Virus record (IMG/VR): IMGVR_UViG_2667527959_000010
Location: 1-16,565 of that record
Length of the DNA: 16,565 nucleotides
Reading direction: 5' to 3' (one strand)
Origin: a virus
Taxonomy: Duplodnaviria > Heunggongvirae > Uroviricota > Caudoviricetes
Part shown: one piece after another, positions 1 to 16,565 of the stretch
Numbering within the stretch: the stretch's first letter is position 1
Layout of the letters: every line of letters begins with the position of its first letter
The notes under the pieces: model-generated
Databases searched by the model: none
Told to the model about the DNA's origin: nothing
What the model saw: the letters and a program-made list of their open reading frames with translations, nothing else
Program-made: the position numbers and the translations under genes

Positions 1-46
1 AGCTCCATCAGCAAAAGGGGATGATAAGTTTATCACCACCGACTAT

Positions 47-709
47 TTGCAACAGTGCCTCGACGGGACCAAATACAGGAATGTCTGGGTTGTTGGTGAT
101 CTGCATGGTTGCTACACCAGACTGATGTCCGAACTCCATCGTGTGGATTTTGACCCGGCGCAGGATTTACTGATATCGGTCGGCGACCTTATCGATCGCG
201 GCACCGAAAATGTTAAATGCCTGGAGCTATTGCAGATGCCATGGTTCAGAGCGGTTATGGGCAACCATGAGCGGCTGATGATTGATGCGTTAAGTCCTGA
301 TGGCAACGTGAATAACTGGCTAATGAATGGCGGTCAATGGTTCTTCATGCTGGACGCTGATCAGGAAATATTAGCCAGGGCGCTGGTGGAGTTGGTAAGA
401 CGACTGCCCTATATCATTGAGTTGAACACCGGGCAAGAAACTATCGTTATAGCTCATGCCGACTATCCGGATAATGAATATCAATTCGGTAAGGAGGTGC
501 CGCTTTTCAATGTTGTCTGGGCGCGCGAGCGTATCAGTGATTCGATGGATGATATTGGTGGCGAAATTTCGGGCGCAGATCGTTTTATCTTTGGTCACAC
601 TCCGGTGAAAAGCCCGAAGACATTCTGGAATCAGCATTATATCGACACTGGTGCCGTATTTTGCGGAAACCTGACATTGATGAAAGTGAAAGGTGATGGT
701 GCAGCATGA
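47..709 (+). CDS. Serine/threonine protein phosphatase, PPP family (lambda phosphatase-like)
   Basis: 220 aa with PPP metallophosphatase motifs GDLHGC, GDLIDRG, GNHE and HADYP, and an N-terminus that aligns with lambda phosphatase as recalled. Only in-frame start after the upstream stop at 26-28 is TTG at 47, with no clear SD, so the start is uncertain. May correspond to a P1 phosphatase gene by position (from memory, unverified). Confidence 0.85.
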
Positions 710-1407
710 AGATTGCTTTAGTTCTTCGCTCTGGTGGTGACTATAACGCTTCCGATGTGCAGTGGCTGGTTAATCAACTGCCAAAAGGCTATGAAATTAT
801 TTGCCTGACAGACCTGAAGCGTTTACATGTGCCAGGCGTTAAGGTTGTCCCATTAATCAACCAGTGGCAAAAGTGCCGTGGCTGGTGGGCGAAAATCGAG
901 TTGTTCCGACCTGATATAACCGATGATCTGTTCTATCTGGATTTGGACACGGTTATTGCCGGTGATATACGCCCAATTCTTGAGAATCCACCAACCAACT
1001 TCACCATGCTTAGGGATTTTTACCATCCACAATATCGTGGCAGCGGTGCTCTGTGGATACCAAATAGTGTAAAAGCGCATATCTGGAGTGCATTCTGGCA
1101 AGATCCGGAAGGTTGGATTGCTCGTTGTGTTACAACTGAGTGCTGGGGGGATCAGGGGTTCTTGCGGAAGGTTATGGGCGATGACACACCAGCATTTCAG
1201 GATCTGTATCCAGGATGGTTTGTAAGTTACAAGGCCGATGTTGTGGAACCTGGTTCAAAATATGCGAGCGCGCGTTACTCCAGGGGGAATGGGACATTAC
1301 CAAAGGACTGCCGAATAATCTTTTTCCACGGCAAACCGCGGCCTCGCGAAGTGTCAGAGGATTGGCTTCCCCTCATTAGCTCGTTTTTTGAGCGAGAATT
1401 AGAATAA
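706..1407 (+). CDS. Hypothetical protein, 233 aa, with DxD-like motif (YLDLDTV)
   Basis: Long ORF whose ATG overlaps the phosphatase stop (ATGA), suggesting translational coupling. N-terminus [11 protein letters not shown] and LDLDT resemble a nucleotide-sugar transferase fold, but this is only a weak motif impression. Confidence 0.6.
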
Positions 1408-1408
1408 T

Positions 1409-1425
1409 ATTGCTCTAATAATTCA
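1409..1425 (+). promoter_or_regulatory. C1 repressor operator-like site (ATTGCTCTAATAATTCA)
   Basis: 14/17 match to the P1 C1 operator consensus ATTGCTCTAATAAATTT, with the first 13 positions identical. Overlaps the stop codon of the upstream ORF. Confidence 0.6.
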
Positions 1426-1436
1426 ATATTTTTAAT

Positions 1437-1464
1437 ACGTGATGTACACTCATCACGTTTTTTA
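1437..1464 (+). terminator. Rho-independent terminator-like hairpin
   Basis: Perfect 8-bp stem ACGTGATG/CATCACGT with 6-nt loop, followed by TTTTT(A)TT. Sits immediately after the phosphatase/233-aa operon. Confidence 0.55.
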
Positions 1465-1474
1465 TTAGAGCAAT
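1458..1474 (-). promoter_or_regulatory. C1 repressor operator-like site, inverted orientation
   Basis: Reverse complement reads ATTGCTCTAATAAAAAA, 14/17 to consensus. Forms an inverted pair with the 1409-1425 site and overlaps the terminator T-tract. Confidence 0.55.
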
Positions 1475-1488
1475 CCATAAGGTGCACT

Positions 1489-1707
1489 ATGTGGCCATTC
1501 CGACGGAAATATCACTACTGGCTGATCGCCTTTGTTACACCGTCCGGCGATATCAGGCATGTCATCACCCGGTATCGCAACAAGAGACTCACCTTAGCCA
1601 GAATTTTACAGGCTGCCATTGGTGAGGGACTGGATACAAATTGCGTAGTCCTTCCACCTTCATACTTAGGAAAAATGACCGAAGCACAAGCTAATACGGA
1701 ACTTTGA
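1489..1707 (+). CDS. Hypothetical protein, 72 aa
   Basis: ATG at 1489 preceded by SD AAGGTG (1479-1484) at 4-nt spacing. Stop TGA at 1705-1707 lies one base before the ATG of the next ORF, suggesting coupling. No recognisable motifs. Confidence 0.55.
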   Translation: MWPFRRKYHYWLIAFVTPSGDIRHVITRYRNKRLTLARILQAAIGEGLDTNCVVLPPSYLGKMTEAQANTEL

Positions 1708-1708
1708 A

Positions 1709-2971
1709 ATGAGCACTTCAGCACAAAACCAATCAATCGAAAATGTATCTATCCCTGACGTCCTGAATGCCGGTATCCCGGCCATTATTCAGAACATCCG
1801 AGCCGCGCAACGCCGCGTTAGTTGTGATGACCTCACAGCACGTTTTTTTGATAATGCGGTTCAGTCAGCTGAGATGCTTCACGCACAGCTTATTGATGTT
1901 TATAACGCAGAAGCTGATAGCCATAACGACCTGGTAGATGCAGCTGAAAATATGCAGTTGGATCTCGGTCTGAAGGGTAAAGAAATTGAAGATCTTCAGC
2001 TGCAAATTGAGCATTTGAAACGCCAGCAACAGGATGCCATCGACGATGCGACGCATGACGCCAACCAGCGTGCTGATAATGCCGAACGTATAAGCATTGA
2101 GTTGGAAACAAAACTCAATGAAATGACCGCTATGGTTGAGCTGCGGAATTCACAGATTTCAACACTAAAATCTCAATATAAAGAGATCATGAAACTTGAT
2201 CCTTTTAACCTTGAGAAACGTTATAACAAAGCCAAAAGCGAGCGCCAGGAACTGCGTAAGCAGGTCGCCGACCTTAACCAACAGCTCAAAAAGGCTATTA
2301 AAGATGCAAGCGAGGCGCGCGTGGCATTTGCTAATAAAAAAGCAGAGGTTACCGAGCTGGTTAATGAAAATGCTAAATTTGCGATGCTCAAGAAGGAAAT
2401 GTATGGCATTACTGAGCGCCGTTTTCCTGCAAGCAAACTCCATCCGACGTTAGGGCAAATCTCATTCTTCCCGCGCCTCCTGGCTTATGGAATCTCATCG
2501 CCTAAAGAGTTCAATAACGAGCGTCCTTATATCGTTTCTAAGCTGGACTTTGCTTATCAGTTCTGCTGTGACATGGGCTATGCCATTGATATCCGTATCA
2601 ACGAATGGTTGATGCCAAACTTCCAGCCGTTGGCCATTTTCCGCGAGTTCCAGCCGGAAGGTTGGGTAGAGTTCTTCCATGAAATGATCTGTAAAGAGAT
2701 GGAAAGCCGCCGCCCGGAACTGGTCCGCCGTGTCGAGTGGGCGCAAGAGGTTATGTTGGCAGATGCAGAGCTACCGTTCGAACCGGAATTCATTGATGAA
2801 CTGGCCAATAAAGGGCTGCATAGCCTATTTGATGTAGTTACCCGCCGTCATGAGCAGTTGGTTGTTGAATTGGGTTTAGAAGAAACTGCGGCAAGAAGAC
2901 TTCTCGATGTTTGCTATGCACGTAGCGATGCATGGGAAAAAGAGAACGGCGGTACTATTTACGTTCGCTGA
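1709..2971 (+). CDS. Hypothetical protein, 420 aa, N-terminal coiled-coil-like region and C-terminal globular domain
   Basis: Long uninterrupted ORF followed by a strong terminator. The N-terminal ~230 aa are rich in E/K/Q/L heptad-like sequence (e.g. LQLQIEHLKRQQQ, ELRKQVADLNQQLKK); the C-terminal ~190 aa are Cys/aromatic-containing with no motif I can assign. Confidence 0.8.
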   Translation: MSTSAQNQSIENVSIPDVLNAGIPAIIQNIRAAQRRVSCDDLTARFFDNAVQSAEMLHAQLIDVYNAEADSHNDLVDAAENMQLDLGLKGKEIEDLQLQIEHLKRQQQDAIDDATHDANQRADNAERISIELETKLNEMTAMVELRNSQISTLKSQYKEIMKLDPFNLEKRYNKAKSERQELRKQVADLNQQLKKAIKDASEARVAFANKKAEVTELVNENAKFAMLKKEMYGITERRFPASKLHPTLGQISFFPRLLAYGISSPKEFNNERPYIVSKLDFAYQFCCDMGYAIDIRINEWLMPNFQPLAIFREFQPEGWVEFFHEMICKEMESRRPELVRRVEWAQEVMLADAELPFEPEFIDELANKGLHSLFDVVTRRHEQLVVELGLEETAARRLLDVCYARSDAWEKENGGTIYVR

Positions 2972-2990
2972 TAGTTACAGTGTCACTTTT

Positions 2991-3025
2991 AATGCTGGTG
3001 GAGTGCGTCCCACCAGCATTTTTTT
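2991..3025 (+). terminator. Rho-independent terminator
   Basis: 11-bp perfect stem AATGCTGGTGG/CCACCAGCATT with 8-nt loop, followed by a T-run at 3021-3025. Lies 20 nt after the stop of the 420-aa ORF. Confidence 0.7.
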
Positions 3026-3044
3026 CGTCCAATGAGGAGGGCAT

Positions 3045-3551
3045 TTGAGTATTTTCAACCAACACGCACACCATGAACGTCCGTATATCGTCATAGTTGA
3101 TATTGATGGAACAATATCAGAGGCAACTGAAGACAGACTGCATTTGCTTCCGCCACCAGGTAAAGGTGCATTAACAAAGGACTGGAACGAGTTTAATCTC
3201 GCCTGTGACACTGATACTCCCATAACTCCAGTTATTGATATTGTGCGCCAGTTATATAACGTTTACACGGTCTGGTTTGTAACCGGGCGCTGTGAGATCG
3301 CAAGGGATAAAACATGAGCCTGGCTGCGAAAGTACGTAACAAACGGGGATGAGCCTTTGCTATCTATGCGTCCTGCCACCGATGACAGAAATGACGGTCC
3401 AGCAAAGATTGATCTCCTTAAGAAAATTGGTCTAAGCAAAATTGCGTTCGCGCTGGAAGATAAGATTGAAGTGGCGCGTGTTTTCAGGCGTCACGGCGTG
3501 CTTACGTTAATGGTCAGGGAGTATGAAAACGCGCTTCTTCATCAGCAATAA
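3045..3551 (+). pseudogene. HAD-superfamily phosphatase (polynucleotide 3'-phosphatase/Pnkp-like domain) interrupted by a single in-frame TGA at 3315-3317
   Basis: ORFs 3045-3317 and 3357-3551 are in the same frame, separated only by one TGA and 13 sense codons. The joined product has HAD motif I IVIVDIDGT, motif II-like WFVTGR, and a C-terminal K/DD region resembling the T4 Pnkp phosphatase domain as recalled. TTG start with strong SD GAGGAGG (3034-3040). Confidence 0.6.
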
Positions 3552-3567
3552 TTGCTCTAATAAATCT
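3551..3567 (+). promoter_or_regulatory. C1 repressor operator (ATTGCTCTAATAAATCT)
   Basis: 16/17 match to the C1 operator consensus. Overlaps the TAA stop of the phosphatase ORF and a TTGATA -35-like hexamer (3567-3572); a GAAAAT -10-like hexamer follows at 3590-3595. Confidence 0.7.
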
Positions 3568-3589
3568 TGATATTTAAAGCAGAGAAGGT

Positions 3590-3623
3590 GAAAATAAAAA
3601 CATGCCGCAAGGGGCGCGGCATG
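3590..3623 (-). terminator. Hairpin with T-tract on the minus strand (possible terminator for leftward transcripts)
   Basis: Perfect 8-bp stem CATGCCGC/GCGGCATG (3601-3623) with 7-nt loop. On the minus strand it is followed by TTTTTATTTT; on the plus strand it is not followed by a U-tract. Confidence 0.45.
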
Positions 3624-3651
3624 TATCAAATCAATCACAGGAGCTGAAGAT

Positions 3652-3738
3652 ATGAACACGGCATTCAAAATCATTATGGCCGCGATCTATTTCTGGCTGT
3701 TCTCTATCACTTTTGGCAGCATTGTCGCGCATGGGTAA
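3652..3738 (+). CDS. Candidate small hydrophobic peptide, 28 aa (MNTAFKIIMAAIYFWLFSITFGSIVAHG)
   Basis: ATG at 3652 with SD AGGAG (3639-3643) at 8-nt spacing. Product is predicted to be a single hydrophobic helix. Too short for the supplied ORF track; sits downstream of a C1-operator-overlapped promoter-like sequence. Confidence 0.35.
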   Translation: MNTAFKIIMAAIYFWLFSITFGSIVAHG

Positions 3739-3772
3739 GGGGAGTATATTAGCCATTTGGAACCCCACGGTC

Positions 3773-3802
3773 TCTTGCGGGTTTAATTAAGAACCCGCAA
3801 GA
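3773..3802. other. Stem-loop at the hsdR 3' end (11-bp stem TCTTGCGGGTT/AACCCGCAAGA, 8-nt loop)
   Basis: Perfect inverted repeat 15 bp from the hsdR stop codon. The A-run lies 3' on the plus strand and the T-run 5' on the minus strand, so it is not a canonical intrinsic terminator in either direction. Confidence 0.4.
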
Positions 3803-3817
3803 AAAATACGAATTGGG

Positions 3818-6800
3818 CTATATTTTTCCGCCTACGCCTTTAAACTTCTCAATAAACGAGACGATTTTCTGGAAAACTGCCTGTTTTTTCGTTTTATATT
3901 GCGGATTCAACGGACTAAGTTTTGGTAATGTTTCGTTTAATTCTGTGCCATTTTCGGTGGCGTATTCGCGTTTTAAAGACGTGCGAATATAGCGTTTTGC
4001 TGCATCTTCATTAAGATTTTCTTCTTTTATCAATGCTTCTGCTTCACGTTGCTGTTCGCGTTGAGCAAACGTAAAGAATGCGTCAATGATGCTGGCTTTG
4101 TCCGGTAAATCATCCAGGTTCGTTTGCTGAATAAAATCGACCACCAGGCCCTCTTTAGCACGGTTCCCTAGGCTTGAACGAATTAAGCGTTTGACCTCTT
4201 CGATCATTTCGCCCTTGCCTTTATTTTGTCTGTTGTGTTCGAAAATCAGTCCAAGGATATAATCCAGGTTTATTTCCTGAGACTTCAGCAAATCGACCTC
4301 AAAAACTACGTCATCCCAGTCAGTGGTTGATTTCTCTTTTTTCTCAGCTTCTTTCTCACGGCGCTGCCAGTCGCGAATATCGTTATAGGCAGAACGATAA
4401 TCCTGAATCTTGCGATCAGCAGGGAGACGAATTGTTTGCAATTCAGCGAGCTTTTCATCATCCACATAATGTTCTGCTTTGAATTTTTCTACTGCAACAG
4501 GATCGCTAAGATCGATTTGTTGCAGGGCTTTCAGCGTGGCAAATTCATCATAGTTTTGCAGGATGTTCTCGGTACGCAGGTATTCACCAAACAGTTTAAC
4601 GAAGTCTTTCTTCTCTTTTTCACTTTCAATACTGGTAGGGTCAGGGAACCGTTGTTCCAGTTCTGAAACTACTGTCATGAAGCCGCGTTTAGCTTCACCA
4701 GTGGCAGCATCAGTAAAGCCTTCCATATACTCTGCATAACTCTTTTCTAAAACCACATTTTTGGTATTTTTGTCACCAAACAGCGTTATGGCATCAATAG
4801 TTGAGCGTTCCAGATCCCGGAAAGTGACGATATTACCGAAGGTTTTAGTTGCATCATAAATACGGTTGGTGCGGGAAAATGCCTGCATCAAGCCGTGAAA
4901 ACGCAGGTTTTTATCGACGAATAGCGTGTTCAATATTGGAGCATCGAAGCCAGTTAAAAACATCCCCACGACAATTAACAGATCGATATCCTGATTTTTA
5001 ACCCGCTGGGCTAAATCACGATAGTAGTTCTGAAAACCGTTACTGTCGGTGCTGAAGTTAGTTTTAAAATAGCTGTTATACTCACGAATTGCAGCATCAA
5101 GAAACTCTTTAGCACTGCTGTCCATTGCGCTGGTATCAAAAGTTTCATCGGAAATTTCACCAATGGCATTTTGTTCTTCATTGGCAGCAAAGGAGAAGAT
5201 TGTCGCAATATGCAGCGGTTTATAGGTGGCCGATTTATTAGCTGCTTCCTCTTGTAACCGTTTAAACGTCGCGTAATAGGCTTTTGCAGCATCCACGCTG
5301 CTCACTGCCAACATAGCATTAAAACCTTTTGAGCCAGGGAAGGTACGGTGGGTTTTCTGGCGGAAATTATTCAGAATATATTGCGTGATTTCCTGAATAC
5401 GCATGGGATGAAGAAACGCCTGCTGATTTTCAGCCGCACTCAGTTTTTTCTCGTCAGTTTCTGTCTCTAAAGACTTAAACTGTGGCCGCACATCGTTGTA
5501 GTCCACCTTGAATTTGAGCACTTTTTCGTCACGAATCGCATCGGTAATTACATACGAATGCAATTCACGACCAAATACGCTGGCGGTTGTTTCTGAGCCT
5601 AAGGCGTTTTCCGGGAAAATAGGGGTGCCGGTAAAACCAAACTGATAATAGCGTTTGAATTTCTTCTTCAGGTTTTTCTGCGCTTCTCCAAACTGGCTGC
5701 GGTGGCATTCATCAAATATAAACACCACTTGCTGATTATATACAGGCAGGTCGCTTTCTGCTTTCATCAGGTTATTGAGTTTCTGAATAGTAGTGACGAT
5801 AATTTTGTTATCGTCCTTATCCAGATTTCGTTTAAGGCCTGCGGTATTTTCCGAGCCGTTGACGCTGTCTGGCGAAAAACGCTGATATTCCTTCATGGTC
5901 TGGTAATCGAGGTCTTTCCTGTCGACCACGAAGAAGACTTTATCAATAAAGTCCAGCTCTGTTGCCAGACGCGCGGCTTTAAAGCTGGTGAGGGTTTTAC
6001 CAGAACCGGTAGTGTGCCAGATATACCCACCGCTTTCCGGTTTTGACCAGTTCTTCGCTGTAAAGGAGCTCTTAATTTTCCACAGAATGCGCTCGGTGGC
6101 AGCAATCTGGTACGGTCGCATCACCAGTAGCGTCTGACTGCTGTCAAAAACGCTGTAGTTCACCAGAACATTAAGCAGAGTATGTTTCTGGAAAAAGGTA
6201 GCGGTAAAATCTTTGAGGTCTTTAATCAGCGTGTTGTCTGATTTCGCCCAGTTCATGGTGAAGTCAAAACTGTTTTTATCGCGCTTTGTTGTGTTGGCAA
6301 AATAACGGGTATCGGTGCCGTTAGAAATGACAAACAGTTGCAGATACTTAAACAGGGAATTTTCGCTGTTAAAACTCTCTTTACTGTAACGATGTATCTG
6401 GTTGAAAGCCTCACGAATCGCCACGCCGCGCTTTTTCAGTTCGATTTGTACCAGTGGTAAGCCATTAACCAGGATCGTGACGTCATAACGGTTAGCATGA
6501 GAACCCGTCTGTTCAAACTGCTGGATAATCTGCACCTTATTGCGCATGAGATTCTTTTTATCTATCAAATAGATGTTCTCAAGTCGCTCGTCATCAAAAA
6601 TAAAGTCGCAAATATAGTCGATATGGATTTTACGGGTCTTATCCAGAATGCCATCGCTCGGGTTGTCCAGATACTGCTCCGTGAAACGCCGCCACTCGCT
6701 GTCATTAAACACCACACCATTGAGGCTCTGAAGCTGTTCCCGAACATTGGACAGCATAGCCGACTGAGATTTTACGGATATAAATTCATAGCCCTGATTC

Positions 6801-6934
6801 CGCAGGTCCTGAATCAGTTCACGTTCCAGGTCCGATTCGCTCTGGTAGCTGTCGCCTGTTTGCTCAGCTTTGATGTACTTATCAAGGACGATAAAGTTAT
6901 TGGATTCAGCAATGGTGTGTGTTTGATGAGTCAT
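3818..6934 (-). CDS. hsdR: Type I restriction enzyme R subunit (HsdR), type IC-like
   Basis: 1038 aa. Walker A TGSGKT, DEAH-box FDECHR, and an N-terminal PD-(D/E)xK-like nuclease motif (D...IELKK). Length matches EcoR124I HsdR as recalled. SD AAGGA upstream of the ATG at 6934. Confidence 0.95.
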
Positions 6935-7055
6935 AGCGCATCCTTTGTGCCGCCTGGCAAGGGCCGGAAGGGCGTTAAGAGTGACTTCCGGCGCGTAAAA
7001 AATAGTCTATATACAGACCGGGTGTTAAGGTGGCCCGGTCGGTAGCAATGGTCAA

Positions 7056-8312
7056 TTAATTACTGACAGTTTCAGGTGTTGGGAAACTGAACAGTAAATC
7101 ACGATAGTACTCGTATTGTTTCTGGCGCAACTCGATTTCACGCGGAAGACCTTCGGTGATGGAGTTGGTCAGGGTGTCGAATTTATCGAGCAGAGCAGAT
7201 ATTCGCTCTTGTTTCTGTTTATCAGGCAATGGCACTGGTAATGTTTTTATAATATCTGCATTCAAGTTACTGACCGACCCGCTATTGATTTTACTTTCCC
7301 AATAATTTTTCACCTTTTTTGATGAAAGATAGTGATACAGATAATCAGCATTTAATTTTTCACCAAAATTGCTGATTGATGCCCATCCATCATGGATAGC
7401 TCCGGTTATCCTTAAAATATATGGTCTGCCAAAGCTCATAGAGTTAGAAATGACGAAATCACCGGGGTTCAAGATTCGCGATTTTTGGGCACCCTCTGCA
7501 GTTATTTTTTGTAAGGTTTTGTCAATGTATTTAGAGCCGGGTATAGTATCTCCGATTTTAATCCATGGGATACCATTTCCTTGTTCAGTAAGATAATTAA
7601 CAATTGGTCTGGGGGATGCCCCTCGTTGTATTTTGGCTACTTCTCCCAATGCCTTCCACTCAACCTCACCCTCATCAAAACTCAGCAATTGGTCGCGATA
7701 GTAGTTGTACTGTTTTTTACGCATGTTAAGCTCAGCGGTAAGCTCAGCGGTAAGTGCAGTAAATTTATCCAGAATCCGAACGATTTCAGACTGGATGGCA
7801 AGGGATTTTTCCGGATTATCCGGGCAAGGGATTGGGATGAGTAGTTTTGACATCAATGCATTTGAGCTTAGGTTCGGTTGTGCTCCGCCCCCGGCGAGGA
7901 TATAAATAGTCTCTGTATTTAACAATAAAAAATGGTATAAATAATTATTGTTTAGAATATTTTCTTTGGGTATGAATTTCCCAACCCGTTGGTTAAGATA
8001 ACATTTTGTTCCTTTTTTATAAATTCCTACCTTTCCTGTAGTGGCACCTGACATTGCAATCAATATATTTCCCATAGATACCTCAAAGGAGGATAAATCT
8101 TCCTTGTAATCATTTAGTGAAAAGTATTTCACCTCATCTAAGTCAACATTAAATCCATCTATATTTGTGATTCTGACTATCGGTAACCCAGTTTCTTTAA
8201 ATAAGCTGCTTTTAAATGCAAATCCATTTTTAAAATCACAAACATCCTTCAAGGGTTTCCACTCAACCTCAACCCCATCCAGCAATTTTTCCAGATAACT
8301 TAACTCGCTCAT
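7056..8312 (-). CDS. hsdS: Type I restriction-modification specificity subunit (HsdS), type IC-like
   Basis: 418 aa with two variable target-recognition regions separated by the conserved central region ...[33 protein letters not shown], and a C-terminal conserved repeat ...[36 protein letters not shown], as in the EcoR124I/EcoDXXI family. Confidence 0.95.
7730..7753 (-). repeat. Tandem 12-bp repeat (2 copies) encoding TAEL-TAEL in the HsdS central conserved region
   Basis: GCTCAGCGGTAA x2 on the plus strand, which is ACCGCTGAGCTT x2 in the coding sense. A degenerate partial third unit follows. Confidence 0.8.
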
Positions 8313-9871
8313 TTTTGCACCTCGCAGCCTTCAATTTCAGCCACAATTGCATCAATATCTTTACGCAACTGGTCGATTTTGCTGACCGTGGTTTTCAGCT
8401 CAGCATTCAGCTCACCGATATCGATAATTTCGCGGTTATCTTTCGCTTCCACATAGCTGCTCACCGACAGGTTATAGTCATTCGCGACAACGGCTTCAAA
8501 CGCGACAGATTTTGCCAGATGAGCAACATCTTCCTTGCTGGCAAATACCTGCATAATTTTTTCTATATGGGCATCGGTCAGAATGTTGTTGTTAGTCTCT
8601 TTTTTGAACAGTTCGCTGGCATCAATAAACTGAACTTTGGTATCCGTTTTATGTTTAGACAGCACCAGAATATTTACGGCAATGGTGGTGCCAAAGAACA
8701 GGTTCGGTGCGAGTGAAATCACGGTTTCGACATAGTTATTGTCGACCAGATACTGACGGATTTTCTGCTCCGCGCCGCCACGGTAAAAAATACCCGGGAA
8801 GCAGACAATCGCGGCGCGACCTTTGGCCGAAAGATAGTTCAGCGCATGTAGTACAAACGCAAAGTCAGCTTTGGATTTGGGGGCCAGAACGCCAGCCGGG
8901 GCAAAACGTTCATCGTTAATCAGCGTCGGGTCATCGCTGCCAATCCATTTCACCGAATACGGTGGGTTAGATACGATGGCGTCAAACGGTTTTTCATCTC
9001 TGAAGTGCGGCTCAGTCAGCGTATTGCCCAGCTTGATATCAAACTTGTCGTAGTTGATATTGTGCAAAAACATGTTCATACGCGCCAGGTTATAGGTCGT
9101 ATGGTTGATTTCCTGACCGAAAAAGCCTTCTTCGATGATATGGTTATCAAACTGTTTTTTCGCCTGCAACAACAGTGAGCCGGAACCCGCTGCCGGGTCG
9201 TAGATTTTGTTAACGCTGGTCTGCCCGTGCATAGCCAGTTGTGCAATCAGCTTGGAGACGTGCTGCGGTGTAAAGAACTCACCGCCTGACTTACCGGCAT
9301 TTGCCGCATAGTTAGAAATCAGGAACTCATAGGCATCACCGAACAGGTCAATCTGATGTTCGTTGAAGTCACCAAGTTTTAACCCTTCAACCCCTTTCAG
9401 AACCGCAGCCAGGCGGGCATTTTTATCTTTAACGGTGTTACCCAGGCGGTTACTGGTGGTATCGAAATCAGCAAACAAACCTTTGATGTCAGCTTCTGAA
9501 GGATAACCGTAAGCAGAACTTTCGATAGCAACGAAGATGCTGTTTAAATCTGCATTCAGTCTGTCATTAGTATTTGCTTTCGCAGCTACGTTGCAGAAAA
9601 GCTGACTGGGGTAGATGAAGTAGCCTTTAGTTTTGATGGCATCGTCTTTAATGTCATCAGTAATTACGCTGTCATCCAGTTTCGCATAACAGATACTGTC
9701 ATCACCGGCTTCAATATAGCTGGAAAAATTTTCGCTGATAAAACGGTAGAAAAGTGCGCCCAGAACGTATTGCTTAAAATCCCATCCATCGACCGAACCC
9801 CTGACATCGTTAGCAATTTGCCAGATTTGACGATGAAGCTCTGCACGTTGTTGAATACTTGTCATTTTCAT
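8309..9871 (-). CDS. hsdM: Type I restriction-modification N6-adenine DNA methyltransferase subunit (HsdM)
   Basis: 520 aa. AdoMet-binding motif [10 protein letters not shown] and catalytic motif NPPY ([10 protein letters not shown]). Its stop overlaps the hsdS start by 4 bp. N-terminus [13 protein letters not shown] matches my recollection of EcoR124I HsdM. Confidence 0.95.
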
Positions 9872-10010
9872 CCACTTATTTCAGGCTTATGTAATTGGCG
9901 GTGATTCTACAGCAACTTGGATGCTTTAGCAGTTCGGACATTAGGCTACGAATGACCTGCCTAGAGGTTTGTTAAGCCGCAAAGTGCTGGTGCTTTATGC
10001 CTGTGAAGTT

Positions 10011-10040
10011 TATAATTGTGTACACATAACGAGTACACGA
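10011..10040 (+). promoter_or_regulatory. phd-doc promoter -10 (TATAAT) and Phd/Doc operator palindromes
   Basis: TATAAT at 10011-10016 is followed by the perfect palindrome GTGTACAC (10018-10025) and a second near-copy GAGTACAC (10031-10038), just upstream of SD GAGGTG and the phd ATG. Consistent with the autoregulated phd-doc operator described for P1. Confidence 0.6.
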
Positions 10041-10047
10041 GGTGTTT

Positions 10048-10269
10048 ATGCAATCCATTAACTTCCGTACCGCGCGTGGCAACCTTTCTGAAGTGCTCAA
10101 CAATGTTGAAGCCGGGGAAGAGGTTGAAATCACCCGCAGAGGCCGTGAGCCAGCAGTAATTGTCAGCAAGGCTACTTTCGAAGCCTACAAAAAAGCGGCG
10201 CTGGATGCTGAATTTGCATCCCTGTTTGACACCCTGGACTCCACCAACAAGGAACTGGTTAACCGATAA
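10048..10269 (+). CDS. phd: Phd antitoxin (prevent host death)
   Basis: 73 aa, [41 protein letters not shown]..., matching P1 Phd as recalled. SD GAGGTG 4 nt upstream. The ORF track's 10042 GTG start adds two residues; ATG 10048 is preferred. Confidence 0.95.
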
Positions 10270-10649
10270 TGAGGCATATATCACCGGAAGAACTTATTGC
10301 GCTTCATGATGCGAATATAAACCGCTACGGCGGCCTGCCGGGCATGTCAGATCCGGGTAGGGCAGAGGCCATTATCGGGAGAGTTCAGGCCAGAGTTGCC
10401 TACGAAGAGATCACCGACCTTTTCGAAGTCTCCGCCACCTACCTGGTGGCTACAGCGAGAGGGCATATATTCAATGATGCCAATAAGCGTACCGCGCTAA
10501 ACAGTGCGCTGTTATTTCTACGCCGTAACGGGGTGCAGGTATTTGATTCACCTGAACTGGCAGACCTTACCGTAGGGGCTGCGACCGGAGAGATATCTGT
10601 ATCTTCTGTCGCCGACACGTTACGTAGATTGTATGGTTCTGCGGAGTAG
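10269..10649 (+). CDS. doc: Doc toxin (death on curing), Fic-family kinase
   Basis: 126 aa with Fic motif [11 protein letters not shown]. Start overlaps the phd stop (TAATG). Matches P1 Doc as recalled. Confidence 0.95.
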
Positions 10650-10653
10650 ATTA

Positions 10654-10833
10654 ATGGCACGCAAATACAACAAATTGTCCCGTGAAGCGTTAAAGATGCT
10701 TCTTGATGGCGTGAGTCGCCGCAAGGTAAAGCAATACCTGGTTGGTAAGCAAATTGGAGTCAGGACCGCTATTGCTGTGTTATGCCGTCAGGAAATGGTT
10801 GCGCTTAAACAGAGAATGCCGGGCAGCAGATAA
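10654..10833 (+). CDS. Small basic protein downstream of doc (pdcA-like by position), 59 aa
   Basis: ATG at 10654 with SD GGAG about 9 nt upstream. An alternative in-frame ATG at 10633 lies inside the doc 3' end without an SD. K/R-rich sequence; named only by position after doc. Confidence 0.5.
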   Translation: MARKYNKLSREALKMLLDGVSRRKVKQYLVGKQIGVRTAIAVLCRQEMVALKQRMPGSR

Positions 10834-10860
10834 AGCCCAATCAGTGATGAAAGGTGTGAT

Positions 10861-11904
10861 GTGAAAGCCGTAATTACTCCCTTTGTACAGAAAGAGCTTG
10901 GCCTCGCCACGTTCAAAGTGGATCAGGAGGTCAGAAAGCTGGTGGAGGCTGGCCGTAAATTTATTATGGAGCCGGTGCCGCGTGAGTTAATCGAGCACAT
11001 GGAAGACGGCCTCGTTGTTACCGAGCAAACCATGGCAACAAATGAGGCGTTGCAGCCGTTTTTTAACAGCGATGAACTGTTTCGCCGTATTGGTGGAATT
11101 GACGCGCTGGTGGCGTGGTTGCGTAGGAAAGAGGGTCAATGCCAGGCCGCAGATCGTAGTTGGTGTGACAACCATATTGTCCACGCTGAACGAGACAATA
11201 GCGCGGTGTTGTTGTGCTGGCATCACGATAACCATTATCGGATGCGTGGTTTTAATGAGCTGAAAGAAACGCTGCACAATAATCGCGTTAACTGGATACT
11301 GGATGTCGCCCGTCAGGAAATGGGCCTTTCAAATAGCCATGATTTAAGTATTCAGGAGCTGTGCTGGTGGGCTTTCATGCGCAACATGATGCACCTGATG
11401 CCGGAAGAAGTCTGCCGCATATCAATAAATAAGATGAAGGCTACTCCGCAGGATAGCGGACCTCTGAAAGAGGCGGATATTCGCCCGTATGACGATCGCG
11501 CTACAGCATATGTGCAGATGATGGAAGAACGCGCCGCGCCGATGCGTGCAAAAGTATGCCCTGTGGATGTTGACTCCGACCCTGGCATGGCGCATTTCAA
11601 AATACCAAAACTGCAATCGCTAAAATTACCTGAGTACATGGACTTTGTTGCTTCCCGTCCATGCTGTGGGTGTGGAGCTGCGGGAGCTGGCGCTCACATT
11701 ACGCCTTATATCGTTCGTCATAGTCGATTATGCGCGCATGACATTTACGCAATTCCTCTGTGCCAGTCATGCCAGCGTGATATTGAGCGTGACCGCGATA
11801 ATTGGGAGAAGACGCACGGTAGGTTGGCGATGCATCAACGATTGTTCTTTGATTACGCGCTTGGAGTGGGCGTTATCACAAGTCATTCGTCGAGTGTTAG
11901 ATAA
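10861..11904 (+). CDS. Hypothetical protein, 347 aa, with C-terminal Cys/His cluster (pdcB-like by position)
   Basis: GTG start at 10861 with SD AAGGTG (10851-10856). C-terminal region PCCGCG...H...H..LCAHD...LCQSCQ suggests a metal-binding module. Function unknown. Confidence 0.75.
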
Positions 11905-11905
11905 A

Positions 11906-11922
11906 ATTGCTCTAATGTATTG
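11906..11922 (+). promoter_or_regulatory. C1 operator-like site upstream of lpa (ATTGCTCTAATGTATTG)
   Basis: 13/17 match to the C1 operator consensus, first 11 positions identical. Overlaps a TTGCTA -35-like hexamer (11920-11925) spaced 16 bp from a TATTAT -10-like hexamer (11942-11947). Confidence 0.6.
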
Positions 11923-11992
11923 CTATTTCTTTAATCGAGGGTATTATATTCCACGTTGATTAGTTGACATGGGCTAATCAGTAGGTGACAGG

Positions 11993-12445
11993 ATGTTACT
12001 TAACTGGCAGGGACGCCACTTCATGGAAATAAATCACTCACGAATAACATCGTACGAGATTGCGGATTACATGATCCGCACTAAATCTCTTCTATCAGCG
12101 AAAGAACTCGCAGCAATTCTTGAAAAGGAATACCCGCATCTGGATGTCGATAAGCGCGATGTTTATCTGCGCTTAAAGGCTATCGCTGTGTCTAAGTATT
12201 CGTCTGTTTTGATAGATGACAGTACACGCCCACGTAGATTTCAGATCCACTCTCTGAATCCTGAATTCTTTCGCCGTAGCCGCGCTCCGCGCCGGTTTGA
12301 TGAAAAACTCCAGAACGAACTCTATATGACGCAGGACGAAAAGGAACGCCGGGAGCACCAGCCTTGGGTAATGGCGCGTCAACTTTTCAATAAGGTGGCC
12401 CGTCAGCACCGTCATTACGGTAATGCCACATCCGCACGTATCTGA
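11993..12445 (+). CDS. lpa: Late promoter activator Lpa (P1 gene 10-like)
   Basis: 150-aa basic protein in the conserved P1 position between doc/pdc and pacA, preceded by a C1 operator. Assignment is by synteny and size, not by a recalled sequence. An internal ATG at 12023 is an alternative start. Confidence 0.75.
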   Translation: MLLNWQGRHFMEINHSRITSYEIADYMIRTKSLLSAKELAAILEKEYPHLDVDKRDVYLRLKAIAVSKYSSVLIDDSTRPRRFQIHSLNPEFFRRSRAPRRFDEKLQNELYMTQDEKERREHQPWVMARQLFNKVARQHRHYGNATSARI

Positions 12446-12455
12446 TTGATTGCTT

Positions 12456-12474
12456 GCCCGTTCCGGGCCTTTTG
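12456..12474 (+). terminator. Short GC hairpin plus T-run (weak terminator or attenuator candidate) between lpa and pacA
   Basis: GCCCG-TTC-CGGGC followed by CTTTTG, 11 nt after the lpa stop. Confidence 0.35.
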
Positions 12475-12530
12475 ACATGTGACTTTCGTTACCCTCGCGT
12501 CAAAAAGAGTTTTTACGAAAGGAAGCATAA

Positions 12531-13724
12531 GTGACCTGGGACGATCACAAGAAGAATTTTGCTCGCCTGGCGCGAGATGGTGGTTACACCATCGCACAGT
12601 ATGCCGCCGAGTTTAATCTTAACCCTAATACCGCACGTCGTTATCTCCGTGCATTCAAAGAAGACACCGGAACAGCGGACAGCCGTAAGCCAAATAAGCC
12701 TGTCAGGAAACCACTAAAAAGCATGATCATTGATCACGCTAATGATCAACGTGCAGGTGATTACGTTGTGGCTGAAATGGCTGAAAAACAAAAAGTTAAT
12801 GCTGTTGTTAGTGCCGCAGTCGAGAACGCTAAGCGCCAAAATAAGCGCATAAATGATCGTTCTGATGATCATGACGTGATCACCCGCGCCCACCGTACCT
12901 TACGTGATCGCCTGGAACGCGACACCCTGGATGATGATGGTGAACGCTTTGAATTCGAAGCTGGCGATTACCTGATAGATAACGTTGAAGCGCGGAAGGC
13001 CGCGCGCGCTATGTTGCGTCGGTCCGGGGCCGATGTTCTGGAAACCACTCTTCTGGAAAAGTCTCTTTCTCATCTCCTTATGCTGGAGAACGCCAGGGAT
13101 ACGTGTATTCGCCTGGTGCAGGAAATGCGCGATCAGCAAAAAGACGATGATGAAGGTACTCCGCCTGAATACCGTATCGCGAGCATGCTAAACAGCTGTT
13201 CCGCGCAGATAAGCAGCCTGATCAACACCATTTACAGCATCCGGAATAACTATCGAAAAGAAAGCCGGGAGGCGGAAAAGCACGCTTTATCTATGGGGCA
13301 AGCTGGCATTGTTAAGCTGGCATACGAACGAAAGCGTGAAAATAACTGGTCAGTGCTGGAAGCGGCTGAATTCATCGAGGCGCATGGAGGAAAAGTGCCG
13401 CCCCTGATGCTGGAGCAAATCAAAGCCGATCTGCGTGCTCCTAAGACCAATACCGATGATGAGGAAAACCAAACAGCATCTGGCGCTCCATCACTTGAAG
13501 ATCTGGATAAAATCGCGCGAGAACGGGCCGCCAGCCGCCGCGCTGATGCGGCATTGTGGATTGAGCATCGTAGAGAAGAAATTGCCGATATCGTCGATAC
13601 AGGTGGTTATGGTGATGTCGATGCGGAAGGCATATCAAACGAAGCATGGCTTGAACAGGATCTGGACGAAGACGAGGAGGAAGACGAAGAAGTTACCCGC
13701 AAACTGTACGGGGATGATGATTAA
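12531..13724 (+). CDS. pacA: Terminase small / pac-recognition subunit PacA
   Basis: 397 aa, GTG start with SD GGAAG. N-terminus [28 protein letters not shown] matches P1 PacA as recalled. Acidic C-terminal tail. Contains the pac site. Confidence 0.9.
12724..12882 (+). other. pac packaging site: clustered TGATCA/G hexamers carrying Dam GATC sites, inside pacA
   Basis: Left cluster TGATCA at 12724, 12731 and 12743, plus a degenerate TGATTA at about 12758. Right cluster TGATCG at 12854, TGATCA at 12866 and 12877. Architecture matches the P1 pac description (4 left + 3 right hexamers). Confidence 0.75.
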
Positions 13725-15208
13725 TGGCCAGAAGTTGCGTAACGGACCCACGTTGGCGCGAGCTGGTGGCGCTATATCGTTATGACTGGATTGCGGCCGC
13801 TGATGTGTTGTTTGGGAAGACACCAACCTGGCAGCAGGATGAGATCATTGAGTCCACGCAGCAGGACGGCAGTTGGACAAGTGTGACCTCCGGCCATGGT
13901 ACTGGTAAATCGGATATGACGAGTATCATTGCAATACTCTTCATCATGTTTTTCCCCGGCGCTCGCGTCATTCTGGTCGCTAACAAAAGACAGCAAGTCC
14001 TTGATGGTATTTTCAAATACATAAAGAGCAATTGGGCTACTGCTGTTAGCAGATTCCCGTGGTTGTCGAAGTATTTCATTCTTACAGAAACGTCTTTTTT
14101 TGAGGTGACTGGCAAGGGTGTTTGGACAATATTGATAAAGTCCTGTCGCCCCGGAAATGAGGAGGCGTTGGCTGGTGAACACGCCGATCATCTCTTGTAT
14201 ATCATCGACGAAGCGTCGGGTGTGAGTGATAAAGCATTCAGTGTGATAACAGGTGCGCTGACCGGTAAGGATAACCGTATTCTGCTTCTTTCCCAGCCTA
14301 CGCGACCTTCAGGCTATTTCTACGATTCACACCACAGACTAGCTATTCGCCCGGGAAATCCTGATGGATTGTTTACTGCGATAATACTGAATAGTGAAGA
14401 ATCTCCGCTTGTAGATGCAAAATTTATACGAGCAAAACTTGCGGAGTATGGCGGTCGTGATAACCCCATGTACATGATCAAAGTACGTGGTGAATTTCCC
14501 AAATCTCAAGATGGCTTTCTTCTTGGTCGTGATGAGGTTGAGCGGGCGACGCGGCGAAAGGTCAAGATTGCCAAAGGATGGGGCTGGGTTGCATGTGTTG
14601 ACGTTGCTGGTGGCACAGGACGAGATAAGTCCGTTATTAATATCATGATGGTGTCCGGCCAGCGAAATAAACGCCGTGTAATCAACTATCGTATGCTGGA
14701 ATACACAGACGTTACAGAAACGCAGTTAGCCGCCAAGATTTTCGCAGAATGTAACCCAGAACGGTTCCCGAACATAACCATAGCTATTGATGGCGATGGC
14801 TTGGGGAAATCGACGGCTGATCTAATGTACGAACGCTATGGCATTACCGTCCAGCGTATCCGCTGGGGTAAAAAGATGCACAGCCGTGAAGATAAAAGCC
14901 TTTATTTCGATATGCGCGCTTTCGCGAATATTCAGGCGGCAGAAGCTGTAAAATCAGGGCGTATGAGGCTTGATAAGGGGGCTGCGACTATAGAGGAAGC
15001 ATCAAAGATACCGGTAGGGATAAATTCCGCAGGTCAATGGAAGGTGATGTCAAAGGAAGATATGAAGAAAAAACTCAACCTGCACTCACCGGACCATTGG
15101 GATACATATTGTTTCGCTATGTTGGCGAACTATGTTCCCCAAGATGAAGTGCTTAGCGTCGAAGACGAAGCGCAGGTTGATGAAGCTCTGGCATGGCTTA
15201 ATGAATAA
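13724..15208 (+). CDS. pacB: Terminase large subunit PacB
   Basis: 494 aa. Start overlaps the pacA stop (TAATG). Walker A-like GHGTGKS and Walker B-like [10 protein letters not shown]. Confidence 0.9.
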
Positions 15209-15232
15209 CTCATTAACCATGCCGGATGGAAA

Positions 15233-16084
15233 CTATTGCGCGCTTTCGGGGTTGTCGTTTACTGGCTGCCCCTTCTTAGTTTTGCGGCTGCGCGTAACTG
15301 ATGCGGCTGATTTGACCTTTTTCTCTTCGCGAGTGATGGCAATTTGTTTTTTTACATTTTCAATATCTGCCAGGCGATATATTTTTGCTTGCGGCCAGCG
15401 GTCGCAGATGATCGGTTCTATGGAGTCATAAAGGCTAAATTTTGCTTTTTCGAATTCACCGTTGATGATAATTCCATCACGGAGAGTTTCATCGCAGATA
15501 AACACGCCACACAGTGGCACATGGTAACTCACTGATTTACCATCATTGTAGTTAGGGCTACTGGAAATGTAGTGGACGCGCAGCATTGTTTCGCTAAAGC
15601 CGTGTACGCGCATACGGAATTTTTCATCCTCTGGGTACTGCTTCATTAGCTCTTTTGTTGCTTCCAGGTTCTCTATGTATTTCGCACTGTGCTCATTGAT
15701 CCCCGCGCTTTTTTGGATGCGAATGTCCTTATCAATCAGATGAATAATGCGGCCAGCGGTCATGTTGACGCTGTTCACAGCTTCTGTCTGATAAGTTGTA
15801 ACCTTGCGAACACCGCGAAGGATGTTAGGCACTGGATATAAAATAGTCTTTGGGATATTGAGGTCTGGGTACTGTTCCAGTTCCCGCGCCATTAAAGTCC
15901 ATTTATCAATTTCAGCCTGAATGCTGTCAGTTTCTTTGAACGGTAGAACGACAACCGGGCGTACAGGACGACCGTCGCTGGCTGTATCAACGTGTTGGGC
16001 GCGTGCAACAGCTTTTTTTAGAAAGAGATCCCTGAAGCTGACGAACTCCTGGTACAGTTGTTCGCCGTAGACATAATTTATCAT
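15233..16084 (-). CDS. c1: C1 repressor of lysis (primary immunity repressor)
   Basis: 283 aa, MINYVYGEQLYQEFVSFRDLFLKKAVARAQHVD..., matching P1 C1 as recalled. Convergent with pacB as in P1. Confidence 0.95.
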   Translation of the reverse strand: MINYVYGEQLYQEFVSFRDLFLKKAVARAQHVDTASDGRPVRPVVVLPFKETDSIQAEIDKWTLMARELEQYPDLNIPKTILYPVPNILRGVRKVTTYQTEAVNSVNMTAGRIIHLIDKDIRIQKSAGINEHSAKYIENLEATKELMKQYPEDEKFRMRVHGFSETMLRVHYISSSPNYNDGKSVSYHVPLCGVFICDETLRDGIIINGEFEKAKFSLYDSIEPIICDRWPQAKIYRLADIENVKKQIAITREEKKVKSAASVTRSRKTKKGQPVNDNPESAQ

Positions 16085-16178
16085 TGATCCTCCTCCAGAA
16101 TTGACATGGTCAATAACGCCCGGCTGAGAAAACCGGTCATTACTGACCTATATTATAGAGGGATCAAACAAAAATAAT

Positions 16179-16195
16179 AGATTTATTAGTGCATT
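16179..16195 (-). promoter_or_regulatory. C1 operator-like site between coi and c1 (Op99-like)
   Basis: Plus strand AGATTTATTAGTGCATT is 14/17 to the reverse-complement consensus AAATTTATTAGAGCAAT. Position corresponds to the autoregulatory operators upstream of c1 in P1. Confidence 0.45.
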
Positions 16196-16404
16196 TATTG
16201 TGAGTCTAACTGGTTAGTTGCCATGAGATATTCGATTGTGTCAGTGAGGTCATCCAGGTCGTCTTGGGTGATGCGGTACTCCTGATTGGATATCTTTGAG
16301 TAGTGTTCAGCAATGGCGCGGGCAGCGTCGGTTTCGGCAGGGTCTACAGATAAAGCGTTAGAGCAATGTCTAACGTCGTCGATGGTTGGTTGAATGAAAG
16401 CCAT
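16195..16404 (-). CDS. coi: Coi (C1 inactivator)
   Basis: 69-aa acidic protein immediately upstream of c1 on the same strand, with SD GAGG. Size and position match P1 Coi. Confidence 0.85.
   Translation of the reverse strand: MAFIQPTIDDVRHCSNALSVDPAETDAARAIAEHYSKISNQEYRITQDDLDDLTDTIEYLMATNQLDSQ
16351..16367 (-). promoter_or_regulatory. Weak C1 operator-like sequence inside coi
   Basis: Plus strand TAAAGCGTTAGAGCAAT is 12/17 to the reverse-complement consensus. Embedded in a 7-bp inverted repeat CGTTAGA/TCTAACG. Confidence 0.3.
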
Positions 16405-16565
16405 AATTATGCCTCACTGTATTGACAACACAGAGCCTGAAGCTCTGACCTACTGTTTCACCCATGATCCATGCTGGGGTAATCTAACAACATTGCGCTG
16501 TGTGTAAGGGAAGGTGCGAACAAGTTCCTGATATGAGATCATCATATTCATCCGGAGCGCATCCC

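Follow-up and report, generated by a model that had tools for sequence, protein, structure and literature searches.

IS26-truncated ppp and the adjacent pmgQ, encoding a predicted GT8-like glycosyltransferase, in a P1-like phage-plasmid

The two overlapping open reading frames near the left end of the DNA analysed here (16,565 nt of the IMG/VR virus record IMGVR_UViG_2667527959_000010, hereafter the window) are very probably explained, jointly, as the tail of the P1 operon pmgN-pmgO-pmgP-ppp-pmgQ, the upstream part of which has been removed by IS26. The window was identified as a P1-like phage-plasmid (IncY) that is near-identical to the E. coli plasmid pAW1.7_1 and, between positions 60 and 1800, shows 96-97% nucleotide identity to P1, P7, RCS47 and SJ46. 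Window coordinates correspond to L001 coordinates minus 2441 and the features of P1 were transferred from the annotation of AF234172. Both open reading frames are approximately 96-97% identical to their counterparts in P1, ppp and pmgQ, and are therefore real genes and not chance open reading frames. As these are known P1 genes of long-standing annotation, the finding is mostly ordinary, and the apparent odd start codon of the first gene (TTG) was left behind by an IS26 rearrangement. Rearrangements of this kind are among the commonest events in enterobacterial plasmids. It has been shown that ppp, pmgQ and their operon neighbours are dispensable for plaque formation by P1 in the laboratory (PMC10695390).

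The first open reading frame runs from TTG at position 47 to TGA at 707-709 and is ppp, a homologue of the lambda phosphatase gene. The part that belongs to ppp itself occupies 60-709 on the plus strand and encodes a 5'-truncated Ser/Thr phosphatase of the lambda NinI/ORF221 type, an assignment made from the alignment with P1 and from matches to 1G5B, PF00149 and PHROG 246. The product aligns with residues 6-221 of the lambda phosphatase (1G5B) with an E-value of 5.5e-93, scores 58.9 bits against the Pfam family Metallophos (PF00149), where the cut-off is 21.5, and falls within the NinI-like PHROG 246. All of the catalytic motifs are retained, with GDLHG, GDLIDRG, GNHE, HAD (AHAD) and GHTP aligned with those of 1G5B; these are the motifs of a PPP-type metallophosphatase of the lambda (NinI) subfamily (GDxHG, GDxxDRG, GNHE and the His ligands). 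The original prediction of a lambda-type phosphatase with a full PPP motif set, made from the letters of the sequence, is thus confirmed by all three matches. The gene is nevertheless incomplete, with the native start codon absent and the P1-derived part beginning only at codon 15. In P1 and pAW1.7_1 an ATG overlapping the pmgP stop codon serves as the native start, and in the intact relatives the initiating ATG lies 10 or 15 codons before the junction codon (native residue 11 or 15). The window protein therefore belongs with P1 Ppp and lambda NinI (ORF221, 1G5B), sharing family and catalytic motifs with both and approximately 97% identity with P1 Ppp over the retained part, but it differs from P1 Ppp in that IS26 sequence stands in place of the first 14 codons, including the native ATG, and in that the upstream promoters and the coupling partner pmgP are missing.

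The IS26 sequence at the left of the window was delimited by base-level reconstruction of the junction. Positions 1-59 are the left end of IS26 on the minus strand (the reverse complement of IS26 nucleotides 1-59) and are identical to pAW1.7_1 61284-61342, a stretch that abuts a CDS at 60575-61279 annotated as 'IS6-like element IS26 family transposase'. The same 59 nucleotides are matched by more than 5000 plasmid records. The transposase gene would be expected further left on the minus strand, beyond the window edge. The 14-bp terminal inverted repeat of IS26, GGCACTGTTGCAAA on the minus strand, can be read from the sequence at 46-59, and this repeat is found at both ends of the 820-bp element in pAW1.7_1 (L003) that bears the annotated IS26 transposase. 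The TTG at 47-49 on the plus strand lies inside the terminal repeat and is IS26 sequence, not ppp. P1-derived sequence begins at base 60, corresponding to the second position of ppp codon 15; ppp spans 80760-81452 in P1 and the window match begins at P1 position 80803. No contiguous match to window 1-400, in which the IS26-ppp junction lies, or to the whole window was found in INPHARED, PLSDB or the complete RefSeq E. coli genomes, and an exact 36-mer across the junction was absent from GTDB representative genomes, IMG/VR and JGI metagenomes. The match to pAW1.7_1 falls into two pieces. The junction, known from one sequence, may conceivably have been created by joining at a repeat during assembly.

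Comparison with pAW1.7_1 suggests how such a junction could have formed. That plasmid has its IS26 copy 1,453 bp further upstream, identically oriented and with the same end toward ppp. Base-level reconstruction showed that exactly 1,453 bp are missing from the window relative to pAW1.7_1, as a contiguous block flush with the end of IS26, and that this block contains the pmgM remnant, pmgN, pmgO, pmgP and the start of ppp. Over the remainder of the comparison (window 60-14980) the two sequences differ by 4 substitutions in total. The deletion may have arisen by intramolecular replicative transposition of IS26 ('adjacent deletion') or, by another route, through insertion of a second IS26 copy and subsequent recombination. 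Adjacent deletions caused by IS26 have been documented (PMC9330008; PMC12670165), and the deletion in the window resembles these in beginning exactly at the IS26 terminus and in removing a contiguous 1,453 bp, but differs in that the event is deduced from a comparison of plasmids and was not itself observed. A rather unlikely alternative is that IS26, or an IS26-bounded transposon, inserted independently into ppp with no adjacent deletion. Were this so, pmgN-pmgO-pmgP and the first 14 ppp codons would survive on the far side of the element, where the sequence would read ...TATCACCGTATCGACGGG and then the IS26 right end, with an 8-bp direct repeat TCGACGGG; after an adjacent deletion no such target duplication would be expected. 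Such an insertion is compatible with a window that ends inside IS26, with the far side beyond view, and that resembles a short-read contig lying between two repeats, IS26 (1-59) and an ISKpn26-like end (16509-16565). Against it, the IS26 copy of pAW1.7_1 is placed 1,453 bp upstream in this orientation and with this end toward ppp, and the presence of only 4 substitutions over approximately 15 kb outside the 1,453-bp gap is the pattern expected from an adjacent deletion.

An adjacent deletion would have left a decapitated ppp without the promoters PpmgN and LPpmgL, without ribosome entry coupled to pmgP and without a start codon. The TTG at 47 is an artefact of the IS26 junction and not the native start. 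It had been described as the only possible start of the phosphatase gene, and this holds within the window but not for the gene, which is truncated, owes its TTG to IS26 and natively starts at ATG. There is no stop codon upstream of 47 in the ppp frame, which remains open to the left window edge and, assuming a standard IS26 copy, reaches an in-frame ATG inside IS26 13 nt past that edge (coordinate -13). No Shine-Dalgarno sequence precedes TTG 47, as had also been remarked in the original prediction, there being no purine-rich stretch in caccaccgactat, and none precedes the IS26-borne ATG at -13. A consensus scan found no sigma-70-like promoter on the plus strand in 1-705. The ends of IS26 can donate a -35 box to hybrid promoters and an outward-facing hexamer, TTGCAA, is present at 47-52 inside the terminal repeat. 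A hybrid promoter built on this hexamer was considered and rejected, as the plus-strand scan of 1-705 was empty and the -10 candidates are poor: the hexamers 16-18 nt after TTGCAA (CCAAAT, CAAATA and AAATAC), compared by eye, match the -10 consensus at 2-3 of 6 positions. Because neither a Shine-Dalgarno sequence nor a promoter was found in these consensus scans, the truncated ppp is probably an unexpressed, dead remnant despite its intact catalytic core.

It is improbable, by comparison, that the phosphatase is a complete gene that initiates at TTG or another non-canonical start, is coupled in translation to the transferase gene and forms a functional pair with it. Every catalytic motif is in place, the alignment to the lambda phosphatase extends from residue 6, the ATGA overlap with pmgQ is real, the frame continues without a stop into IS26, where a standard copy would supply an in-frame ATG at -13, and donation of a -35 box by IS26 is possible, all of which would suit such a gene. 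The TTG and all bases before 60 are however IS26, the intact relatives use an ATG 10 or 15 codons upstream, neither a Shine-Dalgarno sequence nor a promoter-like site is present and even the best -10 candidates agree with the consensus at no more than 2-3 of 6 positions. The ppp of the window is best annotated as a 5'-truncated pseudogene and not as a TTG-initiated gene.

The second open reading frame, pmgQ in P1 and hdmD in P7, lies at 706-1407 on the plus strand and encodes a GT8-like protein of 233 aa with a predicted GT-A fold (P1 identity; PHROG 1962; AlphaFold). Its ATG overlaps the ppp stop as ATGA at 706-709 (plus strand), an overlap that is common to essentially all P1-like loci and that had been predicted correctly along with the LDLDT motif of the protein, here YLDLDT. 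A Shine-Dalgarno-like AGGTGA at 691-696 on the plus strand, 9 nt before the pmgQ ATG and inside the end of ppp, may serve in its translation; pmgQ would thus have kept a site of its own, yet is probably little transcribed in the window. The protein is 96.6% identical to P1 PmgQ and matches PHROG 1962 with an E-value of 9e-127. It has the same length as P1 PmgQ and P7 HdmD (PHROG 1962, 'glycosyltransferase' in RefSeq) and its gene likewise lies between ppp and the C1 operators of pmgR. The difference from P1 lies not in the protein but in the deletion of the conserved partners pmgO and pmgP from the window.

The AlphaFold model of PmgQ (pLDDT 95, pTM 0.91) was compared with the PDB using Foldseek. 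The top 50 matches were all of GT8 type, with E-values of 1.5e-8 to 1e-6 and TM scores of 0.44-0.59, and include Gat1, glycogenin, WbbM, GlyE, LgtC, XXYLT1 and LARGE1. A profile of the PmgQ family searched against the PDB identified Gat1, GlyE and glycogenin; in these alignments the DxD, the GDQG and the C-terminal His coincide. The DxD is D79/D81 (YLDLDT), and D79, L80 and D81 do not vary among 55 homologues; in the GDQG at 148-151, which aligns with the GDQG of glycogenin, G148, D149 and Q150 are nearly invariant; and in FHGKPRP, which aligns with HFLGQTKPW of glycogenin, P211 is invariant and H208 and G209 nearly so. The GT-A fold, the DxD, the GDQG loop and the C-terminal His that is the third metal ligand (H-x-x-G-x-x-K/R-P) are the hallmarks of GT8 and all are found in PmgQ, as they are in the CAZy GT8 enzymes glycogenin, Gat1 (6MW5), GlyE (5GVV) and LgtC (1G9R). 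From these enzymes PmgQ differs in showing 11-18% identity and TM scores of about 0.55-0.59, in being shorter and single-domain, in having motifs of its own (VLRSGG and GWWxKxxLF) and in being missed by PF01501; no Pfam family, PF01501 (Glyco_transf_8) included, was matched up to an E-value of 1. A single-sequence search of the PDB returned Gat1 at an E-value of 0.21 only, and detection needed the profile and the structure model. PmgQ is confidently predicted from the model to be a GT8-like glycosyltransferase and is best called GT8-like, not a classified member of GT8. The early guess of a nucleotide-sugar transferase, based on the DxD motif, is therefore strengthened by structure prediction, which gave a glycosyltransferase-like GT-A fold, and by the aligned DxD, GDQG and His. 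The enzyme would act as a Mn2+-dependent retaining glycosyltransferase using a UDP-sugar. A search of the literature on the family found data on essentiality and expression only.

A functional module of phosphatase and transferase, as suggested in the original prediction, was rejected when gene neighbourhoods were compared. Among 34 distant PmgQ loci (PmgQ identity at most 52%) none has a Ppp homologue within approximately 5 kb, and adjacency of ppp and pmgQ is restricted to close relatives of P1, those with a PmgQ identity of at least 73%. In L056, a more distantly related P1-like element, the order is pmgO-pmgP-pmgQ, with pmgP followed directly by pmgQ and no ppp. A PmgO-like (Maf-like) gene was found on the same strand in 22/34 of the distant loci, usually directly upstream of pmgQ, and one locus (L074) carries a natural PmgQ-PmgO fusion. 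PmgO/PmgP and PmgQ are therefore adjacent in P1, in pAW1.7_1 and in these 22 distant loci, with pmgO and pmgP missing from the window. These neighbourhoods suggest that the conserved working partner of PmgQ may be the Maf-like PmgO/PmgP family and not Ppp. The top PDB match of the PmgO model was the Maf flagellin glycosyltransferase 5mu5, although this match is weak (Foldseek E 1.5e-3, TM 0.59), and the PmgO profile gave weak matches to 5mu5 (profile E 0.01) and to Cst-II. A sub-threshold match to the Pfam family MptE-like was seen in 18 of the 22 PmgO members. The Maf flagellin glycosyltransferases (5MU5) and the Cst-II sialyltransferases are thus the best fold and profile matches of the PmgO family, in which GPS and GYD/HWHG-type motifs are conserved, but the similarity to Maf is weak (E 1e-2 to 1e-3) and PmgO has approximately 200 aa compared with 660 for Maf. 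A literature search for Maf-like enzymes within the capsid modules of phages found nothing relevant.

The surroundings of the distant PmgQ homologues bear on the possible target of the enzyme. Approximately 26 of the 34 are found within modules for head or tail assembly, in the company of Maf-like and methyltransferase genes. Upstream of the homologues there are matches to capsid (16), portal (8), prohead protease (14; the families overlap) and FkbM methyltransferase (7) genes; downstream there are head-completion (15), tail-completion (15), gp10-like (12) and connector (8) genes and two families of tail tube genes (8 and 4 matches). In many unrelated siphovirus-like and podovirus-like prophages of Proteobacteria the gene pair is flanked by the major capsid gene on one side and by connector or tail genes on the other; a prophage of Onishia taeanensis (locus L007) is one example of the capsid-adjacent arrangement. 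Because the distant homologues are placed in this way, the most likely target of a PmgO/PmgP and PmgQ pair would be a virion protein. It is put forward tentatively that pmgO, pmgP and pmgQ form a protein-glycosylation cassette (Maf-like plus GT8-like, often with an FkbM-type methyltransferase) that decorates the capsid or other virion proteins. The three genes of P1 have been labelled 'putative morphogenetic' since 2004, and the PmgQ/PmgO result gives a testable hypothesis for genes that have been without known function for twenty years. If the cassette reading is true, the phosphatase gene of P1 would be a lineage-specific insertion into the cassette, IS26 would have destroyed the cassette in the window and left pmgQ orphaned, and virion glycosylation would reach well beyond the mycobacteriophages. 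The spread of virion glycosylation among phages bears on the immune recognition of therapeutic phages. In the mycobacteriophage Che8 and its relatives, phage glycosyltransferases are thought or have been shown to decorate capsid proteins (Freeman et al. 2023, cited in PMC11256854). The distant homologues of PmgQ and PmgO may be likened to these in adjoining capsid genes; the comparison is by analogy only, as the hosts are Proteobacteria, the enzyme families may differ, and a glycan on P1 or on these other phages is hypothetical. The main text of the P1 virion proteome paper makes no mention of ppp, pmgO, pmgP or glycosylation.

Doubtful, but possible, is a role for PmgQ in modifying a glycan of the host envelope (LPS core or O-antigen) instead of virion proteins, for example to keep progeny off debris or to exclude other phages. 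In keeping with this the LPS enzyme LgtC, a GT8 member, is among the fold matches of PmgQ, and some homologues are not part of structural modules: they occupy accessory-gene sites beside tail fibre or integrase genes in P2-like prophages and, in Pantoea, one is a lone chromosomal gene. Such locations agree with a host-glycan target no less well than with a virion target. LPS core glucose is the target to which P1 adsorbs, which would also suit such a role. Modification of glycans by prophage-encoded enzymes that blocks phages is well known (PMC11990801). Set against this are the approximately 26 of 34 distant homologues that lie in head or tail modules with Maf-like and methyltransferase genes, and the placing of the P1 operon under a late promoter and one repressed by C1, so that its expression belongs to lytic growth and not to lysogeny.

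That PmgQ glycosylates phage DNA (base hypermodification) is highly improbable. P1 DNA is not known to be glycosylated. Phage glycosyltransferases that decorate DNA do exist (bioRxiv 10.1101/2023.12.21.572611), and one or two DNA methylases lie near distant PmgQ loci. No genes forming 5-hydroxymethylpyrimidine were found near these loci, however, the neighbours being capsid, connector and tail genes and FkbM-type methyltransferases, and the fold matches of PmgQ are all GT8 enzymes directed at proteins or glycans. Given the structural-gene neighbours and the lack of 5-hydroxymethylpyrimidine genes, DNA glycosylation was set aside.

Downstream of pmgQ the window follows the P1 annotation (AF234172) on the plus strand, with the C1 operators OpmgRa at 1409-1425 and OpmgRb at 1458-1474 and the promoter PpmgR between them, within 1409-1474. 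A terminator-like hairpin lies at 1437-1458 (plus strand). The next operon begins with pmgR (1489-1707) and continues with pmgS (1709-2971), both placed from the same annotation. At its other extremity the window carries an ISKpn26-like end (16509-16565).

Bases 60-1800 of the window are 96-97% identical to P1, P7, RCS47, SJ46 and other P1-like phage-plasmids, in whose records the two ORFs are annotated as ppp, encoding a Ser/Thr phosphatase, and pmgQ (hdmD). In the P1 record (AF234172) these genes occupy 80760-81452 and 81449-82150. The genes are those of P1, and the finding as first described amounts to known biology together with a common rearrangement. Nearest to the window is pAW1.7_1, an IncY plasmid from E. 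coli AW1.7, with four substitutions across 60-14980. The ppp ORF contains GDLHG, GDLIDRG, GNHE, HAD and GHTP, the complete PPP motif set of the original prediction, and the retained product matches Pfam Metallophos and PHROG 246 (NinI-like). Its alignment with 1G5B, the lambda phosphatase, spans lambda residues 6-221 (E 5.5e-93), leaving only about the first six lambda residues without a counterpart. The reported overlap between the phosphatase stop and the ATG of the 233-aa ORF was confirmed as ATGA. In AF234172 the C1 operators OpmgRa and OpmgRb, the promoter PpmgR, pmgR and pmgS come after pmgQ and are colinear with window 1409-2971. A terminator-like hairpin of pmgQ (1437-1458) sits within 1409-1474 between the two operators, which flank PpmgR, so that the pmgQ terminator interleaves with the pmgR promoter and operators.

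The ppp-frame ORF runs from TTG at 47 to TGA at 707-709 with no stop 5' of 47; the frame is open to the left edge, and TTG 47 is therefore merely the first start-like codon that the window happens to hold. Bases 1-59 have no match in any P1-like record. They are matched by more than 5000 plasmids and are identical to pAW1.7_1 61284-61342, adjoining an annotated IS26 transposase gene (minus strand). Base-level reconstruction matched window 1-59 to IS26 nt 1-59 in reverse complement, with the 14-bp terminal repeat GGCACTGTTGCAAA at 46-59. P1-derived sequence takes over from base 60, which is position 2 of ppp codon 15, and the TTG ‘start’ (tatTTGcaacagtgcc) is thus IS26 sequence. In intact relatives ppp initiates at ATG (annotated in P1 as MAEEYMIAPTIYHRIDGTKYRN); NCBI PGAP takes the second ATG, in an ATGA overlap with the pmgP stop. 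What had been read as an unusual TTG start is an IS26 scar and, as had been noted, no Shine-Dalgarno sequence was found 5' of it. The IS26-ppp junction was absent from all collections searched (INPHARED phages, PLSDB plasmids, complete RefSeq E. coli genomes, GTDB representatives, IMG/VR and JGI metagenomes).

In pAW1.7_1 an IS26 that is oriented identically, and turns the same end to the right, lies 1,453 bp further upstream, within pmgM. Compared with that plasmid the window lacks exactly 1,453 bp, comprising the pmgM remnant, pmgN, pmgO, pmgP (pmgO and pmgP being 1290-2476 of the P1 locus, L001) and the first 14 ppp codons. The loss begins precisely at the IS terminus, as is characteristic of intramolecular replicative transposition, and adjacent deletion by this route is well documented for IS26 (PMC9330008, PMC12670165). 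An IS26 adjacent deletion probably removed the 1,453 bp flush with the IS26 terminus. As the far side of the IS26 copy lies beyond the window edge, a separate simple insertion into ppp is kept as a rival to adjacent deletion, albeit a less likely one.

Truncation has deprived ppp of two promoters (PpmgN, under C1 control, and the late LPpmgL), of its coupling partner pmgP and of its start codon. Should the IS26 copy be standard, an in-frame ATG lies within it at window coordinate -13 and would give a 240-aa fusion, also without a Shine-Dalgarno sequence. No site was found in a promoter scan of the plus strand over 1-705. The TTGCAA hexamer of IS26 forms hybrid promoters elsewhere; here the -10 candidates downstream of it are poor. 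To judge from these sequence features, the truncated ppp is most likely a remnant that is not expressed, although its catalytic core is intact. The AGGTGA 9 nt 5' of the pmgQ ATG is kept, and pmgQ probably receives little transcription in the window. Their loss is tolerable: deletion and CRISPRi surveys (PMC10695390) showed both genes to be non-essential for P1.

The 233-aa ORF (706-1407) carries YLDLDT. Its product, PmgQ, has no Pfam family match and matches PHROG 1962 (‘glycosyltransferase’; E 9e-127). An alignment of 55 sequences, from 136 homologues found, showed V6, G10, D36, W60, K63, F67, D79, L80, D81 and P211 to be invariant and G148, D149, Q150, H208 and G209 nearly so. The best 50 PDB matches of the AlphaFold model (pLDDT 95, pTM 0.91) are all family-8-type glycosyltransferases, namely Gat1, glycogenin, WbbM, GlyE, LgtC, XXYLT1 and LARGE1 (E 1.5e-8 to 1e-6, TM 0.44-0.59). 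The sequence profile independently matches Gat1 (3.3e-8), GlyE (1.7e-5) and glycogenin (5e-4), in alignments that pair DLD with DAD, GDQG with GDQG and FHGxPRP with HFLGQTKPW. The transferase call, made weakly at first, is borne out by this predicted fold, the profile and the DxD, GDQG and His motifs, and on the model PmgQ is a GT-A transferase. It is termed GT8-like rather than a classified member since the curated GT8 model misses it. It is probably Mn2+- and UDP-sugar-dependent and retaining. Two Salmonella homologues (P0003 and P0004, 73% identical to PmgQ) are named ‘phosphohydrolase’ by NCBI, which mismatches the GT8-like fold; the name may have slipped from the neighbouring ppp.

A functional pairing of phosphatase and transferase had also been proposed. 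Adjacency of Ppp and PmgQ was confined to near relatives of P1, in which PmgQ is at least 73% identical, and at none of the 34 loci with a PmgQ homologue of at most 52% identity did a Ppp homologue lie within about 5 kb. In a more distant P1-like element (L056) the order is pmgM-pmgO-pmgP-pmgQ-pmgR, with pmgP running straight into pmgQ, which suggests that ppp was inserted in the P1 lineage into a set of genes that already existed. On this comparative gene order the proposed coupling is not supported and Ppp is rejected as the partner of PmgQ. The neighbour that is conserved is the PmgO/PmgP family, encoded on the same strand as the PmgQ homologue in 22 of the 34 distant loci, usually directly upstream. 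At one locus (L074 4989-6251, IMGVR_UViG_3300006931_000010) a single 421-aa ORF combines two domains, one PmgQ-like (residues 5-217, 40% identity) and one PmgO-like (residues 228-367 by BLAST), a natural fusion connecting the two families. PmgO and PmgP of P1 are paralogues of one Maf/MptE-like family (PHROG 4603, ‘alpha-2,3-sialyltransferase’). Pfam MptE-like matches 18 of 22 PmgO/PmgP members below threshold, and a PmgO profile finds 5MU5, a Maf flagellin glycosyltransferase, at E 0.0098 and Cst-II at 0.06, both weakly; 5MU5 is also the top fold match of the PmgO model (pLDDT 88.6; E 1.5e-3, TM 0.59). These data suggest that PmgQ cooperates with PmgO/PmgP. The remaining interest lies in a conserved Maf-like and GT8-like cassette inside phage assembly modules, largely outside the window, where half of the cassette is deleted.

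In Onishia and Martelella prophages the homologue lies between the major capsid gene and connector or head-completion genes. Upstream ORFs (within 4.6 kb) at 30 distant viral loci included 16 major capsid proteins, 8 portals, 7 FkbM methyltransferases and 14 prohead-protease matches (ClpP 7, SDH-type 5, S49 2; these families overlap), and those downstream (within 2.5 kb) 15 head-completion, 15 tail-completion and 12 gp10-like proteins, 8 connectors, and tail-tube proteins of two families (8 and 4 matches). In a podovirus-like group (IMG/VR contigs L075, L077, L078, L080) the PmgQ-like gene comes after those for the major head protein and a methyltransferase and before tail tubular A/B, with the PmgO-like gene absent. 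By analogy with mycobacteriophage virion glycosylation (Freeman et al., 2023, as cited in PMC11256854), the target of PmgQ may be a virion protein. Host LPS or O-antigen is the main rival as target, a tentative one: the LPS enzyme LgtC is among the GT8 fold matches and a minority of homologues occupy accessory-gene positions of P2-like prophages, beside tail fibre, integrase or terminase/portal genes, whereas the setting in structural modules and, in P1, regulation in the lytic phase count against it. Glycosylation of DNA is unlikely. A lone homologue (49% identical) in the Pantoea floridensis chromosome (L004/L005 6001-6633) lies between lpdA and acnB, away from any phage gene or PmgO-like gene, and may therefore be domesticated for a host function.

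Elsewhere in the window a complete type I restriction-modification system on the minus strand (3818-9871; hsdR 3818-6934, hsdS 7056-8312, hsdM 8309-9871) stands where P1 has pmgT, pmgU, pmgV, upfM-O, hot, lxr and humD, an arrangement common to many P1-like plasmids. Two ORFs at about 3045-3551 make up a split pap gene (P1 polynucleotide-kinase-type 3'-phosphatase, Pfam HAD_PNKP), and the near-identical copy in pAW1.7_1 is recorded as a pseudogene carrying an internal stop. The window closes with 57 bases (16509-16565) from the end of an ISKpn26-type IS5-family element. These bases are multicopy in E. coli genomes and are not at the corresponding position in pAW1.7_1; with IS26 at 1-59, this suggests a repeat-bounded short-read contig. 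Within pacB (13724-15208) the window and pAW1.7_1 differ by an indel at about 14981; the ORF is intact in the window (494 aa), whereas in pAW1.7_1 it is annotated in two pieces, a 422-aa terminase and a 53-aa fragment.

Follow-up and report, generated by a model that had tools for sequence, protein, structure and literature searches.

The 66 bp at positions 1409-1474, between the genes pmgQ and pmgR of a P1-like phage-plasmid, probably constitute a C1-repressed promoter for pmgR-pmgS that lies inside an intrinsic terminator ending the pmgN-pmgQ unit, with the promoter's own transcripts escaping termination. We put the probability of this reading at roughly three in four. The two C1 operators in it are known from the annotation of phages P1 and P7.

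The window, i. e. the whole stretch of 16,565 nucleotides that was analysed (IMG/VR record IMGVR_UViG_2667527959_000010), is 99.97% identical to pAW1.7_1, an IncY plasmid of E. coli O128ac:H12. The final 57-59 bases on each side (1-59 and 16509-16565) did not align to this plasmid in blastn. In the pmgQ-pmgR region the DNA identity with the phages P1, P7, RCS47 and SJ46 is 96-97%. On the upstream side, the unit pmgN-pmgO-pmgP-ppp-pmgQ closes with pmgQ (706-1407, plus strand). The first and second downstream genes, named after the P1 annotation, are pmgR (1489-1707, plus strand; PMC9024508) and pmgS (1709-2971, plus strand). Both are head-assembly genes; pmgR is an essential head-completion gene, and for the pmgS homologue of phage D6 the annotation gives a putative prohead scaffolding protein. 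Pfam gave no useful match for PmgQ, PmgR or PmgS, and Rfam gave zero matches for the whole window. The repressor that would recognise the operators is C1. Its gene lies in the same window, 14 kb away (15233-16084, minus strand), and the product shares 99.3% amino acid identity with P1 C1.100.

Elsewhere in the window a type I restriction-modification locus on the minus strand (3818-9865) replaces the part of P1 that extends from pmgT through humD. It consists of hsdR (3818-6934), hsdS (7056-8312) and hsdM (8309-9865), all on the minus strand, and is flanked by the operator OpmgT/Op88 (3551-3567) and by phd/doc (10048-10649). According to notes in the P1 GenBank record, the flanks there match sequences adjoining the EcoDXXI and R124 hsd loci. 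The homologue of the P1 acid phosphatase gene pap (3045-3551, plus strand) has an in-frame stop at codon 91, which is Arg in P1, and because of this stop the pap of the present element is probably a pseudogene. Past Op88, two G+C-rich inverted repeats were found, ACATGCCGC...GCGGCATGT at 3602-3626 and CTTGCGGGT...ACCCGCAAG at 3770-3805. An A-run comes after the latter, which looks like a minus-strand terminator for hsdR.

The operator pair between pmgQ and pmgR

The left site (1409-1425, plus strand, ATTGCTCTAATAATTCA) and the right site (1458-1474, minus strand, ATTGCTCTAATAAAAAA) agree with the C1 operator consensus ATTGCTCTAATAAATTT in 14 of their 17 bases each, and in both sites all three mismatches fall in the last four positions. 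As the first-pass annotation had described, the two 17-mers face each other at a distance of 32 bp; their centres are 49 bp apart. Their cores form a perfect inverted repeat of 13 nt (1409-1421 and 1462-1474). Six matches to the consensus with three mismatches or fewer were present in the window versus 0.12 expected from shuffled sequences, and none of the 200 shuffles gave six. P1 itself has 22 C1 operators, which together with this consensus are credited to the P1 genome paper in a publication of 2021 (PMC8546580).

For scoring, 13 other operators of the P1 annotation were turned into a matrix, with which they themselves score between 8.1 and 25.7 bits. The left site scored 21.7 bits and the right site 19.0 bits, compared with 18.8 bits for Olpa/Op94 and 15.6 bits for Oc1c. 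A scan with the same matrix also recovered the other operators expected in the window, namely OpmgT/Op88 at 3551, Olpa at 11906, Oc1a at 16179 and Oc1c at 16351. A weak operator-like match, TTTGCTCGTATAAATTT (14420-14436, minus strand; 14/17, 11.8 bits), lies inside the second, pacB-like terminase gene. The P1 record contains no operator feature in the homologous part of the pacB region, and this match is probably due to chance.

The comparison with the P1 operator map, which had been proposed as a check, identified the pair directly. At the homologous positions the P1 GenBank record AF234172 contains OpmgRa (82152-82168, plus strand) and OpmgRb (82201-82217, minus strand), formerly Op86a and Op86b, together with a predicted sigma-70 promoter, PpmgR (82153-82181). 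A note given there reads "controls expression of pmgR and pmgS". The same operator pair is found at 84533-84598 of the P7 record AF503408 under the names Op(sht[a]) and Op(sht[b]), and both records class the two sites as monovalent. The annotation notes of Op86a/b cite no earlier sequenced operator, unlike those of Op82, Op88 and Op94. P1, P7 and the window have the pair at the same place between pmgQ and pmgR, in the same orientation, with the same 32-bp gap and the same hairpin. Only two bases differ from P1: 1425, position 17 of the left operator, is A here and C in P1, and 1436, which sits in the predicted -10 of PpmgR, is T here and A in P1. The A at 1425 is shared with one of 82 close relatives, the other 81 having C; the T at 1436 is shared with none, all 82 having A.

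These 82 close relatives comprise P1, P7 and sequences from IMG/VR. The left core is invariant among them, and a single sequence has a change in the right core. A scan with one genome per species gave only two close relatives from E. coli/Escherichia. More diverged lineages were picked by homology to the PmgS protein, i. e. with no use of the motif in the search. Three lineages were obtained in this way: the P1 group, a group of Salmonella plasmids, whose flanking DNA is about 67% identical, and Cronobacter phage JK004, whose PmgS has 69% amino acid identity. All three retain the 66-bp span, both operator cores (TTGCTCTAATAA) and the T6, and adjacent intergenic bases, for example those from the right operator to the pmgR start codon, have diverged freely. 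The lineages differ at position 1 of the right operator, where the plus strand has T, A or C. The operator cores, the 66-bp span and the T6 were unchanged as well in a JK004-like metagenome contig that surfaced in a pattern scan. The first-pass annotation would have given up the operators if the motifs had not been conserved in related genomes; the cores are in fact kept throughout the P1 group, the Salmonella plasmids and JK004. Phage D6 was discarded as a comparison, since its PmgS relative has 20% identity and its gene order is different; the P1 operator consensus had no match in the 7.2 kb around the D6 pmgS homologue.

Curated annotation in P1 and P7, scores on a par with those of other operators, the presence of c1 in the window and conservation in diverged relatives thus all support the reading of the two sites as C1 operators. 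They are the C1 operators already known from the P1 and P7 records, to which binding of C1 is predicted, and finding them is a correct rediscovery of annotated regulatory sites. The first-pass annotation had seen the operators and missed both the existing annotation and the predicted promoter inside the hairpin region.

Possibly, C1 binds the operator pair cooperatively or with looping, as the first-pass annotation had suggested. Two C1 molecules with centres 49 bp apart would then touch each other directly or via Lxc/Bof, the A/T-rich spacer being bent or looped and the hairpin incidental. The constant span would fit this: the cores are separated by 40 nt in all lineages, and throughout IMG/VR the inverted core pair occurs only at this spacing, or at 41 nt where the T-run has 7 T. 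So would the convergent orientation, which is also that of the bivalent operators Obanab (Op72ab) and Oc1ab (Op99ab), where two inverted 17-bp C1 sites likewise accompany a promoter whose -35 is the TTGCTC of the left site. Looping by C1 at the c1 region is reportedly described by Heinzel et al. 1994 (J Biol Chem). However, the two sites of Obanab (68667-68694) and Oc1ab (94166-94193) overlap with their centres 11 bp apart and form an incomplete palindrome of 28 bp, whereas the present pair is offset by 49 bp with a hairpin between the sites and is not of the bivalent type; the P1 and P7 records call the sites monovalent. A distance of 49 bp corresponds to about 4.7 helical turns, which is non-integral and very short for a loop. 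The constant span is explained equally well by a fixed promoter spacing and the length of the hairpin, and compensatory changes in the stem (see below) indicate selection on the hairpin itself. We therefore consider a cooperative unit unlikely and prefer two monovalent operators that flank a promoter and a terminator.

The hairpin between the operators

An intrinsic-terminator-like hairpin occupies positions 1437-1463 of the plus strand. Its sequence is ACGTGATG-TACACT-CATCACGT (1437-1458), in which 1437-1444 and 1451-1458 form a stem of eight perfect pairs, four of them G:C, around the loop TACACT (1445-1450). A run of six T (1458-1463) follows, T1458 being common to the stem and the run. The hairpin was reported by a terminator scan of the window, folds with -10.3 kcal/mol (z = -4.35) and lies 30 nt past the stop codon of pmgQ. 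The first-pass annotation had placed it exactly in the middle between the operators and had let it overlap both of them. The perfect 8-bp stem and the T-tract are there, yet the hairpin is 6 bp off centre (its centre is at 1447.5, that of the operator pair at 1441.5), and it overlaps the right operator only, stopping 11 bp short of the left one. The T-tract coincides with positions 12-17 of the right operator on the minus strand, that is with the operator's 3' A-run. Another, small hairpin, CTCGTTT-TTT-GAGCGAG (1380-1396, plus strand), precedes the left operator at a short distance and belongs to the 3' end of pmgQ; close relatives differ from one another at several of its bases.

The stem has changed between the lineages and kept its pairing. 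The P1 group has CGTGATG/CATCACG, the Salmonella plasmids have CATGGTG/CACCATG, and JK004 has CATGGTG/CGCCATG, which includes one G:U. Between the P1 lineage and the Salmonella and Cronobacter lineages, compensatory changes thereby appear in two of the eight stem pairs, one from G:C to A:U and one from A:U to G:C. In the stem, 96.3% of the cells were paired, versus 17-62% in controls with a slid partner. The folding energies are nearly equal, with -10.3 kcal/mol for P1, -10.9 kcal/mol for the Salmonella plasmids and -10.8 kcal/mol for JK004. Among the close relatives, six single variants disrupt a stem pair. Taken as essentially one lineage split, and hence few independent events, the compensatory changes are evidence that pairing of the stem is under selection.

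The best reading of the hairpin, given its stem, the T-tract, the position after the pmgQ stop codon and the two compensatory changes, is a predicted intrinsic terminator for plus-strand transcripts coming from pmgN-pmgQ. It resembles the Rho-independent terminators of enterobacteria, which have a stem-loop of about -10 kcal/mol directly followed by T6 shortly past a stop codon. It would differ from these in two respects: its T-tract doubles as part of a predicted repressor binding site, and the -10 and start region of a promoter lie within or beside the stem, so that it would act only on transcripts from upstream.

In P1, the Salmonella plasmid and JK004 the terminator scan did not report the hairpin. 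We attribute this to a putative extension of the stem into the flanking A/T runs, which would consume the T-tract, and do not count it against the hairpin; in the window, T1436 blocks such an extension. The database records of P1 and P7 have no mark for a hairpin between the operators. As the P1 GenBank record lists zero terminators within the 54 kb inspected, its silence on the hairpin is uninformative; the P1 genome paper contains a terminator list. The roles of pmgR, the operator consensus and the figure of 22 operators are given in P1 papers that deal with virion assembly, essentiality by CRISPRi, RNA-seq and the lysogeny decision. No transcript ends at the pmgQ-pmgR region are mapped in these papers, and neither C1 binding nor repression at Op86a/b turned up in the P1 literature examined. 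The CRISPRi screen of P1 missed pmgR and is thus uninformative on the operon structure there.

The inverted repeat of the operator cores could itself be read as RNA. If so, only the left operator would be functional, and the match at the right would be a by-product of an outer 13-nt arm (1409-1421 and 1462-1474) of a stem that stabilises or processes read-through mRNA. Indeed, the full read-through RNA of 76 nt has a nested fold of -24 kcal/mol (z = -8.5) that pairs the operator cores with each other, and positions 15-17 of the right site are AAA instead of TTT. But with 19.0 bits the right site scores within the span of the other operators annotated in P1. As the cores are invariant, covariation that would favour RNA pairing over protein binding is absent, and position 1 of the right site varies with no matching change at the left end, as expected if a weakly required operator base is lost and not if a pair is maintained. 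On balance, a single functional operator is very unlikely, and we keep the reading of both sites as operators.

Least credible of all is that the inner palindrome is the DNA site of a dimeric phage or host protein with which it co-evolves: this would account for the exact 8+8 repeat with its 6-bp centre and for half-sites that change symmetrically between lineages, but not for a T6 directly after the 3' arm in every lineage, a location 30 nt past a stop codon, a folding energy that is constant across lineages, or the G:U-type changes in JK004 and several variants, which keep an RNA helix and not the symmetry of the DNA, and no candidate protein is known.

The predicted nested promoter and its possible role

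Carried over from the P1 record, the predicted sigma-70 promoter PpmgR falls at 1410-1438 on the plus strand. Its -35 TTGCTC (1410-1415) is part of the left operator and is separated by a spacer of 17 nt from the -10 TAATAC (1433-1438). The -10 hexamer is TAATAC in the window, TAAAAC in P1 and TGAAGC in JK004, the final T being absent in every lineage. PpmgR is weak: the -35 matches the consensus at 3 of 6 positions, and a consensus scan gives no call. P1ban/Obana also uses the TTGCTC of an operator as the -35, and the P1 record lists this one as a promoter and not as a predicted one.

An alternative -10 candidate is the loop of the hairpin (1445-1450, plus strand), which is TACACT in the window and P1 and TATCAT in the Salmonella and Cronobacter lineages, so that TAnnnT is conserved. 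The scan of JK004 gave a predicted promoter TTTACT-16 nt-TATCAT with 9 of 12 matches. From its sequence, the TAnnnT of the loop might thus serve as a -10. RNA that begins in the loop does not fold significantly (z = 0.32).

A late promoter dependent on Lpa was sought in 1409-1474 with a consensus derived from five annotated P1 late promoters (a 9-bp -22 box, AAGTGACTT, 4 nt and a TAnnnT -10). It was rejected: the best 9-mer, ACGTGATGT, matches at 6 of 9 positions, and a -10 is missing at the distance required. A promoter-like site on the antisense strand, ATGATA-18 nt-TAAAAT, was reported by the scan for the Salmonella and Cronobacter lineages (L087 1214-1243, L083 2712-2741, minus strand). 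It is made up from the loop of the hairpin and the left operator's 3' end and is directed back towards pmgQ, and might be a chance occurrence in A/T-rich DNA.

The following mechanism is suggested by this arrangement. Two monovalent C1 operators facing each other between pmgQ and pmgR would control the pmgR-pmgS operon. The left operator would supply or overlap the -35 region of a weak sigma-70 promoter, and the right operator would cover the start of the transcribed region, so that in a lysogen C1 could keep pmgR-pmgS off. The stem-loop with its T6 would terminate transcripts arriving from pmgN-pmgQ. Whether the -10 is the annotated hexamer that immediately precedes the stem or the loop's TAnnnT, transcription would begin within the hairpin or shortly past it, at about 1445-1458. 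Of the stem, the resulting RNA would contain the 3' arm alone and so would escape termination. In this scheme we infer the binding of C1 at both sites, the choice of the -10, termination in vivo and the escape of the promoter-initiated RNA.

The first-pass annotation had assigned termination of the upstream operon and repression of the downstream operon to the same 66 bp. Its repression part agrees with the P1 and P7 operator annotation, and its terminator part gains computational support from the stem, the T-tract and the compensatory changes. A terminator ahead of morphogenetic genes would, however, block late transcripts from the upstream promoter LPpmgL, which seems wasteful and counts against the model. 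So do the weakness of PpmgR, the low number of G:C pairs in the stem (four) and the six single variants in which a stem pair is lost.

A more specific and rather doubtful version is that the element works as a one-way insulator. The 5' arm of the stem would lie upstream of the start of the embedded promoter and the U-tract would at the same time be a C1 operator, so that transcripts from upstream would be stopped and the promoter's own would pass; in a lysogen, C1 bound to the T-tract could add a roadblock at the point of termination. The nested promoter-in-terminator logic, here seen in three lineages, was not found described for P1 in the literature searched, and the P1 genome paper may cover it.

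The operator pair has little significance beyond showing that a reader of sequence alone recovers real regulatory sites. The sole addition, a modest one, is the conserved and compensated hairpin nested with the predicted promoter and the right operator, with both of which it has bases in common. It offers a testable picture of how pmgN-pmgQ is separated from pmgR-pmgS and how pmgR is silenced in the prophage, which may be of use for the engineering of P1 and for the annotation of the many P1-like resistance plasmids.

Follow-up and report, generated by a model that had tools for sequence, protein, structure and literature searches.

The window analysed here comprises 16,565 nucleotides of a Caudoviricetes record (IMG/VR IMGVR_UViG_2667527959_000010). 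It contains two co-oriented open reading frames, pmgR and pmgS, together with the operators, promoter and hairpins that surround them (Table 1). The frames encode products of 72 and 420 amino acids, as in the P1 operon, and are separated by a single base. This arrangement was described in the original prediction, and the TGA-A-ATG junction between stop and start suggests translational coupling of the two genes.

Table 1. Features of the pmgR–pmgS segment, in window coordinates.
Feature	Position	Strand	Description
C1 operator OpmgRa of P1 (former Op86a)	1409–1425	+	Consensus match; position as annotated in P1 and P7
PpmgR −10 hexamer TAATAC	1433–1438	+	Mapped by alignment from the AF234172 annotation; weak consensus match
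Hairpin	1437–1464	+	8-bp stem, 6-nt loop, then T6; ΔG −11.4 kcal/mol, z = −4.4; invariant in P1 and P7
C1 operator OpmgRb of P1 (former Op86b)	1458–1474	−	Inverted; downstream of the predicted start
Shine-Dalgarno AAGGTG of pmgR	1479–1484	+	Read from sequence; 4 nt before ATG
pmgR (P7 shtA)	1489–1707	+	ATG; 72 aa, 8.4 kDa, pI 9.9; phrog_3177, E 6e-46
pmgS (P7 shtB)	1709–2971	+	ATG; 420 aa, 48 kDa, pI 5.1; phrog_1660, E 6e-193
PmgS coiled coil (residues 42–232)	1832–2404	+	AF2; helices 42–157 and 167–232; invariant columns
PmgS α/β middle domain (residues 236–350)	2414–2758	+	Family-specific; motifs RPxYI..LDF, NEWxxP, HPxLxxRxxWA
PmgS C-terminal (HhH)2 (residues 352–412)	2762–2944	+	Like RAD51 N-terminal domain, RpoA αCTD and NusA acidic repeat
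Intrinsic terminator	2991–3027	+	11-bp stem (6 GC pairs), T7; stem-loop 2991–3020; ΔG −18.6 kcal/mol, z = −5.3; conserved in P1

The segment from 1409 to 3027 is identified as the pmgR–pmgS operon of a P1-type (IncY) phage-plasmid, a predicted transcription unit of the backbone. It shows 95.6–96.7% nucleotide identity to P1, P7, RCS47, SJ46 and others over 100% of 1.8 kb (19 records). The order ppp, pmgQ, operators, pmgR, pmgS, pap and the positions of the operators match the annotations of P1 (AF234172) and P7 (AF503408), so that both nucleotide identity and synteny assign the segment to the P1 (Punavirus) backbone operon. The genes on either side, the sites of the operators, the hairpin between them and the terminator after pmgS are all the same in P1. 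Compared with the orthologous genes of P1 (95.8% nucleotide and about 97% amino acid identity, equal lengths of both products), only point differences were found, including a −10 hexamer that reads TAATAC here and TAAAAC in P1. PmgR carries two amino acid changes beside four synonymous codon differences, and PmgS ten beside 43 synonymous ones, a pattern of purifying selection. A segment of at least 95% identity is present in 683 plasmid records of PLSDB, and both genes are among the 21 extremely conserved genes in a survey of 77 P1-like phage-plasmids (PMC9603915). Presence across P1-like phage-plasmids, which had been put forward as a check, therefore bears out the proposal that the pair belongs to the conserved pmg backbone and is not cargo. 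The pair, named shtA and shtB in P7, is already catalogued, and as the rediscovery of an annotated P1 backbone operon the identification adds little by itself. What is new here are the neighbourhoods of PmgS relatives, the -AA tails in the family and the limitation of the pairing with pmgR to P1-type elements.

The C1 consensus ATTGCTCTAATAAATTT is matched in 14 of its 17 bases both at 1409–1425 on the plus strand and at 1458–1474 on the minus strand. The first 13 operator bases, ATTGCTCTAATAA, are identical at the two sites, which constitute a perfect 13-nt inverted repeat. When up to three mismatches are allowed, the consensus is found six times in the whole window against 0.12 expected matches, and none of 200 shuffled sequences reaches six. 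The two are putative C1 operators, asymmetric 17-bp sites at annotated operator positions, and the inverted pair noticed upstream of the genes in the original prediction thus corresponds to OpmgRa and OpmgRb. The first overlaps the −35 hexamer TTGCTC (1410–1415) that the P1 record assigns to PpmgR. This promoter is a prediction only, with three of the six sigma-70 consensus bases in each hexamer, and was not flagged by a generic sigma-70 scan. A search of the literature under the operator name "Op86" returned nothing relevant. With respect to late transcription, the −22 box of the P1 late promoter LPhot has no match with up to one mismatch within positions 1–5000; the search gave chance-level matches only, none of them near pmgR–pmgS, and in the annotation of P1 the stretch from Oppp to pmgT is free of late promoters.

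Stem-loops that are followed by a T run and are stabler than shuffled sequences, as expected for predicted intrinsic terminators, occur at 1437–1458 and at 2991–3020. The latter is the strong downstream terminator that had been recognised earlier; the former resembles an intrinsic terminator that would act on transcription arriving from ppp–pmgQ. Terminators and operators had been thought to bracket the unit. All of these elements are present, but the upstream hairpin sits between the operators rather than outside them, and the region 1409–1474 as a whole represents a nested palindrome (ΔG −24, z = −8.5). This anatomy supports the view of a discrete, C1-repressed unit of two genes. The operators flank the predicted promoter, one on the −35 hexamer and the other just past the start, and repression from these positions would presumably keep the operon silent in the lysogen and allow it to be switched on early in lytic growth. 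The hairpin nested between the operators should halt transcripts reading through from the upstream ppp–pmgQ genes. Because transcripts from PpmgR would begin inside this hairpin, they are anticipated to escape that terminator, and the strong terminator 3′ of pmgS would close the unit.

According to published genetics, P1 needs PmgR for infectious virions. The pmgR deletion mutant yields fewer than 10^2 PFU per mL, is complemented in trans 180-fold and displays tails plus incomplete heads in transmission electron micrographs (PMC9024508). The tails in these lysates are complete, and the picture is the same as that obtained upon knockout of pacA (terminase) or pmgC (adaptor). A CRISPRi screen disagrees with the deletion in rating pmgR non-essential, a result that its authors regard as a miss. 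PmgR was not detected by LC-MS/MS of P1 (PMC9024508). [quoted passage not shown] PmgR does not qualify as a head-completion or connector protein of the virion; we infer instead that it acts as a cofactor when the head is filled or the connector assembled, without becoming a structural part.

The predicted structure of PmgR is a small, basic α/β fold of β-β-α-β-α topology (pLDDT 83). Searches of Pfam, NCBIfam and PADLOC gave no match, and a BFVD search linked the protein only to uncharacterised proteins of N4-like Pseudomonas phages. On account of its topology a GIY-YIG nuclease was considered, a class defined by GIY and YIG motifs 10–11 residues apart, conserved Arg, Glu and Asn residues and a domain of about 90–100 amino acids; motif spacing and protein size ruled this assignment out. 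Non-structural cofactors of head completion or packaging are exemplified by gpFI of phage λ. PmgR is likewise small, is not reported in the virion and is apparently required between the prohead and the filled, tail-competent head. No sequence or fold similarity to gpFI-type cofactors was found, and PmgR differs from them in that it is encoded behind a predicted, repressor-controlled early promoter and not in a late operon. An essential protein of 72 residues that is unreported in the virion, PmgR belongs to the small number of gaps left in the account of how P1 heads mature. P1 serves as the standard phage for transduction, and phage-plasmids of its type disseminate resistance genes, which gives knowledge of the control of head filling a practical value.

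PmgS is composed of four parts: an N-terminal motif, a coiled coil, a private middle domain and a C-terminal (HhH)2 domain. The N-terminus carries a conserved (K/R)R(V/I)xxDDL motif. The coiled coil of about 190 residues, noted originally as a long coiled-coil-like region, is modelled by AF2 as two long helices separated by an L-D-P break at residues 163–165 that is conserved in the family. A profile restricted to the middle domain matched nothing among PDB sequences or in Pfam, and the domain has no recognisable relatives outside the family. The AF2 model is of moderate quality (pLDDT 73.6, pTM 0.41). Library matches of the coiled coil to TPR, YscO, SMC, Rad50, myosin, LmuB and JetC are compositional and were rejected as evidence of family. 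An assignment of PmgS to the SMC/Rad50/MukB-type ATPases was likewise dismissed: the coiled-coil segment aligns alone, at 18–26 bits against cut-offs of 567–847, and no ATPase domain was detected with Pfam, NCBIfam or PADLOC.

The C-terminal domain, for which no motif could be assigned in the original prediction, adopts the five-helix (HhH)2 fold with two helix-hairpin-helix motifs. Its best matches in both sequence and fold are N-terminal domains of the RAD51 type, which bind DNA, and the Pfam family RNA_pol_A_CTD is matched by 14 of 69 PmgS relatives. In contrast to RAD51/RadA, RpoA and NusA, the domain in PmgS is not joined to a recombinase, RNA polymerase or NusA core, but is preceded by the coiled coil and the private middle domain. 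The (HhH)2 of the P1 clade is acidic (pI 4.6) and its second hairpin is degenerate, with loss of the second G-h-G. Distant relatives retain KG[IM]GxK at the hairpin glycines. The present PmgS reads KGL in its first hairpin and ELGLEE in its second; other members of the P1 clade lack the glycine. On sequence grounds, such an acidic and degenerate domain would fit protein binding at least as well as DNA binding, in the manner of the NusA acidic repeats. PmgS can now be approached as an (HhH)2 protein with DNA or another protein as its candidate ligand. The original remark that function is not evident from sequence holds. Clear homology to characterised P1 morphogenetic proteins had been named as grounds for giving up the view of a pair without evident function; such homology exists in the names PmgR and PmgS but not in a known biochemical function.

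The PmgS family has at least 118 representatives (clusters at 50% identity). Its distant members, which share 15–25% identity with PmgS, lie beside exo/RecT, orphan DNA methyltransferases and integrase, and not in head clusters. Such early-left, recombination and methyltransferase neighbourhoods were found in Aeromonas prophages and another proteobacterial prophage, and also in a Vibrio phage, a metagenomic prophage and an 86-kb IMG/VR phage. In these settings, which correspond to lambdoid early-left (pL-type) genes, the homologues are co-oriented with exo/RecT, Dam-type methyltransferases and RdgC, and share the orientation of int except in the Vibrio phage. By contrast, pmgS of P1-type elements shares with pmgR alone a separate unit under C1 control, which has a phosphatase/glycosyltransferase-like pair on one side and pap on the other, and only in these elements is a pmgR-like frame found directly upstream. 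The P1-type protein could have taken on another function, to which its constant association with pmgR might point. A C-terminal -AA is present in 27 of 68 family representatives (about 40%); an ending of this kind may target a protein to ClpXP, whose proteolysis is common among regulators.

Phages deleted for pmgS form infectious virions with normal plaquing and a normal restriction phenotype, with EcoA, EcoB and EcoK hosts plated normally. The gene was also non-essential in the CRISPRi knockdown, and PmgS has not been reported in the virion by mass spectrometry. As the relatives of PmgS occur in early-left operons with recombination, orphan methyltransferase and integrase genes, PmgS would be an early accessory protein, whose coiled coil may act in early DNA transactions as the tether of an (HhH)2 module that binds DNA or protein. 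We regard the complete account, which joins the identity and control of the operon to PmgR as a head cofactor and PmgS as an early accessory protein, as reasonably probable. A farther-reaching version, to which we give a little less than even weight, holds that PmgS has been mislabelled as morphogenetic and represents an unrecognised, widespread family of early operons, an unstable early factor acting on phage DNA or host transcription, with PmgR as a separate head-filling cofactor of the P1 lineage that merely shares its transcript. If so, temperate phages would possess a family that combines a coiled coil with a hinge, an α/β domain of its own and an (HhH)2 module at the C-terminus, which is habitually encoded beside orphan DNA methyltransferases and exo/RecT, and of which some 40% end in a ClpXP-signal-like -AA.

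The database labels of PmgS, "head morphogenesis", "prohead scaffolding protein" and "sheath contraction", are doubtful, being supported neither by domain content and promoter type nor by the knockout phenotype and the neighbourhoods of relatives. One rival reading takes PmgS for the missing prohead scaffold of P1, which would fill the prohead with PmgR as its helper and exit before packaging. The homologue in the GenBank record of phage D6 is labelled a putative prohead scaffolding protein, the PHROGs label of the family is "head morphogenesis", and P1 has yielded no distinct scaffolding protein (PMC9024508). PmgS is also helical in the AF2 model, acidic and outside the reported virion proteins, as a scaffold should be, and the co-transcribed pmgR has a head defect. 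However, a sole scaffold would be essential, and P1 plaques normally upon deletion or knockdown of pmgS. The gene lies far from prt, pro and gene 23, between ppp/pmgQ and pap, and follows a predicted early promoter under C1 control; a late promoter is neither annotated nor found. Its homologues are located in recombination, methyltransferase and integrase operons instead of head clusters. An (HhH)2 is not a feature of scaffolds, the match of PmgS to Pfam Phage_scaffold is noise (E 0.71), and those who determined the P1 proteome prefer to seek the scaffold in an N-terminal domain of the capsid precursor (PMC9024508). Taken together, these observations leave the scaffold very improbable. Tail-sheath functions, as the AF503408 annotation has it for P7 (ShtA, "sheath structure or assembly"; ShtB, "sheath contraction"), are hardly credible: the published deletion phenotypes contradict them, with complete tails in pmgR-deleted lysates and a viable pmgS deletion, neither protein appears in the cryo-EM text cited above (PMC12810830), and neither bears any likeness to tail proteins. 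PmgS is unlikely to serve as a scaffold of the capsid or as a component of the head or sheath.

Among the readings that keep PmgS early, its (HhH)2 might be a module for protein contacts that mimics the RpoA αCTD or a NusA acidic repeat, in which case PmgS would be an early regulator or host-takeover factor that acts on the transcription machinery and not on DNA. The acidic P1-clade domain with its lost G-h-G hairpin, the RNA_pol_A_CTD matches and -AA tails among relatives, and a gene that is dispensable and, by annotation, early-expressed are all consistent with this. We nevertheless consider it unlikely, given that the best (HhH)2 matches are to the DNA-binding RAD51-type domain, that the neighbours of the relatives are recombination and methylation genes and not transcription factors, and that PmgS has no known partner. 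A role as an anti-defence or defence accessory, such as an SMC-type decoy or a methyltransferase partner in restriction evasion, would explain why orphan DNA methyltransferases recur beside PmgS relatives in at least five lineages and why the protein is dispensable in laboratory hosts, and weak coiled-coil matches to the LmuB and JetC models point in the same direction. These PADLOC matches reflect composition, do not extend beyond the coiled coil and fall far short of family level, and plating of the deletion mutant on the three restricting hosts was normal, so that such a role appears improbable; in P1-type elements, moreover, pmgS adjoins no methyltransferase.

The two-gene segment is almost certainly the known P1 backbone operon pmgR-pmgS. 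A megablast search with positions 1300-3100 matched 20 phage records, 19 of them over the full length at 95.6-96.7% identity, including P1, P7, RCS47, SJ46, JL22 and phi456. The order in the P1 record is pmgQ, OpmgRa (formerly Op86a; labelled 'controls expression of pmgR and pmgS'), the predicted promoter PpmgR with its -35 hexamer inside OpmgRa, OpmgRb (formerly Op86b) on the opposite strand, pmgR (72 aa), pmgS (420 aa, 'coiled-coil domain') and pap; the P7 names for the pair are shtA and shtB. E. coli IncY P1-type plasmids such as pAW1.7_1 match the window at 100% identity over its entire length. In PLSDB, 683 plasmids carry the operon segment at an identity of at least 95%, and both genes are among the 21 extremely conserved genes in a survey of 77 P1-like phage-plasmids (PMC9603915). 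The suggestion in the original prediction that the pair belongs to the conserved pmg backbone, and is not cargo, is thus borne out. The segment is an ordinary object, a conserved and annotated backbone operon, and the initial view that its function is not evident from sequence is upheld.

The pmgR gene is left unannotated in several P1-type records (SJ46, JL22, MH445380/1) and is labelled 'RNA-directed RNA polymerase L' in that of phage Ro157c2YLVW. A PmgS sequence is named 'DNA cytosine methyltransferase' in P0002, a 480-aa E. coli entry, the PmgS homologue in the phage D6 record is called 'prohead scaffolding protein', and the P7 record describes the pair as sheath proteins.

Two tightly coupled ORFs, an inverted pair of C1 operators 5' of pmgR and a strong intrinsic terminator after pmgS had been predicted, and all were recovered from the ORF list and the sequence. 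The junction reads ...CTT TGA A ATG AGC..., which leaves one base between the pmgR stop and the pmgS start. Relative to P1, pmgS carries 43 synonymous and 10 non-synonymous codon differences and pmgR 4 and 2, respectively; on sequence evidence, both are genuine genes, and purifying selection acts on them. The first 13 bases of the two operators are identical and form a perfect 13-nt inverted repeat. Six matches to the operator consensus at up to 3 mismatches occur in the window versus 0.12 expected, a number reached in 0 of 200 shuffles. The operators are identical with those annotated in P1, and the control region is nearly base-for-base the same in the window, P1 and P7. The predicted bracketing of the pair by terminators and operators holds for the elements but not for their arrangement, as the upstream hairpin is nested between the operators, not outside them, and the region is therefore one composite palindrome.

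With C1 on both inverted operators, the -35 hexamer would be covered and the region just 3' of the start blocked, and the nested hairpin with its T run would terminate read-through coming from ppp-pmgQ. The PpmgR transcript is expected to start about 7 nt past the predicted -10 hexamer, near 1445, and, beginning within the hairpin loop, would be unable to form the hairpin. PpmgR, itself a prediction, matches the consensus weakly (3/6 in each hexamer) and was not called by a generic promoter scan, and a motif search revealed no late-promoter -22 box near the operon. Taken together, these features give the unit the look of an early, repressor-controlled operon. The P1 genes ref, dmt and ban belong to this class, and most of these three serve DNA metabolism.

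Features of the window (nucleotides), of the PmgS AF2 model (residues) and of loci examined elsewhere (L handles, own coordinates)
Feature	Position	Strand	Details
C1 operator	1409-1425	+	consensus ATTGCTCTAATAAATTT, 14/17 bases
Composite palindrome	1409-1474		ΔG -24, z = -8.5
Upstream hairpin	1437-1458		then six T; ΔG -11.4, z = -4.4
C1 operator	1458-1474	-	consensus ATTGCTCTAATAAATTT, 14/17 bases
Shine-Dalgarno AAGGTG	4 bases 5' of pmgR ATG	+	read from sequence
pmgR	1489-1707	+	ATG start, 72 aa
pmgS	1709-2971	+	ATG start, 420 aa
Terminator 3' of pmgS	2991-3020		11-bp stem, then seven T; ΔG -18.6 kcal/mol, z = -5.3
pap	3045-3551		HAD-type polynucleotide kinase/phosphatase-like; 168 aa in P1
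pap codon 91	3315-3317		in-frame CGA-to-TGA
C1 operator 3' of pap	3551-3567		1 mismatch
Type I restriction-modification locus	hsdR 3818-6934; hsdS 7056-8312; hsdM 8309-9871	-	after operator 3551-3567; span 3551-9871
C1-operator-like sites	11906-11922; 14420-14436; 16179-16195		3 mismatches each; pdcB/lpa, pacB and c1-upstream parts
PmgS helix	residues 15-36		
PmgS helices	residues 42-157, 167-232		break at family-invariant L163-D-P165
PmgS α/β middle domain	residues ~240-350		
PmgS helical C-terminal domain	residues 352-412		
DEV gp67	L014 4986-5390		134 aa; N-terminal part shares PmgR fold, ~32% identity, BFVD query TM-score up to 0.85
PmgS-like/methyltransferase loci	L004 4674-7380; L005 10001-11960; L008 2451-4249; L011 9001-10999; L016 4881-6660; L017 5233-7476; L021 41-1902		

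Apart from coiled-coil noise, single-sequence family scans with PmgS returned only the PHROG 'PmgS-like head morphogenesis', and a word-indexed search gave 29 clusters, nearly all from P1-sized contigs. An HMM search run in full over 1.84 billion representatives revealed 118 relatives at E ≤1e-3 (80 at E ≤1e-10), most of 360-470 aa. The AF2 model (pLDDT 73.6), alongside whose features RAD51D and the HhH part of AF1548 are listed, contains a middle domain with no relatives in Pfam or PDB sequences. A profile of 69 relatives matched the N-terminal domain of human RAD51 (E 6e-8), the RpoA αCTD (~6e-6) and also NusA; individually, 19 of the 69 matched Pfam HHH_5 and 14 RNA_pol_A_CTD. The canonical KG[IM]GxK hairpin is present in distant relatives and is replaced by ELGLEE or NYDMTPE in the P1 clade, where the domain is acidic (pI 4.6). 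Such an (HhH)2 module, with two helix-hairpin-helix motifs, might bind DNA, as a RAD51-like domain, or protein, like the acidic repeats of NusA; the acidic, degenerate form in the P1 clade leans towards protein binding.

Among the 68 cluster representatives in family alignment A4 (e.g. P0060, P0072, P0075 and P0106), 27 end in -AA (0.8% expected from composition) and three more in -VA; the P1 clade is without the -AA tail, P1-type PmgS ending in IYVR. The tail, which we take to resemble the ssrA-type tail recognized by ClpXP, may be a degradation signal.

In the P1-type elements, phage D6 and two metagenomic contigs that carry DarB-like and pap-like genes, a pmgR-like ORF lies directly upstream of the PmgS homologue, and none was found beside PmgS homologues outside such elements in the neighbourhoods examined. 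In Aeromonas prophages and phage phiARM81mr the order is repressor/cro ... DUF3799 exonuclease, RecT, a 362-aa ORF, PmgS-like, a small ORF, Dam, RdgC ... int. Another proteobacterial prophage has a YqaJ exonuclease upstream and Dam two genes downstream, followed by int; a Vibrio phage has YfdP/YfdQ, PmgS-like, methyltransferase, ... int, and a metagenomic prophage Dam, PmgS-like, ... int. An 86-kb IMG/VR phage carries a C5-methyltransferase just upstream, separated by one short ORF. In at least five separate lineages the PmgS-like gene has an orphan methyltransferase gene (Dam, MT-A70, type II or C5) within one or two genes of it, and none of the homologues described here lies in a head-gene cluster.

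PmgR is basic (pI 9.9), and its word-indexed homologues come from P1-type elements only. The confident model (pLDDT 83) displays a β-β-α-β-α fold, whose best BFVD matches (query TM-score 0.71-0.85) are uncharacterised proteins of 130-176 aa from N4-like Pseudomonas phages. By tblastn the domain was found in 66 Pseudomonas phage records at ~32% identity and marginal E values near 8e-3; among the matches listed, the genomes are of the ~72-kb Litunavirus type. Since DEV gp67, which has only unannotated neighbours, and 65 other records match, the domain is not confined to P1-type phages; the predicted fold recurs in phages with no functional label attached.

Gonzales et al. 2022 (PMC9024508) made in-frame deletions of both genes. 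The pmgR deletion yielded <10^2 PFU per mL, and complementation in trans restored plaques and raised lysogen-forming particles 180-fold; PmgR had no HHpred match and went undetected in the virion proteome. With pmgS deleted, the virions were still infectious and their restriction phenotype was normal (PMC9024508). In a genome-wide CRISPRi screen pmgS came out as non-essential, and so did pmgR, a result that the authors of the screen counted as a miss. [quoted passage not shown]

The phenotype and the absence from reported virion proteins argue that PmgR is a cofactor, itself non-structural, that acts in head filling or in connector assembly. For PmgS, a role in the head, as scaffold or in the sheath, the kind of function its PHROG label and some records name, is argued against by its dispensability, early promoter type, (HhH)2 module and relatives' neighbourhoods, so that PmgS probably has no morphogenetic role. 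P1 is not known to have a scaffolding protein of its own, and the proteome authors prefer an N-terminal scaffold domain within the capsid precursor (PMC9024508). Together with the recombination, methylation and integration neighbours, the same features favour PmgS as an early accessory protein, in which the long coiled coil would tether a DNA-binding or protein-binding module. The specific roles proposed for the two proteins are tentative. The sources consulted do not mention an (HhH)2 domain in PmgS, how broad the family is, the early-left positions of its genes next to methyltransferases, the -AA tails, or that pmgR and pmgS are paired in P1-type elements only; these additions are modest re-annotation results and define no new kind of system.

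Elsewhere in the window, the nonsense change leaves pap as two ORFs of 90 and 64 aa, which makes the gene a probable pseudogene in the lineage of this plasmid. The operator 3' of pap is the equivalent of P1 OpmgT/Op88. The hsd locus occupies the place of the P1 pmgT...humD region, with phd-doc after it; the P1 record remarks on homology here to the flanks of the EcoDXXI and R124 hsd loci, and the site has the look of a point at which insertion or exchange recurs. For most related plasmids the alignment begins only at base 60, and in the two 100%-identical plasmids the match falls into two pieces, the plasmid having ~1.45 kb of extra DNA; the left window end (positions 1-59) therefore lies at a variable junction upstream of ppp.

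Follow-up and report, generated by a model that had tools for sequence, protein, structure and literature searches.

A premature TGA codon interrupts the pap gene of a P1-like phage-plasmid

The window, by which we mean the whole stretch of 16,565 nucleotides that was analysed, carries at positions 3045-3551 of its plus strand a gene that its sequence and its position identify as pap of a P1-like (IncY) phage-plasmid. Very probably, this known gene has become null through a single C to T change and is a loss-of-function pseudogene, tolerated and inherited within a small clade of plasmids. It must be noted that the finding is an ordinary one: a known gene of bacteriophage P1 with a simple nonsense mutation, already flagged as a pseudogene in public annotation. 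The annotation of the region is settled as one pseudogene, and not as two small genes, an error or a recoding site, and the speculative link between Pap and a type IC or PrrC system is removed.

The pap locus and its reading frame

Translation of 3045-3551 gave one frame of 168 sense codons, in which codon 91 is the only internal stop (TGA, 3315-3317) and which is closed by a terminal TAA at 3549-3551. The list of open reading frames splits the gene into 3045-3317 (90 aa, TTG start) and an in-frame ORF downstream. The initial annotation had described two ORFs in the same frame, parted by this one TGA, as the halves of one gene; the translation agrees, and the homologues are intact at 168 aa. 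The features of the locus are as follows.

2991..3027, plus strand: intrinsic terminator after pmgS, with an 11-bp GC-rich stem, an 8-nt loop and a T-run (dG -23.4 kcal/mol, z -3.04)
3034..3041, plus strand: Shine-Dalgarno sequence of pap, GAGGAGGG, read from the sequence, 3 nt before the TTG and identical in P1 and P7
3045..3317, plus strand: 5' part of pap, running from the TTG start through 90 sense codons to the premature TGA and encoding the 90-aa fragment P0029
3315..3317, plus strand: premature stop TGA, which is CGA (Arg91) in P1, P7, pNT1F10 and p1919D3 (C>T at 3315)
3318..3551, plus strand: 3' part of pap, now untranslated, with 77 sense codons and the TAA; it holds motifs III and IV
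3551..3567, plus strand: C1 repressor operator Op88/OpmgT, ATTGCTCTAATAAATCT, annotated in P1 (3651-3667 of the locus compared); it overlaps the last base of the pap stop

An 801-bp query around pap matched 19 phage and 945 plasmid records, all of them P1-like elements (Punavirus, and IncY/p0111 phage-plasmids of E. coli, Salmonella, Klebsiella and Shigella). The CDS matched in P1 (NC_005856) and in P7 bears the name pap (P1_gp094, YP_006560.1, and H7U13_gp069, respectively) and has 168 codons; the TTG at 3045 is the start annotated for P1 pap, and P7 uses the same one. Over the 801 bp the window is 94.5% identical to P1 and 96.8% to P7, the Shine-Dalgarno sequence is shared, and in all three the locus runs in the order pmgS, terminator, pap and Op88. 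The window gene belongs to the P1 pap group by identity and position, and its frame of 168 codons is broken by the TGA at codon 91, which makes it a pseudogene member. It differs from P1 and P7 pap in this codon (TGA vs CGA), in four substitutions specific to its lineage (K6Q, Q10H, F71Y, and A102D) and in the downstream neighbour, which is a type IC hsdR in the window, pmgT in P1 and upf86.8 in P7. The product is called 'putative P1 acid phosphatase' in the P1 record and '3'-phosphatase' in that of P7, both names resting on homology. The initial annotation had described the gene and named its family correctly, but missed both the name pap and the existing pseudogene annotation.

The DNA alignment shows CGA at codon 91 in P1 and P7 and a T in place of the C at 3315 in the window. 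The closest intact relatives, pNT1F10-94k and p1919D3-2, also have CGA at this codon; they share the layout pmgS-pap-hsdR with the window and encode an intact 168-aa '3'-phosphatase' (WP_097475762.1). Given that P1, P7 and the closest intact plasmids all read CGA, the TGA is ascribed to one C>T transition, and the nonsense pseudogene was the right choice among the three options that had been proposed for this site. A chance pair of ORFs is ruled out because the joined frame has 94-96% protein identity to intact 168-aa Pap. CGA occurs only once in pap, at codon 91, and this codon is among the 11 single-transition routes to a stop (55 counting all one-step routes). Dcm-driven deamination was considered as the source of the change and rejected, as the C at 3315 lies outside the nearest CCWGG (3319-3323). 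A separate functional C-terminal product was also rejected: the 61-aa ORF that gene callers start at the ATG at 3366 has no Shine-Dalgarno sequence and lacks motifs I and II.

With regard to expression, the initial annotation had noted a strong Shine-Dalgarno sequence and, directly after a strong terminator, no room for a promoter, and both observations hold. In the scan the terminator stem occupies 2991-3020 and is followed by the T-run (z calculated against shuffles); it is kept in P1 and P7 save for one extra T in the loop. From the T-run to the start of pap there are 17 nt, and scanning the plus strand from 2700 to 3045 did not find any sigma-70-like site. The P1 annotation does not list a promoter for pap; going upstream, the first one listed is PpmgR, which C1 controls. 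A preprint on the P1vir transcriptome groups pap with pmgS by expression behaviour. Most likely, pap would be expressed from the C1-controlled promoter of the pmgR-pmgS operon, by transcripts that read through the pmgS terminator.

Downstream of pap, a type I hsdR-hsdS-hsdM cassette (3818-9871, minus strand) stands in place of pmgT...humD. HsdR (3818-6934) aligns end to end with the nearly identical HsdR of EcoR124I (2w00; 2281 bits) and has an EcoR124_C domain, while HsdS and HsdM were confirmed by Pfam and PADLOC. The closeness of HsdR to EcoR124I HsdR and the adjacent hsdS and hsdM place the cassette in type IC (EcoR124 family), as had been proposed from the sequence. The absence of prrC had been proposed too: the gap between hsdR and hsdS (7056-8312) measures 121 bp (6935-7055) and contains no ORF, and all other large ORFs of the window are accounted for, so that a prr-type locus is not present. 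In P1-like elements the variable region past pap is known as 'region 8' (PMC9603915), and a type I R-M substitution has been described in 'RD-5, between pap and lxr' (PMC6906374). In addition, the P1 record points out a match between the sequence just past pap and the DNA found downstream of two hsd loci, EcoDXXI and R124/3. That pap and hsdR are adjacent in the window is explained by the position of the cassette, which occupies the variable region starting right after pap.

Between pap and the cassette, positions 3551-3817 retain Op88 and the P1 pmgT promoter region, although pmgT itself is gone. Transcription from this region would now pass a terminator of the minus strand (3624-3600) and run into hsdR, which is convergent, from its 3' end. 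An ORF for a hydrophobic peptide of 28 aa with a good Shine-Dalgarno sequence (3652-3738, MNTAFKIIMAAIYFWLFSITFGSIVAHG) lies between Op88 and hsdR. In the record of phage SJ46, a feature named 'membrane protein' is listed under the 801-bp match that spans this region.

The predicted phosphatase and its truncated product

Family searches were performed with Pap in which Arg was restored at codon 91. On Pfam PF25109, HAD_PNKP (Polynucleotide kinase PNKP phosphatase domain), the protein scored 47.2 bits (E 3.3e-12), above the curated gathering threshold of 27.6, and the same domain is present, according to precomputed annotation, in all full-length Pap homologues. NCBIfam returned no family for Pap. 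Among PHROGs it matched polynucleotide-kinase families, the match to phrog_505 covering the C-terminal phosphatase half (156-292 of 295). The PDB search retrieved Pnkp1 (4xrp) and, when run as a profile, also T4 Pnkp (5uj0 and 1ltq). The AlphaFold model was of moderate quality (pLDDT 67), with the N-terminal 60 residues, about a third of the protein, poorly predicted; with this model, the best Foldseek matches were 4xrp (E 2.5e-6) and 5uj0 (3.7e-6), followed by 2ia5 and 1ltq. In the bifunctional enzymes matched among PHROGs and in the PDB, the aligned part is the phosphatase half only.

The initial annotation had recognized, in a joined product of about 168 aa, a motif I of the type DxDGT, which is found as DIDGT at residues 19-23. 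The HAD motifs, invariant in an alignment of ten homologues down to 56% identity, are located as follows.

3099..3113, plus strand: HAD motif I, D19-I-D21-G-T23, with the nucleophile Asp; invariant in homologues
3282..3290, plus strand: HAD motif II, T80-G-R82; T80 and R82 invariant, aligned to VVSGR of T4 Pnkp (1ltq/5uj0)
3393..3407, plus strand: HAD motif III region, D117-G-P-A-K121, past the stop; D117 and K121 invariant, aligned to RKDDVVK of T4 Pnkp
3456..3461, plus strand: HAD motif IV, E138-D139, past the stop; invariant, aligned to DD of Pnkp1 and T4 Pnkp

The repaired protein contains the four catalytic motifs of HAD phosphatases, namely I (DxDxT), II (S/T), III (K) and IV (an acidic pair). 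The nearest known systems are T4 polynucleotide kinase/phosphatase (PseT; 1ltq, 2ia5, and 5uj0) and Pnkp1 (4xrp), which have the HAD fold, are the best structural matches to Pap and share PF25109 with it. Their motifs I (DxDxT), II (S/T-G-R), III (D-x3-K) and the acidic IV all align with those of Pap, but identity is only ~22-28% and motif IV is E-D in Pap instead of D-D. Unlike T4 Pnkp, Pap has no N-terminal P-loop 5'-kinase: it is only 168 aa long, without a Walker A motif (G-x4-G-K-[ST]), and the window does not contain an associated RNA ligase gene. By homology, repaired Pap is a Pnkp-type HAD phosphatase that stands alone, and a predicted 3'-phosphatase. The likeness to the 3'-phosphatase of T4 Pnkp that had been proposed from the letters is borne out by Pfam, PHROG, the PDB profile and Foldseek, with Pnkp1 and the T4 Pnkp phosphatase retrieved by the profile search and ranked first by the structure search of the joined protein, and with the phosphatase module alone represented.

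In this plasmid lineage, the change at 3315 turned the only CGA codon of pap into TGA, so that translation would stop after 90 residues, just beyond motif II. The residues encoded 3' of the stop include the invariant W93, R109, D113, R115, D117, K121, E138, D139, and K140. The 90-aa product should be inactive, because motifs III (D117/K121) and IV (E138-D139) and many invariant residues follow codon 91; approximately half of the Rossmann-like core would be missing as well, and the fragment is expected to be catalytically dead. Most likely, the TGA allele of pap is null.

Spread of the TGA allele and other losses of pap

The TGA is a true inherited allele of a small and young clade of near-identical plasmids. 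The probe used for the allele was a 31-mer in which the T fell inside every possible 28-nt seed. The TGA 31-mer occurred in only two plasmid records, and a search of 5,426 complete E. coli genomes gave this same pair; the two come from assemblies of E. coli AW1.7 that were produced separately (GCF_018085225.1 and GCF_020388055.1). The CGA 31-mer was present in 291 plasmid records. In RefSeq, the AW1.7 genes J7886_RS24295 (pAW1.7_1, NZ_CP072540) and KD735_RS24695 (NZ_CP073625) are annotated as CDS '3'-phosphatase', pseudo, with the remark 'internal stop', the equivalent of 3045-3551 being treated as a single unit. Their pap is identical to that of the window, including the TGA, and the flanking genes are the same, whereas the AW1.7 plasmid shows four SNPs elsewhere in ~8.6 kb and, between IS26 and ppp, contains 1.45 kb missing from the window.

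The exact 90-aa product was found on 95 contigs (NCBI, ENA and Logan) and in 145 blocks of the assembly index. At least five haplotypes were distinguished (four contig loci, AW1.7 and the window), all with TGA and separated by 1-8 SNPs over ~6 kb. The initial annotation had considered a recent nonsense mutation; the allele is indeed young, but it is common to this small clade and not private to one isolate. Four contigs from different metagenomic/SRA samples (L013-L016) end at 1771-1772, which are the first one or two bases of codon 91 (C/CG); these ends may reflect a break in the assembly graph where the samples themselves are polymorphic.

Between the window and P1, pap shows 22 synonymous and 7 non-synonymous codon differences, and the gene family is under purifying selection as judged from sequence comparison. 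The changes specific to the window lineage comprise the four non-synonymous ones listed above and two synonymous ones, which fits relaxed constraint, the counts being too small for a formal test. In addition, haplotype L007 has A120E (equivalent to window 3403), a substitution of the residue preceding the motif III lysine, within the half of the gene that is no longer translated, and this would fit decay after the stop arose. P1 pap was non-essential by CRISPRi, with an efficiency of plating of 0.77 (PMC10695390), and also in an earlier study, as cited in that paper. Loss of pap would be tolerated since the gene is dispensable for P1 growth, and we infer that such loss is neutral.

Broken pap alleles were also found on other backbones. 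A 90-aa pap product (P0031) differing from the window pap by 20 of 507 nt is encoded in L012:1501-2007 and L017:771-1277 (Logan; SRR24475009 and ERR8007811), and it results from the same change of Arg91 from CGA to TGA. Its context is P1-type: hsd is missing, pmgT follows the gene, and the bases that flank the stop differ from those of the window on either side. This second TGA allele was absent from complete plasmids and from complete E. coli genomes. The comparison identifies it as an independent occurrence of R91*; gene conversion from the window lineage was considered as its source and rejected, given the flanks (ACC-TGA...CGG vs ACA-TGA...CGA) and the 3.9% divergence of the backbone. The 96-aa products P0043 and P0044, in 107 index blocks, come from a pap that is cut after codon 96 by an IS1 end. 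In L018-L021 (NCBI drafts GCA_963281195.1 and others) the cut is seen at ~1786-1800, with the IS1 terminal repeat and an adjoining autotransporter gene. Homology searches also returned many further truncated pap products, and frameshift, deletion and fusion alleles exist. P0031 and P0043/P0044 have lost the C-terminal half of pap, as has the window allele, but they arose in independent events on divergent backbones (without hsd in the one case, with IS1 and the autotransporter gene in the other). The intact 168-aa Pap cluster has 2547 member sequences, and intact pap is by far the commonest state. At the population level, pap shows repeated inactivation, in two cases through the identical CGA>TGA and in one through IS1, and the null alleles could serve as a natural resource for studying the role of Pap in P1.

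Alternative readings and the ends of the window

Two other explanations of the TGA had been raised in the initial annotation, and neither stood. As the difference is a single base, it might be a sequencing or assembly error, the real codon being CGA and pap being intact. This is rejected because the two separate AW1.7 assemblies and many contigs of other runs have TGA: contigs of at least four further sequencing runs, mutually 1-8 SNPs apart, carry it, as do all five haplotypes, and 95 contigs of NCBI, ENA and Logan encode exactly this truncated product, which leaves an error a practically negligible probability. Leaky or programmed decoding of the UGA, with near-cognate Trp or selenocysteine, would instead give a reduced amount of full-length functional Pap, the gene being down-tuned and not dead. 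Of the stop codons, UGA is the leakiest in E. coli, distant homologues vary at residue 91 (L/I/T), the frame past the stop is still open and nearly unchanged, and the same stop recurs independently. However, basal readthrough usually amounts to a few percent or below, and the downstream half has acquired non-synonymous changes (A102D, and A120E in L007). No stable hairpin was found 3' of the UGA: shuffled sequences fold at least as well as the 69 nt that begin at the stop (MFE -12.4 kcal/mol, z +1.16), which also applies to the equivalent region of P7, and Rfam gave no match within the window at gathering thresholds. The flanks of the stop are those of ordinary CGA-bearing genes, which argues that nothing there has evolved for recoding; a programmed site would combine a 3' RNA structure with a conserved UGA, and the homologues read CGA. 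In attention to the above, functional readthrough is very unlikely. Since UGA is leaky and residue 91 is not conserved, a trace of Trp91 readthrough product is conceivable and could be active.

A null allele of pap being the preferred reading, it must be considered whether its loss was favoured in some hosts or plasmid backgrounds, so that null alleles recur and spread by selection. The identical CGA>TGA on a second backbone, 3.9% divergent, without hsd and with another base 5' of the stop, points in this direction and could mean that this change is favoured rather than neutral; the IS1-truncated allele is widespread (107 index blocks), further frameshift, deletion and fusion alleles exist, and the window allele is on 95 contigs. 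A repeated hit is, however, unsurprising, given the thousands of sequenced P1-like elements and the fact that codon 91 is the only CGA and offers one of just 11 single transitions that create a stop. Moreover, intact pap dominates (the cluster of 2547 members, and the CGA 31-mer in 291 plasmids), and the gene borders on a known hot spot of insertion, which would explain IS hits without selection. Adaptive loss is thus an unlikely explanation of these alleles, and that pap is under recurrent selection for inactivation across P1-like phage-plasmids is, if anything, slightly more doubtful. If it were true, a stand-alone 3'-phosphatase of the Pnkp type would be costly in some hosts, for instance by removing 3'-phosphate ends needed by RtcB-type RNA repair of the host, or, alternatively, a leaky UGA would be used to down-tune the dose of Pap. 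The initial annotation had found a Pnkp-type phosphatase notable in an element with a type IC system, and the corresponding reading is that Pap acts as a counter-defence partner of this system or as an antidote to a PrrC-type anticodon nuclease, its loss being tied to the lack of prrC. PrrC lies within a type IC locus, the repair of PrrC-cleaved tRNA in T4 involves Pnkp-type phosphatases, and pap and hsdR are neighbours in the window. Nevertheless, pap occupies the same place in P1 and P7, both without a type IC locus there, and is a backbone gene with or without hsd, the cassette lying in a known variable region that begins after pap. Furthermore, the closest hsd-bearing relatives have intact pap and the same nonsense allele exists without hsd. 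T4-type tRNA repair requires a kinase and a ligase, and Pap has neither a kinase domain nor a Walker A, there being no RNA ligase gene in the window; PADLOC models gave no defence-system match for Pap. The functional link does not hold up under this evidence, and we regard it as even less probable than readthrough. The reading we retain is that of a dispensable backbone gene inactivated by a nonsense mutation.

Elsewhere in the window the P1 backbone is represented by ppp, pmgQ, pmgR, pmgS, phd/doc, DUF968/pdcA, lpa, pacA, pacB, and c1. Positions 1-59 are IS26 terminal sequence (...TTTGCAACAGTGCC) abutting ppp at 60, so that the native start of ppp is lost and the ORF at 47-709 begins inside the IS end. 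In the AW1.7 plasmid, the additional 1.45 kb located between IS26 and ppp contain two pmg genes. The left end of the window looks like the product of an IS26-mediated adjacent deletion. At the other end, most related plasmids cease to match at 16508, and the terminal stretch 16509-16565 (GGAAGGTGCGAACAAGTTCCTGATATGAGATCAT...) presumably resembles a terminal inverted repeat of the IS5 family.

Follow-up and report, generated by a model that had tools for sequence, protein, structure and literature searches.

The C1-controlled leader of the phage P1 pmgT operon as the probable source of a region beside an inverted type IC hsd cassette

The region at 3551-3817 of the window, a stretch of viral DNA of 16,565 nucleotides analysed over its whole length, is most probably (a probability of about 0.8) the C1-controlled Op88 (OpmgT)-PpmgT site of phage P1 together with the 5' leader of the pmgT operon, which would have been kept as pmgT-humD gave way to an inverted type IC hsdRSM cassette of the EcoR124 family. 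On the same sequence comparison, the host element is very probably a P1-like plasmid prophage. Both the P1 regulatory site and the junction of phage DNA with the restriction cassette are already documented, and their re-identification leaves little that is mysterious. The first-pass annotation had stated that these 250 bp are left unexplained by the standard gene set; the P1 annotation contradicts this, as it names the operator and promoters and records the identity with hsd loci. All sequence features that had been described were found within 1-2 nt, and the overall interpretation placed on them was partly supported. What keeps its value is a very widespread 28-codon ORF, the first frame after a C1-controlled promoter, which is either annotated as a 44-aa form or absent from the records.

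Correspondence with phage P1 and the restriction cassette

Window positions 3301-3742 were found to be 94-95% identical to P1 84043-84482 by pairwise alignment and megablast. At the matching stretch, the P1 reference carries the operator OpmgT (formerly Op88) and the promoters P1pmgT and P2pmgT, and the GenBank record notes that the stretch is identical to sequence lying downstream of the hsd loci of EcoDXXI and R124/3. Immediately upstream, the plus strand encodes a homolog of pap (3'-phosphatase) at 3045-3551, recognised from the P1 pap annotation and alignment. In the window an in-frame stop, TGA at 3315-3317 in place of the CGA of P1, splits this gene into ORFs 3045-3317 and 3357-3551 (AAACACGAGCC in the P1 reference versus AAACATGAGCC in the window).

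The operator lies on the plus strand at 3551-3567, and its first base overlaps the pap stop codon. Its sequence, ATTGCTCTAATAAATCT, is identical to that of the annotated P1 operator at 84293-84309, which the P1 record lists as a C1 protein_bind feature. It matches 16 of the 17 positions of the asymmetric 17-bp sequence ATTGCTCTAATAAATTT, which we take to be the C1 consensus, so that the near-consensus C1 operator of the first-pass annotation was recovered with a single mismatch. C1-like sites with at most three mismatches number six in the window, against 0.12 expected by chance. The orthologous position was confirmed as well: the operator stands directly after the pap stop codon and upstream of the pmgT leader, as in P1. 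Moreover, the cognate repressor is encoded within the same element, by a 283-aa ORF at 15233-16084 on the minus strand that PGAP names 'phage repressor protein C1' in a near-identical record. C1 is thus the trans-acting regulator that, judging from these sequences, would be expected to bind 3551-3567 in the lysogen.

A sigma-70 promoter-like site, TTGATA-N17-GAAAAT, adjoins the operator at 3567-3595 on the plus strand, scoring 9/12 in a consensus scan and having base 3567 in common with the operator, which bears out the overlap noted earlier. It is the equivalent of P1pmgT. The equivalent of P2pmgT has its -35 element TTGCTC at 3553-3558, within the operator. Both P1pmgT and P2pmgT are predicted promoters, called from the consensus. 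The P1 version of the promoter-like site, with a -35 element of TTGATT instead of TTGATA, scored under the threshold of the same scan.

Taken over the whole Op88 (OpmgT)-pmgT leader of P1 (84293-84487, NC_005856), the two sequences share the 17-bp operator immediately following the pap stop, the arrangement of the promoters, a hairpin, the Shine-Dalgarno (SD) sequence and the 28-codon ORF, with 94-95% identity over 200 bp. They differ in the loop of the hairpin, to which the window adds two G, and in what follows, since P1 continues into pmgT, pmgU and pmgV, whereas the window continues into the inverted hsd cassette.

The left junction falls between 3742 and 3743. P1 homology ends at 3742, corresponding to P1 84482, which is 5 nt before the pmgT ATG and is the position at which the misc_features of the P1 record end. 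From junction alignments, the hsdR-hsdS-hsdM cassette occupies 3743-9971 on the minus strand and takes the place of P1 84483-87969 (pmgT-humD). At the right junction, blastn aligned window position 9972 with P1 87970, and the P1 record marks 87969 as the point from which it matches the sequence upstream of the EcoDXXI hsd locus. Both junctions are therefore already marked in the P1 GenBank record: P1 homology resumes 3' of hsdR and upstream of hsdM at the EcoDXXI and R124/3 points (84482, and 87970 versus the annotated 87969). The genes that were replaced correspond to 'variable region 8' in a list for P1-like phage-plasmids (PMC9603915), and the pmgT-humD genes are non-essential in P1 (PMC10695390).

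Within the cassette, hsdR (3818-6934, minus strand) was assigned to the EcoR124 family (type IC) from PGAP annotation and a match to EcoR124I HsdR (PDB 2w00), to which it is essentially identical, with 1038 of 1038 aa aligned at 2283 bits. The P1-homologous flanks are likewise shared with the EcoR124I, EcoDXXI and EcoprrI type IC loci. Going by its title, a 1997 report by Tyndall et al. (Mol Microbiol 23:729) concerns such P1-homologous DNA flanking type IC hsd loci. The difference lies in the setting, as the cassette here is carried by what seems to be a complete P1-like IncY plasmid prophage (c1, pac, lpa, phd-doc), whereas the others are found on a conjugative plasmid or a chromosome. R124-like IncF plasmids differ further. 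Of the 274 PLSDB records that fall in the 80-90% identity band, one was inspected; in it, an IS1 has taken away all sequence to the left of nt 8 of the small ORF, and with it the promoter, the SD and the start codon, with hsd retained. Hence the unit is dispensable for the restriction system.

The 28-codon ORF and the hairpins around it

The ORF lies on the plus strand at 3652-3738, convergent with the 3' end of hsdR and, as the first-pass annotation had placed it, right at the insertion junction. It is preceded by the SD sequence AGGAG at 3639-3643, 8 nt upstream of the ATG at 3652, and would encode a peptide with one TM-like hydrophobic segment, MNTAFKIIMAAIYFWLFSITFGSIVAHG, whose 19-aa TM-like window reaches a Kyte-Doolittle value of 2.08. 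The strong SD and the hydrophobic ORF that had been described were therefore both recovered. The window holds 162 ORFs of 20-50 codons that begin with ATG; only this one combines a strong SD with a TM-like 19-aa window, and shuffled windows gave a mean of 0.04 such ORFs.

P1 carries the same 28-codon frame intact, with G instead of S at residue 23, and with a stop codon 9 nt before pmgT, within the pmgT ribosome-binding site. The ORF is thus the unnamed first cistron upstream of pmgT in P1, and it is absent by name from the P1 reference. This arrangement suggests that it leads the operon as a translationally coupled cistron. It had been asked whether the ORF might be a truncated remnant of a longer gene. 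The ORF itself is not a shortened piece of a longer gene; it is the transcription unit that is a truncated remnant, namely of the P1 pmgT operon. Other records annotate an extended 44-aa form as 'membrane protein' or 'hypothetical protein'. This longer frame is unlikely to be a real gene, as it would start within the hairpin upstream of the ORF and is out of frame in the window because of the 2-nt loop insertion.

When the 44-aa P1-frame form of the peptide was used as the query, the homologs were confined to near-identical E. coli entries, and none was found outside near-identical P1-like DNA. Searches of Pfam, NCBIfam and PHROG with the ORF gave no match below E = 0.09, a literature search for the peptide sequence found no match, and the P1 transcriptome and CRISPRi literature does not mention the ORF. 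A search against P1-like phages and toxin families thus returned the P1 match at 94-95% identity and no toxin family. No small hydrophobic ORF was found upstream of distant pmgT homologs from six other Enterobacterales genera, and the ORF is therefore not a conserved partner of pmgT. With its 28 aa, one TM-like segment, strong SD and, in P1, a stop within the next ribosome-binding site, it resembles small single-pass membrane proteins and coupled upstream cistrons, for which the KdpF, AcrZ and MgtS types serve as comparators; it differs from these in being confined to P1-like DNA.

Two hairpins accompany the ORF. The first, at 3600-3624 (stem arms 3600-3608 and 3616-3624), was picked up by a terminator scan and is also found in P1. 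It had been described as a perfect 8-bp hairpin; the hairpin is indeed present, with a GC-rich stem of 9 bp rather than 8. Read on the minus strand, the stem is followed by TTTTTATTTT (3599-3590), and with a 9-10 bp stem, 6 GC pairs and this tail it corresponds to the definition of a Rho-independent terminator, the sole terminator-like site that the scan found in 3400-4000. On the plus strand the same hairpin lies at or beside the 5' end predicted for the PpmgT transcript. The segment varies little (2 of 23 sites variable in the 71 loci analysed), and its variants, being scarce and close to the loop, do not reveal on which strand it functions. Searching Rfam at E <= 10 gave only sub-threshold matches on the minus strand (Hrs13 at 21 bits versus a gathering score of 52; GcvB at 18 versus 42), and both were discarded, as the terminator hairpin drives them and the scores are far under gathering.

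The second hairpin, at 3773-3802, belongs to the hsd cassette and is separated by 15 nt from the stop codon of hsdR. Its perfect 11-bp stem, which had been noticed there (3773-3783 and 3792-3802), is closed by an 8-nt loop. A T-tract is absent on both strands, so it is not a canonical terminator. The hairpin is kept among the 23 hsd-type loci, which gave no compensatory change and one uncompensated disruption.

As the only canonical minus-strand terminator 3' of hsdR lies past the ORF, an hsdR transcript that ends there would be antisense to the ORF, in agreement with the T-tract strand and the antisense readthrough proposed for the hairpin at 3601-3623. The hsdR mRNA would then probably carry a 3' UTR of about 220 nt antisense to the ORF. 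In the opposite direction, the scan placed no plus-strand terminator after the ORF, and hence the ORF transcript would be expected to run antisense into the 3' end of hsdR.

Sequence variation across P1-like loci

Variation was examined in 109 leader-anchored loci, in which the ORF was located through the motif GGAGCTGA, which contains the SD and is present in 109/109. The ORF is intact in 107 of them, without any frameshift or nonsense change, and the indels (+2 nt and -4 nt) are confined to the adjacent leader, with none in the ORF. In the closely related sample of 19 distinct ORF variants, 8 are synonymous and 11 nonsynonymous, over 18.3 and 65.7 sites respectively (p = 0.038), pointing to a weak deficit of amino-acid changes and, as far as such sequences can suggest, to weak purifying selection. 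Diversity at codon position 3 was 0.023 versus 0.0021 at positions 1 and 2, approximately 11-fold higher.

The synonymous sites of codons 1-20 are nearly frozen, with a pi of 0.002, whereas no 20-codon window of pap falls below 0.040; protein-coding constraint cannot explain this. Hitch-hiking at a recombination border may be a simple cause. Over the SD and most of the ORF, pi is about 0.003, compared with 0.03-0.09 for pap and 0.1-0.36 for pmgT, and diversity climbs gradually with distance upstream of the left junction. The right border at phd-doc is low in diversity too (13 loci). The same leader precedes at least three downstream contents: the P1 pmgT, a pmgT that is only 44% identical, and the hsd cassette. 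As a side observation, the ORF lies in the least variable 150 nt between two far more variable genes.

These patterns bear on the alternative that the ORF is non-functional and that 3600-3742 is kept as RNA or DNA only, either as the pmgT mRNA leader and translation-initiation region or as a homology anchor, with hitch-hiking, at the left border of an often-swapped variable region. The valley of pi over the SD and most of the ORF relative to pap and pmgT, the frozen synonymous sites, the gradual rise upstream of the junction, the similarly low diversity at phd-doc, the multiple contents after one leader and the absence of ORF homologs beyond P1-like DNA would all fit this explanation. On the other hand, AGGAG-N8-ATG is kept and neither a frameshift nor a stop occurs in 107 of the 109 loci, yet the adjacent leader tolerates indels; in addition, variation follows the position-3 periodicity, nonsynonymous variants are depleted, and an SD joined to a hydrophobic helix is rarely expected in shuffled windows. 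We regard such a non-coding role as a serious though doubtful alternative, and the most plausible of those considered.

Possible expression and roles of the ORF

Under the pmgT-leader identification, events in the lysogen may be sketched from the P1 annotation. C1 bound to 3551-3567 would block both predicted promoters. Once C1 is inactivated, transcription would start near 3601-3604, and the 9-bp hairpin at the start of the mRNA could stabilise its 5' end. The strong SD, the ATG, the preservation of the ORF and the weak purifying selection suggest that the 28-aa single-helix membrane peptide would then be translated, the small ORF being presumably the only cistron of the pmgT operon left in the window. 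If the peptide is made, a classic model phage would gain a small membrane protein in its early lytic programme, and the annotation would be corrected in hundreds of plasmid records.

In its most extended form, this proposal would make the ORF a candidate C1-repressed small membrane protein of P1-like phage-plasmids, omitted from the P1 annotation, whose frozen sequence stems from RNA-level coupling with the convergent hsdR transcript, such that C1 inactivation both expresses the peptide and damps type IC restriction during lytic growth. We consider this full combination a long shot.

A related suggestion is that the C1-gated promoter, once orphaned, was co-opted to brake restriction upon induction, in that antisense transcription into hsdR lowers HsdR, through interference or an RNA duplex, while unmodified phage DNA replicates. 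The convergent geometry, lacking a plus-strand terminator between the ORF and hsdR, would permit it, and each of the 23 distinct hsd-type P1-like loci examined keeps the operator, promoter and ORF intact. Nevertheless, the suggestion is an architectural one. The same promoter serves pmgT in P1, and its presence here therefore needs no new function. Past the ORF stop, Rho would probably terminate the untranslated RNA early. Moreover, hsdR extends over 3.1 kb with its own promoter far from the collision zone, and the brake promoter is missing in the R124-like plasmids. Such a brake is thus quite improbable.

The resemblance to a type I toxin-antitoxin locus pointed out by the first-pass annotation fared worse. 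It would require that the 28-aa peptide be a membrane toxin and that its mRNA be neutralised by an antisense transcript ending at the minus-strand terminator, which could be a dedicated sRNA or the hsdR 3' UTR. The peptide is comparable in size and hydrophobicity to toxins of the TisB, ShoB and Ibs classes, the ORF is gated by a repressor in the manner of the LexA-gated tisB and dinQ, a canonical minus-strand terminator lies just upstream of it, and the synonymous-site conservation of its 5' half would fit a constraint from RNA-RNA pairing. With the known type I systems (TisB, ShoB, IbsC, DinQ, Hok/Ldr), the locus would thus share an ORF of fewer than 30 codons encoding one helix, a stress- or lysis-linked repressor and a possible antisense overlap; it differs from them in that no dedicated antisense promoter, no structured or SD-occluding mRNA and no family match was found. 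A consensus scan, which weak or non-consensus sites could escape, found no minus-strand promoter-like site in 3400-4000 of the window or in the corresponding P1 stretch. In P1 the ORF and the hairpin are present, but neither hsdR nor any other convergent gene is there to supply readthrough. The plus-strand mRNA folds in an ordinary way (MFE -38.6 kcal/mol versus a shuffle mean of -37.5, z = -0.31), the 5' hairpin being its only stable fold and the SD not being stably sequestered, and neither the toxin families of Pfam and NCBIfam nor, at gathering score, the antitoxin families of Rfam gave a match. Because no antisense promoter and no structured mRNA of the toxin type were found, and because R124-like plasmids do without the ORF start and the whole control region, this explanation is unsupported and very unlikely.

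DNA homologous to the region occurs in 894 of 5426 complete E. coli genomes (approximately 16%), some copies of which are truncated by IS1 or hold hsdR only.

Region identity and the hsd cassette junction

The window is a P1-like plasmid prophage with pmgS, pap, phd-doc, lpa, pacAB and c1. Its 700 nt at 3301-4000 are 100% identical to plasmids of E. coli AW1.7, and one of these plasmids, pAW1.7_1 (typed IncY), is near-identical across the whole window. When compared with phage P1 (NC_005856), window 3301-3742 matched P1 84043-84482 at ~95% identity. The P1 homology stops at 3742, 5 nt before the pmgT ATG, and is back at 9972 (P1 87970), just upstream of the phd promoter. Hence, a 6.2-kb hsd cassette (3743-9971, minus strand) replaces the 3.5-kb pmgT-humD segment, and the small ORF does lie at the insertion junction, as the first-pass annotation had proposed. 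All 1038 residues of the cassette's HsdR (3818-6934, minus strand) aligned to EcoR124I HsdR (PDB 2w00; 2283 bits), so the system is type IC. The pmgT-humD segment is 'variable region 8' of P1-like phage-plasmids (PMC9603915), and a CRISPRi screen of P1 found all its genes non-essential (PMC10695390).

The same annotation had stated that these 250 bp have no explanation in the standard gene set, which turned out to be wrong. The P1 record has the operator at 84293-84309 ('OpmgT; corresponds to former Op88'), with P2pmgT and P1pmgT as predicted sigma-70 promoters that overlap it or lie directly next to it, and places the start of pmgT at 84488. Three misc_features of the record cover the identity of this stretch to EcoDXXI and R124/3: DNA downstream of the EcoDXXI hsd locus shares 96% identity with P1 84263-84482, and DNA downstream of hsdR on R124/3 shares 98% with 84399-84482. 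From 87969 on, the record gives identity to the upstream flank of the EcoDXXI hsd locus. With such explicit annotation the region is therefore not unexplained; the locus is a documented P1 regulatory region, and the cassette junction where it sits is known too. To judge by its title, the 1997 work of Tyndall et al. reportedly concerns P1-homologous DNA flanking type IC hsd loci. It should be pointed out that EcoR124-family loci are not all P1-flanked. A chromosomal type IC hsdR (H182, NZ_CP148378.1 chromosome 428465-428537) matches the window only from 3828 on; thus the 3773-3802 stem-loop and the P1-derived flank are absent from that copy.

Both the near-consensus C1 operator and the promoter-like sequence noticed at first were found on reading 3301-4100 and in independent scans. 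The operator, ATTGCTCTAATAAATCT (3551-3567, plus strand), has 1 mismatch to what we take to be the 17-bp C1 consensus, and the promoter-like site TTGATA-N17-GAAAAT occupies 3567-3595 (plus strand). Six sites with 3 or fewer mismatches to the consensus occur in the window, where 0.12 were expected from shuffles. The other five have 3 mismatches each: 1409-1425(+), 1458-1474(-), 11906-11922(+), 14420-14436(-) and 16179-16195(-). Judging from their positions, 1409-1425 and 1458-1474 are the counterparts of P1 OpmgRa/OpmgRb (Op86a/b), upstream of pmgR; those close to lpa and c1 probably match P1 operators already known, and 14420-14436 falls inside pacB.

A conserved small ORF in a low-diversity stretch

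The strong Shine-Dalgarno sequence and the 28-codon ORF with a single hydrophobic stretch are present as described: AGGAG lies at 3639-3643 (plus strand), 8 nt upstream of the ATG at 3652, and the ORF (3652-3738, plus strand) encodes MNTAFKIIMAAIYFWLFSITFGSIVAHG. The window has 162 ATG ORFs of 20-50 codons, and this one alone combines a strong Shine-Dalgarno sequence with a TM-like 19-residue window (mean 0.04 such ORFs per shuffled window). The 28-codon frame is also in P1, differing by one amino acid and one synonymous change; there, the TAA sits 9 nt upstream of the pmgT ATG, within the G-rich pmgT ribosome-binding site. The P1 ORF has the look of a first cistron, so far without a name, in the operon under Op88 control. 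A 44-aa form in other records, named 'membrane protein' in SJ46 and 'hypothetical protein' by PGAP (WP_024191728, WP_001312275), begins at an ATG within the upstream hairpin 1. The loop of this hairpin (3609-3615) reads AAGGGGC in the window vs AAGGC in P1, a +2 form common to 10 of 109 related loci. Since the two extra G put the upstream ATG (3602) out of frame, the 44-aa CDS cannot be made in the window, and what all share is the 28-codon core alone.

Conservation was assessed in IMG/VR loci fetched via a leader anchor lying outside the small ORF, of which 109 had sufficient sequence. The frame was intact in 107, and no frameshift or nonsense codon was seen in any of the 109. In the two disrupted loci (contigs L081 and L122), codon 19 is followed by inserted or replaced sequence, identical foreign DNA in both, and the C-terminus becomes ...SINKKTLIVSIV. 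Meanwhile, the adjacent 58-nt leader has indels in the same set of loci (+2 nt in 10, -4 nt in 2). Distinct variants comprised 8 synonymous and 11 nonsynonymous changes over 18.3 and 65.7 sites (dN/dS ~0.4; one-sided binomial p = 0.038), and third-position diversity was ~11-fold above that of first and second positions. These signals, drawn from few changes among close relatives, favour a translated ORF. The small ORF is real as a conserved reading frame and plausibly translated, and the P1 reference gives it no name.

A search of 5.8 billion proteins with the 44-aa form gave near-identical E. coli sequences only, and no comparable ORF lies upstream of distant homologs of pmgT from six further genera. 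Of 5426 complete E. coli genomes, 894 contain DNA matching the 361-nt query (3540-3900), mostly plasmid-borne, with the intact ORF not in every match. One locus (L113, Escherichia sp. MOD1-EC7003, NZ_PTRE01000134.1, 2357-3046) combines the P1 leader with a small ORF identical to P1 in amino acids; its downstream pmgT is just 44% identical to P1 PmgT past the first ~25 nt, which shows that the allele was replaced right after the conserved island.

Over 51 distinct P1-type loci (L001 among them), nucleotide diversity was ~0.003 from the Shine-Dalgarno sequence to about codon 24 (window ~3634-3723), synonymous sites included, and 0.03-0.09 in the flanking pap and 0.1-0.36 in pmgT. At the third positions of codons 1-20, diversity was 0.002, below that of every 20-codon pap window (0 of 149 as low). 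Peptide-level selection cannot be the source of this low third-position diversity. The valley may reflect hitch-hiking along the edge of a region that is often exchanged; the gradual climb upstream from the junction agrees with this, as does phd-doc at the opposite border, where diversity is likewise low (13 loci only). An RNA-level constraint is also conceivable.

Hairpins, convergent transcription and the toxin-antitoxin reading

Hairpin 1 (3600-3608 / 3616-3624), first described as a hairpin with a minus-strand T-tract downstream of the promoter, has a 9-bp perfect stem followed on the minus strand by TTTTTATTTT, and is the sole terminator-like site reported by the scan in 3400-4000. The stem-loop reported at the hsdR stop, hairpin 2 (3773-3783 / 3792-3802), likewise has its 11-bp perfect stem, but no T-tract adjoins it on either strand, so the terminator implied there is not canonical. 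A third inverted repeat, GAAAAATA / TATTTTTC (3801-3808 / 3821-3828, 8 bp, 12-nt spacer), spans the hsdR stop codon.

The sequence comparisons establish only what the region is, where its junctions lie and how conserved it is; activity of the promoter, the transcript termini, translation and any role for the peptide are inferred. In the most likely mechanism, C1, encoded at 15233-16084, would bind 3551-3567 and repress the putative promoter(s). Upon induction, an mRNA would start at ~3601-3604 with hairpin 1 at its 5' end and be translated into a 28-aa membrane peptide. In P1, ribosomes ending at the TAA would pass to pmgT; in the window, the transcript would run antisense into hsdR, because the scan found no plus-strand terminator between the two. 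Transcription of hsdR would most plausibly stop at hairpin 1, leaving a ~220-nt 3' UTR antisense to the small ORF. That C1 inactivation damps hsdR through convergent transcription is a speculation suggested by the convergent geometry.

In R124-like IncF plasmids, an IS1 end adjoins nt 8-9 of the small ORF (L003, CP114346.1, ~3950-4081; one plasmid inspected, with 274 PLSDB records in the same 80-90% peptide identity band). The IS1 deletes operator, promoter, hairpin 1, Shine-Dalgarno sequence and start codon, while hsdR and hsdS are still annotated intact; hence, the unit is dispensable for the restriction system. These plasmids presumably are without c1, and, speculatively, selection might have favoured losing a promoter left unrepressed.

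The suggested reading as a type I toxin-antitoxin locus is very improbable. No minus-strand promoter-like site was found in window 3400-4000 or its P1 equivalent, the plus-strand RNA of leader and small ORF was no more structured than shuffles (z = -0.31), and RNA folding left the Shine-Dalgarno sequence without stable occlusion. Searches of Pfam, NCBIfam and PHROG gave zero family matches for the small ORF, and Rfam gave nothing but far sub-threshold matches produced by the terminator hairpin. As P1 has the small ORF and the hairpin but no convergent gene, the proposed antisense readthrough is at most a secondary consequence of cassette orientation.

Two other genes of the window showed further differences. 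The 168-codon pap (3045-3551) is broken into ORFs of 90 aa and 64 aa by an in-frame TGA at 3315-3317, the P1 codon being CGA (Arg); no CDS is listed at pap in a near-identical PGAP-annotated record, as would fit a pseudogene. pacB (13724-15208) is a single intact 494-aa ORF in the window and is split in the PGAP annotation of the otherwise near-identical plasmid NZ_CP072540.1 (13724-14992 and 15046-15207) with downstream features shifted 1 nt; that record therefore differs from the window by ~1 nt within pacB.

Follow-up and report, generated by a model that had tools for sequence, protein, structure and literature searches.

A type IC (EcoR124-family) hsdM-hsdS-hsdR cassette beside phd-doc in a P1-like IncY phage-plasmid

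The window analysed here, the whole 16,565-nucleotide stretch of viral record IMGVR_UViG_2667527959_000010, carries three hsd genes between P1-homologous flanks. We are highly confident that they form a complete type IC (EcoR124-family) restriction-modification (R-M) system, predicted to be very probably active and carried as cargo of a P1-like IncY phage-plasmid. The arrangement is real and was correctly interpreted in the first-pass annotation, and it is already known: a type IC cassette beside phd-doc is a configuration well documented in the P1 family, of which the window is a further example. The useful additions are quantitative and concern the abundance of the arrangement in plasmids and Escherichia coli genomes.

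Results

Three intact hsd genes of the EcoR124 family

The hsdR stop codon and the hsdM start codon mark the exact ends of the interval 3818-9871, which is filled by three intact minus-strand genes in the order hsdM-hsdS-hsdR. As in the type IC layout, hsdR stands apart downstream, and a divergent toxin-antitoxin operon lies next to hsdM:

8309-9871, minus strand: hsdM, N6-adenine methyltransferase subunit, 520 aa (ORF, profile matches)
7056-8312, minus strand: hsdS, specificity subunit, 418 aa (end-to-end alignment with EcoR124 HsdS)
3818-6934, minus strand: hsdR, motor and nuclease subunit, 1038 aa (ORF, profile matches)
10048-10649, plus strand: phd-doc toxin-antitoxin operon, divergent from hsdM (profile matches, P1 annotation and alignment)

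In profile searches, all three ORFs scored far above the curated cut-offs of type I R-M models. HsdM matched TIGR00497 (651.6 bits) and PF02384, HsdS contains two PF01420 domains, and HsdR matched TIGR00348 (766.7 bits) and ends in PF12008, EcoR124_C, covered over profile positions 1-260 of 260 (E = 1.2e-71); PADLOC assigned the classes MTase_I, Specificity_I and REase_I. With three full-length ORFs in exactly this interval, the earlier claim of a complete type I R-M locus at 3818-9871 holds. The G+C content of the cassette is ~0.42-0.46, against 0.47-0.52 in the backbone.

The type IC assignment, which the first reading had based on the sizes of HsdR and HsdM and on the conserved regions and TAEL repeats of HsdS, is borne out by sequence comparison with family prototypes. 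HsdM is identical to EcoR124II M (PDB 7bst_D) at 515 of 520 residues (99.0%) and scores 1154 bits against it, with only 65 bits against EcoKI M; its motifs DPAAGSGS and NPPY are intact. HsdR aligns to EcoR124I HsdR (PDB 2w00_A) over 1038/1038 residues with 2283 bits, and the ~968 residues shown in the alignment contain 12 substitutions (~99% identity), located outside the nuclease and DEAD-box motifs; the nuclease region, TGSGKT and FDECH are all intact. With R and M at about 99% identity, subunit complementation and antibody cross-reaction with EcoR124I, by which the family was first defined, are very likely. Membership in another type I family (IA, IB, ID, IE), or in an EcoprrI-like locus with an embedded anticodon nuclease, is so improbable as to be negligible. 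Generic Pfam and TIGR models alone cannot separate the type I families, and no positive support for such an identity was found. The HsdM scores, however, separate EcoR124II M from EcoKI M widely, HsdR combines the EcoR124_C domain with near-identity to EcoR124I R, and the 4-nt overlap of hsdM and hsdS, in which the hsdM stop shares ATGA with the hsdS start, leaves prrC no space. On the M and R scores and this overlap we rejected both a non-IC and an EcoprrI-like identity, and the grouping with IA, IB or ID that had been named as a possible refutation was looked at and is not found.

A search for prrC within the hsd operon returned no extra ORF, and the antisense ORFs at 6497-7045, 5702-6046 and 8315-8716 have no Pfam match. 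The same is true of the ORFs at 9961-10284 (minus strand) and 3813-3992 and of a 28-aa ORF, and an Rfam scan of the interval at the gathering score found no RNA family.

Sharp junctions and a replaced block of nine P1 genes

Aligned to phage P1, the flanks show 95.6% identity over window positions 60-3742 and 98.4%, ungapped, over 9972-16508; nothing between 3742 and 9972 aligns to P1. The slot lies between pap/PpmgT and phd-doc and is delimited as follows:

3742/3743, unstranded: left synteny breakpoint, corresponding to P1 84482/84483 (alignment)
9971/9972, unstranded: right synteny breakpoint, corresponding to P1 87969/87970 (alignment)
3743-3817, unstranded: cassette-specific 3' flank, 75 bp, not in P1, with an 11-bp inverted repeat (3773-3783 and 3792-3802)
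9872-9971, unstranded: cassette-specific 5' flank upstream of hsdM, 100 bp, not in P1, presumed hsdM/hsdS promoter region

The left breakpoint follows the stop codon of a short conserved ORF by 4 nt and precedes the P1 pmgT ATG by 5 nt; the right one is at the humD stop codon, with the Pphd -35 element beginning 16 nt further downstream. The window thus has 6229 bp where P1 has 3487 bp (84483-87969), which agrees with the earlier reading of a replacement rather than a simple insertion. Nine P1 genes are gone: hot, lxr and humD, whose absence had been claimed, and six that had not been listed (pmgT, pmgU, pmgV, upfM, upfN and upfO). P1 itself, which might have carried hsd genes at the same position, was looked at and does not.

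Both breakpoints fall inside the ranges first proposed (3568-3817 and 9872-10010). The accompanying statement that this window fixes the junctions adds nothing, as the P1 GenBank record already had both: its misc_features covering 84263-84482 and 87969-88647 refer to the hsd flanks of EcoDXXI and R124/3, in line with the earlier remark that the class is not new. Type IC hsd loci are reportedly flanked by P1-homologous DNA, an observation said to go back to Tyndall and colleagues in 1997. In that description P1 homology ends at 84482 and restarts at ~87969; here window position 3742 equals P1 84482 and 9972 equals 87970.

The breakpoints are sharp and located at gene boundaries. Terminal inverted repeats and target-site duplications were looked for at both cassette ends and none was found, nor is there a recombinase gene, as expected of a transposon or integron, within 3400-10300; a transposon-type cassette was therefore rejected. 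Because gene-boundary breakpoints come here without a transposon signature, we infer that cargo modules may be exchanged in the slot through recombination in the conserved flanks.

Reassorted target recognition domains in HsdS

HsdS has the type IC layout of N-terminal conserved region, TRD1, central conserved region, TRD2 and C-terminal conserved region, consistent with the rule that type IC HsdS starts and ends in the conserved D2 region and has a central region with TAEL repeats (Loenen et al, 2013). Its N-terminal, central and C-terminal regions are identical to those of EcoR124 HsdS, the sole type IC S subunit in PDB for TRD comparison, and both TRDs are unrelated:

7839-8256, minus strand: TRD1 coding DNA, variable module (~aa 19-158), delimited by nucleotide homology breaks
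7728-7751, minus strand: two tandem 12-bp repeats (ACCGCTGAGCTT twice) encoding TAEL-TAEL in the central conserved region (sequence)
7191-7635, minus strand: TRD2 coding DNA, variable module (~aa 226-374), delimited by nucleotide homology breaks

The TRD1 boundaries coincide with homology breaks against the hsdS genes of phage 673R5, phage phi456 and an IncF plasmid, and TRD1 DNA is low in G+C (0.35-0.40). There are 68 homologs in which TRD1 is shared at 97-100% identity and TRD2 is different, and 32 in which TRD2 is shared at 99-100% identity and TRD1 is different. Reassortment of whole TRDs diversifies the specificity of hsdS.

Since neither TRD is related to the EcoR124I TRDs (GAA / RTCG), the recognition sequence must differ. 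TAEL repeats set the spacer length in type IC enzymes, with two repeats in EcoR124I (N6) and three in EcoR124II, EcoDXXI and EcoprrI (N7) (Loenen et al, 2013). TAELTAEL occupies aa 188-195 of the present HsdS, so that an N6 spacer is predicted for a 3+4 site, assuming half-site lengths like those of EcoR124I. The pairing of this TRD1 with this TRD2 is rare (3/5,426 complete E. coli genomes) and may represent an unrecorded specificity. The exact HsdS is present in NCBI (P0001, P0002) and has no enzyme name in any source; a literature search returned no methylome or plating results for strain AW1.7 or for the HsdS accessions.

Transcription signals around the cassette

Type IC loci have a two-promoter organisation. 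Signals that bear on the expression of the present cassette were located within and to the left of it:

6935-7055, minus strand: hsdS-hsdR intergenic region, 121 bp, with promoter-like TTAACA-18-TATTTT (7028 to 6999)
3553-3597, plus strand: retained P1 C1 operator OpmgT (ATTGCTCTAATAAATCT) and PpmgT promoters (P1 annotation transferred via alignment)
3600-3624, minus strand: terminator-like hairpin, a 10-bp stem followed by TTTTATTTT (terminator scan; hsdR-sense, leftward)

The intergenic region presumably holds a separate hsdR promoter (Pres), to judge by its TTAACA-18-TATTTT element, a pattern match at 9/12 consensus positions. Upstream of hsdM (9872-9971), a simple promoter scan found no sigma-70 site of at least 9/12, and a -10-like hexamer, TAGAAT, is visible there. 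At the other end, the hairpin at 3600-3624 is located inside P1-homologous DNA, 194 nt beyond the hsdR stop. The inverted repeat at 3773-3802 is not followed by a T-run on either strand and the terminator scan was negative in both orientations; a canonical intrinsic terminator directly after hsdR was accordingly rejected, the sole site in the right orientation being 3624-3600.

OpmgT is intact at 3553-3569, with a promoter-like match at 3567-3595 in the scan, and PpmgT/OpmgT now point at the hsdR 3' end; the terminator scan called nothing on the plus strand from 3597 to 4434. It is conceivable, and we consider it very unlikely, that induced PpmgT would read through the 28-codon ORF and then antisense into hsdR, damping restriction in lytic growth and leaving it on in the lysogen; if this were true, the phage immunity switch and a type I R-M system would be coupled.

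Convergent PpmgT transcription also enters a broader alternative to an active system, namely that the cassette is present and restriction-silent, either methylation-only or unexpressed, for instance owing to substitutions in HsdR. The 12 differences from EcoR124I, the lack of a strong promoter match at hsdM and the open path from PpmgT into hsdR would fit this, as does the frequent damage in relatives: hsdR of plasmid ETEC1731 contains IS1203, hsdS of phi456 contains an IS5-family element, and the genes of 673R5 are fragmented. The three ORFs are, however, full length with unchanged catalytic motifs, the HsdR substitutions spare the nuclease and DEAD-box motifs, and an identical cassette is kept in plasmid pAW1.7_1. 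We therefore regard silence as unlikely and retain the prediction of an active enzyme.

Prevalence and the polarity of the replacement

Of the two junctions, one occurs in 537 and the other in 719 PLSDB plasmids; among 5,426 complete E. coli genomes the corresponding counts are 557 and 704 (~10-13%). At least 80% of window 3400-10300 is present in 488 plasmids. At this slot the hsd arrangement is far more numerous than the reference P1 block, the P1 segment being complete in only 4 PLSDB plasmids, and it also moves with phd-doc onto conjugative plasmids.

These counts bear on the first-pass description of a P1 backbone interrupted by hsd genes. That the cassette sits between P1-homologous flanks stands; the polarity implied by the word is questionable, as the hsd arrangement is far commoner than that of reference P1. 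Under a reversed polarity, the hsd arrangement would be the common or older state of the slot and the pmgT-humD block an alternative cargo. Besides the imbalance in PLSDB, this would account for an hsdR-sense hairpin within "P1" DNA at a place where reference P1 has no nearby leftward gene, and plasmid ETEC1731, with hsd plus hot-lxr-humD, provides an intermediate. Yet frequency among the clinical and farm isolates in databases does not equal ancestry, and the plasmid counts include many IncF derivatives that are not P1. Furthermore, the lower G+C content of the cassette fits acquired DNA, and a Klebsiella phage has a diverged cassette without P1 flanks. Weighing both sides, we consider the reversed order possible and rather doubtful, and keep the reading of the cassette as cargo of a P1-like element.

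Discussion

By analogy with the EcoR124I literature, HsdS and two HsdM would form the methyltransferase, with the half-sites of the bipartite target read by TRD1 and TRD2 and both target adenines methylated. The two TAEL repeats would impose the EcoR124I geometry with a methylation interval of 7 nt, and with HsdR added the complex would become an endonuclease that uses ATP to translocate DNA and cleaves incoming DNA lacking the modification.

One IncF plasmid carries the equivalent of window 3659-11138, trimmed by IS elements, with cassette and phd-doc together. Such an IS-trimmed block on conjugative IncF plasmids might be the origin of the P1-homologous flanks of R124 and EcoDXXI. IS26 and an IS5-family element border the window itself; for this reason its source may be only part of a P1 element and not a complete prophage, and a phage-borne role of this particular copy is uncertain. 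The prevalence figures should help in modelling what limits the transfer of phages and plasmids in E. coli, and they matter when P1 serves as annotation reference for phage-plasmids; they are no discovery about the window itself.

Comparison with known systems

One of the nearest relatives is pAW1.7_1 (NZ_CP072540.1), an IncY P1-like plasmid of E. coli AW1.7, which is 99.97% identical over window 60-16508 and 100% identical over the cassette and its junctions, with HsdR, S and M annotated by NCBI. The two differ at the window edges, where IS26 abuts a truncated ppp and the end of an IS5-family element interrupts imcA; neither is found in pAW1.7_1.

The type IC prototypes EcoR124I and EcoR124II (plasmids R124 and R124/3) share the order hsdM-hsdS-hsdR, HsdM (99.0%), HsdR (~99%) and the conserved regions of HsdS, and EcoR124I also has two TAEL repeats and unrelated TRDs. 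R124/3 has the same left P1 junction, P1 84399-84482 being annotated as homologous downstream of its hsdR. The EcoR124 plasmids are IncF and conjugative, whereas the present replicon is IncY and P1-like with long P1 flanks. For EcoDXXI both P1 boundaries are identical, the homologous stretches being 84263-84482 on the downstream side of hsd and 87969-88647 (phd-doc) on its upstream side, but its HsdS has three TAEL repeats, against two in the window, and recognises TCAN7RTTC (Loenen et al, 2013).

Among isolated P1-like phages, phi456 and vB_EcoM-673R5 carry the hsd cassette at the same two junctions with different TRDs. In 673R5, hsdR and hsdM are annotated as fragments, and in phi456 hsdS is split by an IS5-family element; because phi456 forms plaques with the same junctions, the lost P1 genes are dispensable for virion production. 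In pSvP1, a type I R-M system has been described as "substituting pmg genes" (PMC6906374). Region 8 (pmgT to humD) of P1-like phage-plasmids is highly variable (PMC9603915), and neither paper uses the term type IC for the system. This "variable region 8" is exactly the block replaced here, with no difference of substance.

Window and closest relatives

Judged by its sequence, the window comes from a P1-family phage-plasmid. In a megablast search of phage records, P1 (NC_005856) aligned with positions 60-3742 at 95.6% and with 9972-16508 at 98.4% ungapped. The closest deposited sequence is pAW1.7_1 (NZ_CP072540.1), an IncY plasmid of E. coli AW1.7, which is 99.97% identical over 60-16508 (4 mismatches, 1 gap), rising to 100% within 3400-10300. 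Both ends are insertion sequence termini, which gives the window the look of a contig or segment with an insertion sequence at either border:

1-59, IS26 end (...TTTGCAACAGTGCC), adjoining and truncating the 5' end of ppp
16508-16565, IS5-family end (GGAAGGTGCGAACAAG...), inserted in imcA at the right end

By comparison with P1, ppp would start at about position 17; pAW1.7_1 has an intact ppp and carries the same IS26 ~1.45 kb farther upstream, whereas the ppp copy of the window is truncated. Separately, pacB is a single intact 494-codon ORF (13724-15208), but the pAW1.7_1 annotation (L004 18325-19808) divides it in two. This split fits the sole gap between the two sequences, one of which could contain a frameshift or sequencing error.

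A complete type IC hsd cassette

The interval 3818-9871, proposed in the first-pass annotation as a complete type I restriction-modification locus, has as its exact limits the stop codon of one ORF (1038 codons) and the start codon of another (520 codons), with a 418-codon ORF between them:

9871-8309, minus strand, hsdM
8312-7056, minus strand, hsdS
6934-3818, minus strand, hsdR

Besides these ORF limits, profile matches and the PADLOC labels of the three products (MTase_I, Specificity_I and REase_I) uphold the proposal. HsdM matches TIGR00497 (651.6 bits, cut-off 242.75), PF02384 and PF12161; PF01420 occurs twice in HsdS; HsdR matches TIGR00348 (766.7 bits), PF04313, PF18766, PF22679 and PF12008 ("EcoR124_C"). 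All three genes and their motifs are intact. hsdM and hsdS overlap by ATGA, and the 121-bp gap between hsdS and hsdR carries a promoter-like TTAACA-18-TATTTT. No additional gene or known RNA is hidden inside the cassette interval. A prrC-type gene was ruled out, as the locus has no room for one.

For family assignment, the Hsd proteins were compared with solved structures. HsdR aligns across all 1038 residues with EcoR124I HsdR (2w00_A, 2283 bits), showing 12 substitutions within the ~968 residues displayed and the same nuclease, TGSGKT and FDECH motifs. HsdM is identical to EcoR124II HsdM (7bst_D) at 515 of 520 positions, whereas it scores only 65 bits against M of the type IA enzyme EcoKI. 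HsdS can be aligned along its whole length with the S subunit of EcoR124, and its N-terminal, central and C-terminal conserved regions, including TAELTAEL, are identical, but both target-recognition domains (TRDs) are unrelated. By every type IC criterion that sequence can test, the cassette belongs to this family, and the HsdR and EcoKI M scores bear out the earlier assignment.

Junctions and the replaced P1 block

P1 homology stops at window position 3742 (P1 84482), 5 nt ahead of the pmgT ATG and 4 nt beyond the end of a small conserved ORF. It restarts at 9972 (P1 87970), a point that falls on the humD stop codon, 16 nt ahead of the -35 element of Pphd. Both breakpoints fall inside the intervals first suggested for them. 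The non-P1 segment 3743-9971 (6229 bp) takes the place of P1 84483-87969 (3487 bp), which makes the event a replacement and not an insertion, as had been claimed; P1 itself does not have these genes here, with no megablast alignment to the window between 3742 and 9972. The cassette ends show neither target-site duplication nor terminal inverted repeats. Both breakpoints are gene boundaries, which fits an exchange of modules via recombination in the conserved flanks.

The left flank retains several P1 features:

3553-3597, plus strand, C1 operator OpmgT and PpmgT promoters, now directed into the hsdR 3' end
3600-3624, minus strand, strong terminator-like hairpin in leftward orientation within P1-homologous DNA
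3652-3738, plus strand, unannotated 28-codon hydrophobic ORF (MNTAFKIIMAAIYFWLFSITFGSIVAHG) with a Shine-Dalgarno-like AGGAG

The small ORF stops 4 nt short of the left breakpoint, is kept in P1 directly upstream of pmgT and has no Pfam match. The hairpin is the only terminator-like site correctly oriented for hsdR, and reference P1 has no leftward gene near it. Induction-dependent antisense control of hsdR from OpmgT/PpmgT would be a speculative and quite improbable reading of this layout. Farther left, the homolog of pap (putative acid phosphatase, 3044-3551) has an in-frame nonsense codon at P1 Arg91 (RDKTRAW to RDKT*AW) and is probably a pseudogene; PGAP gives no CDS at this position in pAW1.7_1.

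Prevalence of the arrangement

Junctions were searched with 200-bp queries, at least 80% covered, in PLSDB plasmids and 5,426 complete E. coli genomes.

Occurrence of the hsd junctions and of the P1-type segment
Left junction: 537 PLSDB plasmids; 557 of 5,426 genomes
Right junction: 719 PLSDB plasmids; 704 of 5,426 genomes
Full pmgT-humD segment (query P1 84483-87969, L001 3981-7467; at least 80% covered): 4 of 72,556 PLSDB plasmids

Nearly all genome matches lie on plasmids, and the hsd arrangement is widespread at this slot. Fragments of pmgT-humD, mainly the humD and hot end, occur in 723 PLSDB plasmids. Since the hsd junctions are far commoner than the full segment, reference P1 is the unusual member, atypical of its own family at the slot. 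This rarity raises the question whether hsd interrupted a P1 backbone at all.

Variants in other elements

In the plaque-forming phage phi456, which makes myovirus particles, the cassette occupies the same two junctions, so the nine P1 genes pmgT-humD are dispensable for virion production. phi456 shares the IS5-family insertion in imcA and has a second copy that splits hsdS (IS5-family stretches at L003 9456-9516 and 15196-15253). Its Orf78 and Orf90, annotated "putative baseplate hub protein", are located in these insertions and, from size and position, look like mis-annotated IS5-family transposase.

The right junction is not universal, since the ETEC1731 plasmid, with the same hsdS allele, retains hot-lxr-humD between hsdM and phd. 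There (L005 10883-13674) the cassette end is followed by ~375 bp of other DNA with a 74-codon ORF, then diverged upfM-hot (82% to P1), lxr-humD and phd; its hsdR is broken by IS1203, whereas that of the window is intact.

The conjugative IncF plasmid pEC00617_2 carries the equivalent of window 3659-11138. It begins with an 84-bp P1 flank that IS1 cuts on the left, continues through hsdR-S-M, phd, doc and pdcA, and ends in a truncated pdcB, beyond which lies IS5. With this flank, which is exactly the R124/3 homology in the P1 annotation, and the IS cuts, conjugative plasmids seem to owe their type IC module to the P1-family arrangement, trimmed by IS elements and with phd-doc moving along. The unannotated Klebsiella phage vB_KpnS_p4727 (L007 3993-9934) has a diverged type IC cassette; gene order and sizes are as in the window, but just the coding part matches (3826-9868, 81-83% nucleotide identity), without P1 flanks or phd-doc, which delimits the core cassette. 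The cassette query likewise has matches in about 300 Klebsiella plasmids.

Specificity and TRD reassortment

Among the best 120 HsdS homologs listed, only P0001 and P0002 have both TRDs together; 68 combine TRD1 (at least 85% identity) with an unrelated TRD2, and 32 keep TRD2 with an unrelated TRD1. At the DNA level the complete hsdS allele occurs in only 3 of 5,426 complete E. coli genomes (two AW1.7 assemblies and ETEC1731). This pattern is the modular reassortment that is classical for type IC S subunits. Five homologs (P0053, P0069, P0076, P0098 and P0105) have a TRD1 88-100% identical and an unrelated central conserved region (30-35%), which suggests that the same TRD1 moved into the scaffold of a different type I family.

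Two TAEL repeats accompany an N6 spacer in EcoR124I and three an N7 spacer in EcoR124II, EcoDXXI and EcoprrI (Loenen et al, 2013). The window encodes two (12-bp repeats, 7728-7751), and its enzyme would by analogy have EcoR124I geometry with different half-sites. Following the EcoR124I literature, M2S1 would methylate a bipartite site, its spacing set by the two repeats, and R2M2S1 would translocate and cleave unmodified DNA; the system would defend a lysogen or a plasmid-bearing host from foreign DNA and modify its own element's DNA. The sources searched give no enzyme name for this HsdS, and the literature search found neither an AW1.7 methylome nor mention of the HsdS accessions.

Comparison with known systems

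P1 homology at type IC hsd flanks was reportedly described by Tyndall and colleagues in 1997, in a paper that reviews cite. The P1 GenBank record marks 84263-84482 as 96% identical to DNA downstream of the EcoDXXI hsd locus, 84399-84482 as 98% identical to DNA downstream of R124/3 hsdR, and 87969-88647 as 98% identical to DNA upstream of EcoDXXI hsd; these boundaries are the same two breakpoints as in the window. In pSvP1 a type I system is described as "substituting pmg genes" (Venturini et al, 2019), pmgT-humD is the highly variable "region 8" in a survey of 77 P1-like phage-plasmids (PMC9603915), and restriction-modification systems are among the functions swapped between phage-plasmids and plasmids (Pfeifer and Rocha, 2024). 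The first-pass interpretation was correct in family, junctions and replacement, and also in holding that the class is not new: the hsd replacement is real but already known, a textbook case, its sequence deposited and annotated, its junction published in 1997 and its site a recognized hot spot.

Follow-up and report, generated by a model that had tools for sequence, protein, structure and literature searches.

The TAEL repeat in the type IC hsdS gene of a P1-like phage-plasmid: a very probable spacer ruler open to whole-unit gain and loss

The specificity gene hsdS of a restriction-modification (R-M) system, found on a 16,565-nt stretch of viral DNA (hereafter the window), contains two directly adjacent copies of a 12-nt unit, which raises the question of whether this repeat acts as a ruler for the DNA target that can be altered by the gain or loss of whole units. 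According to Tandem Repeats Finder, the perfect tract occupies positions 7727–7754 on the minus strand (28 nt, period 12, 2.3 copies of ACCGCTGAGCTT, 100% matches, score 56) and is the top-scoring tandem repeat anywhere in the window. On the minus strand, GAT AAA TTT ACT GCA CTT is followed by two copies of ACC GCT GAG CTT and then by AAC ATG CGT, which is translated as D-K-F-T-A-L / T-A-E-L / T-A-E-L / N-M-R. The number of full units in the window's hsdS is exactly two; they lie in frame at 7751–7728 and encode residues T188–L195 of HsdS. A degenerate 9-nt unit, ACT GCA CTT (7760–7752, minus strand; T185-A186-L187, TAL), abuts the full units on their 5′ side, and homologs have either TAL or TEL at this position. 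Two tandem 12-bp TAEL copies within the conserved central part of HsdS had been proposed in an initial annotation, and both Tandem Repeats Finder and the translation confirm them. The coordinates given there, 7730–7753, fall inside the 28-nt tract and denote the same repeat, although they are 2 nt off the codon register.

The gene itself (7056–8312, minus strand; 418 aa) is intact, as judged from the open reading frame, Pfam, and a 100% identical RefSeq protein (WP_054626026.1). Two Pfam Methylase_S matches (E=1e-43) are found, one per recognition domain, and the layout of the protein is that of a type IC subunit: a short N-terminal conserved segment, the first target-recognition domain, a central helix, the second target-recognition domain, and a C-terminal helix. 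The N-terminal recognition domain (approximately residues 20–157; 7842–8255, minus strand) resembles neither that of EcoR124I nor that of a sister plasmid, L018, whereas the C-terminal one (approximately residues 214–362; 7227–7673, minus strand) lies in a segment that is close to that of the L018 allele. An AlphaFold2 model of HsdS (42 homologs in the input, mean pLDDT 85.8) contains two long helices, spanning residues 167–209 and 365–407, the first of which is centred on TAEL-TAEL. The former corresponds to the central conserved helix D1 (7686–7814, minus strand), with the repeat in mid-helix; the latter, on the basis of model and sequence, corresponds to the C-terminal conserved helix D2 (7092–7220, minus strand), its predicted coiled-coil partner. 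D1 and D2 form an antiparallel coiled coil that sets the distance between the two recognition domains (PMC3874165). In the window's protein, the D1 stretch from DKF to RKKQY comprises 13 aa and the matching D2 stretch from DKF to RQKQY comprises 17 aa, so that the coiled-coil partners are unequal in length: with three units D1 would reach 17 aa, the length of D2, and with two it is 4 aa shorter. Three repeats have been remarked upon as the apparent "optimum" in alignments (PMC3874165), with which a length match of D1 and D2 at three units would agree. The assignment of the gene as hsdS, and of the tract to its central conserved region, is borne out by the Methylase_S matches, by alignment with EcoR124I, and by the modelled helix 167–209.

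The neighbouring subunit genes are arranged in the order M-S-R on the minus strand. Intact hsdM (8309–9871, 520 aa; Pfam N6_Mtase and HsdM_N) overlaps the start of hsdS by 4 nt, and intact hsdR (3818–6934, 1038 aa; Pfam HSDR_N, SWI2_SNF2, T1R_D3-like, and EcoR124_C) is separated from hsdS by a gap of 121 nt. HsdM matches EcoR124 HsdM (7bst_D) with 1154 bits over residues 1–520, and HsdR matches EcoR124 HsdR (2w00_A) with 2283 bits over residues 1–1038. In type IC operons, hsdM and hsdS are co-transcribed and hsdR is expressed from its own promoter. A promoter-like site is present in the hsdS–hsdR gap (7028–6999, minus strand), such sites being no commoner there than in shuffled sequences. Assignment to a type I family depends on sequence, on complementation, and on antibody cross-reaction. 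Tandem repeats of four amino acids (TAEL, LEAT, SEAL, or TSEL) constitute a hallmark of type IC HsdS proteins, two or three repeats corresponding to spacers of 6–7 bp (PMC10030836), and this hallmark is present here as the two TAEL copies at residues 188–195. By sequence, the system is classified as a complete and intact type IC hsdM-hsdS-hsdR operon of the EcoR124 family whose two recognition domains form a different pair.

The relationship to EcoR124I/II, the type IC prototype encoded by plasmid R124, is close. HsdM and HsdR are near-identical to those of the window; the EcoR124I HsdS of PDB 7BST (404 aa) aligns end to end with the window's HsdS, and the two agree completely or almost completely in the conserved regions at the N terminus, in the centre, and at the C terminus, residues ~158–213 of the window's protein being identical to 7bst_A. 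The 12-nt unit, ACCGCTGAGCTT, is the same in EcoR124, EcoR124I likewise has two units, and the gene order is likewise M-S-R. Over one unit and its downstream flank, the DNA of the window is moreover identical to a primer used for repeat deletion in EcoR124 (accgctgagcttaacatgcg; PMC10644984). Two differences set the systems apart. Both target-recognition domains of EcoR124I differ from those of the window, and the half-sites of the window's enzyme should therefore not be GAA and RTCG. In addition, EcoR124 resides on R124 and the window's system on a P1-like phage-plasmid, for whose exact allele no three-unit partner was found.

This description of the carrier follows from its gene content: a C1 repressor, terminase genes, an Lpa activator, Phd/Doc, and a PmgS-like protein are all encoded nearby, hsdS is 100% identical between the window and a 105-kb plasmid of Escherichia coli AW1.7, and by these genes the carrier belongs with the P1-like phage-plasmids of E. 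coli. In P1, a type III system is found at another location. The operon (3818–9871) is bounded by a phosphatase/polynucleotide-kinase-like gene (3045–3551, plus strand) on one side and by phd/doc (9961–10649) on the other; in the identical AW1.7 plasmid, RefSeq treats the former as a pseudogene, interrupted by an internal stop. An Rfam scan of the window returned no RNA family, and a literature search yielded no publication that deals with type I systems in P1-like phage-plasmids or names these protein accessions.

The TAEL-type element has been known since 1987–1989. EcoR124I, with two repeats, recognizes GAA N6 RTCG, and EcoR124II, with three, recognizes GAA N7 RTCG; with one extra TAEL the recognition domains are displaced by 0.34 nm and by 36 degrees, and the change in repeat number came about by unequal crossing-over (PMC3874165). 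The statement in the initial annotation that a change from two to three copies lengthens the spacer of this pair by 1 bp is correct according to the review of Loenen et al. (PMC3874165). EcoDXXI and EcoprrI have three repeats, and hybrids of EcoR124I and EcoDXXI with exchanged domains and altered repeat number changed their target as predicted (PMC3874165). By published description, these two enzymes share family and repeat module with the window's system but have three units and N7 spacers, as opposed to the two units found here. More recently, a 2023 study converted EcoR124II into EcoR124I by deletion of one unit (PMC10644984). In the NgoAV system of Neisseria gonorrhoeae, natural strains carry 0–3 LEAT repeats, and PacBio methylomes assign an N6 spacer to one repeat and an N7 spacer to two, so that natural population variation tracking methylome spacers has already been shown for that system (PMC6789123). 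The central tetra-amino-acid repeats of NgoAV, varying across a population, display the behaviour predicted for the window's tract, although NgoAV differs in its LEAT repeat, its chromosomal location, and an extra poly-G frameshift switch. Atack et al. (2020) proposed that changes in repeat length within hsdS genes modify methyltransferase specificity, and discussed repeat tracts located beside TAEL as possible modulators of the spacer (PMC7383803). The simple-sequence-repeat hsdS genes of that study resemble the present case in the proposed effect of length on specificity; they differ in having short units that act mostly as ON/OFF switches by frameshift, whereas the window's tract has a 12-nt unit, is always in frame, and would change geometry rather than expression.

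Taken together with these precedents, the tract is very probably the TAEL module of a type IC specificity subunit, that is, a spacer ruler altered by whole-unit gain or loss. Two units in the middle of D1 would, through the antiparallel coiled coil of D1 and D2, fix the distance and twist between the recognition domains, and the number of units would thereby measure out the non-specific gap of a bipartite DNA target. Given that the units abut and have identical nucleotides, exactly 12 bp would be gained or lost through unequal crossing-over or slippage during replication, with the reading frame kept. Each unit would move the recognition domains by about one base-pair step (Nx to Nx+1 or Nx−1), and methylation and restriction would shift their target together. 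With two copies only, such changes are expected to be rare rather than to amount to high-frequency phase variation, and the switching rate is probably low. The present comparisons provide the anatomy, the family membership, the mid-helix position in the model, and a natural 12-bp polymorphism that includes intact sister-plasmid operons; the relation of unit number to spacer length is adopted from the literature. Since its two-unit state is the same as that of EcoR124I, we infer that the window's enzyme has EcoR124I-like spacing, N6 if the half-sites are delimited alike. As its recognition domains are not those of EcoR124I, the written spacer could lie anywhere from N5 to N7 according to the definition of the half-sites. 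A unit change in this plasmid would presumably be viable.

How the unit number behaves was examined for the window's own allele and for its relatives. Full-gene matches occur in four complete plasmid records, two of which are assemblies of AW1.7; all are of equal length and have two units. A protein identical to that of the window (P0001) is encoded on 21 contigs and one differing by two residues (P0002) on 91, again with two units throughout. No near-identical protein of other length was returned in the homolog search, and no length variant exists among the approximately 116 occurrences of the allele (4 plasmid records and 112 contigs). Synthetic one-, three-, and four-unit versions of the window's allele and of P0002 were absent from a collection of 15 billion proteins, a weak test given that the EcoR124II control was likewise absent. 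The two-unit state in this plasmid appears to be stable.

A different picture emerges from sister P1-like plasmids. L018, a plasmid of strain ETEC6335, shows synteny with the window; its hsdM, hsdS, and hsdR genes are intact, and its hsdS has three nucleotide-identical units. Its HsdS shares 97.8% identity with the window's in the segment that follows the repeat and includes the C-terminal recognition domain, and 43% in the segment that precedes the repeat, conserved ends included. When the L018 allele served as the query, three plasmid records matched at 1209 nt (three units) and three at 1197 nt. The three-unit form is carried by ETEC6335 and by the hosts of MK256965 and AP027786, the two-unit form by Res13-Lact-PEB14-36, Res13-Lact-EB12-05, and EA13. 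In the rest of hsdS (1197 nt), L050, one of the shorter records and a two-unit form, has 0 mismatches to L018. Both R-M operons are intact and lie at the window's locus on P1-like plasmids. By sequence comparison, L018 and L050 represent a natural pair of the EcoR124I/II type within the window's plasmid family, in which the change is very recent. While the two plasmids differ by ~1.7% overall, a block of ~4 kb (~5500–9500), which comprises hsdM, hsdS, and the 5′ half of hsdR, is identical apart from the 12-nt unit, and the identity of this block amid such divergence suggests that phage-plasmids have recently exchanged the R-M cassette by recombination. Alignment of the window with L018 and L050 shows 96–97% identity on both sides of a break across 7838–8258, with break-points at conserved hsdS regions, one N-terminal and one central. 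From its boundaries, this break is read as a clean swap of a recognition domain, the classical second route of specificity change.

Similar differences are seen outside the phage-plasmids. Among the best 120 protein homologs, three pairs are 100% identical in the regions flanking the repeat and one unit apart. One of them, L014 (two units) and L016 (three units), does not stem from E. coli and has intact hsdM genes and a single SNP in hsdS. The members of another, P0060 (two units) and P0070 (one unit), are encoded on E. coli chromosomes and have the same frameshift early in hsdM, at its 5′ end; with HsdS and HsdR intact, this system may be inactive, judging from the frameshift. At L004–L009, this early-codon frameshift (~4440–4470) removes the normal hsdM start, and gene callers predict either no gene or a 389-aa product. 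A whole series of lengths was found in the leuX tRNA-Leu island of E. coli (hsdS at L003 5494–6729, L010 5001–6212, L011 5099–5983, L012 4988–5959, L013 5099–5971, and L002 5536–6843), where a single hsdS allele occurs with two, three, four, and five units. The operon is intact in the three-unit form of strain 1303, one of the two three-unit loci examined; in the second, IS elements lie between hsdM and a truncated hsdS. Truncation of hsdS by IS3 and loss of hsdM characterize the four- and two-unit forms, IS2 splits hsdM in the five-unit form, and an allele with another C-terminal domain has eight identical units in an IS-damaged operon. At the loci other than strain 1303, hsdM is thus either split or lost through IS2/IS3, or hsdS is cut short by IS1/IS3. 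The five-, four-, and two-unit forms show 0 substitutions between them over 4620 flanking nt, and the two three-unit loci are 1–2 substitutions away from these forms. The lack of any substitution over 4620 nt among unit-number variants indicates, at the level of sequence, that units are gained and lost far faster than point substitutions accumulate at leuX. These series and pairs, together with L018 and L050, provide natural variation in unit number between otherwise identical alleles and thereby lend support to the earlier description of the tract as a recombination or slippage hotspot. The related expectation of two-versus-three-copy variation in related isolates holds for sister plasmids and other lineages, but not for the exact allele of the window, in which the count is two throughout.

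Across the family, both states are common. In an evenly spread sample of 60 of the ~1366 E. coli records, units were counted from alignment spans, as BLAST identity bands are too blurred by sequence divergence: 29 genes have two units and 25–26 have three (~51% and ~45% of the type IC hsdS genes sampled), one has a single unit, one has five, and three were unscorable. When one genome per species was scanned for runs of at least four exact TAEL units, 30 loci (L020–L049) emerged, some 25 of which lie in the same central region of HsdS, in an EIVRILDxFTEL-(TAEL)n context, and come from many phyla. Their arrays comprise 4–10 units that are mostly nucleotide-identical, and several belong to a full-length hsdS reading frame that adjoins an uninterrupted hsdM and sometimes hsdR as well. 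Examples include Suttonella (L038, nine units), Oxalobacter (L043, at least ten), L027 (seven), and L045 (six). About one third of the long-array reading frames stop 30–45 aa past the repeat, which corresponds to an HsdS of half size or to a frameshift. A restriction of long arrays to inactivated operons under relaxed selection fits the leuX island, but as a general rule it is contradicted by the arrays of 4–10 units in other phyla that adjoin an uninterrupted hsdM and sometimes hsdR.

Several other readings of the tract have to be weighed against that of a ruler altered by unit gain and loss. That the repeat is a chance or compositional feature with no bearing on protein function could be argued from its short length of 28 nt, and from nothing else. 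The longest perfect tandem repeat in 100 shuffled versions of the window measured 20 nt, none reaching 28 nt; the repeat is in frame; among the 42 homologs, residues L191, E194, and L195 are invariant and the remaining TAEL residues at least 90% conserved; and EcoR124 has the identical unit. On these four grounds the chance reading is refuted and retains next to no probability. A more serious objection holds that D1 has a fixed length here and that the repeat does not function as a switch: copy-number changes would be rare and usually harmful accidents, since a new specificity would attack the unmodified host, and variation elsewhere would mostly reflect decayed loci. Every instance of the window's allele does have two units, the leuX forms with two, four, five, and eight units occur in operons with IS-split or deleted hsdM or truncated hsdS, and P0060 and P0070 both carry the frameshift at the 5′ end of hsdM. 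Against this stand the intact-operon pairs that are one unit apart (L018/L050 and L014/L016), the EcoR124I/II and NgoAV precedents with measured changes in specificity (PMC3874165, PMC6789123), and the roughly equal frequency of two and three units across E. coli type IC genes, which together make a purely fixed length rather unlikely. Part of the observed variation may nevertheless represent neutral decay rather than switching of specificity, because both the leuX series (2/3/4/5/8 units) and the P0060/P0070 change occur in IS- or frameshift-damaged operons.

At the opposite extreme, the tract could be a contingency locus that switches at high frequency within clonal populations and gives rise to mixed methylomes. 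Nucleotide-identical units, the chromosomal lineage with several unit numbers and no flanking substitutions, the arrays of 4–10 identical units in other taxa, and the discussion of TAEL-adjacent tracts as possible spacer modulators by Atack et al. (PMC7383803) would all be compatible with such a locus. Two 12-nt units are a short substrate for it, however, and 0 length variants were found in the ~116 occurrences of the window's allele; frequent switching is thus improbable, and more so than a fixed length. A tentative proposal, which we consider doubtful, is that the TAEL tract is a hypermutable variable-number repeat that diversifies the restriction specificity of P1-like phage-plasmids on epidemiological time-scales. 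It is suggested by L018 and L050, as these differ in unit number inside a freshly exchanged, otherwise identical 4-kb block. If it were true, the arrays of 4–10 units would imply type I spacers longer than any characterized so far, or an unknown way in which the coiled coil absorbs the extra turns. Engineered enzymes with four or more repeats reportedly have relaxed or promiscuous spacing.

The mechanism itself is textbook knowledge rather than new, and is correctly restated in the initial annotation. What is new is an uncharacterized combination of recognition domains within the EcoR124 family, located on a P1-like phage-plasmid; the window as such matters little. As by-products, the comparisons indicate that mutation is far faster in the tract than in the DNA around it, and that TAEL arrays can reach 4–10 units. 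The two-unit and three-unit sister plasmids offer a pair that is directly testable by methylome sequencing. For the plasmid, the prediction is a methylation motif that is EcoR124I-like in its spacing and that a gain of 12 bp would shift by 1 bp, and a motif shifted in this way would affect which phage and plasmid DNA the host accepts.

Follow-up and report, generated by a model that had tools for sequence, protein, structure and literature searches.

PdcB of P1-like phage-plasmids: a DUF968-family protein with an HNH finger fold that has lost the catalytic histidines and kept the zinc-ligand residues

The stretch of DNA analysed here, 16,565 nt in length and called the window below, comes from a P1/P7-like phage-plasmid. 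Sequence comparison gives a nucleotide identity of 99.6% to P7 and 99.2% to P1, in which the genes considered here are annotated as fdc/upf95.7 and pdcA/pdcB, and the gene order phd-doc-pdcA-pdcB-Op(lpa)-lpa-pacA-pacB-c1 is that of P1 and P7. A preliminary description of the sequence had placed a small basic protein and a 347-aa protein between a toxin-antitoxin pair and lpa; both open reading frames and their neighbours proved to be as described. The features of the locus are as follows.

10011-10016: Pphd -10 box, TATAAT
10042..10649, plus strand: phd-doc addiction operon (Pfam PhdYeFM and Fic/DOC; P1 annotation)
10042-10269, plus strand: phd
10269-10649, plus strand: doc
10654..10833, plus strand: pdcA (fdc in P7), 59 aa, an open reading frame with a GGAG Shine-Dalgarno sequence
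10861..11904, plus strand: pdcB (upf95.7 in P7), 347 aa, DUF968 family, GTG start and TAA stop
11140..11319, plus strand: PdcB residues 94-153, N-terminal beta-beta-alpha unit with a putative second zinc site
11341..11625, plus strand: PdcB residues 161-255, helical middle region with the conserved motifs ELCWWA and KE(A/S)DI
11626..11880, plus strand: PdcB residues 256-340, C-terminal His-Me (HNH) finger fold
11662..11772, plus strand: Cys/His cluster, PdcB residues 268-304
11906..11922, plus strand: C1 repressor operator Op(lpa), ATTGCTCTAATGTATTG, placed after its annotation in P7 and P1 and read in the sequence
11920..11947, plus strand: Plpa, sigma-70 promoter of lpa, TTGCTA-16-TATTAT (promoter scan, P1 annotation)
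11993..12445, plus strand: lpa, late-promoter activator (Pfam BPP1_LPA, E 3e-57)

An Rfam search of the whole window returned no matches, and two minus-strand open reading frames within pdcB (10987-11277 and 11352-11639) found no support.

PdcA is a separate, tiny and highly basic protein, with 15 K/R against 3 D/E and a net charge of about +12. Its ATG at 10654 lies 5 nt past the doc stop, with GGAG 8 nt upstream. A second in-frame ATG at 10633 would yield a 66-aa form overlapping the end of doc; the 59-aa form is favoured by PHROG_3345 and by most database entries. The match to PHROG_3345, a group of unknown function (E 7e-43), covers residues 8-66 of the long form and, together with the position directly after doc, assigns the protein to the P1 pdcA orthologue group. 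Homologues are 73-100% identical, mostly 59 aa long and named PdcA, and derive from P1-like elements without exception; the 29 unique alleles contain no stop codons and show a pN/pS of 0.27. From its charge alone one might guess that PdcA binds nucleic acids. The PADLOC models of anti-phage defence matched neither PdcA nor PdcB at E values up to 1.

PdcB is the P1-lineage member of the YdfU/DUF968 phage protein family. The Pfam model DUF968 (PF06147) is matched over its entire length (profile positions 1-171 of 171, PdcB residues 161-337) with 170.4 bits against a gathering cut-off of 27.8 (E 4.6e-50), its first half corresponding to the helical middle region, and the full-length protein matches PHROG_96, 'HNH endonuclease' (E 1e-128). 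The N-terminus, MKAVITPF, is kept in homologues. In the AlphaFold model (mean pLDDT 86.5) the C-terminal finger comprises predicted strands at residues 280-284 and 297-301 followed by a helix at 302-310, and this beta-beta-alpha fold can be superimposed on solved His-Me finger nucleases. Profile alignments to Gp16, YbcO and Ref reach E values of 7e-7 to 5e-5. The metal-binding or HNH-like arrangement that had been suspected at the C-terminus is thus borne out at the level of family and fold, although genes, DUF968 family and HNH-like fold were already known from published work (PMC5714182) and from RefSeq entries; DUF968 has been grouped with DUF1364/YbcO in group 7 of the His-Me fingers (PMC5714182). 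In the literature searched, no function is described for pdcB or ydfU.

The kinship to Ref and YbcO is visible only by structure and profile-profile comparison. PDB sequence searches with PdcB, a P1-type profile and a C-domain profile gave no meaningful match, and an NCBIfam search gave nothing significant. Neither PF16786 (Ref) nor PF16784 (HNHc_6, Gp16) matches the PdcB of the window at E values up to 1; canonical family members match HNHc_6 weakly, and Gp16 itself scores 389 bits on it and 29 bits on DUF968. DUF968 proteins have been described as fusions of an Orf/NinB domain to an HNH finger (Curtis et al. 2014). We rejected this architecture for PdcB, where an Orf/NinB-like domain (the fold of lambda Orf, 1PC6) is not seen N-terminal to the finger. 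Also set aside were five proteins (P0045, P0086, P0087, P0148 and P0033) in which the N-terminal region of PdcB seems joined to tail-fibre, tail-tip or portal domains: they resemble chimeric contigs or recombinant prophage junctions.

The C-terminal cluster singled out by the preliminary description reads C268-C269-G-C271-G ... H279 ... H287 ... C291-A-H293-D294 ... C301-Q-S-C304 and is conserved beyond chance, but not in all its members. Seven residues, C268, C271, H293, D294, P299, C301 and C304, never change among P1-type homologues as distant as 37% identity; two of them, C268 and D294, hold in all of 39 family members. By contrast, C269, H279, H287 and C291 are unconserved and incidental, so that two of the histidines to which attention had been drawn, H279 and H287, drop out. 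The invariant cysteines follow the pattern of a structural zinc site, CxxC ... Cxx(C/H), and their conservation within the predicted fold points to C268, C271, C301 and C304 as a putative Cys4 site.

The catalytic half of the finger fares differently. The lambdoid relatives have a complete nuclease centre, with the canonical motif PCxxC...DPHH...KAHD...PLCRxCHxxLH; in the P1-type clade Y283-I284 stands for HH and a 7-residue loop is deleted. The general base of such nucleases, a histidine that closes the first strand, is represented by the 'AH' histidine of YbcO, the 'HH' histidine of Ref and H157 of Gp16, all of which align to I284, the last residue of the predicted strand 280-284. A histidine occupies this position in Ref, YbcO and Gp16 and in 63 of the 82 family members; across P1-type orthologues the residue is I, L or M, with Y or F at the adjacent position 283. 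The metal-ligand His/Asn expected in the helix after the second zinc knuckle is missing as well: H185 and H189 of Gp16 align to Q305 and E309, positions that vary among orthologues (Q/Y/A and E/A/R/S/V, respectively). All four histidines are present in 63 of 82 complete C-domains, 13 of which have lost zinc ligands, and the lambdoid viral loci examined are canonical without exception (23/23). The P1-type clade shows none of the four histidines and all four zinc ligands (17 rows, the window among them, and in addition P0001, whose registration by hmmalign was wrong). The canonical HH...CH..LH set is equally absent from the four lpa-adjacent loci read (L003, L004, L064 and L070) and from L012. 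L070 has a histidine after CxxC, and the lineage to which it belongs (P0020, L070; 36-38% identity) again has one or two histidines close to the catalytic positions; the loss is therefore less clean at the base of the clade. Since the catalytic positions are occupied by Y283, I284, Q305 and E309, 'nuclease', one of the roles first proposed for this protein, is doubtful for the P1-type clade as a whole: HNH catalytic histidines are lost and zinc-ligand residues are kept. P1 PdcB would accordingly have lost the ability to cleave by the HNH mechanism.

A second conserved Cys/His motif, overlooked in the preliminary description, lies in the N-terminal half: C94, C102 and C119-W-H121-H122-D123-N124. 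Four residues are candidate ligands of a second zinc site: C94, C102 (which alternates with His among relatives), C119 and H122 (which alternates with Cys). The last two lie within the motif LCWHHDN, whose HHDN is conserved family-wide. The N-terminal unit has no conserved histidine closing its first strand. Aligned to the C-terminal finger by hhalign it gives a non-significant E value of 0.07, with coinciding strand-Cys-helix registers, and its match to Ref consists of a 10-column 'LC(R)WHH' segment alone (E 0.005).

PdcB is under purifying selection, the C-terminal domain included. Against an orthologue of 69% identity, pN is about 0.19 and pS 0.62-0.82 in all four regions of the protein. 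Pseudogene decay is ruled out by these values and by conservation in P1-like plasmids, pdcB being among the 21 most conserved genes of 77 P1-like phage-plasmids (PMC9603915). The gene is nevertheless non-essential: both CRISPRi knock-down and a kanR insertion are tolerated (PMC10695390, PMC10067587, PMC10999674). The preliminary description had named the lack of a deletion phenotype as evidence against a regulator or nuclease, and these reports go part of the way towards it. Insertions are routinely placed in pdcB as a neutral site, and the gene is likewise in regular use as a PCR marker of P1-like phage-plasmids.

The two pdc genes belong to different modules: pdcA goes with phd-doc and is not part of the pdcB unit, and pdcB goes with lpa-pacAB. 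Homologues of pdcB at 36-69% identity, in elements without phd, doc or pdcA, are followed by lpa at a distance of about 90-200 bp, and the synteny of P1-type elements runs from pdcB through lpa to pacA and pacB. Conversely, pdcA stands directly behind doc in 56 viral loci, and the same order is found in phage D6, where it accompanies phd-doc without pdcB. The 'pdc pair' is therefore two juxtaposed modules, and the significance first attached to a position between addiction module and late-gene activator holds for the link to lpa, which persists in distant P1-type elements, but not for pdcA. From the doc stop to the pdcB stop, our scan found no promoter-like site on the plus strand and nothing resembling a terminator; one terminator-like hairpin lies inside doc (10493-10508), and the total of such sites is not above that of shuffled sequence. 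Transcription of pdcA and pdcB is thus probably by read-through from Pphd together with phd-doc. Op(lpa) begins 2 nt past the pdcB stop codon, and the C1-controlled lpa promoter is downstream of pdcB, which it does not include.

We consider it somewhat more probable than its negation, at roughly 55%, that P1 PdcB is a non-catalytic, zinc-dependent DNA-binding accessory protein built on a dead HNH fold. A zinc-stabilised dead nuclease fold and an N-terminal Cys/His module, probably also zinc-binding, would together confer putative DNA binding; by analogy with the relatives, the target may be branched DNA, recombination intermediates or RecA-associated DNA, and the role that of a dispensable accessory factor. 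What the sequences show is the identity of the genes, the family and fold of PdcB, the loss of the histidines, the selection and the synteny; its loss of activity, zinc content and DNA binding and its transcription together with phd-doc are inferred.

An active HNH-type endonuclease, with intermediates of recombination or replication as its substrate in the way suggested for lambdoid YdfU, NinG or Ref, is a possible but doubtful alternative. Fold and family are those of nucleases, the C-domain is under purifying selection, and RefSeq names the protein 'HNH endonuclease'. Such an enzyme would have to use non-canonical residues—H293, D294, D307 and E309, or H121-H122-D123-N124. H293 and D294 are indeed invariant, D307 and E309 are acidic in the PdcB of the window, and the family-wide HHDN could supply catalytic residues in trans. 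However, the general-base position is aliphatic, the two helix positions vary among orthologues in a way that active-site residues do not, and the N-terminal unit has no histidine where its first strand ends. Furthermore, canonical members with all four histidines conserve H293, D294 and D311 as well, so that these three are not compensatory replacements.

A more specific version of the loss of catalysis makes PdcB a YdfU/Ref-like pseudo-nuclease that has retained substrate recognition, binds RecA-coated or branched DNA without cutting it and thereby shields the plasmid prophage, or tunes or antagonises Ref or host nucleases; its N-terminal zinc module would be a remnant of the same fold or convergent on it. 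P1-like elements do encode Ref, and in one element (P0021) the distance between the pdcB homologue and a Ref-family gene is about 5 kb. We regard this version as speculative and unlikely.

Slightly less likely still is a regulatory partner of the late-gene switch that either modulates Lpa or the pacase or binds DNA or RNA polymerase in the neighbourhood of lpa and its promoter. Such a partner would account for the place of the gene directly upstream of lpa in P1-type elements, kept at 36-69% identity where phd, doc and pdcA are missing, and of the Q antiterminator in lambdoid phages (in 15 of the 23 viral loci a Q gene starts 3-90 bp after a canonical member, and likewise in L006-L009). In its favour, too, the C1 operator abuts the pdcB stop codon. 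The P1-type lineage L012/L013, however, has no lpa nearby, and the position in front of Q is where the lambdoid nin recombination region (NinG, YbcO, RusA) ends, so that adjacency may be mere gene order (PMC5714182, PMC4118853). Moreover, lpa is essential and pdcB is not (PMC10695390), and we found no HTH or sigma-like domain in PdcB. A terminase-associated HNH protein that, like HK97 gp74, aids PacA and PacB in pac cleavage is suggested by the pdcB-lpa-pacA-pacB synteny but is highly improbable, given that PdcB has no catalytic histidines, that pacA and pacB are essential and pdcB is not (PMC10695390), that lpa sits between pdcB and pacA, that the homologues of lambdoid phages are encoded in the nin region, a long way from terminase, that the sole HNH gene seen on the terminase side (L006/L007) is of another family (PF01844), and that the Ref paper calls Ref-type HNH proteins unrelated to terminase-associated ones.

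Judged by these residues, the RefSeq and PHROGs label 'HNH endonuclease' is probably functionally wrong for the whole P1-type clade. Some lambdoid relatives present the reverse case, with histidines kept and zinc ligands lost, and the two groups form a clean natural pair for separating a scaffold or DNA-binding role of the fold from a catalytic one. A non-catalytic DNA-binding protein also offers a concrete hypothesis for one of the most conserved genes of unknown function in a model phage.

Among known systems, P1 (PdcA and PdcB) and P7 (Fdc and Upf95.7) are the closest: the sequences are 99% identical to those of the window, in the same order and without any difference of substance in pdcA or pdcB; hot-lxr-humD, upstream of phd in P1, is replaced by a type I R-M cassette in the element analysed here. 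YdfU of the Qin prophage and other lambdoid DUF968 proteins share the full-length architecture (N-terminal CWHHDN, ELCWWA in the middle, C-terminal His-Me finger) at 25-30% identity over about 98% of the length. Their genes, like pdcB, lie just upstream of a late-gene regulator, Q there and Lpa in the P1 type; they differ in DPHH, CHxxLH and the additional 7-residue loop, where the P1-type clade lacks all four histidines. YbcO of DLP12 and phage 82 (DUF1364, 3G27) is a single domain of 96 aa that keeps its 'AH' histidine and 'CH' motif, both missing from the multi-domain PdcB. P1 Ref (3PLW), a RecA-dependent HNH endonuclease, keeps its HH and HH motifs and cuts RecA-bound DNA (PMC4330346); PdcB lacks the HH histidines, does not match Pfam RecA_dep_nuc, and differs further in its N-terminal domains and in being twice the length. 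A further relative is Gp16 of Staphylococcus phage PhiNM1 (Pfam HNHc_6), a RecA-dependent nickase whose C-terminal HNH finger is homologous to that of PdcB (hhalign E 7e-7). The rest of the two proteins is unrelated, Gp16 having a NinB/Orf-like N-terminal domain that finds no match in PdcB. Gp16 has the same CxxC...CxxH zinc site as the PdcB cluster, and this site is essential for its phenotype (PMC12817073). Growth inhibition by Gp16 is abolished by zinc-ligand mutants, unaffected by H157A and only partially relieved by H185A and by H189A (PMC12817073), the three histidines being those that correspond to I284, Q305 and E309. In a relative of PdcB, therefore, the zinc finger can outweigh the nuclease centre.

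The window is P1/P7-like phage-plasmid DNA. Over positions 10000-12600 it is 99.6% identical to phage P7 and 99.2% identical to P1, and E. coli plasmids of about 100 kb match its entire length at 100% identity. Both phages are annotated with phd, doc, fdc/pdcA, upf95.7/pdcB, the C1 operator Op(lpa), lpa, pacA, pacB and c1, in that order, and the window contains equivalent ORFs.

Features of the locus (window positions)
3818-9871, minus strand: complete type I restriction-modification cassette (hsdR 3818-6934, hsdS 7056-8312, hsdM 8309-9871)
10654-10833: pdcA (fdc in P7), ATG at 10654, 59 aa; GGAG 8 nt upstream, ATG 5 nt past the doc stop
10861-11904: pdcB (upf95.7 in P7), GTG at 10861, 347 aa; 11904 is the final base of the stop codon

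An alternative in-frame ATG at 10633 would lengthen PdcA to 66 aa, as it is annotated in P1 and P7; PHROG_3345 and the majority of database entries favor the 59-aa form. The PdcB N-terminus, MKAVITPF, is kept in all homologues. A five-codon mini-ORF at 10847-10864 (ATG AAA GGT GTG ATG TGA), whose stop overlaps the pdcB start (GTGA), could couple or attenuate pdcB translation.

The C-terminal Cys/His pattern that the preliminary description read as metal-binding or possibly HNH-like is real: C268-C269-G-C271, H279, H287, C291-A-H293-D294 and C301-Q-S-C304. Across nine P1-type homologues, with identities as low as 37%, C268, C271, H293, D294, P299, C301 and C304 never change, and C269, H279, H287 and C291 vary; C268 and D294 are also invariant in an alignment of 39 full-length family members. 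A deeper search, of 1.84 billion representative proteins, turned up no more than 207 relatives with E at or below 1e-3. The fold was likewise read correctly: Pfam DUF968 matches residues 161-337 (E 4.6e-50), PHROG_96 ('HNH endonuclease') covers the full length, and an AlphaFold model made from the alignment of 39 members (mean pLDDT 86.5) has a beta-beta-alpha unit at 280-284, 297-301 and 302-310. In the PDB, searching by sequence or by simple profile gave no match. Profile-profile alignment of the family C-domain reaches PhiNM1 Gp16 (E 7.3e-7), YbcO (2.7e-5; the sequence used equals 3g27 at 96/96 residues) and Ref (5.3e-5), and in these alignments PCxxC, the His motif and PLCRxxH line up. This HNH-like fold was already known: RefSeq names the P1, P7, SJ46 and RCS47 copies 'HNH endonuclease', and a published classification puts DUF968 with DUF1364/YbcO in group 7 of the His-Me finger superfamily, names RusA and Q as gene neighbors and proposes a role in recombination (PMC5714182).

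The catalytic residues do not follow the fold. Canonical lambdoid (YdfU-like) members carry the motif QPCxxCG..ADDPHHxIGHGxGGMGxKAHDxFxIPLCRx[C/H]HxELH; its counterpart in the window is a 44-residue stretch with a 7-residue loop deleted.

Active-site and zinc-ligand positions of the C-terminal finger
General-base His, closing strand 1 (HH, second His; 'AH' of YbcO, Ref H113, Gp16 H157): window I284; P1-type orthologues L, M
Neighboring His (first His of HH): window Y283; P1-type orthologues F
Helix His (Gp16 H185): window Q305; P1-type orthologues Y, A
Helix His (Gp16 H189): window E309; P1-type orthologues A, R, S, V
Zinc ligand (Gp16 H184): window C304; invariant in P1-type orthologues

We classed 82 complete family C-domains by the catalytic histidines and zinc ligands present. 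Fifty have all four of each, 13 have four histidines with three or fewer ligands, and 17, the P1-type clade including the window, have no catalytic histidine with all four ligands. The remaining two have one histidine and four ligands: P0001, the 99%-identical P1 cluster, mis-registered by hmmalign, and P0065, a separate outlier. All 23 lambdoid loci from IMG/VR are canonical; the canonical set is absent from the four lpa-adjacent viral loci read (L003, L004, L064, L070) and from L012. A P1-type-only C-domain profile failed to detect YbcO, Ref or Gp16 (E 0.02-0.09). Because Ref, YbcO and Gp16 all have the histidines, the P1-type state is a derived loss. The deepest P1-type branch (36-38% identity) has one or two histidines near the catalytic positions, which differ between close relatives (CDYCY in family protein P0020 is CDYCH in L070); this is the appearance of unconstrained positions. 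In the 13 lambdoid-type members all four histidines are kept and between one and three of the zinc ligands are gone (PCVVTG..., PLSxxAH; P0040, P0047, P0064, P0074, P0095, P0102 and P0123 are examples), and no family member has lost both. Degeneration within the family is reciprocal: the P1-type clade lacks the histidines and some lambdoid members lack the full zinc site.

We favor, at a probability of roughly 55%, the reading that PdcB is a nuclease-dead, zinc-stabilized His-Me finger protein which binds DNA without cutting it, in an accessory role derived from a YdfU-like nuclease of the recombination region. The earlier interpretation holds for fold and metal binding; nuclease activity is doubtful given the missing histidines. 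An active nuclease with a non-canonical center is the strongest of the alternatives, yet unlikely: H293, D294 and D311 are conserved, in canonical members as well, and the alignments show no P1-specific conserved residue able to stand in for the lost histidines. Decay of pdcB is ruled out. Compared with an orthologue of 69% identity, all four regions of the gene have a pN of about 0.19 and a pS of 0.62-0.82 (saturated), and pdcB is among the 21 most conserved genes in 77 P1-like phage-plasmids (PMC9603915). The gene is non-essential: efficiency of plating is about 0.7 under CRISPRi knock-down (PMC10695390), and lysogens with kanR insertions are viable and stable (PMC10067587, PMC10999674). The literature searched assigns no function to PdcB or YdfU.

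A second Cys/His motif, unnoticed in the preliminary description, lies at 11140-11235 (residues 94-125): C94-Q-x6-C102 ... L-C119-W-H-H-D-N. It falls outside the Pfam DUF968 model and is conserved across the YdfU/DUF968 family (consensus CQ...LCWHHDN), with C94 and C119 at 90% or more in 39 members. Modeled alone, residues 1-160 (pLDDT 88) form two strands (106-111 and 114-119) that lead into a helix (120-129), and the conserved residues occupy exactly the positions of the zinc ligands in the C-terminal finger: C94 with position 102 (Cys or His), and C119, ending strand 2, with position 122 (His or Cys), one helix turn in. D123, at the helix metal-ligand position, is nearly invariant. The Cys/His swaps at 102 and 122 suggest that this beta-beta-alpha unit carries a zinc site of its own, and it is probably an additional zinc module with HNH-like or treble-clef topology. 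No family member has a catalytic histidine in this unit. Foldseek with the unit returned nothing, no Pfam model covers the N-terminal half, and hhalign between the two domains was not significant; any kinship with the C-terminal finger is tentative. Six database proteins (P0045, P0086, P0087, P0148, P0033, P0055) fuse the N-terminal 160-300 residues of PdcB/YdfU to tail-fiber, tail-tip (gpJ), portal or glycine-rich domains; most likely they stem from chimeric assembly or from recombinant prophage junctions and are not genuine fusions.

The order phd-doc-pdcA-pdcB-lpa-pacA holds in 56 IMG/VR loci (PdcB at least 95% identical), as far as each contig reaches. More distant P1-type loci (L004, 69%; L064, 67%; L070, 38%; L003, 36%) lack phd, doc and pdcA and have lpa about 90-200 bp downstream of the pdcB homologue, usually followed by pacA. 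Phage D6 (L094 3538-4341) has a phd-doc-pdcA cassette with no pdcB. The two post-doc genes thus sit in different modules, pdcA in the addiction cassette and pdcB in the lpa-pac block, and the preliminary description was wrong to treat the pair as a single unit linked with the addiction module. PdcA, strongly positively charged and confined to P1-like elements, has no detectable family or fold; 29 unique alleles without a stop codon (pN/pS 0.27) mark a real though tiny gene, and the D6 cassette suggests that PdcA either rides as a passenger on the addiction module or is its third component.

Canonical members reside in lambdoid nin regions, with RusA adjoining or about 1 kb upstream and Q starting 3-90 bp downstream in 15 of the 23 viral loci. 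DUF968-family genes directly precede a late regulator in two unrelated systems, Q (L006-L009, L071-L093) and Lpa (L003, L004, L064, L070). A regulatory partnership of PdcB with the late switch, which the linkage to lpa would fit, is improbable; the shared position may be only inherited gene order, and no lpa was found near the homologue of one lineage (P0021; L012/L013). A terminase helper, despite the neighboring pac genes, is very improbable.

The window scan found neither a plus-strand promoter-like site nor any terminator-like site between the doc and pdcB stops, so transcription of pdcB from Pphd is the simplest inference. A terminator-like hairpin lies within doc (10493-10508); shuffled sequence gives a scan total at least as high. 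A C1 operator starts 2 nt past the pdcB stop, and no terminator-like site was found between that stop and lpa (11902-11992). Transcription of pdcB from Pphd in a lysogen would require something to halt read-through into lpa, with a C1 roadblock or Rho as candidates.

The window opens with a calcineurin-like phosphoesterase (Metallophos) gene (47-709); in the P0021 lineage such a gene (L012 3886-4578; L013 5211-5903) lies directly upstream of the P1-type DUF968 gene. The restriction-modification cassette, whose HsdR has an EcoR124-type C-terminal domain, is directly upstream of phd, where P1 instead has hot-lxr-humD, a region hypervariable among P1-like plasmids in a published survey. According to the P1 record, phd-doc shares 98% identity with plasmid DNA that lies upstream of the EcoDXXI hsd locus, so the hsd/phd-doc junction may be an old, mobile arrangement.

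The genes and fold assignment being known, the new points are modest: the active site inactivated in P1-type proteins, the converse loss of zinc ligands in some lambdoid members and the second, N-terminal Cys/His module. P1 Ref is a RecA-dependent HNH nuclease (PMC4330346); a Ref-family (RecA_dep_nuc) gene (L013 904-1482) lies about 5 kb from the 38%-identical P1-type PdcB homologue on the same phage-plasmid, and P1 likewise has ref. Among characterized proteins, PhiNM1 Gp16 is the closest relative of the PdcB C-terminal finger; it is reported to be a RecA-dependent nickase, and its growth inhibition is abolished in zinc-ligand mutants, unchanged in H157A and only partly relieved in H185A and H189A (PMC12817073). 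Gp16 is a Pfam HNHc_6 protein that also exceeds the DUF968 threshold. Canonical DUF968 members match HNHc_6 weakly, and the window PdcB does not match it.

Follow-up and report, generated by a model that had tools for sequence, protein, structure and literature searches.

The DNA analysed here, a viral record of 16,565 bp (hereafter the window), contains a P1-type pac site within pacA in which one of the seven TGATCA/G hexamers, the innermost on the left (L4), reads TGATTA and has lost its GATC. The reading that we favour, with a probability of roughly 0.7, is that this is a true P1 pac from which L4 disappeared by drift under relaxed constraint on a defective IncY plasmid, and that the loss probably does not matter in this element. 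In other words, this is an element of a known kind, and the variant that it carries is rare and most likely inconsequential.

The pac site and its gene context

The pacase of phage P1 is composed of PacA and PacB. Its TGATCA/G hexamers are grouped as four plus three, and the cut at pac starts headful packaging. Cleavage is known to require Dam methylation of the hexamers, as a preceding sequence-only reading of the window had stated; pacase recognises methylated hexamers to either side of a centre bent by IHF, and the cut falls about midway between the innermost ones (PMC10028697, PMC12707154).

The same reading had placed a pac site at 12724-12882 inside pacA and described it as two clusters of TGATCA/G hexamers, the left one made up of three perfect copies followed by TGATTA at a place where P1 was said to have a fourth GATC-containing element. 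The alignment bears out this description in all points. The window segment is collinear with positions 90722-90880 of P1 (NC_005856.1) without a gap, the interval named begins with the first hexamer and ends with the last, and P1 has TGATCA opposite the window's TGATTA, i.e. the degenerate element is not a property of the reference phage itself. The two sequences differ here by a C>T change at 12762. It affects the first position of codon 78 in PacA and turns CAC into TAC (His78Tyr). The left cluster thus retains three of its four hexamers, the fourth being a 5/6 match, and the three hexamers of the right cluster are complete. The spacings of 7, 12, 15, 96, 12 and 11 bp are the same in the window and in P1. 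The coordinates of all features are collected in Table 1.

Table 1. Features of the packaging locus (positions refer to the window)
Feature	Position	Strand	Remarks
lpa, late promoter activator driving pacAB transcription	11993..12445	+	Pfam PF25716 BPP1_LPA, E = 3.1e-57
Late promoter LPpac (-22 box and -10)	12477..12495	+	from P1 annotation 90475-90493
pacA (PacA, 397 aa, intact ORF)	12531..13724	+	98.0% nucleotide identity to P1 pacA, full length
Hexamer L1, TGATCA, outermost left	12724..12729		invariant in 171 P1-clade sequences; missing from the JK004/Salmonella clade
Hexamer L2, TGATCA	12731..12736		invariant in the P1 clade; kept in the JK004 clade
Hexamer L3, TGATCA	12743..12748		invariant in the P1 clade; TGATCA in JK004, CGATCA in three Salmonella plasmids
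Hexamer L4, degenerate TGATTA, innermost left	12758..12763		no GATC, hence no Dam site
IHF binding site AAACAAAAAGTTA	12786..12798	+	from P1 annotation 90784-90796
Primary pac cut region	12806..12815		from P1 annotation 90804-90813, cuts mapped in P1
Hexamer R1, TGATCG, innermost right	12854..12859		rare variants: TGATTG in L172, AGATCG in L114, GGATCG in L168
Hexamer R2, TGATCA	12866..12871		invariant in the P1 clade
Hexamer R3, TGATCA	12877..12882		invariant in the P1 clade
Eighth TGATCG, beyond the 12724-12882 hexamer span	12905..12910		same site in P1
pacB (PacB, 494 aa, intact ORF)	13724..15208	+	terminase of the same length annotated in NZ_CP073625.1

According to the annotation of P1, an IHF site and four primary cut positions lie in the interval that separates the hexamer clusters. 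Since pacA has no indels relative to P1, the coordinates of both can be transferred to the window, where the IHF site differs from the annotated P1 site by a single base in its spacer (12793). The concentration of TGATCR motifs is far beyond chance: the 159 bp hold six sites, where the density in the rest of the window would predict 0.11 (Poisson P = 1.9e-9), and over the whole window the motif is not enriched (25 matches, 22.6 expected). No new GATC that could compensate for L4 was found nearby; the pac span contains exactly six, and the additional site at 12905 is shared with P1. On this sequence evidence the locus is a genuine P1-type pac site with one hexamer lost.

The gene context also corresponds to that of P1. 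The site occupies approximately codons 65-118 in the 5' third of pacA, LPpac lies upstream and pacB downstream, and the 86 bp 5' of pacA (12446-12531), including LPpac, are identical to P1. PacA differs from its P1 counterpart by 10 amino acids, nine of which fall within residues 47-88. Any decay of the locus must be recent or incomplete, since pacA, pacB, lpa and LPpac are all still intact.

Occurrence of the L4 allele

Homologous pac regions were gathered with sequence patterns in which the left hexamers, the right hexamers or L4 were left free, which yielded 124 IMG/VR and 50 metagenome loci; the numbers from these collections are counts per contig, without de-replication by strain. TGATTA was found in 4 of the approximately 174 viral and metagenome contigs. 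Among the 171 fully covered sequences (73 haplotypes, window included), L4 is TGATCA in 161, TGATTA in five, TGATCG in three and TAATCA in two. In the same set R1 is TGATCG in 169 sequences and TGATTG and GGATCG in one each; the AGATCG of L114 lies outside this set. PLSDB has 571 records with the region, three of which hold the window-type TGATTA 45-mer; these represent two strains, i.e. two assemblies of Escherichia coli AW1.7 and the plasmid pTZ20_1P. In RefSeq the region is present in 558 of 5,426 complete E. coli genomes, and TGATTA only in the two AW1.7 assemblies, that is, in one strain. The allele is therefore far below 5% in each of these collections, with no sign of spread.

Besides the window-type backbone, a P1-type one, represented by the IMG/VR contig L115 (92.5% identical), carries TGATTA independently, so the allele arose at least twice. 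The P1-type combination is known only from this contig; a search of PLSDB with a synthetic 45-mer returned none. The GATC of L4 was also lost in another way, as TAATCA in contigs L110 and L165, so that its loss is recurrent. Two of these contigs, L115 (95,284 bp) and L165 (93,414 bp), have the full size of P1 and intact pacAB, and for this reason relaxed selection in defective elements is not needed for such an allele to exist.

The rarity of TGATTA, taken alone, could be thought to indicate a sequencing or assembly error. Two independent complete AW1.7 assemblies agree on this base, as do pTZ20_1P, the IMG/VR contig L032 and the metagenome contigs L152 and L156, and TGATTA appears independently in L115. 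These independent assemblies refute the idea of an error, to which we attach a practically negligible probability: TGATTA is a real, rare allele.

Conservation of the hexamers and variability of the pac segment

Across the 171 sequences and 73 haplotypes, L1, L2, L3, R2 and R3 are invariant and only L4 and R1 vary. The invariance of L1-L3 holds also in the loci that were found solely by the right-hand pattern. Third-codon positions rarely vary inside the hexamers (1 of 14, as opposed to 31 of 54 outside; Fisher P = 0.0007), which shows that the hexamers are conserved beyond the requirements of the protein. The strongest constraint at the DNA level thus concerns the five outer hexamers of the P1 pac.

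Codon 78 deserves attention in this respect. Elsewhere it is CAC (His), CGC (Arg) or, in Cronobacter phage JK004, CAG (Gln), all of which keep the TGATCR pattern, whereas TAC in the window breaks it. One could suppose that selection acted on the protein, favouring His78Tyr, and that the hexamer was lost as a by-product. The change is indeed non-synonymous and it lies in the fast-evolving segment, residues 47-88, that holds nine of the 10 differences from P1 PacA. On the other hand, the residues accepted at this position are exactly those that keep TGATCR, which speaks for a constraint on the DNA, and the Pfam HTH match in PacA stops at residue 48. We consider selection on the protein very unlikely.

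It should be noted that the pac segment is at the same time the most variable part of pacA, with a peak of nucleotide diversity (π) of 0.079 at 12750-12809 (111 unique sequences). Of the 24 nucleotide differences from P1 pacA, 22 fall within 12653-12896, and all 17 differences between the window and contig L144, in a comparison of 2.76 kb, are confined to the same interval. This interval has the appearance of a hypervariable or mosaic cassette within which the hexamers form invariant islands. Recombination near the packaging end, or a locally raised mutation rate, could explain its variability.

Within this segment the TGATTA lineage shows a nested series of changes. Positions 12762, 12793 and 12809 are T, G, C in L156 and pTZ20_1P; T, G, T in L152; and T, A, T in the window, L032 and AW1.7. 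The G>A change at 12793 is located in the spacer of the IHF site, and all 173 other sequences have G at this position. The C>T change at 12809 lies directly 3' of the first cut in the upper strand; of the other sequences, 171 have C, L032 and L152 have T and one has A, i.e. outside the TGATTA lineage the base is C in all but a single sequence. In the well-covered region of about 6.5 kb the window has six private alleles, three of them within 48 bp of the pac core.

The carrier replicon

Over positions 9740-15784 the window is identical to NZ_CP073625.1 (L184), a plasmid of the heat-resistant beef isolate E. coli AW1.7. From pAW1.7_1 (NZ_CP072540.1), sequenced from the same strain, the window differs by four SNPs and one indel. 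In pAW1.7_1 one G is missing from pacB (window position 14977 against position 16630 of L126) and the gene is split in that record. We considered this frameshift as a sign of decay and rejected it: the 1-bp deletion is present only in NZ_CP072540.1, and the window and the second AW1.7 assembly are intact. The deletion is probably an assembly error.

According to its RefSeq annotation, the AW1.7 plasmid is a 105.6-kb IncY replicon with dozens of IS copies, and its cargo includes rpoH, ttr, ptx/phn and McrBC. In NZ_CP073625.1 the rpoH copy is at 6828-7685 and a complete ttrRSBCA tetrathionate reductase cluster at 40686-48021, both as IS-flanked cargo. The plasmid covers 23.2 kb (24.5%) of P1 by local blastn, with IS1 and IS5 matches included. 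It keeps lox-cre-ref, a fragment of darB, part of gene 22 together with gene 23, repA/oriR and pmgM-pap, and also the stretch phd-doc-pdcAB-lpa-pacAB-c1-coi. In the same blastn comparison with P1 we found neither the portal, pro, head-processing and lysis genes nor those for tail fibres, baseplate, tube and sit; kilA/repL (lytic replication), c4/icd/ant, dmt, ban and the tail gene block were likewise not found. The replicon, in other words, does not carry a complete P1-like set of head, tail, lysis and lytic-replication genes. Judged by this gene content, the AW1.7 plasmid is a defective P1 remnant: because the genes for morphogenesis, lysis and lytic replication are missing, it is unable to package itself, build virions or replicate lytically. 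A literature search on phage activity of the AW1.7 plasmid returned nothing.

Two complete carrier replicons were inspected. The other one, pTZ20_1P, keeps 72% of P1 but has lost tail-fibre and baseplate genes: it misses P1 positions 31924-43291, which comprise cin, the tail fibres, gene 16, bplA, pmgA and most of sit; moreover, transposons separate lpa from pacA.

The window itself is an IS-bounded contig, as it is flanked by an IS26 end (1-61; the AW1.7 plasmid has eight copies of this element) and by the end of an IS5-family element (16509-16565; ISKpn26-like). Another feature of the window is a type I restriction-modification operon on the minus strand (3818-9871), with hsdR (1038 aa), hsdS (418 aa) and hsdM (520 aa). 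The operon lies between the pap side and phd/doc, where P1 has pmgT..humD. For the flanks of the replaced region the P1 record notes homology to the EcoDXXI and R124 hsd loci, and type IC hsd loci have already been linked to P1 DNA in the literature.

Interpretation of the loss of L4

The C>T transition in L4 leaves six methylatable hexamers in an asymmetric array, and the left hexamer nearest to the cut is now about 65 bp away, as compared to about 50 bp with L4. Retained in the window are the geometry of the site and its IHF element, together with the late promoter and intact pacA and pacB. We suggest that the change in L4 was neutral, or nearly so, and became established by drift at the hexamer under the least constraint in a relic site. 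Two more private substitutions, at 12793 and 12809, came later in the pac core. We infer that relaxed selection rather than adaptation accounts for the three changes. A helper pacase would presumably still cleave the window pac with a modestly reduced efficiency. The loss of cleavage should be moderate at most, both because the titre of a P1 mutant with disrupted hexamers falls only about 9-fold (pacA*, PMC10028697) and because alleles without L4 also occur where the contig is as large as P1 and pacAB is intact. In the present element the effect on packaging is largely moot, since the plasmid is incapable of packaging.

There is also evidence against a dispensable L4. The hexamer is kept, with identical spacing, in JK004 and its Salmonella relatives, where PacA is only about 70% identical, and an element so deeply conserved in relatives that have no L1 is not obviously dispensable.

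The sequence-only reading had proposed that the missing methylation site could alter the efficiency or regulation of packaging initiation. In an active phage, one Dam site less might indeed change the methylation gating, either of initiation or of the protection of downstream pac sites in the concatemer. The dependence of P1 pac cleavage on Dam methylation of the hexamers (PMC10028697, PMC12707154), the retention of L4 across about 30% divergence of PacA and the full-P1-length contigs with L4-loss alleles and intact pacAB all speak for such retuning. However, the matching replicon is without nearly all genes for morphogenesis, lysis and lytic replication, so there is no phage to tune, and TGATTA, at well under 5% in each collection, gives no indication of spreading. 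For this element the proposal is not supported: NZ_CP073625.1, with 24.5% of P1 and without morphogenesis, lysis or dmt genes, carries pac as a relic. We regard retuning in an active phage as quite improbable.

Slightly less improbable, but still unlikely, is an adaptive attenuation, in which changes at L4, then 12809, then 12793 were selected because they blunt a suicidal self-cleavage of the plasmid if C1 repression fails. In its favour, three nested substitutions in a functional core of 48 bp hit positions at which more than 170 other sequences show no variation or almost none, the flanking 2.7 kb or so of pacAB are essentially unchanged relative to the nearest relatives, and lpa, LPpac, pacA and pacB are intact. 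Yet a series of three changes is too short to distinguish selection from drift, variability within pacA is highest in the pac segment anyway (π up to 0.079), and 12793 belongs to the non-consensus spacer of the IHF site. The plasmid could have reached the same end more simply by losing pacA or pacB, which did not occur. A broader version would see the nested series as selected attenuation or retuning in a domesticated P1 remnant with an inducible pacase and would hold that, in general, L1 makes L4 redundant. If L1, an extra outer hexamer of the P1 clade, does make the ancient L4 redundant, this would explain why only innermost hexamers are lost. We consider this broader version doubtful as well, if a little less so than attenuation by itself.

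Drift at a relic site thus remains the reading that we prefer. What the variant does illustrate is that a single hexamer out of the seven in the classic P1 pac can disappear in nature. This might be of help when minimal or attenuated pac sites are designed for P1 phagemid delivery systems. In practical terms the value is small, and as the sequence belongs to a defective P1 remnant, the loss should have no consequence for its packaging.

Comparison with known packaging sites

The window shares with the P1 pac the position in the gene, the hexamer positions and spacings, the position of the IHF site, the late promoter and intact PacA and PacB. It differs in L4 (TGATTA, not TGATCA), in the private bases at 12793 and 12809, and in that its carrier is not a phage. 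Sternberg and Coulby reportedly found in 1987 that cleavage drops about 10-fold when a single hexamer on the right is deleted, and that such effects are additive. In the P1 pacA* mutant the hexamers were disrupted synonymously, and when it competed with a phagemid carrying wild-type pac, its titre was about 9-fold lower (PMC10028697). Both pacA* and the window lose hexamers by point changes inside pacA, but in pacA* the repeats were changed generally and in the window only one hexamer is affected; a single-hexamer L4 mutant is not described in that paper.

More distant relatives of PacA came from tblastn searches against phage and plasmid collections; in genome contigs no relative was confirmed. 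The PacA of Cronobacter phage JK004 (L177) is 70.5% identical to that of the window, and the proteins of the Salmonella plasmids CP053320, NZ_CP146848 and NZ_CP009570 (L178-L180) are 83-85% identical to that of JK004. All four have six GATC hexamers at the positions of L2-L4 and R1-R3, with spacings of 12, 15, 96, 12 and 11 bp as in P1, and their R1-R3 are identical to those of P1. These sites are without L1 and with L2-L4, while the window is without L4 and with L1-L3, so that the two six-hexamer geometries are different. As L4 is kept and L1 missing in JK004 and the Salmonella plasmids, L4 is ancient and L1 is confined to the P1 clade.

A few further GATC motifs were noted in these relatives. 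The Salmonella plasmids (501-690) have an additional TGATCA at 575, between the clusters. Outside the clusters, position 664 is CGATCA in JK004 or AGATCA in Salmonella, TGATCG is found at 690 in both, and CGATCA at 475 in JK004 only. The most distant case is an Enterobacter kobei plasmid (L181) with a PacA homologue of about 34% identity. Its in-gene cluster (776-935) consists of TGATCA, TGATCA, TGATCT and TGATCA with spacings of 7, 12 and 23 bp, and a second cluster is located just 5' of the gene (501-548). Hexamer-array pac sites may thus extend well beyond the P1 clade.
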